Positions 1 through 64,000 of a stretch of 64,000 nt of DNA are shown piece by piece; the stretch's first letter is position 1; every line of letters begins with the position of its first letter. Below the pieces are notes generated by a model, which had not been told where the DNA came from, did no database searches, and was given only the letters and a program-made list of their open reading frames with translations. The translations under genes and the position numbers were made by a program. The stretch lies in the NCBI RefSeq assembly GCF_963921235.1, contig NC_086097.1, forward strand, positions 75,456,001 through 75,520,000, in the 5' to 3' direction. This DNA is from Mobula hypostoma (Eukaryota).

Positions 1-1556
1 TTGTGCTTACCACTGCTTGGGTTTCTTTATGCACCATAATGTGCATTCTCTTGTATGAGCTGGATTGCTGAATTAAGTTTTAACATTATGTGCAAGGAAT
101 TGTATGACTTCCAATGTAAATGAAGCATCAATGGAAGGCACTTTAATGAAACTCAATATCATAAAATCCTCATCATGTGGAATGAAAAATCAATGTAGAT
201 TTTCAATGGAGAACAAGCATTAGGGGATTGCTAAACCAAACTTAATTCATTAGACACATGCAAAGACTAATACCTCCCCTCTCAATTGGAAATTTTACAC
301 CATCCACCCGCAACCCCCAATCTCAATAACCAAACCAGAAGCCTCTGATAACAATTTCCTCTTCTTTTTACTCAGACATTGGCTGTTGAGAATATTACTA
401 CCATTTATACTTCCATTAGAGTCACTTTTTCTTAATATCCTATCATCCAACACTTTAGTCATGCACATTTAACCTCCTTGTCAGTTAATTAGTCACCCTC
501 CATACTAGCCAAGACCTTCATTCTTTCCTTGCCTTTCCCTCCAAGGCTCTACAATTACTTAAACACTTGGTACATCTTTGACCTCCTCCATTTCTAAGGA
601 AAAGTCATCAAATTGAAATATAAGTCTGGTAGCCTGGGATTGGTCAGATGTTAATGTTTGTAAAACCTAAATCCCAGTCACAACCCTTCTTGAACACCCC
701 CCAAATCCATGTTTAAAATATCTGGGACACACAGTGGACAATTGGTGGTCCTTTAGGCAAGTGGTCAATTTTGCTATTTGTTGGTCTACCTCTAGTTGAC
801 CAAGCTTCCCGGACATTAAGAAATCTGGCAGCTGAATGGATATGAAACAACTTCAAGTAAATGATAAGCATCTCTTCTACAATGTAGCTGGGTCAAATAG
901 AACAGATTTATTTTTCCCCACTGCCTCAAGTTTCCCATTCGCACCACACCTACTATATAGAGACTTGCATAATAAAATGTCTTACTGGATTAAACCCCAT
1001 AGTTTTGTAATTAAGACCCTCCAGTGTCAGATTGCCTGAGATTGGGCTATCCAGTCACTGAAGTCCTTGTTCTCTCCAACACCTTCAGCTTCACCATGAC
1101 TGAAGTTACATCCTTTTCATTTCACCCTCATGCCACAGGGACTGCATCCATTTCCCAAAAAGCCTCCCCAGAACTTCTTGTCTTTTTCTGGAGTGATGGA
1201 AAGGAAAGGCCTCCAATGTCACTGTGAGTGCAATACATTACATTATAAAATTTGCACTTCTCTATAGTCTGGCTGCACCAAATTGGTGACTTGGTTTTTC
1301 ACAGAACTTAATGTCATTGTGGGATATTTAGTTTGCTTGGTAGTTCTAAAAGTGAAGCCACAAACAGAAGATGCAGCATCTGCAGAAACAAACTAACAGA
1401 ATTGAAAGATCCTTTGACCAGAAACATTCATTCTTATTTTCTTTGCATTGATGCCACCTGACGTACTGAGTGTTTCCAATATTTTCTGTTTTTATTTCAG
1501 AGTTCCACTATCCACATTTTTGCCTGATTTTTCAACTTATATTAATGGGAAGAACA

Positions 1557-1843
1557 GGGCAGCACCATAGCGTAGTGGTTAGCACAATGCTTTACATTGC
1601 AGGTGACCCCGGTTCAATTCCCATCACTGCCCGTAAGGAGTCTGTACATTCTCCCGCTGACCGCATGGGTTTCCTCTGGGTGCTCCGGTTTCCTCCCACA
1701 GTGCAAAGGCTAATTGGTCATTGTAAGTTGCCCCATGATGAGGCTAGGATTAAATCAGGGGATTGCTGAGCAGTGTGGCTCAAAGGGCAGGAAGGGCCTA
1801 TTCGCACCGTATCTCGATAAATAAAAATAAATAAATAAATAAT
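1557..1843 (+). mobile_element. tRNA-derived SINE (V-SINE/HE1-like)
   Basis: Pol III A-box tagcgtagtgg (1568-1578) and B-box ggttcaattcc (1611-1621). V-domain-like core gggtttcctctgggtgctccggtttcctcccaca. Ends in an (aaat)n tail. Confidence 0.85.
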
Positions 1844-3044
1844 CCTCTAAGCTTGTTTTGGGGAAAAATAATTGATAATTTATGTGATAATTAGTCATTA
1901 TAGCCTGCATATTTCTGTTCAGGGAAAATTAAACTAAGGAGGTGGAGTGCACTATAGAGGTCATCCCCGGTTAAGAATGCCTAACTATGAACAAAATTGA
2001 CTGTACAAAATGGAACCTGTTAGTTAGACTGGGGATAGCTTGTGGTGAGTTCTGCACTTTTGGTGGACTGTTTTGAGCTGTTTTAGTGCTGATTTACCAG
2101 AAGGAAATGTCAGGAGGAGAGAAATAAAGATTGCCCAATGCAGATGAGGCAAGAAGCAATGCACGAGTCTTGTCTTCCTCTCTGTGTAATTGTAATGACG
2201 CTTATTACAGGGAACATGGGTCAGGTTACCTGTTCTCTCAAACCTGTTATACCTACTATGTTCTAACTCAAATTACTCATGTACGGTAAGCCAACATGAT
2301 TTCTTTAAAAGAAACTCACTTAATTTGCATTTTCAATATTTTTTACTAAACTGAATTGCCTGTTATACACTGAAGTGTAGATCATTACCTTGAATTGATA
2401 GGGAAAAAGCCTTACGCATTTAGGGATTTTGATGCAGTTTGGTGAGAAAGGATCATTTCAAATCACTTCTCACTATGGTCCTCCATATCCTCAGGTTCAG
2501 TTCGAAAGACAAACTGCATGAGGTACCCAGCTGATGAGGTTGCATCTCTGGAGGGAAATGCACAGTTGACATTTCAGGTCAAAAATCCTACGACTGTACT
2601 GAATGGTACATCAGGAGATCTCCTCTCTGTCTTTCATTTCAGATGAACTGTCACTATTGGAAACAGTGGCTACCCAGTTCCCTCCATAGACCCAGTGAGC
2701 TCTTCCAGCGGTTTGCTTTTTGACTCATGTTCCAACATCTACAGTCTCTTGTGTCTCCCTCAAGTTTGGTAGTCTGATCAGGCTGGCAACAAGCTTGTGC
2801 AAAGACTTTGCCCCCAAAACACTCCTGATCGGTTTTCACAGTAGCCTTCGATGACAGTGAGTCTTCGTTGGCTGTGAAAGATGACATGTGTTTAAAATAT
2901 CTCTTGACAGAGATCTTTAAAATTTACTAGAATTAAAGTTTTTAAAATCTGCTGTATTTTAAAAAACAAAGAAGCTGGATAACACACATCATAAAATTAT
3001 GAAAACACTGTACTGTGGCAAAATATGTTTGTTAAAATAACAGA

Positions 3045-3182
3045 CAACAAACTGCAGATGCTAGAATCTGGAGCAAAACTGCCAGAGGAACTCAGTAGGT
3101 CAAACAGCAACTGTGAAAGCAAAGGGATAGTCAAATACAGAAGATATTTGACCTACTGAGTTCCTCCAACAGTTTGTTTTAT
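3045..3182. mobile_element. Penelope pLTR-derived foldback remnant
   Basis: Perfect 20-bp inverted repeat gaggaactcagtaggtcaaa (3085-3104) / tttgacctactgagttcctc (3147-3166). The arms resemble the pLTR segment downstream of the hammerhead in the other copies. Confidence 0.65.
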
Positions 3183-5770
3183 ACTGTTTATAAATAACAC
3201 CATCTGCTTCTCCTTCAAATCCACAGACCTATTGCAGTCAATGTGTTCTCACAATCCTATCATGTTTGTCCCAGTACAGATCTGAATGAGAATTTCCCCA
3301 GGGAATCTCAGAAAGTCTGGATTCTATGTGGAGTCTAGTGACAGAGCATTGTGGTCAATGCTGTATCATCCATCATTCAGCAAATCCCTGTCTTCCACAG
3401 CTGAAGGGTGAAGGGCTATATATGTAAGCCCATGACTTATGTCCAATTCAGTTGGCTGACTGCCAATAGTTCCAGTCAGGATCTGTCCCAATTTTCTTTT
3501 AACCTGCAACAATTAATATCTTCTGATGGAATGCAAACTGGCCCTTATCTGACCAATTTTTTTCCGGCCAATGAGGTGGTTTGACAAAATGTATTGCTTG
3601 TCACATTGTTAGCAATTGACATGCAAAAGAAGGTGCCTGCCTTAAAAAAAAATCTAATGTATTTGGTGGGTTGTGAAAATGTAACTTACCATTAAAATAC
3701 ATACAACAACTAAGATGAGTAATGTGTGTGTGAATCTCAGTACTGGGGCAGTGGATGGGTACTGCACATCCAATGACAGACTACCACATTTAACAAAACA
3801 CACGTGTGCTCAGGTACATTTGTATGATCTTCTCCATAAAGACAGTCAATTTGAGTAGAAACACTACAGTTATTAGTACAAGATCAAGGCTAGTACAGTA
3901 TAGGAAAGCACCTGGATGTATCATGATTGGAACATTGTTCAAATATACACTACTGAAAAGCAAGATAATAAATTTACTCAGATTGTTTATAATCTGGGTA
4001 ACCTGAATTAGAGACTATTTAGCTTTAGATGTAAACTAGCAGATTAATCTAGACTTCATGTTAGATTGTTTTAAATGTAAATCTACTTTTCTTTTTTGAA
4101 AAGGAATCTGAAACTAGAGATTGTTTTAAAGAGCAATGCCTGAGAAGTAAAATAGTTTAAAGTCACAGATATAAGCAATATAGACATGCACATATTAGAA
4201 CAAGGTAATTTTCTTCATATGGACACTAAATGCACAATTATAGAAGAAATCTAGAATGTCTGTCACTCTGCATCTTCTTTTTGAGCAGTACCCAGTACAA
4301 GACCATATTTACAAGTCCATTCCAGGTTACAAGATTATTCCATTCTTGCAAACTGTTCATCAACTAAAGTTCACAAGTCAAAAATGCAGCTACCTGGCAA
4401 CATACTTAACTAAAGACACATGTGAAACAAGAGCAACGTACAGTAGAGTTAAACCAGGATGTTTAAGCTAAGCATTCAGATTTTTCTGCAAGATGTAATA
4501 CTATTGCTTTAAACTGAGTTCCTACGTGGTAGAAGATGCCTACAGCCCTATAGCAGCTTACAAATCCATCCCACCGTGTCCCAAACGCTCATATGTATAA
4601 ATCAGGTGTTCATAATCTGGGGAGGAAGGACCTGTATGCAAAATTAGTATGATTGCAATAAAACAGATTTGAAAGTAATCACCTGCAAATAAGACCAAAA
4701 TTTGCATTGCTTTGAATTGTCTTGGAATCGTGTAAGTTGTTTCCTACCAGAATTCACCACGTTATTTCCTGAGACCGTGAAAATCCTCATGCTTCATCCT
4801 ACAATATTTCCACTTTTCAATTAAACGAAAGTGAAAAAAGCTAATACACTTAAGCTTTAAGCAAATTGGTTTTATCTCCCAAGGATCATCTTCTTTCAAA
4901 GTTGAATTACCACCTTGCCCATATGTTGTACTTTTTAAAAAAAAAGTGCAGACTTTTAAAAAAACTGGTAGAGGATTAAATTTTCTGAAATTTGCAAGCC
5001 AACTGCAAAATATTAAAATTAAAAAATTAATAATTCATAAGTGCTTAATCTTACTTTAATCTTCTTGCTGCTTACAGCATTTCACAACAAAAAGATCTTA
5101 TATTATGAACTTCTCTCCCATTAACAATTTCCAATGTGAATGAGCTGTGAATCTACCCCTAATAGAAATAGGAATCATTGGAATTGAAATAGGAATTGGT
5201 ATATTGTTGTCACATGCACCGGGATACAGTGAAGAGCTTGTCTTGCACAGTGTTCATACAGATCAGATCATTACACAGAGGATTGCGGTAGCACAAGATA
5301 AAACAATAACAATGTAGCATAAAGTGTAACAGCTACAGCGAAAGCGCAGTGTAGGTCAACAATAAGATGCAAGATCAATTTACACAATTTGAATGCTTGT
5401 CCTCCATGAGATATTTGGATAGTTGAGATATCCAAACTGCATGGTAAATCTTAGGAAGGTGATAGGGACACCACATTCTGCAGGATCCTGTGCCACGAAT
5501 AGAACATGTTACAATTAGCCCATGTTGAGAAGTTCAATTCACATCTTTAATCTGACTTGCAGCACCTTAAAGCTATAGTGTCAAACTGAAAGAAGCCATC
5601 ATTTTTAAGCTATAATCAATTGACTACTAACAATGTTAAAATTACATTTATTTTTGGAAGCTGCTATATCACTAAATCCCTACCAACTGCTTACAAGTTG
5701 AGATGATTAATTGAATATGCAAGGTTATTGGAATACAGTAGTTTGGAACATTTAGTTGTCAGCCAAAGCA

Positions 5771-6075
5771 GCACACACAGAACGCTGGATGAACTCAGCA
5801 GGCCAGGCAGCATCTATGGAAAAGAATAAAACAGTCGACATTTCAGGCCAAGTCCCTTCTTCCAGACTGAGATGGAAGGGAGAAGATACCTGAATGAAGA
5901 GGTGGAGGGAGAGGAAAGTGGCTAGCTGGAAGATGATAGGTGAGTTGGAAAGATAAAGGGCTGGAGAAGAAAGAATCTGATAGGAATGGAGAGTGGGCCA
6001 TAGGAGAAAGGGAAGGAGGAGGGAGCCCAGGGTGACAGGTAATAGGGAGGTGAGAAGTAAAAGGTCAGGGTGGGT
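5771..6075 (-). mobile_element. Penelope pLTR fragment with degenerate hammerhead
   Basis: Similar to 46131-46774: pyrimidine-rich tract, then agtc-tggaaga-agggacttggcct-gaaatgtc-gact (5868-5833, catalytic core mutated), then gatgctgcctggcctgctgagttc. Confidence 0.8.
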
Positions 6076-6670
6076 CAACCAGTTACCTATGATTTTGATG
6101 ACGTCTCTAGCTTAATCAAAGCTCAGCCTATTGTTGTCATGGCTTCTTTGGGATGATCTAGAGTAAAGGGAGGGGTAATTGTGCTTTAAATGACTGAATA
6201 TCAGAGAAGGCTTGCAAGAACAGGCAACATTTTGCTGAACAGTTTGATATACCTAACCTCCCCCACCCCCACTCACCCAATCTGCTGCACAACCCCCCTC
6301 CCCCGGTTTCTTGAAACACAAATCTAAAGGATAACAAATACAGAATCAGCTCCCCTGGTTCTATAAAGAATAATTTTAAGCTTAATCTTAATCATTCTTT
6401 AAAACCAACCATTGATTCTTTTTGTAGATATTTTGGCAGAAAGGGTTCCAGAATTTTTGAGATTCACAATGCATAATGCATTCAACTCAGTTCATTAATT
6501 TGAAGCACAATGGATCAGATGTTAGTGAATTTGCCACATGACACAAAGTTGCCAGGCGATTATTTCTTTTTGTAAAAATTATTATCATGGTAGAAATCAG
6601 AAGTGAATAACCCAGTAGTCATTAGTAACCAAGTGGCAAGTCTTGACTCAGAAGGTCAATGATTCCAACG

Positions 6671-7012
6671 ATAGAACATAGAACATAGAACATAGAAAAC
6701 CTACAGCACAATACAGGCCCTTTGGTCCACAAAGCTGTGCTGAACATGTCCTTACCTTGGAAATTACCTAGGGTTACCCATAGCCCTCTCTTTTTCTAAG
6801 CTCCATGTACCTATCCAGGAGTTTCTTAAAAGAGCCAATCGTATCCGCCTCCATCACCACCGCCGGCAGCCCATTCCACGCACTCGCCACTCTCTGCGTA
6901 CAAAAATTACCCCTGACATCTCCTCCGTACCTACTTCCAAGCACCTTAAAACTCTGCCCTCTCGTGCTAGCCGTTTGAGCCCTGGGAAAAGCCTTTGAAT
7001 ATCCACACGATC
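6671..7012 (-). mobile_element. CR1 LINE 3' fragment
   Basis: (atagaac)n tandem tail at the 3' end. Sequence resembles the 3' end of the CR1 ORF2 at 36178-39035. Confidence 0.8.
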
Positions 7013-7117
7013 AGCAAAATGTTTGAACTTGTTGTGCATAATAGTTAATCTTGTCTTCCAGGGTCTTTCCTAATGTGCCGAGCGTGAAGCAGGTGCAAAT
7101 CACTGATTTCCAGAATG

Positions 7118-7560
7118 CAGACACAAGAGAAACTGCAGATACTATAAATCTGGATCAACACGCACAAAATGCTGGAGGAATTCAGCAGGTCAGACAGCAT
7201 CTTGGGAGGAAAATGAACAGTCAATATTTCAGGCTGAGACCCTTCATCAGGACTGGAAAGGAAGGGGACAGAAACCAGAATATAAGAGTAGGGGGAGGGC
7301 TGACAGGTAAGCCCAGGTGAGAGGGGAGAAGGCAGGAGGGTGGTGGAGGGAAGAAAAAAAAGAATAATGGGAGAAGCTGAAAGGTGACAGATGGGAAAGG
7401 CAAAAGTCTGACAAAGAAGGAATCTTATAAGAGAGGACAGTAGACAATTAGACAAAGGAGGTAAGTAGAGAACCAGAGGTAGGAAAGTGAAGGTGATGGG
7501 CAGTAAGTAGGAGGAAGGGAAAGAGAAGGGGTAATGGGGCCACGGGGATAAGAGAAAACA
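7118..7560 (-). mobile_element. Penelope pLTR fragment
   Basis: Same architecture as the other pLTR copies. Contains the hammerhead motif at 7219-7254. Confidence 0.8.
7219..7254 (-). ncRNA. minimal type I hammerhead ribozyme (variant)
   Basis: Minus strand reads AGUC-CUGAUGA-AGG(GUCUCAG)CCU-GAAA-U-AUU-GACU. Core is intact; helix III palindrome is AUAU. Confidence 0.6.
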
Positions 7561-8064
7561 GAAAACAGGAGTACCAGAAGTAAAAGAGCTAATGATTTAT
7601 GGAGATTGTGTGTTCCAAATGTATGGTGAAGGCCCAGGCCTGGGCCATGATTATGCAGAACATGTAAGCAAATAAATAAACTGATTCTGAAAGGCAAAAG
7701 TGATGAAGAGAGTATCAGCTATCAGCTTTTGAGGATGTGGAGAAAGGTTTGGTTCTCTACTACACCTTCAAAAGATACAGCTCATACCTGATGCCAAAAT
7801 TGAATGACTGGTGCAACAGAGTCTATTGATTATTTTCTGATGAGGTTCCAGACCAAATGCAGTAAACACATTTTCGAGAAGATGGATAAATGATTGCTGT
7901 AGAAACTGATCTGGGTCTTAGCATAAACAGACAAGATGAAAGCTTTGGCCGGGAAGAAGCTTATTAAAGCACAGGTGCTAGGTACCATCAGAAAGCCAGA
8001 AACTAGAGATAAAGGGATGAAGGCAGTGAGACATAACTAGCCAGCTTCCAAATCAAAGACAAAA

Positions 8065-8640
8065 TTATGGTCAAGTTTATTGTCATGCACAAGTACACGT
8101 ATGCACGGGTGTAGTGGAAAATTTGCAACAGCGTCACAGCTACAACACATCATATAAACAGCACTCAAAAGGAAAAACATAAAATAGCCAGAAATTATAC
8201 ACAAATTTACAAGGAAGAATACAATTAGAACAAAAAAAAATCTTCATTTTAGTGCAAATAATCAAAATGACTATAGTTTTGCTAAACTGTAATAAACAGA
8301 GTTGGTTCAAGAAATTGTTCAATGGTTGAAGAGAAATAGCTGATCTTGAACATGGTGGTGTGAAGCTTCTATACCTCCTGTCTGATGGTAGCTGCAAAAA
8401 GATGTCATGACCCAGATTGTGAGTATCTTTGGAGTTGGATGCTGCCTTCCTGAGACAGTGCCTCCTGTAGATACCGCAAATGGTGGACAGGGATGTGCCT
8501 ATGATGTATGGGGCAGAGTCCACTACCCTCCACAGCTTCTTATATTTCTGTGTATTTGAATTGCCATACCAAACCATGAGGCAACCAGTCTTGATACTTT
8601 CAATAGTACATCTGTAGAAGTCTGTTAGAGCATTCCGTAA
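8065..8640 (-). mobile_element. Rex1/Babar LINE 3' fragment
   Basis: ORF 8140-8577 (WYGNS...LWRVVDSA...IFLQLPSDRRYRS) matches the C-terminus of the Rex1 copy at 10479-13043. Confidence 0.8.
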
Positions 8641-9779
8641 ACAATTGCAGCATCATGAGATTTCTCCTGATCAGTGTTCACACCAGCAGACAACAGAAAC
8701 AAATGAATGAACACCAAATTGAAAGTAGACTGTGCAAGAGCTGTGGTGAATCGCATAGTCCATAGAGAAGCAATGCACTGGAAAAAGGTCCGAAAGCAGA
8801 TTATATGACAAGTTCAACCATTTGATGAATGAGTGCAAATCTAAAGAGAACCCTTAAAGAAAAAATACTGTAGGAAGAACAAAACTTCAGTGAAACAGAA
8901 ATAAAATGAGAACACTCACCCATGTTTGAGCTTTCTAGACGTCAGAATTTTAAAGGACTGATTGGATATAGCAGTTCCCAGACAAATTAATTCTATGCCA
9001 CCAAACAATTTCAGCAATTTAAAAAACCCTACAGTTAAAACTTGATTACAAAGAACAAAATAACTTCATACTACTCAGGTTTTACCAAAGGTCTTTTCTG
9101 AACACGGGTGGGAAGGTGAGTGCCCAATTTGAAGAGGATATCTTGAAACAAATCTATGTATATGAAAGAATCTAAATTCTACAGCTTGGGACAAGTCAAC
9201 ACAGAAAGAGATACACAGAAACAGTATAAAAGTTGAAAGCAAAAACTTCAGATGCTGAAACTTGAACTAAAAATGGAAAATGTTGATGTGAATTATTAGC
9301 TTTGCTTCTCTCTCCATATATGCTGCCTGATTTGCTGAGTATCTCTAGCATTTTTCTGCGTATTATATGAGAGTGTGGTTAATTGGATGTTATGAAAGAT
9401 TCCAAAATTTGAAAGTAATTTGAAAATTAGAAAACAGATCTAATGCGTATGTACCTAGAATCTTTTGATTATGATAGGCACATTGAGAATGATGTCTTGA
9501 AAGGAAGCAATGACACTTTAAAGATTTTTGCTATCTCATCACTTTGAGCCCCATGTGCATCAATAATCCAGCTTCCACACAAATTAACATGAAGCTGAAA
9601 TGCAGCTTGGAAAGTAATACATCGAGATGGAGCAGAAGTGGGGAAGAGCCAAAGTCACAAGCTGAATTACATAGGGCTGAGAGGGAGGCCTTATGGGTGT
9701 CTAAGGGCATACCTGTACTAAGCTAACAGTGAAACAGAATGTGTTTTCAACCAAAAGCGGATGAGGCTCACAGAGAGAG

Positions 9780-10440
9780 AACATCCAGATTTATGACCGT
9801 CACAGTCATCTCCATAAGTTGATCGAGAGAATCATGGCAGGGCTCAAACTAAAACTGACAAGTGTATCACTGGGGAGAAAAAAAGTCAGTTCTTTAGAAT
9901 AGTATACACTTCAGACAGAGTTAAGCTCAGCACCTTTCCATAATTCCCTCAGGTTTACCATTATTCTGACTTGTCAGGATGAAAGAATTCTTGTGTTGGA
10001 TTTCCCTAGGAAGCTCCCCAGTCCTTCCTATGGAGTTGGTGCACTAGGACAACCCTGTCAAACCACATCTGAACAAAAGACTTTAGCCTTTCAGGCAGAT
10101 GCCTAAAAAGCCAGTGATCTGCCCTAGCACAAGATGGCAATGTCATTTGATTCCAAAGAGCTCACATCAACGGAAACAAGATTTAGAAATGAAAGGACTG
10201 TTAGCTCTATAAGGATTTGACAAATCAGGAAGAGAAATGGTGCACTGGCCAAGGAAAATCATGAGCTGAGATATCTAGATGAGAAGGTGTAATACCTAAT
10301 AACTGTAATGCCATCAAAGATCTGAAATGAGAAAAACAAAGATGAGGAACTACAGACGCTGTCTCAGAAATTGAGTCACAACTGGTCCAAACAGTGAAGA
10401 TGACCCTGAAATAATGCAGGAAGACAAAGGAAGATCCAAA
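9780..10440 (+). pseudogene. highly degenerate Ty3/Gypsy pol relic
   Basis: Manual translation gives AGLKLK..DKC near 9838-9865 and NEKNKDEELQTLSQKLSHNWSK near 10326-10391, resembling the Gypsy pol 'D..LQ.L...I..GWP' segment. Many stops. Confidence 0.45.
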
Positions 10441-10478
10441 CCTTGTATTTTGTCACTCTAGGTTACAACCAATCTAAT

Positions 10479-13043
10479 GCCAAGATGGCACCGCGTACGG
10501 CGGCCGTGTAGTGAGTTCCGTTCCCAATCTACAGTATGCTACTATTTTCTACATTTTTCTCAGCATTTTCTGTTCAAGTAGCGGGATAGTCACATCAGAT
10601 ACGATAGACTGACTCTTCTGAACATCGGAAAGATGGCATTTACCCACTATGTGTCACCTTTTCCTACACTGGGAATCCCCGTCTGCGCGATCCATGGGGG
10701 CGGCACATCTCTTACACCTCCACTACCTCAGAAGAAGCACCGGAGGTGAAAGAGAAGGGCCGGCGTCCTGGTGAGGCTAAGACAGCACGCTAATCAGCCG
10801 CCACTCCTGGCTAACGTTCAGTCTCTGGACAACAAGCTGTGCGAACTGAGAGCTAGAATCTCCTACCAGTGGGAAACAAAGGAATGTAAGGTTTTGTGCT
10901 TTGTGGCTACCTGGTTGATGGAGGAGATACCAGATCACGCTATCGAGCCCTCTGCGTTCTCCCAGTTCCATGTGGACAGGTCTAAAATCCTCTCTGGGAA
11001 GAGTAAAGGAGGACGAGTGTGCTTCATGGTCAATAGTGATTGGTGCGACCTCCAGAATGTGCATGCTCTCAGATCCTTTTGTTCCCCAGACCTGGAGTAC
11101 CTGGTGCTGCTGTGCAATCCCTACTGGCTGCCAGGGGAGTTCACAGCTGTTATCATCACAGCGGTGTACATTCCGCCACAGGCTGATACTAACCTGGCTC
11201 TCAAGGAACTGTACGAGACTATGAAATTGCTGGAGATTGTACACCCAGAGGCTGCCTTCATCATCGCCGGTGACTTTAATCAAGTGTCGCTGATGAAAGT
11301 CTCTCTAAAGTTTTGTCAGCACATCCAGGTGAGCACTCGTGGAGATAACACAGTTGACCACTGCTACACTCCCTTCCGCAACGCTTACAAAGCTCTCCTT
11401 CGCCCAGCTTTAGGAAAATCAGACCACTCTTCGATCCTGCTTTTGCCGATGTACAGGCAAAAGCTGAAACAAGAGGCAGCCATAGTTAAAACCGTCCACT
11501 GTTGGTCCGACCAATTGGCCTCCATGCTGCAGGACTGCTTCAATGACGTCGACTGGAATGTCTTCCATGATGAGGATGTCTCCGAGTTCACTGATAGAGT
11601 CACGTACTTCATCCCGAAGTGCATCAACAATGTTGTCCCCCAGAAGTCAGTCAGGGTCTTCCCGAACCAGAAACCCTGGATCAATAGTTCCGTGCAAGCA
11701 GCACTTAACACAGGACATAGAGCCTACATTGCCAGCAATCAGCAGGAGCTCAGGAAAAGCGAAACAACAATACAGGGACAAGATTGAGTCAACATTCACA
11801 ACAAATAGCATCTGCAGCATGCTGCCACACAAACTGGACCCCCTACAATTTGCCTACTGACACAACTGATCAACAGATGAACCAATAGCCACTGCTCTAC
11901 ACACCGTCCTTACACATCTGGAGAAGAAGGATGCTTATGTGAGAATGCTGTTCTCGGACTACAGTTCAGAATTCAACACCATAGTTTCATCCAGGCTTGA
12001 CAAGAAACTCAGGGACCTCGGACTTGACCTGTCTTGTGCAGCTGGATCCTGGACTTCCTGTCAGATCACCAGCAGGTGGTAAGAGTGGGCTCCCTCACCT
12101 CCAACCCCTGACTCTCAATACAGGAGCCCCTCAGGGCTGTGTACTGAGTCCCCTCCTTTACTCCCTTTATACCCATGACTGTGTCACCACCCTCAGCTTT
12201 AATCTGCTAACTAAATTTGCCAACAACACTACATTGATTGGCCTTATCTCAAACAATAACGAGGTAGCCTACAGGGAAGAAGTCATCTCTCTGACACAGT
12301 GCTGTCAAGAAAACAACCTCTCCCTCAATGTTGCAAAAACAAAGGAGCTGGTTGTAGATTACAGGAGGAATGGAGACGGGCTCACCCCTAACAACATCAA
12401 TAGATCTGGGGTTGAGAGGGTAAACAGCTTTAAGTTCCTCGGCATCCACACCACCGAGGACCTCACGTGGACTGTACACACAAGCTGTGTGGTGAAAAGT
12501 GCACAACAGCACCTCTTTCACCTCAGACGGTTGAGGAAGTTTGGTATGTGCCCTCAAGTCCTAAGAACTTTCTACAGGGGCACACATGAGAGCATCCTGA
12601 CTGGCTGCATCACTGCCTGGTATGGGAACTGTACCTCCCTTAACTGCAGGATTCTGCAGAGAGTGGTGCGGACAGCCCAGTGCACCTGTAGTTGTGAACT
12701 CTCATGATTCAGTACATTTACAAAGATAGGTGTAAAAAAAGGGACTGAAGGATCATTGGGGACCCAAGTCACCCCAACCACAATACACTCCAGCTGCTAC
12801 CATCCAGGAAACGGTACCGCAGCATAAAAGCCAGAACCAATAGGCTCCGGGACAGCTACTTTCAACAGGCCATCAGACTGATTAACTCACTCTGATTTGA
12901 GTGTATTTCTATGTTACTTTGACTGTTCTATTTATTATAAATTACTATGATTGTACATTGCACATTTAGACGGAGACATAACGTAAAGATTTTTACTCCT
13001 CATGTTTGTGAAAGATGTAAGAAATAAGGTCAATTCAATTCAA
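10479..13043 (+). mobile_element. Rex1/Babar-clade LINE, both ends present, internally deleted
   Basis: 5' gccaagatggc start. APE domain 10771-11787 (LLANVQSLDNK, VYIPP, AGDFN, VDHCY, KSDH). RT C-half (LDPLQFAY, GAPQGCVLSP, FADD mutated to FANN). (caatt)n tail. The linker and RT N-terminus are missing near 11810. Confidence 0.9.
10771..11787 (+). pseudogene. APE endonuclease portion of Rex1 ORF
   Basis: 338-aa ORF with apurinic-endonuclease motifs. The ETW motif is altered to ATW and the frame is broken downstream. Confidence 0.85.
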
Positions 13044-13985
13044 CTCTTTTTTTGTAATTTATTTTTTATTGAAGTTTATCATCAAACAAAACTTTCCATA
13101 AGATGTATTTCAGATACTGTACATATATATCACACAGTCATATTTGCCACAAATCTCCACATAATATTTATCTGAGGTATACACTTATAGAAAGGAGAGG
13201 AAAGAAAGAACAATCAAAAGAAGAAAACTATGTACAAAGTAGGGAATGATCTTTTTTTTACAACGTATTCATTGGCTTGTGAGAATAAAATCAGACCTAT
13301 GAGGTGTTATGTATTTAAACCATTTTTCCCAGTATGAATCAAATTGTCCCAACTTATGATTAACGGATGCTGTTATCTTCTCCATTTTGTAAATGTCCAT
13401 TGTTGTTTCTATCCATACATCTAAAGTTGGGCTTTCCTGTGATAACCATTTCCTGGTAAGGGTCTTTTTACCAGCCACCAGCAGTATATTCATTAAATAT
13501 TTAACTCTCTTCAACCATTCTTGAGGTATATACCCAAAATATATGGTCTTACTTTCTAAGGGTATTCCACATTTAAAGATGTCTTGTAGGGCATCGTGTA
13601 TCCTACTCCAATAGTCTTTGATAACGGGGCATTCCTAGAAAATATGATAATGTTTGCATTTTGATTTCCACAATTTTTCCAGCAAACAAGGAGGTTACTA
13701 TCATAATGGGAATTCTGAAAGGGTGTAATAAAATATCTCATCAAGTTTTTCCACCCGAACTCCCTCCATTTCTGTGAACTGGTACACTTCCATTGATACC
13801 TCCATATTATTGTCCATTCTTCCTCAGATATTATTATCCCTCCTTCCTGCTCCCATTTTGTTTTAATGCATGAAGTCGAATGTGTTTTAAGATTTGACAA
13901 ACCCTTATACACGCTTGAAATTATTCTACTACCGTTGTCTGAATTATATGCTTTTCTAAATAGCTCTATCAAACATGTACTTGCT

Positions 13986-14424
13986 CCAACCTGATGGCGT
14001 GAACATGGACTTCTCTAACTTCCACTAATGCCCCACCTCCCCCTCGTACCCCATCCGTTATTTATTTTTATACACACATTCTTTCTCTCACTCTCCTTTT
14101 TCTCCCTCTGTCCCTCTCACTATACCCCTTGCCCATCCTCTGGGTTCTGCCCCCCCACCCTTGTCTTTCTCCCTGGGCCTTCTGTCCCATGATCCTCTCA
14201 TATCCCCCTTGCCAATCACCTGTCCAGCTCTTGGCTCCATCCCTCTCCCTCCTGTGTCTTCTCCTATCATTTTGGTTCTCCCCCTCCCCCTCCCACTTTC
14301 AAATCTCTTACTAACTCTTCCTTCAGTTAGTCCTGACGAAGAGTCTCGGCCTGAAACGTCGACTGTACCTCTTCCTACAGATGCTGCCTGGCCTGCTGCG
14401 TTCACCAGCAACTTTGATGTGTGT
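13986..14424 (+). mobile_element. Penelope 3'/pLTR insertion inside the L1
   Basis: Flanked by 8-bp TSD tacttgct (13978-13985, 14425-14432). Removing it restores the L1 frame (VTKAS|TCLIELFRK). Starts in the GIY-YIG C-terminus (QPDGVNMDFSNF). Hammerhead at 14329-14364. Confidence 0.92.
14329..14364 (+). ncRNA. minimal type I hammerhead ribozyme
   Basis: AGUC-CUGACGA-AGA(GUCUCGG)CCU-GAAA-C-GUC-GACU. One mismatch in helix II. Confidence 0.7.
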
Positions 14425-15774
14425 TACTTGCTTTGGTTACATTTTTAACCATCCTGGTAACATACTGCTGCATCTGTAAATATCGATAAAAGTCTTGTTC
14501 TTCTAATAAGTGTTCCTCTTTGAGCATTTCAAAACTGAGCAGTGTTCCTTCTTTCATTATATTGCAAAGAACTGTTATTCCTTTAGGTGTCCAGTCCCTA
14601 AATCTGGCATCCAGTTTATTCGGCGTAAAATTTGAGTCATATGCACACCATTTAAGAATTACAATGTCTCTTTCTAGTTTATATTCTTTTATAATAGTTT
14701 TCAATATTTTAGGAGTCCAGTTCATCCACGGGTTATCAGCAGTATTTATGTAACTTTGTAGGTTGTTATCAGCCAAAATTGCCTGTATGGGGATGGAAAG
14801 TATCCTCGCCTCAATGTTTTTCTGTTGAGCGTCATATGATGGATTGCACCAGCATATCACAGCTCTCAACTGTGCTGCAAAATAGTAATCTTTAAGAGAA
14901 GGTAGGCCCCATCCCCCTTTTTCCTTGGCTAATTGCAAAGTATTGAGACGAACTCTAGGCCTTTTACCTTGCCATATACATCTTGATAGCACCTTGTTCC
15001 ATTCATTGAATTGATTTTGGTTAATCTCCATTGGTAGGGTCTGAAAGAGATATAGTAGTCTGAGCAGTATATTCATTTTAATGGATTCAATCCTTGAAAA
15101 GGAATTAGGCTCCATCTTGTTGTATCTTCCTTAATTTTTTTATATATAGGCTGATAATTGCATTCTGATAATTTTGCCAAATCTTTTGGCATAATAATGC
15201 CCAAATATTTGACAGACTCTGCCATGCCCAAGGATATCTACTTTCAATTTCTCTTGGTGGGCTATAGTTATATGAAAGTAGTTGGGTTTTATCGATGTTG
15301 ATCTTGTATCTGATAATTGGCCATATTGTTCAAAGGATTGCATCAATTCAGGTAAAGAGTATGTTGGTTGCCCTAGATAGATCAAAATGTCATCTGCATA
15401 ACAGGCCAACTTATACTCTGTCCCCTTAATAGTAATTCCCCTGATATCTTCATTTTGTCTGATGTATTAAGCTAATGGTTCCAGATATAATGCGAAGAGT
15501 AGCGGTGACCATGCACAACCGTGTCTCCTGCCCCTTTCTAGGGTAAAACTATTAGATAAATATCCATTGATTTTAATCCTAGCAGTAGGATTGTCGTATA
15601 GTGCCTGTATAGTTTTAATAATTGTGTCATGTAGACCAAATCTATGAAAAACTCTGTAAAGAAAATTCCAATTGACCAAATCAAATGTCTTTTCAGCGTC
15701 TGCGCTTATTACTATTGCTTCAATTTCATTTTTTTTTATATGATCCAGAAGTACAAGATGACATTTCCAACAAA

Positions 15775-16330
15775 ACGCACCTTCTGTAGAAGTAAGGCAA
15801 CAATGGACTGAGGCACAGTAGAAGGAAGCCCGCTCTACAACAAGTTCATGGGCATCGACATCTCAAAGCATCAATCATAGGCCCACCATATTGATGCAAT
15901 TACGACAAAGGTACGGCAGCAACTAGACCTCATTAGGAGTTTGAGGAGATTTTGTATGTCACCAAAGACGAGTAAATTTCTACAAATTTACTGGGGTGAG
16001 GACCTCCTTTGGTTGTGTCACCATCTGGTATGGAGGCATCAATGTGTAGGATTGTAAGAGGCTTCAGAGGATTGTAGACACAGTTTCAGATCTTTGGTGA
16101 GACCACATTAAGTAATCTATCATCTCACATAGATTTCTATTTCCAAAGATATTTATTAGATAGTCTATCTTCTCACCTGAATCTATATTTCTCACCTAGA
16201 TATTTCCAAAGGTAATGCCTCAGGAAGATGCCATCCATCATTAAAAATCCTCACCATCCAAGACATGTCCTCATCTCATTACTACCATCAAGGAGGAGGT
16301 ACAGGAGCCTGAAGACCCAAACTCAATGTC
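15775..16330 (+). mobile_element. Rex1/Babar LINE fragment
   Basis: Degenerate match to the Rex1 C-terminus (SIIKNPHHPRHVLISLLPSRRRYRSLKT). Confidence 0.7.
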
Positions 16331-16444
16331 TTCTTGCCATATCCTTTGGTGCCCTGACCGTTCAGGAAACAATCAACTTCCACCTTAAATATTGCAGGCC
16401 TTTTTCTGTCACCTTTCTATATATAGTATATATAGCTTTAATAA

Positions 16445-17440
16445 CACTGGACAACAAAGATTTTGCTTCCGGAATACCTTTAGGTGTATCTTATGAATTT
16501 TGGGCTACTGATCATGAAAATCACCATGAAATTTCCCTATCACCCACCATTTTTTTAATAAACTTATGCTTATTATTTCAATTCATAATCAAGTCAATTT
16601 AAATGTTGCCTACAATGTAAGCTGGAAAGTTTCCTATCTTGTCCAGGCAGCTTAGGCAGTGAGGCTGCTGCATGGCAGGACAGGTTTTAGTAATTATTCT
16701 TGGGTTCGGGACTGTAAGGATGGAATTTGCTATCACCAGGCACAAAAATTTCTATGAAGGATTTTGATATTTGAGACAGATGCTTCCCAGAATAACTGAT
16801 GCCAAGATTAAGGAAAGCATTTTTGTTGGTCCACAAATCAAACAGGTCATCTATGACAGGCAATTTGAAGAATTTCTAGTGGGACCGGAGAAAATCACAT
16901 GGAAGGCATTCAAGGAAGTTGTTGAATTTTTTCTCGGCATCTACAGAGCACCAAACTACATGCAGCTGGTTGAAAGCATGCTTCAAGCATGTAAAACCAT
17001 GAAATGCAACATGTCACTAAAGAATCATTTTCTGCATTCCCATTTAGACTTCTTCCTTGCAAATCTTGGTGCTGTTAGTGACGAGCATGGTGAAAGGTTT
17101 CACCAGGACATTGCGGTCATCGAAAAAAGATATCAGGGCAACTGGAATCCATCAATGCTGGCAAATTATTGTTGGACACTTAAGTGAGAAGCCTCAGACA
17201 CTGAGTACAAATGAAAATCATTAACAAAGTACTTTTAACATAGTTGAACTATTGTGAAGCATTAGCACCATTATACAATTAAACACATTATATTCAATAG
17301 AAGTTAATTTGTTGTTTCTCCAAATTCTTGCATGATACAAATAGTCTGAAATTATATTTGTGTTCATCTTCAAGCAGTCTATCATAAACAAAATAAAATT
17401 ATGAGGATGCAACACTTTTGAAAAAATTTGTTGTCCGGTG
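16445..17440 (+). mobile_element. Chapaev3 (CMC) DNA transposon, internally deleted
   Basis: TIRs cactggacaacaaa / tttgttgtccggtg (CAC...GTG termini, 13/14 match). 3-bp TAA TSD (16442-16444, 17441-17443). Contains a transposase C-terminal ORF. Confidence 0.88.
16771..17187 (+). pseudogene. Chapaev3 transposase C-terminal fragment
   Basis: KIKESIFVGPQI...MSLKNHFLHSHLDFF..NLGAVSDEHGERFHQDI..IEKRYQG.WN..MLANYCW, recognised from memory as Chapaev3-type transposase. Confidence 0.85.
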
Positions 17441-17899
17441 TAACAGGTAGGCTGGCACCGGTGAAGTGTTGGCCAGTTTTAACTACCCATTGTTGGTCCA
17501 TTTGTTTGCCGCAGTGCAGTTTCTGTACAACATGGTGACACAGCATGTTAGGATGTTCTGATATCTGAAACTCTGTCAAATTTCTGTAGCTTTTATTTAT
17601 TTTATCAATGATTTTTCAACATTGCATGCGAATGCCATGTGATATCAAAATTTATTTGCTGAGGAAATGTTGAACAAGGTTGATTATGTTCATTGGTGAA
17701 GGGACTTCAAGTTGAGCAAGTTAAGGGATAGGAGAGAGTTTAAAACGCAATAGCTCAGCAAAAGCTAGTGAGAATAAAAACAATAAACTCTAATGAAAAT
17801 CAATTTATGAACGAGAGACTGTTCCAGAAAACGTTTTTTTTTCGAATAAATGGAACTGAACGATGAAGTTTGAAGTGATGTGAATGTAGTTGTAAAGTC

Positions 17900-19310
17900 C
17901 TTAATAGGAAACTTTAAACCTGACTGAAACAGAATAAACTCCATTCAAAAGTTGTAAATTGGCTTCTAAATTGGTTGGATAATGGGAAGTGGAGATTAGC
18001 TATCAATAGTAATTGTTATAATTGGACATCTGTGACTATGAAGTCTCCTAGGGATCAGGCCTGAGATTCCTACTGTTTGTAATATTCATTAATGATTTGA
18101 TTAAGATAGAGAAAGAAAATTTTCATAATTGCAAGATAATATGAAATTCAGAAGTTGACATAAATGGCCATTTTTCATTGGAGTGATTTAACAATGTGCT
18201 AATTAAGAACAAGATAAAAGTTTAAACAAAAAGCGTATATTTAACAATTTATCAGCAACGCAAAATATTTATGGTATCCAACAAAAAAGACTAAACGAAA
18301 CTACAAATATGTGAGGTAGTGGTTCAATTATCTATAACTATGGGTGGGAGTTTAATGATCGGTATAGAAATGAACAGCCGAGTGTTTCTCCCATGCTATA
18401 AATTTCTACAATCCTATGAAATCATGAAGCATGAACAAATTGCCAACATTTATATTCCATCTACTTTATAATTCCATTGTCTTTGACATTTGTGTACCTG
18501 TACGTAACCTCTGTGTGCTATGAGGACCCTCAGTACAATAGCATTTCATCATCTCTCTCTCTCTGTTAAAGCAACATTCTGATTTCCCTGTCAATTTGTA
18601 ACCTCATAAGTCCCCACATCTGCCAATTTTTTACACACTCACTTAACTTTTCAATATTCATTTGCAGACTTTTTGCAGCTTCCTCTCTGATTTAACTTTC
18701 CTATTAATCTTTTTATCATGAGCAAATTTGGCAGCAATATACATGATCCATTCATATGATTCATTAATATAGATTGTAAATAATTGAGGCCCTACCAACA
18801 TTCCTGTGGCACTCATTAGTTATAGCTTACCATTCAGAAAATAACCCATTTATCGAACTCCGTTGAATAGCCAATTCTCTGCCCAGGCTAATTTATCATT
18901 CCAATGCCATAAACATTTACATTCTAGTATAACCTTTAATGTTGCTCTATAATGAAGGCTTTCCTGAAATCCAAATACATTACATCAACTATTTTCCATT
19001 TATTCATCCTACTTATTAATTCCTCAAAGAATTCAAAGAAATTCACCATGCACAGTAATTCTTTCATAAATCCATGATGACTTTGGTTTTATTATCACTG
19101 ACAAAATGTTGTGTTACTGCTTTAACAATAGTTTCCAAGAAACAGAAGCAGGAATAGATGATTCAGCCAAGGCTGACCTTTTACCTCAGTACCATGTTCC
19201 TCCCCCAACCACTTATCCTTTGATTCTCTTAATATCAGAACAGCTGTCAATCTCAATCGTGGGGATACTCAACAAATGGGTCTCCACAGCCTCCCAGAAT
19301 AGATGGTAGT
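17900..19310. mobile_element. cluster of old CR1 fragments (both strands)
   Basis: Degenerate similarity to the RT and 3' regions of the CR1 at 36178-39035, e.g. ttcctgaaatccaaatac near 18962 and a GSGL.FLLF.IFINDL-like stretch near 18050-18100. Confidence 0.5.
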
Positions 19311-20955
19311 CTCTGTTTACCTGAAAGAATTAGGACACCTGGTTGAGAGGGGCCACAGGAACAACCTCTTACTCAATCTCAGTAAAAATAAAAAGCTGGA
19401 TATTGACTTCAAGAAGGACAAAAAGGATGAAGGTGCATCAGCCTACATTGGGGGTCGGCAGTGGAAAGAGTCAGTGGCTTTAAATTCCTGAACATTGGAA
19501 TATCACAAGTCCTGTCCTGAAATCAACACATAGGTGTATTCATAAGGGAAACATTTCTTAGAAATTTAAGGAAGCTTGACTTGTCACCAAACACTATTAC
19601 AAACATCTACAGATATTTTATTGAAAGTTTCCTGATTGGTTGCATAACGACCTGATTCAGCAATTTGAATGTACAGGAACATTAGAAGCTGCAAAGTGTA
19701 GTGGATTCTGTCAAAAAAAATCACTGTTCATCCCTTGCTATCATTGGTTGTATCTATAGGAAGTGCTGCCTCATGATGGAACATCTATCAGAAACAGAAT
19801 CACGTTTATTATCACTAATATATGTCATGAAATATGTTGTTTTGTGGGAACAGTACAGTGTAATAAATATTTCTATAAATTACAATAAAAAGATATAAAA
19901 ATAAATAAATCGTGCAAAAAGAGAGCAAAAGATTGAGGTCATGTTCATGGATTAATGCACCATTCAGAAATCTGACGTCAAGGGAAAAAACAGTCATAAA
20001 TTATTAAGTGTGCATCTTCACACTCCTGTATCTCCTACCTGGTAGTAGTAATAAGAAGAACGCATGTCCTGGATGGTGAGGCTCCTTCATGATGGATGCC
20101 ACTTTCTTGAGTCATCGCCTTTTGAAGGATGTCCTTGATGACAGAGAGACTAGTGCCCTTGATGGAGTTGGCTGAGTTTTCCACCCTTTGCAGCTTTATC
20201 CAATCTTGTATGTTGGCACCTCAATGCCAGACAGTGATGCAACTAGTCAGAATGCTCTCCATGGTACATCTGTAAAATGTTTCTGGAACCTTTTGCAACA
20301 TACCAAATCTCCTCAGACTCCTAATGAAATATGGCTGCTAGCATGCCTGCTTCATAATTGCATCAATACGTTGGGCCCAAGATAGATCTTCTGAGATGTT
20401 GACCCCCTGGAGCTTGAAGCAACTCTCTCTTTCCACTGCCAACGTTCAATGAGGACTGCTATGTGTTCTCCTGATTTCCCCTTTCTGAAGTTCACAATCA
20501 ATTCCTTGGTCGTTTTGATATTGAATGCAAGGTTGTTGTAACACCAGTCAACCAGACAATCTATCTCACTCCTTCCTATATGCCTCCTCGGTACCATCCA
20601 ATGGACTCACCATCTTTTCACAGCTACTATCAGGCAGGAGGTACAAAAACCTGAAGTTCCACAACACCAGTCTCAAAAGCACTTACGTCCCTTCAACCAA
20701 AACCCTCATCACTACAGGTTGGCAACACCGTGACCACTATTCACTTTGCACTAAAGTAGTCTTTGTTTTTTTTTGTTCTAATTGTGTTATTTCTTGTAAA
20801 AAAAATCATATAATTTATGTTTGATTCATGTTTTTCTTGAGAATTCTACCTATATAATGCCATGTGTCCGTGTTGCTGCTGCAAGTAAGTTTTTCATAGG
20901 CTCTGTGCAGACATGTACTTGTGTGTATGACAATAAACGCCACTTTAGACTTCAG
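19310..20955. mobile_element. cluster of Rex1/Babar fragments (about 19310-19790 +, 19790-20600 -, 20600-20955 +)
   Basis: NNLLLNLSKNKKLDIDF, WCYNNLAFNIKTTKELIVNFRK and SQLLSGRRYK motifs, plus Rex1-type 3' UTRs. Confidence 0.75.
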
Positions 20956-21084
20956 AGAAATACAAAGATTCACTGCCCTCTGGCGGGAAAAATGATAATT
21001 AAGTACAAATCTATTTTCTTAATCCATTTTTCTAAGTTTCAAATAGTGTGACGTTGATACCAATAGAGAAATGTAAAATAGTTA

Positions 21085-22130
21085 CCAATTGAAAGGCCTA
21101 TATAGAGCGGGTGTGGAGAGTATGTTTCTAACTGTGGGAGGTTCTAGGACCAGAGGGCAGAGCCTGAGAATAGAAGGACGTCAATTTAGAACAGAGATGA
21201 GGAGGGATGTCTTTCGTTAGAGGGCAGTAAATCTAGGGAATTCATTGCCAAACACAGCGATGGAGGTCAAGTCCTTGGGTGTGTTTAAAGCAGAGGTTGA
21301 TATAGTGGGCTCTTGATTAGTAAGAGTGTCAGGGTTACATGGAGAAGGCAGGAGAATGGGGCTGAGAGGGAAAATTATTGAGCCATAATCAAATGGCGGA
21401 GCTGAGAAACAACAGGCTGAATGGTCTAATTTTGCTCCTTTTATGGCCTTATGGTCTTATGATAAATCTCTTGAGAAATTAATAGTCAAGGAGTCAAACT
21501 GCAGGAACACAGGTCTTTCAGCTCACAATGAATCTGCCAGCCTTCACATGCCCACCTATGTTCATTCCATTTCCCAGCACTTGACCCATTGCCTTCATTA
21601 CTTGAAAGGAGCATTTCAGGTGCTCATTAAATACATTCCTCAAGCACCTTCTCAGGTAGCTTCAGGGTTCAACTACCTTCTGGGTGAAAAAATTCTTCCT
21701 CAAATCTTTTCAAAATCTCTTTTCACATACTGGAAACCCATGCCTGCTAATTATGGACATCTCTGCTTAGAGGAAAAGTTTCTCACTGTATGGTCTATCT
21801 CTACCATTCATAATTTTGTGTGATATTTGAAGCCTCTAATCAACATTTTCCTCTCCAAGGAAAACAAGCCCAGTCAATCCAGGATCTCCTCATAGCTGAA
21901 ATTCTTCATCCCAACTAAGGACTTTGTGGATCTCCTCTGCAGCTTGTCCAGTACCATTCTGCAGTGTGGTGACTGGATTTGCCCAAAGTACTCCAAAGTA
22001 GTGAATTGATGTTTATATACACGTTTGTAGTTATACCATAATTCGACAATCCCCCTCCCACTACTCTTGCATTCTGTGCCCTGACTAATGAAGTCCTGTA
22101 CACATATACCTTCTTATCTATCTTGTCTAA
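21085..22130. mobile_element. two CR1 3' fragments, tail to tail (about 21085-21462 +, 21500-22130 -)
   Basis: Plus copy encodes SRTRGQSLRIEGRQFRTEMRR and ends in a cttatggtcttatg tail. The minus copy is degenerate. Confidence 0.7.
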
Positions 22131-22139
22131 CAAACAAGT

Positions 22140-25100
22140 TGGAATGGAGGTCAACAGGAACCCAGGAGTGCCGTTTGAACGCTGTTGAGAGGCCGACCCG
22201 GCAGCCATGGCATCAGGAATGAAATCACCTGGCTCTCGTAATGTTTGTCCATATCTCAACACTGCCCTGGACAACTGCAGGTCCTCTTTTGGAGCTGTTC
22301 TGAACCCCAACAAGACCCATGGGAGATGATCATGCCAACACTCATCCATCAGGGAAGCCCTCAGAGCAGCCCTTAGGGAATGGTAAAACCACTTGCAAAG
22401 ACCATTGGATTGCAGATGATATGTCATGGTGTGACGTAGCCGAATGACAAGGTTCTGGGCCATCGCAGCCTAGAGGCCTGAAATGAGCTGGGGACCAGGG
22501 TCAAAGGAAATATCAAATGGGGTGCCAAACCGAGCATCCCAAGTACTGATGAACGCTGAAGCTATATCTGCGACCGTCATCGATGCTAGAGGGACGACCT
22601 CTGCCCAGGTGGTGATATGGTCCACCATGATAAGGAGATGTGTGAAACTGCAGGAGAGGGGAAGAGGACCAACAAGGTCCACATTGACATGGTCAAACTG
22701 TCACTCAGGGACCTCTAAAGGTGCCAATGGTGCCTGAACATGACGGTTAATTTCTGACCACTGGCACTCCACACAGGCTGCAATCCAATTGCGCACGTCC
22801 TTTCAGAGGGCATGCAAAACAAAATTTAGTGGAACCATTTTCTATGTGGCCACGTCTAGAGTCCAGAATAGTCCATCTCCAGTTTGTGGACATGATGGGG
22901 CAAGGGCTACCAGCTGAGACATCATGCAGGAGAGATCCCCGCCTTCCCAGAACTTCATGTCAGCTGACTGCAGGCCCATGACTGCTGTTCGGTAAACATG
23001 GACCTCCGGGCCAGTAGCTTGGTTGGCTGCCATACTGACATAATCAACTCCTGAGTATATGCTGGCCATGAAAGGCAATCGGCCACACCATTGTTTTTCC
23101 ACTTGCTATGTTGTAAATCAGTTGTGAACCTGGATATGTAGGCCAGATGGTGTTGCTGCCGTACAGACCAAGGGTCTGATAGTTTGGCCATTGCATACAC
23201 GAGGGATTTGTGGTCAACAAGCACTGTGAAATGGCGACCCTTTAGAAGAAAATAAAAATGGTGACAGCCAGATAGAGCCCGAGAAGTTCACGGTCAAACA
23301 TGCTGTACCTCCTTTCAGGAGGACGGAGCTGTCGTCTGAAGAAGACAACCAGCTGACACATGCCTCTGACCAACTGTTCAAGCACAGCACCCACAGCATA
23401 GTCTGAAGCATCAGTAGTAATGGCTATAGGTGCATTGTGGAGCAGGTACACCAGAAGGGTCACATTAGAAAGCGCTCATTTGGTATCATCAAATGCCCTG
23501 GTCATGTCTGATGACCAGTCAAGCACTTGATTAGAGATATTGTCTTTAAATGCACTATACAGCATAAGTTCAGCAGCTCATGGAATGAAACAGTGATAGA
23601 AATTCACCACACCTAAAACTCCTGTATTTTTTTATAATGCGGAGCAGTGGGAAATCCATAATAGCAGCTACTACTGATGGGATGGGTTTCGCACCTTCTG
23701 TGGAAAGTCAATGGATGACAACCCAAACTGGCATTTGGCAGGGTTAATGAAAAGTGTGCAGAGATGAGATACGTGTTTGCATTTGGACGCACTACTGACA
23801 AGTATGTCATCCAGGTAAACAAAAAGAAAATCTAAGTCTATTAACACAGAGTCCATCAGCCGCTGGAAAGTCTGTGTTGTGCTTTTCAGTCCAAACAACA
23901 TGTGCAGAAACTCAAAGGCCAAAAACAGTTATTACAGCTGCTTTGGGAATGCCCTCCGAGCACAAAGGCACCTGATGGTATCCCCTAACTAGACTGACTT
24001 TGAAAAAAATTAACTTTCCATCTAAATGTGCCAAAAAGACTTGGATGTGTGGAATTGGCTAACAATTGGGATGGTGGCCTCATTAAGCCTTCAGTAATCA
24101 CCACATGTGCAGCAACCACCATCAGACTAAGGAACCAGATGGAAGGGTGAAGCCCAGGGGCTATTCAACCTGCGTACAATTCCAAGTCTTTCCATGTTGG
24201 CAAACTCAGCCTTCAAGTTTTCCAGCTTTTCTGAGTCCAGTCTACGTGTGCAGGCATAGACTGGTGGTCCAGTTGCACATATGTGGTGCTCAATCCCATG
24301 TTTTCTGACTATAGTTGAGAATGTGGGCTTGGTGAGGTCTGTCAATTCACCCAGCAGTCAAGTAAACTCACATGTAGTGGTACGTGCGCTTGACAGAGTT
24401 GTTGTGGGGAAGTTACCCAAAGTCCTAGACATCCACAAGCCGATAGTTCATAAGATTGACTAACAGTCCTTGGGCACGCAGGAAATCTGCACCAAGCAGA
24501 GGTGTAGCCACTTTAGCCAGGACAAAGTTGCATGTGTAACATCGTGCACTGAAGCAAAGCGTCACCCATCATGTACTGTGAATCTGGAGCCTGTTGCCAT
24601 TGGTGGCCACCAGTGGGATTTCATCGCTCGTTTCCTTCTCATCAATAGGCAATGCTGACAGTTCACTCACTTGAGCACCCATGTCACACAGGAAACAGTA
24701 CTCTGAAAGGGAGTCTGTAATGAACAGCAGATGACCCTGGCAGCTGGAACCCACGGTGTTCACAGACCTCTGATGTCCCATTGTTGAAGCTGCAAGGTGA
24801 TTATCACTTCCTAGCATTCCTACCAAAGCGAACGTAGTAAAAGCACAGACCCGGTGTTGTCTGTTTCGCAGCCACAGGCATCCTTATTTTGGTAGCCTGG
24901 CTAACTGGCCTTACAGAGGTAGAGAAGGGAAGAGGAATGATGCACCACTGCCTAGCTGAGTGTAGACTATCCGCCATTTTAGCAAGCTCCATATAGTCCT
25001 CAGGGCTGCATTAGTGAGGGCTGCATGAACTTGATGAGGTATTTGCTGCGTGAAGAGTTCTTTAAAAATAAAACAATGATGGTGATTTCCCAGGAGAGAT

Positions 25101-25680
25101 GGCTTGTGATCCATTAGCACTGACAGCTTAGCGTCGCCAAGGCCGGGCAAGGAGAGCAACTGTTTGGTGCACTCAGGCTCCAATAGCCCTGAAGTCTATA
25201 AAAGGTGAGTTTTCCATGATCAGTGCTTATCGTGTTCAGACGAGTGTTCAAGTAGACTCACCACTCTCACAGCTGTGGAACTGCTGAGTGACACTACCAC
25301 GTGGTTGGATTTGGTGTCATCGGCTGTGACTTCTCGCAGAACAAATTGGGCCTCATCCTGTACAAACCAACTGACTGCATTTAGCTCCCAAAACTCCAGC
25401 AGTTTCAAAACGACATATTCAATAATTCTGGAATCGTCTGAGAGTATCAGGGTCACCAAAAGCAGGGTTTCACCAATAAAACAAAGTGAAGCATTTTATA
25501 TTTAACCCGTAACACATTTCATTGAATTCCAAACCCTACACAAAAAAGCATGCTAAAAAAATCTTTACTTAATAACAACATCGTGTCAGACCAGCCTCTT
25601 AAAGTGAAACCCCATCTCAATATTGGCGGTTGTGAATTACAGTATGCATGTACATTTCTCCCATTTACGTGACCCTCCCA
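22140..25680 (-). mobile_element. decayed Ty3/Gypsy element (CsRN1-like), 3'-truncated
   Basis: PBS tggtgaccctga at 25458-25447. Gag LKLLEFW..WFVQDEAQF, CFYY knuckle remnant, protease FLCDMGAQVS, RT YLDDIL, RNase H TTDAS/DRELL, integrase DLVGPLP/QSNGL. Probable 5' LTR about 25462-25680. Confidence 0.88.
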
Positions 25681-25824
25681 ATGTTGCAGCTCTCATTTTT
25701 CAGAAATAGATTTCAGCTGACCTATCCTTTTGTTCCCACTCACTAGAATATTGCAACAGAAGTAATTGAGCAATTACGGTCTTGGAAATTTTGCTTAACA
25801 ATCAGTTATTTAGCTTCCTAAATT

Positions 25825-26700
25825 GATATTTACATTGGATTATAATAGTCACATTTACTGAGGTATAGTGAAAAGCTTGTGCTTTGCCTGCCATCCAGGC
25901 AGATTATTGCATGCAAATTACAAAAAGAAAACCAATTGCAGAATGCAGAATAAAGTGTTGTAGCCACAGAGAACATGCTGTGCAGGTGGCAGAATACAAT
26001 GCAAGGGTTATGATGAGCTGGATTAGAAGATGAAGGCTTCACCAATTGGCGTATAAGACATCCTTTCAAGAGTCCACAGCTCGGTGTTCACAACTTTGCA
26101 ATTTCTTGCGATCCTGGGCAGAGAGTTGCTGTCATACCAAACTGTGATGCATTCATTTAGGATGCTTTCAACGTGCATCTGTAAAATTGGTAGAAATCAT
26201 GTCAAATTTCCTCACCCTTCTGAGGAAGTGGAAGCCTTAGTGTGCTTTTTGGTCATAATGTCCACGTAGCTGAATCGAGACGAATTGTTGGAAATTTACA
26301 GGTATGAGCTTGAGTCTCCCAACAATCCCCATCTCAGCACCATTGATACAGAGGGGGTATGCTCTCTATCTAGTTTGCTACAGTAAATAACCAGCCCTTT
26401 TATTTTAAAGGAAAGGTTATTGTCATGATATCATTAAACTAGACTTTGTATCTCCTTTTAGTATTCCATTTTGTCGTTGTTCGAGTTCCGGCCCACTACA
26501 GTGCTGTCATCTGCAAACTTATAAATGGAGCCAGAGCAGACTTTGGCCTCACAGCCATGAGTGCATAAAGGATGTAATAGAGAGCTGAGGACAGAGCCTT
26601 GTGGAGTATCTGTATTGAGGATATATTGTTACCTATCTTTACCGATTGTGGTCTGTAGGTCTGGAAGTCAATGATCCAATGACAGAGATAGGTACAGAGC
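25825..26700 (-). mobile_element. Rex1/Babar-like LINE fragment
   Basis: Minus strand encodes an [16 protein letters not shown] RT motif near 26490-26525 and carries a Rex1-type 3' UTR. Confidence 0.7.
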
Positions 26701-27290
26701 CCTTCTCTTCTTCATTTTATCAATGCCACAGAAGCCAATGTGAGCTGCAACCTCTGTTTCCATTCCTCCTCTTAATTACCTCATGACATCCTTGACCACA
26801 GCAATAGAAGAGCCATGTACAGTGCCATAAACTTACCTTTTGCCAAGCTCCCCTACGTTTGGCACTGTTCAATGACATCCAGTTGCCTTTCGCAACATGA
26901 AATGATAGTTACTCTGGGGTTTTTTCCCGATCTTCCTGCCTGCCTACTTCCCTCCACCTGGTATTCAGCCACTGCCAATGTGATGACCTCTGCTTTAGCT
27001 TTGGGGCGATCACTTCTAAAAACATACTATCTAATGAACACAGCCTTGCTGATGCACCATGTTGCCTCCGGAAGTTGAACTCTATTGTGCAGACTGGTCC
27101 ATCCCATGGCACCTCGTGCAGAGGTAGTCATCCACACATCAGCGTGCCTTGGAATTCCTTTGTGCACCAGGTCATTCAAAACCAGGGAATGAGCTTCCCT
27201 GCAACACCTAGATCTCAATTACATTGCTCCTATAATGGAACAGTAATTCAAACAGAAAAATAATGAATTACTTTTGAATTAAGTTTCTAT

Positions 27291-27965
27291 GATGGCGGGA
27301 TGGCGATGCAGCGCGCGCAGCCTCTCCGGTGAAATGATATTGTATTTGTTAAATAGGGGTCATGCACAATTCTGATTTGATGGAGACAGATGTGAGAAGC
27401 ATGGAGGAACATTGGAGAAACTTCTGAAATGCCGGGTTCGCTGCCGCTGCTACTGTGCGATCGAGAATCTCTGAAGGGAAGGCCCCAAATCCTTGGCTTT
27501 TCCTGTTGCTGGCAGCCGGGGCTGGGGTCAAAGCGCTCGGCAGAGATGGTGCTCAGTGTTCGGTGTCGGAGGGCTGGTCGGAGGCTCGAAGTTTTCAGAT
27601 GACTCAGAGTCGGACTGTCGTCAGGTGCTTCCAGGATGCTGCATCGGCAAGTTTGCAGCGCTGGAAGCTCATGGCAGAAAGAGAGTTTTCTTCCCTCTCC
27701 TGTCTGTGTGAGATGATGGGACTTTCGAGAGACTTAGAATTTTTTTTACCATGCCCATGGCCTGTTCTTCATCAAGTTACGGTATTGCTTGCACTGTTGT
27801 AACTGTATGTTATAATTATGTGGTTTTTGTCAGTTTTTCAGTCTTGGTCTGTCTTGTGTTTCTGTGATATCACACTGGAGGAACATTGTATCATTTCTTA
27901 ATGCATGCATTACTAAATGACAATAAAAGAGGACTGCGTGTCCTCATAATCTAATCTAATCTAAT
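27291..27965 (+). mobile_element. non-autonomous retroposon with Rex1-like ends
   Basis: 5' gatggcg start, CpG-rich body with no recognisable ORF, aataaa (27922-27927), gaggac/gtcctc hairpin (27929-27945), (ctaat)n tail. Confidence 0.6.
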
Positions 27966-28183
27966 ATTTATGTTTTCTGTCTAAAGAATCCTTATATAAA
28001 GAATGCTGTCTTTATTTTTGGTTAAGCTAGTACAGGGCAACATTAGAGAGGCATATTTTTAACCAGAATGACAGGAATGTGGAACCACTGCCACAAGGTA
28101 TTGATGTTATCTCACTGGAAGATGTGGGTTTAGGTGCTAAGTAATTATGTATTGTCATATTGTTGCTACACAATTCAATTTCC

Positions 28184-31100
28184 CTCTCTTTAAATCTTTT
28201 TATTGAGTAAGTATACAAAAAAGGTAAGCCATATAAACATTAATACAATGTTAAAGTATAATAAAATTCCAAAAGATAACAATACCAAAAAGAAAATACT
28301 ACAAACAATGTAATTTAAGCATAAGAAACCAAGATAACATAATAGTATACTAGATTTTATATATATCAATGGAAAAAAAGAAAAAAAAACCCCAAAAAAA
28401 AAACCCACCGTGCAACTAACTAAAAGCAAAGCAAAGCAATGGGCTAACTTGAAACCAAACAGAGTTAAACTTAAAATCACGTCCTCAATCCCGACCTCCA
28501 TTAAAACAGTGAAGAAAAAACAAGAAGGGTAAATATTACATTAAATGAAAATATCGAATAAAAGGTCCCCAAATCTGTTCAAATTTAAATGAAGAATCAT
28601 AAAGGTTACTTCTAATTTTCTCCAGATTCAAACATAAAATCGTCTGAGAAAACCAAAAAAAGGTAGTTGGAGCATTAAGCTCTTTCCAATGTTGTAAAAT
28701 ACATCTTTTCGCCATTAAAGTAAGAAATGCAATCATTCTACGGGCTGAAGGGGAAAGATTACTAGAAATTTTAGGTAGTCCAAAGATAGCAGTAATAGGG
28801 TGAGGAGAGATATCTATATTTAATACCTTAGAAATAATATTGAAAATATCTCTCCAAAAAGTTTCCAAAGTAGGGCAAGACCAAAACATATGAGTTAAAG
28901 AGGCTATCTGCCCCGAACATCTATCACAGAAAGGATTAATATGCGAGTAAAAACGCGCTAACTTATCTTTGGACATATGTGCTCTATGAACCACTTTAAA
29001 TTGAATTAGGGAATGTTTAGCACAAATAGAGGAAGTATTAACTAATTGTAAAATCTGCCCCCAATCATCCACAGAAATGGTAAGCCCCAATTCCTGTTCC
29101 CAATCTACCCTAATCTTATCAAATGGAGCTTTCCTAAGTTTCATAATAATATTATAAATCATAGCCGATGCACCTTTCTGACATGGATTAAGGTTAATTA
29201 TCGAATCTAAAATATATATAGGAGGAAGCATTGGAAAGGAAGTAAGTATAGTACTTAGGAAATTTCTAACTTGTAAATATCTAAAAAAATGTATTCTTGA
29301 TAAGTTATATTTGTTAGATAATTGTTCAAAAGACATAAGGGAACCATCTAAAAATAAATCCAAAAACCGTAAAATACCCTTAGTCTTCCAAGTTTGAAAA
29401 GCGCGATCCGTAAAAGAGGGAGGAAAAAATATGTTACCTAAAATAGGAATCGCTAACCCGAATTGATTAAGATCAAAAAATTTTCTGAATTGAAACCAAA
29501 TGCGCAAAGCATATTTAACTATCGGGTTAGAGACCTGCTTAAGACGTTTCGAATCAAAAGGAAGAGAGGAACCTAAAATAGAACCAAGTGTATAACCCTG
29601 AACAGATTGTAATTCCAATGCTACCCATTTAGGAATAAATAGTATGTCCCGATCAAGTAACCAAAATTTCATATGTCGAATATTAATAGCCCAATAATAA
29701 AATCTAAAGTTAGGTAATGCTAAACCTCCATCTCTCTTAGCTTTCTGTAAATGTATTTTACCCAGTCTCGGATTCTTGTTCTGCCAAATAAATGAAGAAA
29801 TTTTAGAGTCAACTTTATCAAAAAAAGATTTAGGAACGAAAATTGGTAATGCCTGAAACACATATAAAAATTTTGGCAAAAAAAACATCTTAACTGCATT
29901 AATACGACCAATCAAAGTTAAATATAAGGGAAACCATTTAGATGAAAGTTGAGTAATATGGTCTATTAATGGTAAAAAGTTAGTCTTAAATAAATCTTTA
30001 TGTTTACAAGTAATTTTAATCCCAAGATATGAAAAGTAATTATTAATCAATTTAAATGGAAATTTATAATATAAGGGAAGATGTTTATTAATCGGAAAAA
30101 GTTCACTCTTACTAAGATTTAATTTATAACCTGAGAAAAGACCAAATTGTGCTAATAACTCTAAAACAGCAGGAATGGATCTCTCAGGATTAGAAATATA
30201 TAAAAGTAAATCATCAGCATAGAGTGATAATTTATGGGACTTTAATCCCCGAGTTATCCCAGTAATATTTAAAGATTCTCGAATAGCAATTGCAAGAGGT
30301 TCTAATGCAATATCAAATAATAGGGGACTAAGAGGACAGCCTTGTCGAGTACCACGAAAGAGAGGAAAAAAAGGTGAGTTTAAGGAGTTAGTACGAACCG
30401 AGGCTACAGGGGAGTAATATAACAGTTTAATCCAGGATATAAATTTCAAGCTAAAATTAAACATTTCAAGCACCTTAAATAAATAAGGCCATTCTACTCT
30501 ATCAAAAGCTTTCTCGGCATCTAAAGAAATAACACACTCAGGAACATTTTGTGAGGGAGTATAAACGATATTTAACAATGTACGAATATTATAAAAAGAG
30601 TAACGACCTTTAATAAAACCCGTTTGGTCTTCCGAAATAATAGAAGGAAGTACTTTTTCTAGTCTATTTGCTAATAACTTAGAAAAAACTTTAGAATCAA
30701 CATTTAATAAAGATATTGGTCTATAAGATGCACATTGAGCAGGGTCTTTATCCTTCTTTAGTATTAAAGAAATTGATGCTCTATTAAAAGATTCCGGAAG
30801 TTTACCAAGTTTCAAAGAAGCCTCAAAAACCTTATAGAGCCAAGGAATCAATAAAGAAGCAAAACATTTATAAAATTCAACGGTAAACCCATCAGGGCCA
30901 GGAGCTTTCCCCAGATTCATAGAAAAAATAACATTCTTAATCTCATCCATTGTAATGGAAGTATCTAATAAAGAAGACATATCCTGTGAAATCAGAGGGA
31001 AGTCTAACTTATCTAAAAAATCATTCATATATTTAGAATCTCGAGGAGACTCTGATTGGTATAAAGAAGAATAAAAATCACAAAAGGTTTGATTAATCCC

Positions 31101-32896
31101 CACATGATCCAATATCAATCGATCATTTTGGTTATAAATCTGATTGATTTGAGATTTAACATAATTAGATTTCAATTGATTAGCCAGCAGCTTGCCAATT
31201 TTATCACTGTGAACATAAAAATCACTTCTTGTTTTCTTTAATTGGTTTACAATCGAGGACGAGAGTAGTAAACTGTGTTCCATTTGAAGTTCAGTTCTTT
31301 GTTTGTATAGCTCCTCAGAAGGAGCCATAACATATTTCTTATCAATTTCTTTAATCTTGTCCACAATTACCATCTCCTCCTGCTTCTGTTTCTTCCTCAA
31401 AGCAACGGAATACGAAATAATCTGACCCCGAATATAGGCTTTAAAAGTGTCCCAAAGAGTGTTAACCGAAATATCTTCTGTATGGTTAATTGTAAAAAAA
31501 AGCTCAATCTGTTCATTCATAAAATTAACAAAGTCCGAGTCCTGAAGCAACAGCGAATTAAAACGCCATTGTCTATTGTTTGGTATATTGGCCATAATTT
31601 TAATAGAAAGCTTAAGTGGAGCATGATCCGAAATGGTTATAGAATCATAATCACATTTAATCACTGAAGAAATGAGACGAGAATCAATGAAAAAATAATC
31701 AATTCTTGAATAGGAATGATGAACATGTGAAAAGAAGGAAAAATCTTTTTCCTGAGGATGCAGAAAACGCCAAATGTCCGTCGACCCAGAATCAGAAAGG
31801 AAAAAATTAATCAAATTTGCAGATTTATTAGGTAAAGTCCGTAAAGGAGCCGAACGGTCCAAAGCTGGAGATAAACAGGTATTAAGATCTCCGCCCCAAA
31901 TCAATGAAAACTCGTTCAAATTCGGAAACTGATCAAACAATGATTTATAAAATTCCGGACAATCCATATTAGGAGCATAAACATTAACCAAAACTACTTT
32001 TTTATTAAATAATAAACCACTAACCAATAAAAATCTACCATTCGGATCAGAGATAATATCCTGTTGTATAAAAGTAACTGAGGAGTCTATAAAGATAGAG
32101 ACGCCTCGAATCTTAGCATTGGAGTTCGAATGAAATTGTTGTCCCTTCCAAAATTTGAAAAAACGTAGTCTGTCCCCCCTCCGTACATGGGTCTCTTGTA
32201 AAAATAAAATTTGTGCTTTAAGTCTCCGGAACACTTTAAAAACTTTTTTCCTTTTAATAGGATGATTAAGACCATTAGTATTCCAGGAGACAAAATTAAT
32301 AATAGACTCCATAAATCCTAAAGTCAACCCATAACAAAGAGGATTGACAATAGGCGCGACCCACAGACCCGGAGAGGAAACAGAACATACAAAAGATACC
32401 GGGGAAAAGGACGTAACCAATACTTCAATAATGTATATAGCCCAAAGAGAAACAAACTAAAACGTGAAGCCCCTCCCACCGCCCCCCACCCCAGGACCCC
32501 AAGGCGAAATCTAAAGCAGACCCGCCAGAAGGAAGCAAGCGCTAAAACTACCCCCATGACTTCCGGTATACGCTCCCTAAAAAAAAGGTATAAATATGAA
32601 AAAGGATCAGCTAATTGTAAAACAGTAAAAAAAATAAGTAAAAAAAAGTTAACTCAATTAAAATACACACAGAACAGAACAAAAGCCGGAAAGTATATAT
32701 TAAAAAAAACCACAATAAACCTCAAACTCATGAATAGACACAGCAACAAAAAAAATAGGATTATTAACATAAAATGATTATAAAAAGCAAAACAGAATAA
32801 AATTTAAAAAAAACTACAAAATTTAAGGCCGCACAGGAAATACGTAAGATGACAAAAGGGAAGTAACCACCCAGAATCCCCTGGGAAAAGAAAGAA
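28184..32896 (-). mobile_element. young 5'-truncated L1-clade LINE
   Basis: 14-bp TSD acaattcaatttcc (28170-28183, 32897-32910). Intact ORF2. 3' UTR with aataaa. No ORF1 inside the TSD-bounded unit. Confidence 0.95.
28536..32312 (-). CDS. L1 ORF2 protein (APE endonuclease, reverse transcriptase, Cys/His domain), 1258 aa
   Basis: Uninterrupted ORF: SWNTNG, FLQETH, NVYAPN, GGDLN, SRIDY, SDH; KAPGPDG, YRPISLLN, DAEKAFD, RQGCPLSP, YADD; CDRC...HMFWSC. The ATG at 32312 lies just before the APE domain. Confidence 0.95.
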   Translation of the reverse strand: MESIINFVSWNTNGLNHPIKRKKVFKVFRRLKAQILFLQETHVRRGDRLRFFKFWKGQQFHSNSNAKIRGVSIFIDSSVTFIQQDIISDPNGRFLLVSGLLFNKKVVLVNVYAPNMDCPEFYKSLFDQFPNLNEFSLIWGGDLNTCLSPALDRSAPLRTLPNKSANLINFFLSDSGSTDIWRFLHPQEKDFSFFSHVHHSYSRIDYFFIDSRLISSVIKCDYDSITISDHAPLKLSIKIMANIPNNRQWRFNSLLLQDSDFVNFMNEQIELFFTINHTEDISVNTLWDTFKAYIRGQIISYSVALRKKQKQEEMVIVDKIKEIDKKYVMAPSEELYKQRTELQMEHSLLLSSSIVNQLKKTRSDFYVHSDKIGKLLANQLKSNYVKSQINQIYNQNDRLILDHVGINQTFCDFYSSLYQSESPRDSKYMNDFLDKLDFPLISQDMSSLLDTSITMDEIKNVIFSMNLGKAPGPDGFTVEFYKCFASLLIPWLYKVFEASLKLGKLPESFNRASISLILKKDKDPAQCASYRPISLLNVDSKVFSKLLANRLEKVLPSIISEDQTGFIKGRYSFYNIRTLLNIVYTPSQNVPECVISLDAEKAFDRVEWPYLFKVLEMFNFSLKFISWIKLLYYSPVASVRTNSLNSPFFPLFRGTRQGCPLSPLLFDIALEPLAIAIRESLNITGITRGLKSHKLSLYADDLLLYISNPERSIPAVLELLAQFGLFSGYKLNLSKSELFPINKHLPLYYKFPFKLINNYFSYLGIKITCKHKDLFKTNFLPLIDHITQLSSKWFPLYLTLIGRINAVKMFFLPKFLYVFQALPIFVPKSFFDKVDSKISSFIWQNKNPRLGKIHLQKAKRDGGLALPNFRFYYWAINIRHMKFWLLDRDILFIPKWVALELQSVQGYTLGSILGSSLPFDSKRLKQVSNPIVKYALRIWFQFRKFFDLNQFGLAIPILGNIFFPPSFTDRAFQTWKTKGILRFLDLFLDGSLMSFEQLSNKYNLSRIHFFRYLQVRNFLSTILTSFPMLPPIYILDSIINLNPCQKGASAMIYNIIMKLRKAPFDKIRVDWEQELGLTISVDDWGQILQLVNTSSICAKHSLIQFKVVHRAHMSKDKLARFYSHINPFCDRCSGQIASLTHMFWSCPTLETFWRDIFNIISKVLNIDISPHPITAIFGLPKISSNLSPSARRMIAFLTLMAKRCILQHWKELNAPTTFFWFSQTILCLNLEKIRSNLYDSSFKFEQIWGPFIRYFHLM

Positions 32897-33129
32897 ACAA
32901 TTCAATTTCCACGAGGAAAAAGATGATGCTGAAAATTAGGACTGTTTCTATTAGATTGCCAAGTCCATGAACTTCGTTCCACAGACACAGTAAGCCAAAT
33001 AGCCAGTGACCTCTTTCTCTGCTGTACATTTCTCTGATCTGGATCCTCCATTCGATTGAAGCACAGAGGACCCTGGACATGTCTAGTGTGGCCCAACTAC
33101 ATAGGAACCGTGCACACTAGGATGCCACA

Positions 33130-34025
33130 TCAAAATCAAAATCAGCTTTATCATCACCGATGTAGGTAAGGAAGTTTGTTATTTTGCAGCAGCTGTACAG
33201 TGCAAGACATAACAAATATTATAAACTTCAAAAATTAAATAAATATGCAAAAGAAGAATAACAAAGTAGTGTTCATGGTTTCCTGAGCCATTCAGAAATC
33301 TGATGGCAGTGGGGAAAATACTAAAATGTTGAGTGTAGGTGTTCGGGTTCCTGTACGTTATCATGGATGGTAGAAATGAGAAGAGGGCGTGTCCGGGATA
33401 GTGAGAGTCCTTAGTGACGGATAGTGCCTTCTTAAGACACCACCACTTGAAGATAATCTTGGTGATGGTGAAGGTTATGAACACAATGGAACTGGCTGAC
33501 TCTACAGCCTTCTTCAGCCTCCTTCGATTCCAGTGCATTGGAGCCCCCAGAACAGGATGCGATGCTGTGGTGCAACCAGTCGGAATACTGTCCACTGTAC
33601 GTCTGTAAAAGTTTGCAACATTCTTTGGTAGTATACCAGATCTCCTCAAACTCATAACAAAGTAGAGCAGCTAGCATGGCTTGTTGGTGACTGCATCAAT
33701 ATATTGGACCCAGGACAGATCTTGGAGCTGTTGATACTCAGGAACTTGAAGTTGCTCACGATTTCTACTGCTGACCTCTCAAAGGGTGTTCTCCGGACTT
33801 CCCTTGCTTGAAATCCACATTCAGTTCCTTAATTTTGCTGATGATAAGTACAAGGTTGGTGTTGCAATAACACTCAACCGTATGATCCACCTCAGTTCTG
33901 TATTGCTCCTCACTACCATCTGAGATTCGGCCAACATGAGTGGTGTCAGCGACAAATTTATAGATTGCGTTTGAACTGTATAGCTGCACTGTTATGAATG
34001 TAGCGAGAGTGTAGCCAGGCACATG
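33130..34025 (-). mobile_element. Rex1/Babar LINE 3' fragment
   Basis: IYKFVADTT, KELNVDF and FYRRTVDSIPTGCTT motifs. (caaaat)n-like tail near 33130. Confidence 0.8.
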
Positions 34026-34881
34026 TGGCCATGCAAGTAGAAAGAAGCCAACTTGCACCTACTAAGCTTGTCTTAGTGTGAGTCAAAGCAGACTCTGGGA
34101 CCAAACCTCGGATCCTGGGAACCAACTCAGTGAAAGCCACCAAAGTAGTTTATTTATCCAGCTCTTGCCTGGGTGTCCCACCATGTTTCATAGAAATGAC
34201 ACGAAATCACACTTCCAAATTCACAAAGCTCCCACCCATTGATCTGCAGCTCTACTTCTTCTCAAGAAGTGTCCACAAATTGTCCACCCAGTGATCATAC
34301 CTCTGGAATACCATGCCGACCAAATGTCAACCCCAGCCACAGGAAATGATCTCACTTCTCATATGCTGAACCCACCCAGTCTGCTGACTGGGTGGGCAAA
34401 TACTGATTTCCACCCAGACTGCAGTTGGAGATTCAAAAATTGTCTCATATTTCAATCAATAATCACAGCCACTCTTCTCAGCTACCCACTCACATCTCCC
34501 AAATACTGAATCTCATCCAGACTGCAGAATCTTGATCGTACTGTTAGGGCATTTTTGGGGATAGGAAGTAAAGCAAATATCGACTTCAGCGAACAACCTT
34601 CTGATCTGAATATGCATTGAAGATTAAATCTAAAGTGCATCTCTGAACAATGGTTAGACAACGCTGATTTAAACTTGTTATTTGTGTGTATTTGGGTGTC
34701 TGTAGTATGGTTGCAAAGGAGGGAGATGTGAAAGGCGTGTGTAGTTCAAAGGAAACATTGTAAATATGGATTGTTTAAATTGTCCTGAATTTTTCTTTGA
34801 TCTTTAGCACATAAAATGATGTGTAAAGCTGGGCCAAGCAGACCATTTCTACTGAAAGGTTCTCAATAAGGTGCCTGCTGT

Positions 34882-34978
34882 TAGTCCTGACGAAGGGTCT
34901 CTGCCTGAAACGTCGACTGTACCTCTTCCTAGAGATGCTGCCTGGCCTGCTGCGTTCACCAGCAACTTTGATGTGTGT
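34882..34978 (+). mobile_element. 97-bp Penelope pLTR mini-insertion
   Basis: Near-identical to 46640-46735. Flanked by tgcctgctgt (34872-34881) / tgcctgttgt (34979-34988), a 9/10 match TSD. Confidence 0.85.
34883..34918 (+). ncRNA. minimal type I hammerhead ribozyme
   Basis: AGUC-CUGACGA-AGG(GUCUCUG)CCU-GAAA-C-GUC-GACU. All core nucleotides and helices I and II are intact; predicted cleavage after 34914. Confidence 0.8.
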
Positions 34979-35977
34979 TGCCTGTTGTATATTGTTTTTG
35001 GCGAATAAAGAGGCGGCTTCATAGCTACCAGTACTTTTCTCCGGTGACTTCATTCATGCAACAACACGGAACCCCCTGAATGTCAACCTTTCCCATTTGG
35101 CTGCTGGTCTCATCCCCCAGGATACTCCATGTATCAAGTGCTGCATGCAACCCCTCGAAACCTATTCCAAATTCTGATTCAGATCTGCTGAATACTGGCC
35201 AACCGCACTTGACTACTTATAAACATCTGTAATCAAGCCTATCCCAAAACTGCTGCCCAACCACTGACACAAACAGCTAAACCTAACACTCAAACCCCTT
35301 TCTATTTCTCTCTTTCACTAGCCACTCCCCACTCTTGTCATGCAACTACAGTCTACTGGTGCCCCATGCTAAACTTCCTGAATCTGTTATTCTCCAAGGA
35401 TTTTCTGTTTCAACCTCAAGGATTGTTTATTGCTCCTTTCCAGTAATTGACCAATTTTTAGTGAGTCTTTCATCTCACTTTCATTATGAATTGTAATATG
35501 ATTCAGCGATGTGGAGATATTCAATTCTATGATACACTTCAGTTAAAAAGGGCAGCTTTAACTTAATGGGATGATTGATTACTTTGCTGCACTCTACTTC
35601 TTGATCCAATCAGTATTTGCAGAAAGGAATTGTTTTTATTATATCAATTTTCTAAAATCTAATATAATGTTGAAGCCTGATTGGTTGATAAGTGGATATT
35701 ACAGTATTGTCATGTTCTCTTTTGTGGACTAAAGTCAACAAGTAACATTGAATAGTATGAATTGCCTGTAGCTCTTTCAAGCTATGTTTTACAAGAGCTT
35801 GCTGAACAGATATAAGTGAAATAGATGGCAGAAGAGTACACCTGGTTCGTGACTTATTAGCACGAGAAGTAGAGGTTATTCAGTGTGAAGCTGTCAATGT
35901 TGATATTTTCTCTTCAGTAGAACAAAGAAGAACCTGGAAGTGAAACAAGAATTAATTTTGGTTTCAGTTGGGATTTA

Positions 35978-36150
35978 GACCATAAGACATAGGAGCAGAA
36001 TTAGGTCATTCAGCCCATCCAGTCTGCTCCGCCATTCCAACATGGCTGATCCCGGACCCCACTCGACCCCATACACCTGCCTTCTCCCCATACCCTTTGA
36101 TGCCCTGACCAATCAGGAAACGATCAACTTCTGCCTTAAATATATACGTG
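35978..36150 (-). mobile_element. CR1 3' end fragment
   Basis: accataagacataggagcagaattagg tail/3' UTR, similar to 36178-36340. Confidence 0.75.
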
Positions 36151-36177
36151 ATCTTCTAATTGTATTGCTTAATTTAC

Positions 36178-39035
36178 AGAAGAACGTAAGAAATAGGAGC
36201 AGGAGTAGGCCATCCGGCCTATCGAGCCTGCCCTGCCATTCAATAAGATCATGGCTGATCTGTCAGTAAACTCAGCTCCATCTACCTGCCTTTTCCCCAT
36301 AAACCTTAATTCCCCTACTATGTAAAAATCTATATAAATGCATCTTAAATATATTTAGTGAAGAAGCCTCAGCTGCTTCCCTGGGCAGAGAATTCCACAG
36401 ATTCACCACTCTCTGGGAAAAACAGTTTCTCCTTATCTCCATCCTAAATCTTCTCCCCTGAATCTTGAGGCAATGTCCCCTAGTTCTAGTCTCACTTACC
36501 AATGGAAACAGCTTTCCTACTTCTATCTTATCTATCCCTTTCAAAATTTTGTATGTTTCTATAAGATTCCCTCTCATTCTTCTGAATTCCAGACAGTATA
36601 GTCCCAGGTGACTCAATCTCTCCTCATAGGTTAACCCCTTCATCCTTGGAATCAACCTGGTGAACCTCCTCTGCACTGCCTCCAAAGCCAGTGTATCCTT
36701 CCTCAAATATGGAGACCAGAACTGCACACAGTACTCCAGGTGTGGCCTCACCAGTACCCTGTATATTTGCAGCATGACCTCCCTGCTCTTGAATTCAATC
36801 CCTCTAGCAATGAAGGCCAACATTCTGTTTGCCTTCTTAATAATCTGTTGTATCTGCAAACCAACTTTTTGTGATTCATGGACAAGCACTCCCAAGTCCC
36901 TCTGCACAACAGCGTGCTGCAAATTTTCACCATTTAAATAATGATCTGCTTTTCTATTATTCCTTCCAAAGTGGATGATCTCACATTTACCAACATTGTA
37001 TTCCATCTGCCAGACCTTGGCCCACTCATTTAACCTATCTATATCCCTCTGCAGACTCTCCACATCCTCTGTACAACTTGCTTTTCCACTCAGTTTAGTG
37101 TCATCAGCAAATTTTACTACACTACACTCAGTCCCCTCTTCCAAATCATCAATGTAAATGGTAAACAGCTGCAGGCCCAGCACCAACCCCTGCGGCACCC
37201 CACTCACCACCGACTGCCAACCAGAGAAACACCCATTTATACCAACTCTCTGCCTTCTATTAGTTAACCAATCCACTATCCATGCCAATACACTTCCTCC
37301 AACTCCATGCATCTGTATCTTATAAATAAGTCTCTTGTGCGGCACCTTATCGAATGCCTTCTGGAAATCCAAGTATACAACATCCACCTGTTTCCCTCTA
37401 TCCACTGCACTCATTATGTCCTCGAAGAACTCCAGTAAGTTTATCAAACAGGATCTGCCCTTTCTGAATCCATGCTGTGTCTGCCTAATGAAACCACTCC
37501 TTTCTAAATGTTACGCTATTTCTTCCTTAATGACAGCTTCAAGCATTTTCCTGACTATAAATGTTAAGCTAACTGGCCTATATTTGCCCGTCTTTTGCCT
37601 ACATCCTTTTTTAAAAAGAGGCGTGACATTTGCTGTCTTCCAGTCCACCAGGACCTGACCAGAGTCTAGAGAATTTTGGTAAATGATTACCAACGTGTCT
37701 ACTATAACCTCCGGCAATTCCCTCAGCACCCTGGGATGCATCCCATCAGGACCAGGGGACTTATCTGCCTTCAGGCCATCTAGTTTTCTCATCACTATCT
37801 CTTTAGTGACGGTGATTTTATCGAGGTCCTCACCTTCCAGTTGGTCCATTACATCATTCTTTGGCATATTAGACGTATCCTCCACCGTGAAGACCAACAC
37901 AAAATAGTCATTTAATGCCTCAGCCACTTCCTTATCACCCAATATCAATTTCCCCTTCTCATCTTCCAAGGGACCTACGTTGACTTTAGCCACCCTCTTC
38001 CACTTTAGATATTTATAGAAACTTTTGCTATCTGTTTTTATATTTTGTGCTGATTTACTTGCATACTCTATCTTCCCTTTCCCTATTTCTTGTTTTGTTG
38101 TTCTTTGTTGCTTTTTAAAGTTTTCCCAATCCTCCAGTCTCCCACTACTCTTTGCAACTTTGTACACATGAGCTTTTAATTTGATACTATTTTTTATTTC
38201 CTCAGTCATCCAAGGCTGGCTCTCCCCAAACCTACTGTCCTTACTTTTGACTGAAATATACTTTGTTGAGCACTGAGAAAAATCTCTTTGGAAGTATTCG
38301 ACTGTTCCTCAACCGTCCTACCAAATAGCCTGTGCTCCCAATCCACATTACCAAACTCCTCCCTCATCCTGTTGTAGACTCCCTTGTTCAAGCATAATAC
38401 ACTAGTTTTAGATCTAACTATTTCATCCTCCATCTGTACGCAAAGTTCAATCATACTATGATCACTTTTTCCCAGAGGATTCCTTAATACAAGATCGTTA
38501 ATGTTACCTGTCTCATTGCACAGGACTAGATCTAAGACAGCATTTTCCCTTGTAGGTTCACTAACATGCTGCTCAAGAAAGCCATCATGGATGCATTCTA
38601 TGAAGTCCTACTCAAGACTTCCTTGACCAACCTGATTCACCCCCAATCTACTTGGAAGTTAAAATCCCCCATGACAACTGCCGTTCCGTTCTTACAAGCC
38701 TCAGTTATTTCTTGGATAATCGCCTCTGCCACTGCAATATTTTTATTAGGTGGCCTATAGACAAGTCCCACCACTGATTTTTTCCCTTTACTGTTCCCAA
38801 TCTCTACCCAGATGGACTCAACATTCTGCTCCGTAGATCTTATATCATCTCTCATAATCGCCCTGATCTCATCCTTAACTAAGAGCGCCACCCCACCTCC
38901 TTTGCCTTCCTGCCTATCTTTTCGTATTACCTGATATCCTTGGATATTTAAATCCCAGTCATCTCCACCTTGCAACCGGGTTTCTGTAATGGTCACGAAA
39001 TCATATGCCTTGGTACTGATCTGTGCCACAAGTTC
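36178..39035 (-). mobile_element. CR1 LINE, 5'-truncated within APE, frameshifted ORF2
   Basis: APE: ITET, GGGVAL, VYRPP, MGDFN. RT: KSPGPDG, YRPVSLT, DFQKAFD, GVPQG, KFADDTK. C-terminal LVRPHLEYC, then 3' UTR. Confidence 0.93.
36272..37447 (-). pseudogene. CR1 reverse transcriptase (391-aa open segment)
   Basis: RT motifs are intact but separated from the upstream ORF2 segments by a stop or frameshift. Confidence 0.9.
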
Positions 39036-39519
39036 ACAAGTTTAGATTGTTTTTCTGTTTCAAGAAGTACATTCATATGCACTTTTTAAACTAAATTTAA
39101 TATCCTATTGTCACTTGTAGTTACAATTCTATATTAATATTTCTCTTTAAAATGTGGATTCAGAGAATTATAATAGAAAAGCATTATGTGAATTTCTTCC
39201 TGTCACTTATGTGAAAAGGCAATGGCCAAAAGGTGGCATGCTGTCATAGGTTCATCACAAAGGCACTCAGAATGCAAAATGAAACTTATAATTTCTTTAT
39301 CAATGATATTACTGACCATATTAAAAAGTTGAGAGAATAACACTTTTCCTTAAAAGTGTATAAATATCACAATCTGATTTGGGTAATACTGAAAGCATCC
39401 CTTTATCCAAATATGCAAAAAAAAAATTGCAGATATTGGAAATCTAGTTTAAAACTAGAATTACTCAGCAGGTCATCATTTAAGAAGTCATCTGCTCAAA
39501 ATAATAACTCTGCTTGTCT

Positions 39520-40430
39520 TTGGCCAGATCAAAGTTGGTGACAATTCAGCATATTGGAGGGAGATTGAAAATCTGGCTGAGTGGTGCCACAGCAACAAAC
39601 TCTCACTCAATGTCAGCAAGACCAAGGAGCTGATAATTAAACTCAGGAAAAGGAGATTGGAGATCCATGAGCCAGTCCTCACCATAGGAATCAGAGTTGG
39701 CGAGGGTCAGCAACTTTAAATTCCTCGGTGTTATCTTCACAGAATCTGTCACAGACTGTGAGTACCATTACAAGGAAAGCACGACAGTGCCTCCACTTCC
39801 TTAGAAATTTGCAAAGATTTGACATGACATCAAAAACATTGACAAACTTCTATAGATGGTTGGTAGGGATTATATTGACTATTTGCATCATGGCCAGGTA
39901 TGGAAACACCAATACTCTTAATGGAAAACTTCCACAAGAAGTAGTGCATTCAGCCTAGTTCATCAAGGGTGAAGTCCTCCCAACCATTAAGCACATCTAT
40001 ATGGACTGCGGTCATAGGAAAGCAGCATCCATCATCAAGGACCCACGCCATGGTGCCATGCTTCAGGACCCCTGCCACTAAGTGAGGAACAGCTATTACC
40101 CCTCATCAATCAGGCTTGTGAACCATAGCTCAACTTCACTCTCCCCATCACTGAAATGTTCCCACAATCTGTGGACTCACTTTCAAGGACTCTTCATCGT
40201 GTATTCACAATATTTATCGCTTATTTATTTGTTATTATTATTCTTCGTATTTGCAGCTTGTTGTCTTTTGCACTTTAATTGTTTGTCCGTCCTGTTGGAT
40301 GCGGTCGTTCGTTGATTCAATTGTGCTTCTTGGATTAACTGTGTATGCCCGCAAGAAAATGAATCTCAGAGTTGTATATGGTAACATATATGTACTTTGA
40401 TAATAAATTTACCTTGAATTATGAACTTTG
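39520..40430 (+). mobile_element. Rex1/Babar LINE 3' fragment
   Basis: WCHSNKLSLNVSKTKEL and KARQCLHFLR..KTLTNFYR motifs. Ends gataataaatttaccttgaa-tgaactttga. Confidence 0.8.
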
Positions 40431-40481
40431 AGCTTAATTTTGTTTCTCTCTCCTCAGATGAGTATTTCTTTCCATTTCTGT

Positions 40482-41294
40482 TTGTGGATTCCAGTTAACT
40501 GAGACATATCGGGACCAGATCATTTTGGCCCAATTAAATGACTGCCCAAATTTCATGGAAATGGTTTAAAAGATATAAAAAATGGCCAACTACCATTTAA
40601 CTAAGTAACAAATTACCTAGTTAAATGAAATAGAGAACATAACAATCAATACTACTATAATACATTAAAACTGTGTATTAGTTCCTGATAATTATCAACA
40701 GAGGTGTACTCTGCCACATTCTTTTGATTGACTATAAATGAACAAAATCAGCACAGATATCTGGTGTTGATAATTGTCTGCCATCATACAATGCTATCAA
40801 TAATTGCATCCTCCAAATCCTCATTTTCATTGTAACATTCAAAATGATTGTTAGTACCTTCAGTGTAGTTCCTAACTCGTTGAATTAGTGAAGTCATTTC
40901 ATTTTCAGTCCTGGCTGTTTCTGGCATCTCCAAGCCTGAATGTTTGAAACCGCAGAGAGCAAAACATTTTTGAATTGCTTTCCTACTTATTTCTTGCCAA
41001 ATTTCAGTGACAAAAATCACTGCTTTTTGAACACAATCATACTCAGCTGGCACTATTTAAAAGCTGTTCACTCTAAGCACAGTGTAGTGTCAAATGGTCA
41101 CACAAGGGACATGTCCGACACTAGTTAGGAAATGTTCAGAAACTGTTTCCTGCTCCAATTAAGTAGCATAGTGTCCAAAATAAATGAAGAAAATCCCAGA
41201 TATTTTCTCGATTTGGTTTTGTTAACTTTAAGAGTTGTCCCAAATAAGTGGCTGCCTGGAATTAACCGAAGGCCCAATTAACTGGAATCAACTA
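40482..41294 (-). mobile_element. Tigger/pogo (Tc1-mariner) deleted DNA transposon
   Basis: Inverted termini gtggattccagttaa (40484-40498) / ttaactggaatcaac (41278-41292). ORF remnant AVIFVTEIWQEISRKAIQKCFALCGF resembles the pogo DDE C-terminal 'AW..V...I.NCF.K.GF' motif. Confidence 0.75.
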
Positions 41295-41751
41295 TATGAA
41301 AAATTTTTAGTATATTTATTGTTTTTTTTTACTTGAAGACTTTTGCTTCTCCCTGAACACTGGGTTTCTGTATTAATAAGAGCTATGATCTCAGAAAAAG
41401 AATTTTATTCTGCATTCAGAGCTTGTGTGGTACTCATAGCATCATGTGCTTTAAGGGTCTGTTTAACGCAGGAGCAAGGACAGCAGGGCATAATTCAAAG
41501 ACAAATATGACAACCCAATTATCAAAATACCTTATAGTGTTTTAAGTTTTTAAGTGCAATAACTATTAGATGAGTAATTAAATAACAAATTCCCAAAGCT
41601 TCTATCAAACAAATTTATACTGATGTGTTTCCATCTATAAAAGTGAATATTACTGAGAAAAATATTCCCAATGATCTTAGACACCTGCTTGGCATCTGCT
41701 ATGTAATCCAAAGATTATAGAAGGTTTATTAAGAGAGAATACATTTTATAT

Positions 41752-43267
41752 TGTCATGGTCTGGTCTGTGAAGTCAGCATTCCGGTTCACGGTTCGATCC
41801 GTGGACTCAGGACCTTCCAGCTGTCCCTCATTTGGTTGAGTTTATCAGAGACACCTGATTCTCATCTTTGGGCTTGGAATATAAGTAGCCTTGGGGTTGA
41901 ATGTGAGTGGCTGGTTTGTCTTGTCAGTTCTTCTGGGAGCAACCTGCTGGTGGAAGGCTAGAGCGGCCACTTGTCATCTTTAGGCTGTGCTGGAGAACCA
42001 TTGCTTCATGGAGCCTTGCCTTCGGTGATTGGAGCTGTCTCTGCGGTATAGGTTTGGCTATTTCCTGGGCCAGCTGAATGGCTGCCAGCCACTCCAAGCT
42101 AGGTAGGGATCCAACTGTTTCTGTAGCCAGCTGAGGTTGCTGGCTGAACTGAGTCTCGGAGCTTCCCTGGAGCAGACATGGAACTATCTGTTGTTCTTTG
42201 GTGTTTGTCTCTTCTTGTCCTCATCTCTGTGGGGTAAGCCAGGCCATTTTGCTGTTGCCCTGTGGGGGGATCTGTCTTGTCTTGTCCTTGCCTCTGTTGG
42301 GTAAGTCCGGGTGTTCTGCTGTTACCTGACGGAGGGACCCGTCCCACTTTGGTGTGGAGATGAAGTTGAGTCCTGGCTTGTCTTAGGATAAATCCTGGCT
42401 CTATATTTATGCTCTGTCCTGTCTCATGTTAGTGTCGTGTTAAAGATGAGTCCCGGCTTGTCGAAGGATAAATCCTGGCTCTATGTTGATGTTTGGTTAC
42501 CAGTCTGTCTCTGAGCCCCAAGGCCCCAAGCCTCGAGGATCCCGGGGCCAGGCCCCAAGGCCCCAAGCCTCGAGGATCCCGGGGCCAGGCCCCAAGGCCC
42601 CAAGCCTCGAGGATCCCGGGGCCAGGCCCCAAGGCCCCAAGCCTCGAGGATCCCGGGGCCAGGCCCCAAGGCCCCAAGCCTCGAGGATCCCGGGGCCAGG
42701 CCCCAAGGCCCCAAGCCTCGAGGATCCCGGGGCCAGGCCCCAAAGCCCCAAGCCTCGAGGATCCCGGGGCCAGGCCCCAAGGCCCCAAGCCTCGAGGATC
42801 CCGGGGCCAGGCCCCAAGGCCCCAAGCCTCGAGGATCCCGGGGCCAGGCCCCAAGGCCCCAAGCCTCGAGGATCCCGGGGCCAGGCCCCAAGGCCCCAAG
42901 CCTCGAGGATCCCGGGGCCAGGCCCCAAGGCCCCAAGCCACGAGGATCCCGCAGTCAAGCTCAGACCTCTAGACCCCAGCCACATCCTGTCCTGAAGCCA
43001 TGTCATGTCCTTGCCTGGTTCTGGGGTCTGAGCCCGAGGCAAGACCCAGGTTCTGGGTCCTTGTTCAACCTCAGGCTCGGAGTCCAAGTCTTGCCTCCTG
43101 GTCTAGGGTTCCTAGTCCTGGTCCCGCTTTCCCTAGCCCAAGTCTGCGCTCTTGTCCCTGCTCCTGGTCTGAATCTTGTCACGTCCCTACACTAGCCAAG
43201 TCCTGTTCCTTGTACTTCAGTGTCTGTGTCTCTCATTTGGGTCCGTTCCCAGCACTCCATTGTGACA
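41752..43267 (+). mobile_element. solo LTR (Gypsy-type)
   Basis: tgtca...tgaca termini and 5-bp TSD tatat (41747-41751, 43268-43272). Both ends are homologous to the LTRs at 59083 and 60461. TATA-like tataag near 41880. Confidence 0.85.
42515..42951. repeat. 37-bp GC-rich minisatellite, about 11.8 copies
   Basis: Unit gccccaaggccccaagcctcgaggatcccggggccag. Only two substitutions were seen across the array. Confidence 0.97.
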
Positions 43268-45439
43268 TATATATATTATATTTTGAATTTTAATTGCTGA
43301 TTACATTTAAAAATATTCATATGCTTGCTCCTAAGTGATGCAAATTATCGTACCTCAAACCTATCTGTAAGGTAGCATCTCTTTCCTCAATCCCAATTGA
43401 ATTATTTTTTAAAAGATCAGTATATAAAATGTTAAATCTCTTTGGAAGTAAGGAATAGCAGAAGAGTTTTGGAGGGGAAATGGGGCTCTGGCCTCTTGGA
43501 AAGGGAAGCTACAAGGAAAAGTAGCTGGTAGACGAGATAAATTTCTGTAGTATGAGACAGAACAATGATGGAGTGTAGAGGTGAGGTGATTGTGATCTCG
43601 AGCATTTGCCTTGGATTTTCTGGCCCTTTGAGGATAAGATTCCATATATCTCTCCACTCAGAGCTCTGGTATAAAACCCAAAAATATTGGAAATTATTCT
43701 CCTCTTTGCTCCATTAATCTTCAGTGTGTGTCAGGTCAAACTTGCTTCCAACGAGACTGGCAGCAACTCCTCAGGCTGCAGGGCATCTCCTTACTACATG
43801 CTACTGGCTGGCAGTCAGTTGTAGCAAGACATAACTGGAGCTGGCAAGTCAACTTTCTGGTACCTCATTTATTCTAGTAACCACTTTTTGGCTGATGAAC
43901 TCAGTGAAATAAGTAGGTAGTACAAGCTTATAGATAGCCTTTTCAGGATTTTCCTTTTAGTTTAGCTCGACAGCGTCCTGAGACAGCTACTATTCAACAT
44001 ACACACCCAAATTTTCAGATCATCACAGATTGAGATTGAATTTTTATATGCTATTCTATTTACAAGATATTTAAATGGTCTGTGATTTGAATATACAATG
44101 AAACATGAAAATGTTTGTACTGTTGATGTAGAAATGGTGGTCATGGTAATGGAGTTGCCATGGTTACCACCGGTGGATACTGATGATGAATAGGTGCTTC
44201 TTTTGTTTCTAAAATATTTTTAAATTGGTGAACTGCTGTGAAGAAAATAGTTCTGTCTACATTATCATTTTGTCTGTGTTAAGATATTTAAACTAAACAA
44301 AACAGATGGCATGTTGAGTATTATAAAAGATGCATTTACTGTAAAATTCTTAACAAAGCAAATATGAAGTAAAGGTATTCCTATCTACTGTTAGATATTG
44401 TTTTCATAGAACATGTTTAGTTCCCCAGCACATTGAGGACCCTGCACTTCTTGATGCTAATGCTTGCTGGGATTACAGTTATGATGTATAGTTTTCCTGC
44501 AAATCAATCAATGGTTTGATTGGTTAAATCATTATCAGACCCACTGAATTTCACTTCACCATTTTTTGTTGGGATTTGCTTCAAGATTCATAAAATAGAA
44601 TATATTATTCTCTATAACTGTCCTATAAATCAAGAGAATATATTAAACATCAATGAATACTTTATATATACTGCAGAGGGAAGAAAAATTGGGATTTCAC
44701 CTAAATGGAAGGTCTCCGATTGTCTACTTGAATCCATATAATATATTAATTTGGAAATTGTATCCATAGGCCTCTTTAGTGCCTCCTGGCATGATATAAT
44801 GAAGTGGTTCACTTCTATCCTTGACAGCCTCTTGTCATGACAACACAGAACATCTTGAATAGACAAGATGGACAAGATATTAGCTCTGTTGGGTTGAGTG
44901 AGTGTATTCCAAGGTTAAAGATCTTTAATTTGGCAAGCACTAATTTAAATTACAAAAATAAATGGTGAAGTGAACTTCACTGAACCTGATATTGTGTGAA
45001 GTAATCTTACAGGATGTTGGATTGCTTTAAAAACCTAAACAACTGACAAATAACAGGGAAGGGAACATGGCTGGGCCATCATGCAGCTCTAGAACCAGGC
45101 AACGTGGATTAACATTATCTGACAAATGACTTATTAAATCTGTAAGTATTTTCTTGGCATTGTAGTTCACAGAGCTGGAACAGAAGTAAAAATAAACTTA
45201 CAATCAAGGAGCTTTCAGTGTTCACCAAGATATTTAAAAACGGGACCATTTCCTTCCAGCTACACAAACTAAGATCTAATATAATCATCAATTTATTCAC
45301 ACATTAAAGGCACAGACTTATAATTCTGCAATAGGCAGCAGTGGTCTGATTCCTCTTTCATTTCAGATGTGATTTTTCTCTTCATAAAGTAATTCTTACA
45401 ATAGCAATTGTGAAGATCTCATTTTACTATTAAAATGGG

Positions 45440-45750
45440 CACAACTCAAGGATGTGTGCTTAGCCCACTGCTCTACTCTCTCTACAGTCATATCATACAT
45501 AACTTTGCAGAAGACTCCACTGTTGTTGGCAGAATCTCAAATGATAACAAGGAGGCATACTGGAATGAGATAGGTTGGCTGATTAAGTGATGTCACAATA
45601 ACTGCCTCACATGTAATATCTGGAAGTCCAAAGAAACTGATTGTGGCCTTCAGGAAGGGGTAGTCTAGAGCACACACACTAATCTTCACTGTGGGGCCAA
45701 CGGTGGAAAGAGTGAACTGCTTCAAGTCCCTTGTCATCAACATGCACTGG
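45440..45750 (+). mobile_element. Rex1/Babar RT fragment
   Basis: GTTQGCVLSPLLYSLY and VERVNCFKSL motifs. Confidence 0.7.
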
Positions 45751-46130
45751 AGAAGCAATGGCAGAAGGAATCAACGCAAGACCCCTTGGTCACTCGCGAT
45801 GTTAGTGATCAAATGTTTGGACACCAGTCTTCTAAAGATGTGTACTGTGATGAAAACAAGTAGTACAATTCCCTAAGTGCCAGAATTTCTTGCTGAGAGT
45901 TTCCTGTTTCTAACTTCTTCTCTGTTGATTTCTCACTGTGGATATTACTTAATGTGCTTACGCTGCAATTACCTTAAATCAGTGATACACACTATTGATC
46001 ATATTTTACAGTGATAGTCATAGGGACATAGTAAATAGCAGGAGTAGGCCATTCAGCCCCAATAAGATCACAGCTGCTCTACCTGTACCAAGGACATATC
46101 CCTTAATATTCAAAATTACATCAATTACTG

Positions 46131-46774
46131 AACACCTATGCTCTGTCCGCCAGAGAAAGCAGGATCTCCCAGTAGCCACCCATTTTAATTCCATGTCCCA
46201 TTCCCATTCTGATATGTCTATCCACGGCCTCCTCTACTGTAAAGATGAAGCTACACTCAGGTTGGAGGAACAACACCTTATATTCCGTCTGGGTAGCCTC
46301 CAACCTGATGGCATGAACATCGACTTCTCTAACTTCCGCTAATGCCCCACCTTCCCCTCGTACCCCATCCATTATTTATTTATATATACACATTCTTTTT
46401 CTCTCTCTCCTTTTTCTCCCTCTGTCCCTCTCACTATACCCCTTGCCCATCCTCTGGGTTTCCCCCCCTCCCCTTTTTCTTTCTCCCTGGGCCTCCTGTC
46501 CCATGATCCTCTCATATCCCTTTTGCCAATCACCTGTCCAGCTCTTGGCTCCATCCCTCCCCCTCCTGTCTTCTCCTATCATTTTGGATCTCCCCCTCTC
46601 CCTCCCACTTTCAAATCTCTTACTAACTTTTCCTTCAGTTAGTCCTGACGAAGGGTCTCGGCCTGAAACGTCGACTGTACCTCTTCCTAGAGATGCTGCC
46701 TGGCCTGCTGCGTTCACCAGCAACTTTGTGTGTTGCTTGAATTTCCAGCAACTGCAGAATTCCTCGTGTTTGCG
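46131..46774 (+). mobile_element. Penelope-like element 3' portion (GIY-YIG C-terminus plus pLTR)
   Basis: 10-bp TSD tcaattactg (46121-46130, 46775-46784). Encodes EHLCSV..PVATHFN..H..RLEEQHLIFRLGSLQPDGMN up to the stop at 46342. Pyrimidine-rich UTR, then hammerhead. Confidence 0.92.
46641..46676 (+). ncRNA. minimal type I hammerhead ribozyme
   Basis: AGUC-CUGACGA-AGG(GUCUCGG)CCU-GAAA-C-GUC-GACU. Intact core with palindromic ACGU helix III; predicted cleavage after 46672. Confidence 0.82.
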
Positions 46775-47384
46775 TCAATTACTGTCTTGATTTTTCCTGG
46801 TGATGGTATTTCACAACCTTCTTGAGAAAAGATTCCAAAGACTCCTATCCCTTTGAGTGAAGAAATAACTTCTCATTTCACTCTTGTTTAGCCAAGCCAT
46901 TATTTTTAACACTAACCAAGCAAAATATTATGCCTGCATTCACTTTGTGAAGCCCTTTAATACATTTGTATGTTGCAATATGTCCACCTGTTTATTCTCT
47001 CCTTGAAAGACGGTTCCTCTGGCTAGGAATCAAATGCTTTATTGCACTCCCTTTCCTACCCATTCCCTTCCTTGAGTAAGAAGACCAAACCTGTGCTCAC
47101 TGCTACTGGTGTAGGTTCAGCAGCATCCTATGTCGTTGTGGCTAGATAGCTTTGTTTTTGTATTCAAATTCCTCCCCCACCCCCCAGCCTCCATGTTAAG
47201 GGCCAATTCAACTCTTGCCTTCCTAAATGCTTGCAGATAATTTTTAGTGATTAATGTATAAGAACACCCAGATACCCTTGAATATCCACACGTTTTGCCT
47301 TCTCTCTATTACAAAATACTCAGCTTTTCAATTTTATTCAACCAAACTAAATATTGTCATGTTTTTCCACACTGTGGGATACGG

Positions 47385-47940
47385 TGCTGCTGCAGGTGTT
47401 TACATATTTAACTAGTAACCCAGAGGCATGAATTAACAGCATAGAAGTCCAAGTTTAAATCCAATATGGTAGCTGTGGGCTTTCAATTAGTTAGTAATCT
47501 GAAATTTTAAAAAAATCATTAATACTATTGACCATGTGCATGAACCTACCTAGTTCATCAATGCCTTTCAAGAGAGGAAGTCTACAATTCCTGACTGGAC
47601 TGGACTAGAAGAATTCAGAAACATAGAATTCAAGCCAGTTTTGATGGGATTGATGCAAAGAGGATGTTTGTGCTGACCGAAGTGCCTAGAACTGGGTACC
47701 TATGATAACAATTCAGGTCAGACTGAAATGCTGTGAGATGCCTTAACTCAAGGAATGATGAGGCTATGGAATCAACAAGTCTCTGGAATCACTGGGTGTG
47801 AGATAGTGCAGAAATATGGAGTTCAGCTTGACACTAGCTGTGATCTGATGAATGTCTGAGCAGTTTTGAATGGCTTATCCAGCTCCTAATTCTTCTTGCA
47901 TATAGTTCCAAATTCTGTAATGTGCTTGACTCTTAAACTC
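47385..47940 (+). mobile_element. old tRNA-derived SINE split by a CR1 fragment (about 47620-47900)
   Basis: actagtaacccagaggc...gtttaaatcc head, gttcatcaatgcctttcaagagaggaag core, tgtgcttgactctta continuation. Recognised from memory as a common chondrichthyan SINE. Confidence 0.45.
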
Positions 47941-50900
47941 TTAAAAACTATTTGTCAGCAAAGCACAGATCCTGAAAAATGAGGAAAAAGTTTCACCTTC
48001 CCTATTCTGCAAGCCTGAGTGTAACCTTTTAAGGCCTCTGCATCACCCATTGGCACCTAAACTTGTATCATTAGCAAACTTGGAAATATTACATTCGGTG
48101 TCTTCATTCAAATCATGATTTTGATAGTGAACAGCTGGAGCCCAATCATACCATCATGACACCATAATCTGCATTCTCTTTTCTACACTTTGATTTAATT
48201 ATGAATGGCACAGTATGTAAGACTGAAAGCTTTTCACTGCATCTTGGTACATATAAATCTATACCAATACTATCTCATATCCTACAGATAAAATGAGTAT
48301 TTATAATCTGGGTGGACCTGTACACCACATACATTAGTTTCGCCAAAATCTATTCTGTGAATTGTGACAGTTATTTTCTCAAATATACTTTTCCTTTCAC
48401 AAATCCCTGTTCATTCTGCCCAATAATATTGCTTTTTTCTAATCTGTCATCACCTCCTTAATGAGAGCTTCCATCATTTTCTGACTACTTCTTTCAGGCT
48501 AACTGGTCTGTGGATCCTAGTTTTTTTCTCTTCCTCCTTTTGAGATCGTAAAGAGCCAACTATAGGCTTCAGCTGGGCCTTGGCTGGGTGATAGATAGCT
48601 CATTGCAGGTGATTCATTAGGTCAATATATAGATAACATGACAACCCAATGGGAATGGTCCACACAACTGGACAATAGTGGAAAGATGCTGGAATAGGAT
48701 CGAGGAAGATGGGAAAAGAATGATTACTTTATTTATAGTTTATGGAAATTTTAGGATTATGGCAGTGGCACAAGCCAGAAGTTTCAGGAAAGAAAAGCAA
48801 AGGCTCAGGGAACTACATGATGCTCAGGGATGTTGCACAGGGTTGCCTGCCTCCTGGTGGAAGGAGACTTATTTTCAATGGCCGTTCAGTGATTGCATAT
48901 CTCTGATCCAATGACATTGGCATTGGACGCCAGTGATTGGTGAAAGGGGCATGGTATACAGCAGCTGTGAGAGAAAGATTGGGGAGGTGTGGTAGTGTGA
49001 TACAGAACAGGAAGTTTGGAGTGCCGGTGTCTCTCAACGTATACATGGAACCTAGGAGGACACTCTTGGCTTTTTTGTGGGACAAATTCACACAATCTTG
49101 AATTTCCTTCTTGCCTCCTTTCCACATCACCGCAGGATAGTGCGGTTGGTACTTGGACACATCAATTGCATTAGAGTCCCGGCTCCATCGTAAAACACCT
49201 TTTTTCCTGTGATGATGAGACTCCCACCAAAAACCTCATTGGAACATGAGAGCCATGAGAATATCAGGAAAGCCCTATCAGCCTCTCTTGATGTTATAGT
49301 AAAATTGGCCTTAACATTTTGCTCACCAATTATGATCTCCTTGAATGAATGTTTGTTATAAATGTTTTCTAATGTATAATACAATATTTCAAATTTAGGC
49401 AATGTCTTAATTAACTGGATTATCTCTGTCAATTTTAACTGACAAGGAATTCACTAGCTGCACCCTAGCGTATGACTGCAGGACTGAAATACCTTCCTGG
49501 AGCTGTTAGCTCCTCCAAGGACATGTCTGTACAACGAGTGTGATCATTGATAACATTGCTTATAGGTGGCCTTAATTTTTCATTAATCTCATTTGTCGCT
49601 ATCTCTGGTGAAATAGTTTGATTGACAAGCCAGTCAGGGTGAGGTTAACAAAGTTTTGTGAGTTTTATTTGTTATTGATAAGAGACAAGGTAAAACACTA
49701 ATTGAATACATGAGAGCCAGTGTGTATTAGATTGCAAATGCCTGATCGAATATGATCTAAGAAACTAAACAGTTTTAGGGTCTGTTAGTGCTCAGATGGA
49801 AGCTGACATAGGAATTTTAGTATACTTTTCTGGAGGGGGGATAGGTGTCATCGGGTCACACATGATGTGAATGACACATGGCGCAAAACTTGTTAAAACA
49901 ACTAAGGAGTCCCGTTCGTCACAGTGGCCTTGGGCTTACTTTAACTTTGAATGTTGGGAATATGCAAATGATGATATAACAGAACTGGGTGGAAAAAAAA
50001 TAGCAGAATTCAAATTCAGCAGAATTTGCCCTGAAAATCATTGAGCTCAAAGTGTGGATTTGAGAATAAGAGCCGAGGTTTTCAGATGTGAATTTAGGAA
50101 ATACTTTTACATATTTGTGGAAGTCTCATCCAGAAATGCTAATTGTCTGTCTATGAATTTGTTCACTTTAAATCCAAGATTAATGGATTTTCATTAATCA
50201 AAGCCATTCAAGGACATTGGAAAGGGAAGTCATAGATCAGTTATTACCTCATTAAATTGTGGATTGGGCTCAAGGCAGCAAATGTCCCAAGTACTTCTGT
50301 GTACAATATGTCCTACTGAATCTGTGTTTAATTGTTGCTGATACATATCATTGCATGCTTAATTCTAAAGAATGCCAGTGCTCTGAACCCTGTTTTTTTT
50401 CAGGAGTAACAACAGATAGCAGCTAATAACTGAGCAGTCTGTAGACACATTGGTTGTAATATAGAGTCAGGGCAGAAAGTAAACACCTGATTATCTTATT
50501 CCTCTTTTCTTCAGGGTTATTTTAAGAATATGTGATGTACTTTCCTTGTCTCAGTCTCTACTTTTTTTCTCATTTGGTGGTGCAATCTAAGTTAGTGCCT
50601 ACTACCTTTTAACATTTCCATCTGTAGCCCCTTTGGGTTATGGGCAGGGTGTGGATAAGATTTACTGAGGATCTATCAGAGATAAGAAACTTTAGTCATC
50701 CACATAATACAGCACTTCATCAACAGTAGTCTGATAGGAGTATATAAAATTGTGTAATTTTAATAAGATAAATCAGAGGGAAGTTATGTCTGTTGCACTG
50801 TCATTGATTAAACAGAGGAGTAGATTTACGCTAGTCCTCAAAAAAAACAAAACAGTTGCAATTTTATGTGATGAACGCTAAAGACATGGAAACTTAGTGA

Positions 50901-52931
50901 GATATAATTTTTTAAAGAGAAGTGAAAATACATTTATTAAAAAGAAGTAGTTATCAAAATGGGAGAGAAGTAAATGGCTCCCAGCTGCAAAGAGCCATCT
51001 GTGTTGTAAAATTCGATGATTCCATGAACACAATTCTGGTTCTATCAAACTCCAGAAAAATTATCACTCTTAATATAACTTTATGCTGGAGGGAAACATC
51101 TTCTCATCATGATTTCATTCTTATTCAAAAGCCTGGTTAAGCACTGCATACATTTCCTTTCTCTACATCTTTGCCTGGAGTATCATACACAAGGCCCATG
51201 GCAAATAATGGGCCTGCTGTATAATCTGATATTGGCCTGATGCTGTTGCAATGCTCATCTAAGGGGAGGGAGAAAGAGGTGAGTAGAGGAGTGCCTACCA
51301 GAGAAGTAACTTGAGAATGTACCACACAGTGTATCTATCGTCCTACAGATGTATATATGTATGTGTAATTTTCCTGTAAGCTCAAAAATTTGCAGGTGTC
51401 CTTCAGATCCTAAATAGAGTCTGAACAAACCCTGCAGCGAGTCTTATGGTGTAAGATAAGAACTGTAGCATATTGCATGAGCAAATGACTAAATAAAATG
51501 GTTCTGTTGCAAAAGCTGGTTCCAGTATTTTTCAGTAAATTTCTGTATCTTAACAACGATAAAAAAAATTTGAAACATCCCTAGTAATTTAGCATAATTC
51601 TTTCCATATTCCTACTGAATTAATTGGACGTAACATGCAAGAAAATCACTAAGTATTACAATTGATGAATTATCTAGATTTATTCTCACCATTATGGAGG
51701 TGAATTTTTGCTGTCTGCTTGCCTTTGATGATCAAAATTTTCTGTTATTGTTCAATCAACTGTTTAAAGCTCCAAAAGAGGTCAAAAAGACTTTTTTTTC
51801 AGAAGCCTCATTATCCTCAGTGCTTTTAAGATGATACTTTCCTGTGGTTTGCTAATCTTTCAGGTGTCTGGATAAGAGTATTACAAATATATAAGGTATT
51901 TCATATCATAAACATTGTATGAGTAATGCAAAAATTAGTGAATAAAGGCTGTGTTAGGTTTCTAAGGGAGATCATTTTACATTTACTAAAAGAAGAAAGG
52001 CTTAAGTTTTCAGAACAATCAGATCTTGGTGTCTTCAGGGTTATTACAGAAGCAATGTGATTGTAATAAAAATTGTCATCCTGCTGAGCATATTCGGATC
52101 ATGAACAATGTTCCCAGTTATGTGCTGGAGCTTCAGTCACTTCGAGTGTATTGGTTCGAATTGACTCCACTCTATTAGACACTAAAGGAAAGGAGATAAA
52201 ATAGATCTTAATGAATAGTGGTCTTTAGGCGTAGGGGTTCCAAAGAATACTACGTTATGTGTATCCATGTCACCATCGAGCAGAAATCAATGGCAGCACT
52301 CTCACTACTTAGTCAGAAGGTTTAAAGTGCTTCTCTGCCTGACGCTTTATTCAATGAATCACCTGGTCCCGATGGATTAATCGCTTGGTTGCTGAGTGAT
52401 GGTTTGATAGAAATAGCAGAAGCTCTCTTCACAATCCTCCAATTATCCTAAAATGTTGGCAGAGGGTTGCCAAATAATTGCAGAAATACAAATAGTACAC
52501 CAGTCATCATGTAATAGGGAAAGCATCTGGGAACCGAAGATCAGTTTAAGATCCTGGTGATGAAGGTGCCAGAAGCTATTGAACTATTGTCAAGGGCAAA
52601 TTAATTGGAATAAAATTTGTCAGACGTTACTTACAGGTAAATGACCAATTCCTTGCAATTAAGAGAGAAAATTGATGAAAGTTAATAGAACAGATGCTAG
52701 AATTTCATAGGACATTTGATTTATGTTTCTAATAATAACTTGACACAGAAAATTGGAAATCATAAAACTGGAGATGTGGAAAGTCCGACATTTTTAAAAA
52801 GTGCTGGGAACACTGAAGGGGTCAGTCAGCATCTGTAGAAAGAGAAACGGTGTTAATGTTTCAGCTCAAAAGCTCTGTCAAAACTGGGAAAGAGAGAAGG
52901 CAAGTTTGTTTTGATGGGCAAAAGGGAATAT

Positions 52932-53217
52932 TGTGGAGACCCACTTTCCAGCGCACTCGAACTGGCTCACAAAATGGCGCACACCGGCAGAGAGGTTGGC
53001 CCCAAAAAGGGTGCCAGGCCATCTTCACCAGCGGGGAGAAAAACCCGCGTGTGGGAAGGGTCTGCGAATATGCGTTCCCCACAGCAGTCTCGCCCAAGGA
53101 AAGCGGGAATGGGAAGGCTTTAAAGGAGGCTGTGAAGTTTGAATAAACCTTTTTTCACAACTACAACTCACTGACTACGTGTCGTTATTCTAACGCTGTG
53201 TGTAGCACATCGCTACA
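52932..53217 (+). repeat. 5' LTR (286 bp)
   Basis: tgtggagac...cgctaca with aataaa. About 40 substitutions versus the 3' LTR by manual count. Confidence 0.95.
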
Positions 53218-53219
53218 TT

Positions 53220-53233
53220 TGGTAACCCCGACG
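53220..53233 (+). promoter_or_regulatory. primer binding site, tRNA-Trp
   Basis: tggtaaccccgacg, 2 nt after the LTR; one mismatch to the tRNA-Trp PBS tggtgaccccgacg. Confidence 0.85.
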
Positions 53234-53257
53234 GCCCAATCGATATTTGGACCAGAG

Positions 53258-53961
53258 ATGACCGACGCCGCATCTGTTCATGCAGTTTTGTTAAAACTGT
53301 CAAGCTTCTGGATGCTGCAACCTCACCTATGGTTTGGACAAGCAGAAGCCCAATTCCACATTTGGCAGGTAACCTTGCATTCCACTTATTACTACTACAT
53401 GGTGAGCTCCCTCGACCAGGAGACAGCTGCACAAGTTGAGGAGTTTATACAGTCACCCCAGGAGGACAGCAAGTACACAGCATTCAAAGCCCTGCTCATA
53501 AGGATTTTGGACTCTCACAGCGCGAGCGAGCTGCCTGTTTACTGCACCTGGATGGTTTGGGAGACAGGCCGCCATCGGCATTAATGAACGAAACACTGGC
53601 CCTGGCTGAAGGACACAAACCCTGCCTCATTTTTGAGCAGGCGTTCCTACAGCAGCTGCCCGAGGACATATGCCTGCTGCTGTCCGACGCAGATTTCAGC
53701 AACCCCCGGAAGGTGGCAGCCCAGGCAGATGTGCTGTGGAATGCCAAGAAGGAGAGAGGGGCGTCCGTTGCACAGATCACCAAGCTGCGTGCCCAAAGGC
53801 AGACCAGACCAGGCCCGGCAGCAGAGCCGACAAAACCCGGTGACGGGAGTGAGGAGCCCAATGAACAATGGTGCTTCTACCACCAGCGGTGGGGCACAGA
53901 GGCCCACAGCTGTAGACAGCCCTGCAAATTCCTGGGAAACGCCAGGGCCAGCCGCCGCTGA
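53258..53961 (+). pseudogene. gag (frameshifted)
   Basis: MTDAASVHAVLLKLSSFW..WFGQAEAQF; LGDRPPSALM; CFYHQRWGTEAHSCRQPC. Confidence 0.9.
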
Positions 53962-53979
53962 TGGCTACGGTGGCTGGCC
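53934..53979 (+). promoter_or_regulatory. programmed -1 ribosomal frameshift signal (gag-pol)
   Basis: In-frame slippery heptamer G GGA AAC (53934-53940), 5-nt spacer, 12-bp stem ggccagccgccg / cggtggctggcc (53946-53957 / 53968-53979). Pol is in the -1 frame and open from the slip site. Confidence 0.8.
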
Positions 53980-56900
53980 ATCAGGACAGCCTCCTGTATG
54001 TCTGGGACAAGCAGTCGGGACGCTGCTTTTTGGTTGACACTGGAGCGGAGATCAGCGTTTTACCTCCAACGAATTACGACACCCGCAACAGAGAACTGGG
54101 ACCCACCCTGAGCACTATAAATGGCAGCACAATACGGACCTATGGCACCCGCACGGTGCAGCTACAGTTCAGCTCCAGCCAGTTCACGTGGGACTTCACA
54201 CTGGCCGCCGTGGCCCAACCACTCCTGGGGGGGGGGGTGGATTTTCTGCGAGCTCACAGCCTGCTGGTCGACTTGCAAGGGAAGTGACTAGTCCACGCCA
54301 AGACTTTTCAAACGTTCTCCCTGGGTGAAGCCAAGTTGCCAGCCCCACACCTGGACTCCATCATGCTGTCCGATAATGAATTCACCAGGATCCTGATGAA
54401 TTTCCCATCAGTTCTGACACCGCAGTTCACGGCAGCCATGCCCAGACACAGAGTACAGCACCACATCCTGAGCCAGGGACCACCCCTCCACGCCCGTGCT
54501 CGAAGGCTTCCCCAGAACAAGCTCCGACTGGCGAAGGAGGGGTTCAAGAAGATGGAGGAATTGGGGATCATACAACAGTCCGACAGCCCATGCCCTGCAC
54601 ATGATGCCCAAGGTAACGGGGTGCTGGAGACCATGCGACGACTATCGCAGACTGAATGTGGCTACAATGCCAGACCGCTACCCTGTGCCGCACATTCAAG
54701 ACTTTGCAGCAAACCTACACGGTGCAAGGATCTTTTCCAAGGTAGACCTCATCCGGGGATACCATCAAATCCTGGTACATATGGACGACATCCCCAAAAC
54801 AGCACTCATCACCCCGTTCGGCCTTTTTGAATTCCTCCAAATGCCATTTGGCCTAAAGAATGCCGCACAGACGTCCCAGCGGCTAATGGACGCGGTGGGA
54901 TGCGACCTGGACTTTGCATTCATCTATTTGTACGACATCCTCATAGCCAGCAGTAGTCGTCAGGAGCATCTGTCCCACCTCCGTCAATCTACGCCCAACT
55001 GAGCGAATTCGGCCTTACAATTAATCCGGCCAGATGCCAGTTCAGACTGGATACCATCGACTTCCTGAGCCACAGGATTACTAAAGACAGGGCAACCCCT
55101 CTGCCCACCAAGGTAGACACAGTCTGCCACTTCCCCCGACCCAACACAGTCAAAGGCCTGCAGGAATTCGTGGGTATGGTGAAGTTCTACCACCGTTTCC
55201 TCCCCTCAGCAGCCCAAACCATGCGCCCCCTGTTCACTCTAATGTCGGGTAAGGGCAAGGACATTACCTGGGACGAAGAGGCCGCAACCGCTTTTGTTAA
55301 AACCAAAGAAGCCTTGGCAAACACCGCGATGCTAGTGCACCCCAGAATGGACATTCCTACTGCCCTCACGGTGGATGCATCCAACACAGAGGTCGGTAGA
55401 GTGCTGGAACAACTCATTGAGGGTCGCTGGCAACCTCTGGCGTTCTTCAGCAAACACCTACGACCACCTGAACTCAAATACAGTGCTTTCGACCGGGAGC
55501 TATTGGCACTATACCTGGCAATCTGGCATTTCAGGTACTTCTTAGAAGGTAGGCCCTTCACCACGTTCACGGACCACAAACCGCTTACCTTTGCGTTCAC
55601 TAAGGTGTCCGATCCCTGGTCGTCCCAACAGCAGCGACATCTGTCCTACATCTCCGAATACACAACAGACATCCGGCATGTCTCGGGAAAGGACAACATC
55701 GTGTTGGACGCATTATCCAGACCTACCATACAGGCCCTGTCCCAGGGGGTGGACTATGCAGCGCTGGCAGAGGCACAGCAGGCAGACACTGAGATCCCTA
55801 GTTACAGAGCTGCGGTCTCCAGTTTACAGCTCCAAGACCTCCCCGTAGGCCCAGGTGAGAGGACCCTTCTGTGTGACGTAGCAAGCGGCCAACCCCGCCC
55901 CATCGTCCCGGCAGCCTGACAGCGGCAAGTTTTCAACCATTTACAACTTAGCACACCCCTCCATCAGGACAACCGTCCGGCTCGTCTCCAACAGATTCGT
56001 GTGGCATGGACTTCGTAAACAGGTCAGTGAATGGGCCAAAACGTGCATGCAGTGCCAAACGGCCAAGGTACAGCGGCACACCAAGGCTCCACCACAGCAG
56101 TTCAATCCCACCTGCCAGAGGTTCAACCACATTCATGTGGATATCGTGGGGCCCCTGCCAGTGTCACGAAGAGCGTGGTACCTCCTAACTATCGTAGACC
56201 GGTTCACCAGATGGTCAGAGGCAGTCCCGCTCACTGACACCACCTCCAAATCCTGCGCCCGAGCACTGATTGCAACCTGGATAGCCTGCTTCGGGGTACC
56301 AGCCCACATTACCTCCGACAGCGGTGCCCAGTTCACCTCCAGCCTGTGGTCGGCTATGGCCAACCTTTTAGGAACACAGCTACACCACACAACTGCCTAC
56401 CACCCACAGTCGAACGGACTAGTGGAGCGTTTCCACCGTCACCTGAAATCGGCTCTCATGGCCCACCTGGAGGGGCCTAACTCTGTGGACGAACTTCCCT
56501 GAGTCCTGCTTGGAATCCGCACGGCACCCAAAGAGGATCTACACACCTCGTCGGCTGAGTTGGTGTACAGTGCACCCCTGGTAGTCCCAGGAGAGTTCAT
56601 ACCAGCCCCAAGGGGGCAAGAGGAGGAACCCACAGCAGTCCTGGACAGACTACGTGAGAGGCTCAGTAACCTGGCCCCCATACCCACTTCACAGCACGGA
56701 CAGAGCCCGACCTGCGTACCCAAAGACATGCAGAACTCTAAGTTTCTTTCTGTACGACAGGACGGACACCGGGCACCGCTACAGCGGCCCTATGAGGGGC
56801 CGTTTAAGGTGACCAGGAATAACGGGTCCACGTTCGTGCTGGACATTGGGGGGAGAGAGGAGGTTTTCATGGTGGACCAACTCAAACCAGCCCACGTGGA

Positions 56901-57000
56901 CTTGGCGCAACCGGTCCAGGCTTGGGCACCGCGGCGCAGAGGCAGACCTCCCAAACAGAGGCCGATCCAGACTGTGGACATTGGGGGATGTATCGCCAGT
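53940..57000 (+). pseudogene. pol (protease, RT, RNase H, integrase), disrupted
   Basis: LVDTGAEIS; DYRRLN, MPFGLKNA, YLYD (YLDD mutated); TVDASN, DRELLA, TDHKPL; HVDIVGP, TSDSGAQF, NGLVERFH; YEGPF. Confidence 0.93.
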
Positions 57001-57026
57001 TCTTGTGGGGGGGGGGGAGAGGGGTA

Positions 57027-57307
57027 TGTGGAGACCCACTTTCCAGTGCACTCGAACCGGCTCACAAAACGGCTAGCACTGGTAGAGAGGCCAGCCCCAA
57101 AAAGGGCGCCAGGCCATCTTCACCAGCAGGGGGAAAATCCCGCGCGCGGGAAGGGTCTACGAATATGTATTCCCCACAGTAGTCCCACCCGGGTAGGGCA
57201 GGAACAGGAAGGCTTTAAAGGAAGCCGCGAAGTTTGAATAAACCTTTTTTTCGCAACTCACCGACTAAGTGTCGTTATTCTAGTTCTGTGTGTAGCACAC
57301 CGCTACA
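57027..57307 (+). repeat. 3' LTR (281 bp), preceded by polypurine tract 57007-57024
   Basis: Direct repeat of 52932-53217, with a G-rich PPT immediately upstream. Confidence 0.95.
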
Positions 57308-57950
57308 ATATCTCTAATAGCTATGTATAAGATGTAACCGTAGGGATAAGATGTGAATGATCTCATGATATTAAAGAGCTAATGATAACTTTAGTAGCAA
57401 GAGGACAGGAAGTAGAAGTAGTGAATGGATATTTTTGTGTCTGGAGAAAATTGTGCTTTAGGCTCCTCAGAGGTCTATTGCTTCTCTTGTTATACATAAG
57501 TAACCTGAGCTTGGATATAGCACAGTCAATTTTGAAGTTTATGGATGATATAAAACTTGTAATACAATATATTGTGCATGATAACAACAGATCTAAGGGT
57601 GAAATAGACTGATGAACTAAGAGACACTGGCAGGTGCAGTTGTTCAAGAGATGAGTGAAAGGATGCACTTTCGGAAGAACAAGCTGGAGAAGTGATGGTT
57701 TGTAGTGTTTTATTGCAATCTATAGACCAATAGAAGAAAAGTAGAGAAGCAATGTTCAATGTATTACTTTTAGGGGGAAAAAAACAAAACCATTACTATG
57801 GTGAACTGTCCCAGTAAGAATATTTGATATTAATCTTTGAAGGAGGTACACAGTCAGTGGGACTTTGGTGTATATGGAATCATTGAATCTTACAGTACAG
57901 CCCTTCAACCAACCGTGTCCAGAACTGACCAGCCATCACATCAGCCATTT

Positions 57951-58710
57951 TAAAGGTTCAAAGGTTCATTTCTTATCAAAGTATACAACTCCAAACTACT
58001 TCTTCTCCCGGTAGCCTTGAAACTAAGAAAGAAAAGAAAGGCAGCACAATCACCGAGCACCAAATCCCCCCTCCCCACACAGAAAAGCAAACAAAAATGG
58101 AACAGGCACATCAACCCTGCAAATCCTCCCTCCCCCACAAAAAAACAAACAAAATGTGACAGGCGCATCGACCCCCAAATTCCATTCCACCCGGCTGTAC
58201 AAAAAACTAGGAAGATCAGGTTAAAAACACAGAATACAAAAAACTAGAAGACCGATAAAGTCTACAGTCCAAGTCCATATACACAATGCAGAAAATGTGG
58301 GCAACGTTGCCCAGGCACAGCAGCAGGCTCTCCTCTTTCCAGTAGCTTAGCAACGCAATCCTCAGCGATCAAAGGGCAGGCAGCCAGTGCTCACCCGTCA
58401 CATTCGCCTCAATGTTTCAATCTCCCTTATCACTTTCATCGGCAAAATAGAGTCAAGCATTGGCTTCCCACATTCTGCCCGCTATAAGGTTCACTCACGC
58501 TGCCTCTGTCTCTTGGAATCCTCTCAGAGACTGCAAAGCCATAGAACACCTAAATGATCTCCAAACAGCAAGTCATAGGCTCCAATAATTCCAGAATCAC
58601 ATCGAAGATGAAAAACAAACATAAAAGACATTAAAAAATGAGATATATGGTTTCATGATCTATCCAAAAGATGTTGACTGAAGGTGTGTTGTATGCAGCA
58701 CATTAATTGA
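57951..58710 (-). mobile_element. probable non-autonomous retroposon with (tgaacctt)n tail
   Basis: Rex1-type tail ctttgataagaaatgaacctttgaaccttt on the minus strand and no coding similarity. Appears to split the neighbouring SINE. Confidence 0.5.
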
Positions 58711-58714
58711 CAAC

Positions 58715-58975
58715 CAATCCTATACTAACCCTATTTTATTCTCGTATTCCCTTCAACGACCCAGATTTTAACATTCACCTCCACACAAGAGGAAATTAGT
58801 CATTGCCAAGTAACCAACCAGCCTGCATTTCTTCAGCATGTAAGAGGAAAGCAAAGTATCTGGAGGAAACCCACACAGTCACAGGGAGAACGTGCAAACT
58901 CCACAAAGATAAAATTGGATTAAAGCAGGTCATTGGAACAGTGGGACAGCAGCTCTACTAACTGTTCTATTGGTG
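58715..58975 (-). mobile_element. V-SINE-like element (degenerate)
   Basis: ggaggaaacccacacagtcacagggagaacgtgcaaactcc is the reverse complement of the V-domain core seen at about 1637-1700. Confidence 0.75.
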
Positions 58976-59082
58976 TTGCCCCAGCTATTACAATATTGGT
59001 GGTCTTAAGGATACAAACACATGTGACTAATTGCTCTCTGGGTTATAGTGTAGATGGGCAAATGGATCAGCATGGATGTGAT

Positions 59083-61555
59083 TGTCATGGTCCGGTCCAT
59101 GAAGTCCCACTTCCCCCTTCCCCCTTCCCTCTTCCCACTCCCCCCTCACCTGCATCCCAGTCAAGTTCAACTGCCAGAGTGAGACTGGAGCCTTGCCACG
59201 CCAAGATAAGGGACTATCTATTGTTGAGTTTGGAACTATCTCTTTGTGTCCCCGTGTTTAGTGTTTGTGTCAAAGAAGAGTGCTGGCTGTAGGTCCTGTT
59301 CCCAAGGAGGGGTCCTGACTCTGTGTAAAGCCATGGCCCTAAGTCCTGTTCCCAAGGAGGGGTCCTGGCTCTGTGCCCTGTGTTCCTGTATTCCAAGTTC
59401 CAGGTGCCGTGTTCCAGTCCTGTCCAAGTCAAGGGTTTGTGTTCTCACCCAGCCCTGGAGTCCCTCTGCAGTTTACCTCGGCAAGTGTCCTCTGCAGTCA
59501 TCTCGGCCCTGCATCCTAGAAAGGGTCCTGGCCCTGTGCTCCAAGAAGGAGTCCTGGCTCTGTACCCAAGAGCCTAACCAACCCAAGTCCAAGAGCCTAG
59601 TCCTGCCCTGGAGTACCTTGTTTAGTCCACGTCCAAGGCTCTGTGTTCCAAGACCAAGTCCAGGTGCCGGGTTCCAGTCCTGTCCAAATCTGAGCGTCGT
59701 GTGCTCATCTAGTTCCAGTGCCTCGCCCAGTCCAGGAGTTCCTCGCCTAGCCCAGTGCTGGTGTACCTCGTCCTATCCTTACCAAGATCCTAGTCTTGAG
59801 TCCTCACCTAAATCCAAGGTCCAAGCCTGAGTCAAGACCCAGGTTCCAGGCTCGGAGTCCTAGCCCAGGCTCCTAGTTCCAGTTCCTTGTCCTGGTCCTG
59901 CTTTCCTAGTCTTAGTCCTAGCCCAGGCCCGGTGTCCTTGTCTCGTCCAGGGCCTGTGTCAATGTCCAGCGTCGTTTCTTCCCTTGCTTTCTTGACAAAC
60001 CTAGTCCTGTTCCTAGTAACACATCAAAGTTGCTGGTGAACGCAGCAGGCCAGGCAGCATCTCTAGGAAGAGGTACAGTTGATGATTCAGGCTGAGGACG
60101 AAGGGTCTCAGCCTGAAACATCGACTGCACCTCTTCCTACAGATGCTGCCTGGCCTGCTGCGTTCACCAGCAACTTTGATGTGTGTTGCTTGAATTTCCA
60201 GCATCTGCAGAATTCCTGTTGTTCCTGTTCCTAGTACTCCAGTGTCTGTGTACTGCATGTGGGTCCACTCCCAACTTCCCCCTTGTGACAGAATAGTCCA
60301 GTCAAATATGGGCCCAGTGACACAGACACTGTCGTTTTACTCTCACCATCCTGGGTTCCCTCCTGTTGAATACCCCCCCCCCACTGCACCTGCCCGGGTC
60401 GTGCATAGTCCAGAAAGCCTGTTAGGTCGCCAGGAGGCTCCCATAGAGGGGAGGGGATACTGTCATGGTCCGGTCTGTGAAGTCTGCATTCTGGTTCACA
60501 GTCCAGTCCGTTGATTCCTTATTCCCGGTTTTCTTGTTTTCCCTTGTTCCATTGGGTGCCTTAATTGGGGCACCTGATTCTCATTGTGGGCTGGCACATA
60601 AATACCTCTCAATCAGGGATTCTCTGTTGGACTGTTCCCTTCCCCTTCCTTCTGAATCCTTGCCTGCATCTCCATCAAGTTCAACTGCCAGAGTGAGACC
60701 GGAGCCTTGCCACACCAAGATAGGAACTATCTATCAGTGAGTTTGGAACTATCTGTGTCCCTGTTTTTAGTGTCTGTGTCAAAGAGTCATGGCCGTAGAT
60801 CCTGTTCCCAAGGGGGTGGGGTCCTGGCTCTGTTCTGTGTTCCAAATTCCAGGGTCCATGTTCCAGTCCTGTCCAAGTCAAAGCTTCATGTTCTTGCCCA
60901 GCCCAGGAGTCCCCTCACCCGTTTACCTTGATAAGTGTCCTTGGCAGTCATCCTGGTCCTGCATCCTAGAAAGGGTCCTGGCCCTATGCTACAAGGAGGA
61001 GTCCTGTCTCTGTACCCAAGAGCCTAACCAAACCTAGTCCAAGAGCCTCGTCCTGCCCTGGAGTACCTCGTCCAGTCCACGTCCAAGGCTCTGTGTTCCT
61101 GTGATCCAAGACCAAGTCCAGGCGCCGTGTTTCAGCCCTGTCCAAATCTGAGCTTTGTGTCCTCATCTAGTTCTGGTGCCTTGCCCAGCCCAGTGCTGGG
61201 GTACCTCGTCCTGTGCTAGGGTACCTCATCCTGTCCTTGCCAAGATCCTAGTCCCGAGTCCTTGCCTAGATCTGGGGTCTAAGCCCGAGTCAAGGTTCTG
61301 GGTCCCTGTCCAGTCTGTGGCTTGGAGTCCTGGCACAGACTCCTAGTTCCAAATTCCTTGTCCAGGTCCCACTTTCCTAGTCTTAGTCCTAGCCCAGGCC
61401 CAGTGTCCTTGTCTCATCCAGGGCCTGTGTCAATGTCCAGCGTCGTTTCTTCCCTTGCTTTCTTGACAAACCTAGTCCTGTTCCTAGTACTTCAGTGTCT
61501 GTGTACTGCATGTGGGTCCACTCCCAACTCCTCCCCCCCCCCCCACCTTATGACA
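59083..61555 (+). mobile_element. non-autonomous LTR element: LTR (59083-60290), 170-bp internal, LTR (60461-61555)
   Basis: 5-bp TSD gtgat (59078-59082, 61556-61560). Both LTRs run tgtca...tgaca and are homologous along their length. PPT agaggggagggga lies before the 3' LTR. Confidence 0.92.
60019..60222. mobile_element. Penelope pLTR foldback insertion in the 5' LTR
   Basis: 78-bp inverted arms (60019-60096 / 60107-60184). 14-bp TSD tcctgttcctagta (60005-60018, 60223-60236). The empty site is in the sister LTR at 61476-61489. Confidence 0.93.
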
Positions 61556-64000
61556 GTGATAGGCAGGCAGGCTTATTTCTGTGCTGTACAACTTTATGAC
61601 ACCATAGCAAATGTCTGTGAAGGTTTGCTAGACCAATGTGAATGATCCTATGAACAAGTGGTAGAGAACTGTACTTTTGAATTTGTTCACTTCCTTACCC
61701 ACAAGTTTACAACAATAATCCAAACTCTATACTGACAAAGCTGGGACATTATGGAAAGTTTGGATTACAGAAGCCAAGACTGTACTGATTTGAAAATATT
61801 GCAAGCATGTCAAGTTCAGAGAAACGTAAAAGGAAGTTTGCATCAAGTAGGCAGGCTGTATACATAAAGATTTGAGAACATATAGAGTCATTCTTGAACT
61901 ACAGTATATGGAACTGTTCTTCCATGCCAGCAAAGTCAAATAGGTAGCAGGTGGTAATGAACTACCTGAGTGTTTGTCTTCTGGTAGAAGTGGGCTAGAT
62001 ACCTGTGCCCTGTGAGTCAACCTTACAGTCCAATCACAGCTGAAGTAGTCGTTACAGTACTTTGAAACTACTTTAACCCAGTGTCCTCAAATGTTCTGAA
62101 GGTTCAATTTGGAATCTGAACCAAAAGCCTCAAAAATCAGATTTCGTGCATCTTTGGCAATGAGCATATTCAAGCTAAGCTCTTAAATGCACCAGTCATC
62201 ACATTTGAAAGCCCTGTAACCGAGGAAATGGGCTTGTAAATGTGAGGATCATCAACGGTGAGGGTGCAGGAGGTGAACATGCATGAACAAGCTGTGAGTG
62301 AGGTCATGAGTGGAGTATGACTGGTGTCTTCTTCACTAGGCTTGGACCAAAACACCAGCAGCCATTTAACCTTGTGGCCTAGAGGAGATGGGTGAAAAGA
62401 CCTATCATGTCACTGAACCTCTTCCTAAGACTGCTGAATCAGTATCAACACCAGGTTCTATAGGTAATCCCCAAGATCACAACTCTTGCATCTTTCACAT
62501 CTAGTTTCCTTGAATTCCTGTCTGGAGCAAGGTTCTATTCTGACTTTATCAGAAAATAATGGAAGTACAGCTCTGAATTATTTGTGAACCAGATATCTAA
62601 ATTTTAAACCTGTCCCAGAAATTAGAATTATAACACTATAGATGATTGGTAACTTGGGAACATGCATAAAATTTTCAGTGTGACAGCTTTCGGAAAGCTA
62701 CTTGAACAGATATATATTAATATGAATATACACATTCATAATGTTCTTAATAATTACTGGTAGAACTAAAACCCTCCCACATCCATTGCACGCACCTCTA
62801 TTTGAAGCTAATTCCCTTCATCAGTTAATTGTATATTTATGGCTTTCTTTTAAATTTAAAGACATTGAAAGTTAAATTATCTTTTAGGTGTGAATGATTC
62901 ACAATTTTGTATGGCATCCATTTTGTGGAGTGGCCCTGCAGCCTGCACTTGCTGAGTTTGGACCTTGTGTTTTGTGGTGCAGGGCCTGTTAACATGGTTC
63001 CCAGTGTGGGACACTTCCATATAGAGTCCTGCAGTGGAGCAGACAGACAGGTTAGTCAAATTTTTTGTTAATACAGGCAGACACTGTAGAAGTCTGAGGA
63101 AAATTTGGCCCTTTTTTAATTTTCCTATTTTTATCACATACATTTCTAATGATGATCCAGTGATATCTGCACAAACTTTAACTAGCTTCCTGATTAGATA
63201 TTCCAGTACTGTGGTAAGAGACCTGTTACCATTTTAAATTTCTTTCCAGAGCCAGGAAAAGAAAATATTCTCCAGCTAGTTGAATGCCATTTTCAACACC
63301 GATTCATTTTTGATGTTTGACCATATTTAGATTAAGAATACAGATGCTGTTTTGGAACAGACTTTTTAAGTAAATGAACTCCTGGTGCGGAGAAGCTCAG
63401 AATACAAATGTTGAAATTAACTTTGTCAAAGACTGGCAGCGTAAGCCGTGATTGAATCACAAGTGACACATCTGTTGTCCAGAGCAGTTCTACTGTGCAA
63501 TTGTAAGAAGTGCTCTAATGGAAAATCAGTAAACTACAATCATACTGAGGGCAGGTTGAGCAGTGTTTAACAGGCTAATCTCACTTTCCAATCCTTGCAA
63601 TCCTTGCATGCTTGAGTGAATCCTTTTGGTCACTTAAGCTGAAATGACATGGCTGAATGACAACATGCAGACTGGTGGAAATGTTATTATTTTGCTTGCT
63701 TTCTGGTCAGGTCAATGACCTAATGCCAGAGCATGCAGTTAAGAGAGTTGGAATGAGAAGAACATGAATGCTCAAGACCTGCTGCATATAAATAAAGCCA
63801 TTAGAAAACACTGGGATCTTGTTATTAAAAACAGAACATTCATTTTTGGTACACCACAGTAGAAAAATTGTCTGCAATTTTGCATGCCTTATTTGAGGAA
63901 GAGTGTGACAGCTTTTGAGAGCATTCATTAGAAATAACCCAAAGATGTAGAAATACATAATTATATAAAGATTATTTTGAAACAAAATGTTAAGAGGAGA

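Follow-up and report, generated by a model that had tools for sequence, protein, structure and literature searches.

The 64,000 nucleotides of Mobula hypostoma DNA analyzed here (the window, from contig NC_086097.1; all coordinates are counted from its first letter) contain several copies of a motif resembling a minimal hammerhead ribozyme, one of them near the end of a Penelope-like element (PLE). Do these scattered motifs act on the RNAs that contain them, or are they carried along by the transposon? A sequence-only reading of the window had proposed that transcripts with such copies could pair and cleave in cis or trans. The evidence points to the second answer. Very probably, the copies are 5′-truncated insertions of a highly amplified PLE, in which the hammerhead is a passenger of the terminal repeat (pLTR) and is most likely inert when solitary.

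The focal insertion and its family

A perfect 10-bp direct repeat, TCAATTACTG, was found on the forward strand at 46121-46130 and again at 46775-46784. As this target-site duplication (TSD) flanks the element on both sides, the insert is 46131-46774 exactly, and the coordinates given by the sequence-only reading correspond to precisely one insertion. The TSD and the alignment of copies define it as a 5′-truncated PLE on the forward strand, composed of an ORF end, a pLTR and a 3′ tail. The C-terminal 70 aa of a GIY-YIG endonuclease with its stop codon (46341-46343) occupy 46130-46343 and are followed by a pyrimidine-rich 3′ segment of the terminal repeat (46344-46640), which is 93% identical to the copy at 13984-14430. 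The minimal type I hammerhead, recognized by the fit of its core and helices to the published consensus, spans 46641-46676 with a predicted cut after C46672; its start lies about 300 nt past the GIY-YIG stop, in agreement with the original description. The last ~35 nt (46740-46774) form the optional PLE 'tail' between two preferred 3′ ends, as judged from the ends of the copies.

The 70-aa fragment matched 11 proteins, 10 of which bear ray or skate names, and the best match (P0002) is 94% identical. Scanned against Pfam by itself, the fragment gave zero matches; GIY-YIG (PF01541) was matched by four of seven homologs scanned, with E values of 0.0005-0.002, just below the curated cut-off. The identity to P0002 and these four homologs together identify the C-terminal GIY-YIG endonuclease typical of EN+ PLEs. 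Upstream, the homologs carry YIDD-type reverse transcriptase (RT) motifs, with no Pfam RT match, and a CX4CxxC linker; the combination of a CX2-5CxxC linker with CCHH was present in the five homologs aligned. The window copies are truncated: the window holds neither RT nor linker of this PLE family, no intact PLE ORF and no complete element in which a direct pLTR-ORF-pLTR partial tandem could be seen, and the fragment retains only the two histidines of CCHH.

In the part of PMC8557442 available, the Neptune and Nematis clades are distinguished by a CX2-5CxxC linker that joins RT and EN and that Penelope/Poseidon elements lack. Since the homologs bear this linker, the family is likely Neptune-type, the clade being assigned through homologs 79-94% identical to the fragment; for the same reason, the linker-free Penelope/Poseidon type does not fit. 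The likeness to Neptune/Nematis includes the C-terminal GIY-YIG domain and two cysteines between its motifs in close homologs, as well as partial copies, inverted partners and a tail (PMC8557442). Five ray or skate gene models named as host genes (P0004, P0007, P0008, P0010 and P0011) include the PLE endonuclease in frame, owing either to exonization or to annotation contamination.

The family is clearly very abundant by contig depth, a measure that gives no copy number. Summed depth over the element reached ~3-10 million in run X1 (again, not a copy number) versus ~14-28 in the unique flanks, and the ratio of element to flank depth was similar in run X5. In two runs presumed to be RNA, contigs extend over the element and not over the unique flank bins; they list no pile-up of starts or ends, a feature that contigs do not reveal, and are uninformative on this locus. 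In X5, from a second organism ~2% diverged, the points within the element where flank contigs stop coincide with those of X1; the contigs reach 26 and 23 letters into it, below the 31-letter bridging rule. The focal insertion seems to be common to this second organism and, being apparently shared, would have persisted with an intact motif in the Mobula genome. A piece of another high-copy repeat, apparently LINE-derived, is located nearby at 45438-45571, with a summed depth of ~225,000 in X1.

Copies across the window and how they may have arisen

Profile searching of the window with nhmmer gave 12 hits, six per strand. All copies named in the sequence-only reading (14329+, 34883+ and 7219-, with the broken 5833- and 60097+) were recovered. 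The search further yielded an inverted copy, 60015-60096(-), as well as five fainter hits (relics at 2509, 3049-3221, 9307 and 52802). The young truncated copy at 13984-14430(+) lies between LINE ORF fragments, has an 8-bp TSD and carries a hammerhead at 14329-14364 with an A·C mismatch in helix II. A young mini-copy at 34880-34984(+), with no TSD found, starts just 5′ of helix I and has an intact hammerhead at 34883-34918. Two reverse-strand copies belong to an older subfamily: the hammerhead of 7117-7559 (7219-7254) fits the descriptor defined below, and the core of 5766-6075 is broken at C3 and U4. At 60015-60223, two pLTR ends are inverted head to head and joined inside the hammerhead; the pair has a TSD of ~14 bp and both motifs are broken. 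Profile search and folding also revealed an old inverted pair of pLTR ends at 3049-3221 that has lost its hammerhead. Strongly decayed copies with broken cores were detected by profile search at 2509-2606(-) and 52802-52899(-), and, at 9307-9364(+), a faint trace of the sequence that follows the hammerhead (E 0.0004).

Of the seven insertions inspected, three had TSDs, which were 10, 8 and ~14 bp long; repeats of at least 7 bp occurred in five of 300 random pairs. For the ~14-bp TSD of the 60015-60223 pair, the empty site is preserved in a paralogous repeat at 61476-61489. The 3′ ends fall into two clusters 31-37 nt apart, with four of seven copies ending at the equivalents of 46737-46739 and three at those of 46770-46774. 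As this spacing matches the optional 30-40 bp tail described for PLEs (PMC3846280, PMC8557442), the segment between the clusters is interpreted as that tail. Inverted partner copies are likewise given as a PLE trait in the available parts of these papers. The window copies thus display the features of EN+ PLEs: 5′ truncation, TSDs, the optional tail and inverted partners.

In all seven copies that could be aligned, the sequence runs through the predicted cut site and continues 65-102 nt past it, so that their RNA templates were either uncut at the hammerhead or re-ligated. This observation tells against a dispersed RNA-processing layer, as do the equal numbers of copies on the two strands and the location of at least two insertions inside other repeats.

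The 5′ ends of three of the five young copies (34880, 60096 and 60097, two of them from one event) lie in or just before the hammerhead. This suggests that the closed hairpin of the motif stalls reverse transcription or prompts template switching. If transcribed, the inverted pairs at 60015-60223 and 3049-3221 would give long dsRNA, with predicted energies of -157 and about -57 to -66 kcal/mol, respectively; such dsRNA is a possible substrate for editing or small-RNA pathways.

A route to these insertions can be proposed. The endonuclease of the element would nick the target, and the RT would initiate internally, either ~65 or ~100 nt past the hammerhead, as we infer from the two clusters of 3′ ends and from the analogy with an anole element. 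It would copy across the uncut hammerhead, which is therefore inherited by every copy, and would then stop early, leaving short copies with TSDs. Occasional template switching would account for the inverted partners, and the motif would subsequently decay, with CpG sites changing most. In the master element, cutting of a tandem precursor RNA by the motif would likely require either dimerization or the element's own protein.

The anole element, Poseidon PAc (Frangieh et al. 2024, PMC11167929), resembles the window family in having a pLTR hammerhead upstream of two preferred 3′ ends, a tail of 30-40 nt between these ends, and copies made from uncleaved RNA. It differs in the linker, as homologs of the window family carry CX4CxxC and Penelope/Poseidon elements do not, and in that activity has been tested for PAc.

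The hammerhead motif: letters, fold and decay

The motif at 46641-46676 consists of helix I (AGUC/GACU), CUGACGA with an extra A, helix II (GGGU/GCCU), GAAA and the palindrome ACGU. The motif had been correctly recognized in the sequence-only reading, but its helix II, drawn as AGG/CCU, is better replaced by the extra A and GGGU/GCCU with a G10.1·U11.1 wobble, in line with the CUGANGAH consensus. A loose core pattern matched the window 16 times versus 6.1 expected, a number reached in 0 of 100 shuffles. With a min-HHR descriptor composed of the core, the palindrome and a helix I of at least 3 pairs, four hits were obtained among eight core candidates; 200 simulated windows gave a mean of 0.005 and a maximum of 1.

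The four copies share the min-HHR core (CUGANGAH...GAAA N N U H), and all have the palindrome and a 5-pair helix I; helix II has at least 4 pairs in three of them. The earlier count of four intact cores therefore holds for the core letters. Nevertheless, only two copies are mutually compatible, because the 14329 copy has a mismatch in helix II and the 7219 copy lies on the opposite strand and its palindrome, AUAU, is incompatible with ACGU. These two, 46641 and 34883, are 11,762 nt apart and are the only ones whose helix II can be complete and whose helix III sequences match each other.

Across eight window copies, 91% of helix cells pair, and two pairs show two-sided changes; 4 of 500 shuffles scored as high, a control that is not to be read as a probability. 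Such pairing, as read from the aligned copies, indicates constraint on the master elements at some time. The closing pair 10.1-11.1 is G·U in seven of the eight copies, unlike the G10.1-C11.1 of the published >80% consensus (PMC4209133). G·U was considered as a novelty and rejected, as it is present in the cichlid, coelacanth and Xenopus rows of the same paper.

The motif is the min-HHR described for metazoan PLE termini, and not a new system, going by the available part of PMC4209133. Shared features are the U-rich lead-in, a helix I of 4-5 bp, CUGANGAH with an extra nucleotide, G10.1, GAAA, palindromic 15.2/16.2 with no loop 3, and NUH. The setting is also shared: a 3′ terminal repeat after GIY-YIG, mostly solitary motifs on truncated copies, and opposite-strand pairs. 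Compared with the min-HHR of Schistosoma, helix II is shorter in the window (4 bp versus 7-8; PMC4209133). GIY-YIG homology, consensus fit and descriptor hits thus bear out the proposal of a PLE terminus with a dimer-type minimal type I hammerhead. The suggestion of an under-described system is not supported: thousands of mostly solitary motifs on truncated PLEs are already published, ~4,000 in coelacanth and ~9,000 in Xenopus (PMC4209133).

The present family adds another abundant PLE hammerhead family to this class, described in 2014. There is no cartilaginous fish among the rows covered of Fig. S3 in PMC4209133, and no publication on this PLE family or on cartilaginous-fish Penelope hammerheads was found; the supplements of PMC4209133 and of a 2026 preprint on retrozymes (bioRxiv 10.64898/2026.07.22.740005) may hold one. 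Being very young and very numerous, the family offers power to test what PLE hammerheads are for.

The non-LTR retrozymes of the preprint also have type I hammerheads derived from PLE pLTRs, and one sampled chondrichthyan genome contains them, as far as the available text goes. Retrozymes are organized as tandem arrays, every unit of which has its own hammerhead, whereas the window copies are solitary or inverted and 11-20 kb apart, and no tandem head-to-tail hammerhead units were found in the 64-kb window. In run X1, joints 46677 -> 46641/46642 and 46669 -> 46630 were recorded at depths of 67-181, versus ~14-28 for single-copy sequence. Their orientation is not in the table, and joints at that likeness setting can be repeat artefacts; they may represent head-to-tail hammerhead duplications elsewhere in the genome, candidate cis dimers.

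Among five matches of Rfam covariance models to the window at E up to 1, there was no hammerhead family, which is unsurprising since the motif lacks helix III. Matches to mir-789 and psbJ, located on the two inverted pairs, were far under the gathering score and were rejected. A 19-nt motif downstream of the hammerhead was found at 119 metagenome loci, alike only over 21-63 nt around the seed; the single locus that passed the upstream regex was unrelated sequence. Neither viral contigs nor prokaryote genomes contained a match to a 25-nt hammerhead pattern (0 hits in each), and the frame read through the hammerhead matched no protein at E up to 10 among six candidates.

In the best predicted fold of the monomer (-11.0 kcal/mol), G5-A6-C7-G8 are paired with the cleavage-site strand in a closed hairpin, and the hammerhead-type fold is predicted to make up ~0.06% of the ensemble. 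Within 140 nt of context, helix I is predicted for the 34883 copy only. A dimer joined by 4 bp alone was considered and rejected, as strands are also exchanged in helix I, which brings the intermolecular pairs to 14. The strand-swapped double hammerhead is predicted to lie 11.6 kcal/mol above two monomers, with the active dimer at 1e-11 to 1e-14 of the dimer ensemble. For two copies 11.8 kb apart, a simple polymer model gives an effective concentration of ~0.1-0.3 micromolar. Dimer formation at window spacings is thus predicted to be very unfavorable, by calculations that treat secondary structure without tertiary contacts, Mg2+, proteins or an active control and show direction, not rates.

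Decay of the core at the flanking rate had been named beforehand as an outcome that would speak against a function. The motif has 8/158 differences in five young copies versus 6/311 just downstream (Fisher p 0.08, with the motif the more decayed); the 11 positions of the core have 1/47 (p 1.0). No conservation of the core beyond the flank is seen in this comparison, which has low power with five copies, two from one insertion event, and is compatible with modest constraint. Six of the eight differences sit at CpG. Between the 46641 and 14329 copies, 1/36 positions differ inside the motif and 22/360 outside (p 0.71), and the 7219 motif has five differences from that at 46641, all CpG-type transitions. 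None of the three young copies that span the core has lost a core letter; at a flank-like decay rate, three intact cores have a probability of 0.36. Among the 40 listed of 158 differences between the focal copy and the family, 15 fall in 46174-46629 and none in the hammerhead, which is unremarkable because only ~0.6 would be expected there (hand calculation). In this five-copy test, the window copies decay as ordinary repeats do, mostly at CpG. They differ in this respect from a cricket satellite, whose hammerhead is significantly more conserved than its flank (PMC2837043, in the part available); no such excess was seen in the PLE hammerheads of the window.

Competing readings and the surrounding repeats

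Of the alternatives, the one that survives best, though it is still unlikely, holds that the motif is not a ribozyme even in the master element and that the closed hairpin is a structural or promoter signal or an RT stall. It is consistent with the dominance of the closed hairpin in the predicted fold, with the G·U at 10.1-11.1 and with the starts of young copies at the motif, and the available part of PMC4209133 leaves non-cleavage roles of min-HHRs open. However, closure by G·U and the C7/CGUC combination both recur in published min-HHR families (PMC4209133), and the retention of every core letter in the three young copies argues in the same direction. This reading concerns the master element and is compatible with inert dispersed copies.

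It is improbable that a latent motif is activated incidentally by the element's protein on transcribed copies, so that a few host RNAs are cut and selection limits the effect and does not use it. The hammerhead of PAc cleaves only with the element's protein, and is dispensable for insertion (PMC11167929); moreover, young copies in the window retain the downstream segment, the inferred RT start region. Against this, the PAc protein needed ~172 nt of RNA downstream (PMC11167929), more than the 65-102 nt left in the window copies, and the 64 kb contain no intact ORF from which the protein could come.

Slightly less probable again is the broader picture of a genome in which latent hammerheads, present in huge numbers, can be activated when neighboring copies pair or by element protein in trans, and so cut host pre-mRNAs or non-coding RNAs at many sites. 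Cleavage of host RNA by dispersed copies would be a new genome-wide route for transposons to shape transcripts; no sign of it was seen here.

The Schistosoma min-HHR is inactive as a monomer, and its dimer or trimer cleaves weakly but detectably in vitro (PMC4209133). Only one of nine Xenopus retrozyme dimers cleaved and eight did not; retrozyme copies bearing the hammerhead are underrepresented in Xenopus genes, a pattern more suggestive of tolerance or harm than of use (10.64898/2026.07.22.740005). In the part of PMC11167929 available, anole RNA-seq showed no ends at the cut site of the PAc hammerhead.

A host RNA-processing layer formed by dispersed copies pairing in cis or trans is accordingly the least credible reading: it can point to the very high abundance of the family, the presumed RNA contigs over the element, PLE sequence in gene models of related rays, the two compatible same-strand copies and the low in-vitro activity of dimers, but it is opposed by copies that span the cut site, by their even division between the strands and the position of at least two insertions within other repeats, by ordinary decay of the core, by the predicted scarcity of the active dimer at 11.8 kb, and by the anole and Xenopus data. 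Insertion of truncated PLE copies with an inert passenger motif is the reading retained.

The frames of the window were also surveyed for host genes. From a pool of 331 frames of at least 45 aa outside recognised repeats (588 in the whole window), the 202 stop-to-stop frames of at least 55 aa were scanned against Pfam together with nine repeat ORFs. Among these 211, only retroelement-associated domains scored above the curated cut-offs, in a scan that would miss short exons; four weak non-repeat hits were all under the cut-offs.

Other retroelements are present in the window. A 1306-aa open frame at 28536-32456(-), with endonuclease, reverse transcriptase and zf-RVT domains, is an apparently intact L1/Tx1-like LINE ORF2. 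Remnants of two LTR retrotransposons, both frameshifted and both containing RT and RNase H domains, lie at ~52900-57300(+) and 21900-25500(-), the former also showing integrase hits and direct repeats that are 83% alike (52932-53217 and 57027-57307). The inverted PLE pair at 60015-60223 is hosted by a ~900-bp direct repeat (59122-60018, 60223-60282 and 60637-61537), ~78% alike and possibly LTR-like. Kin of this repeat is found at 43007-43258, beside a tandem array of ~74-bp units (42515-42951).
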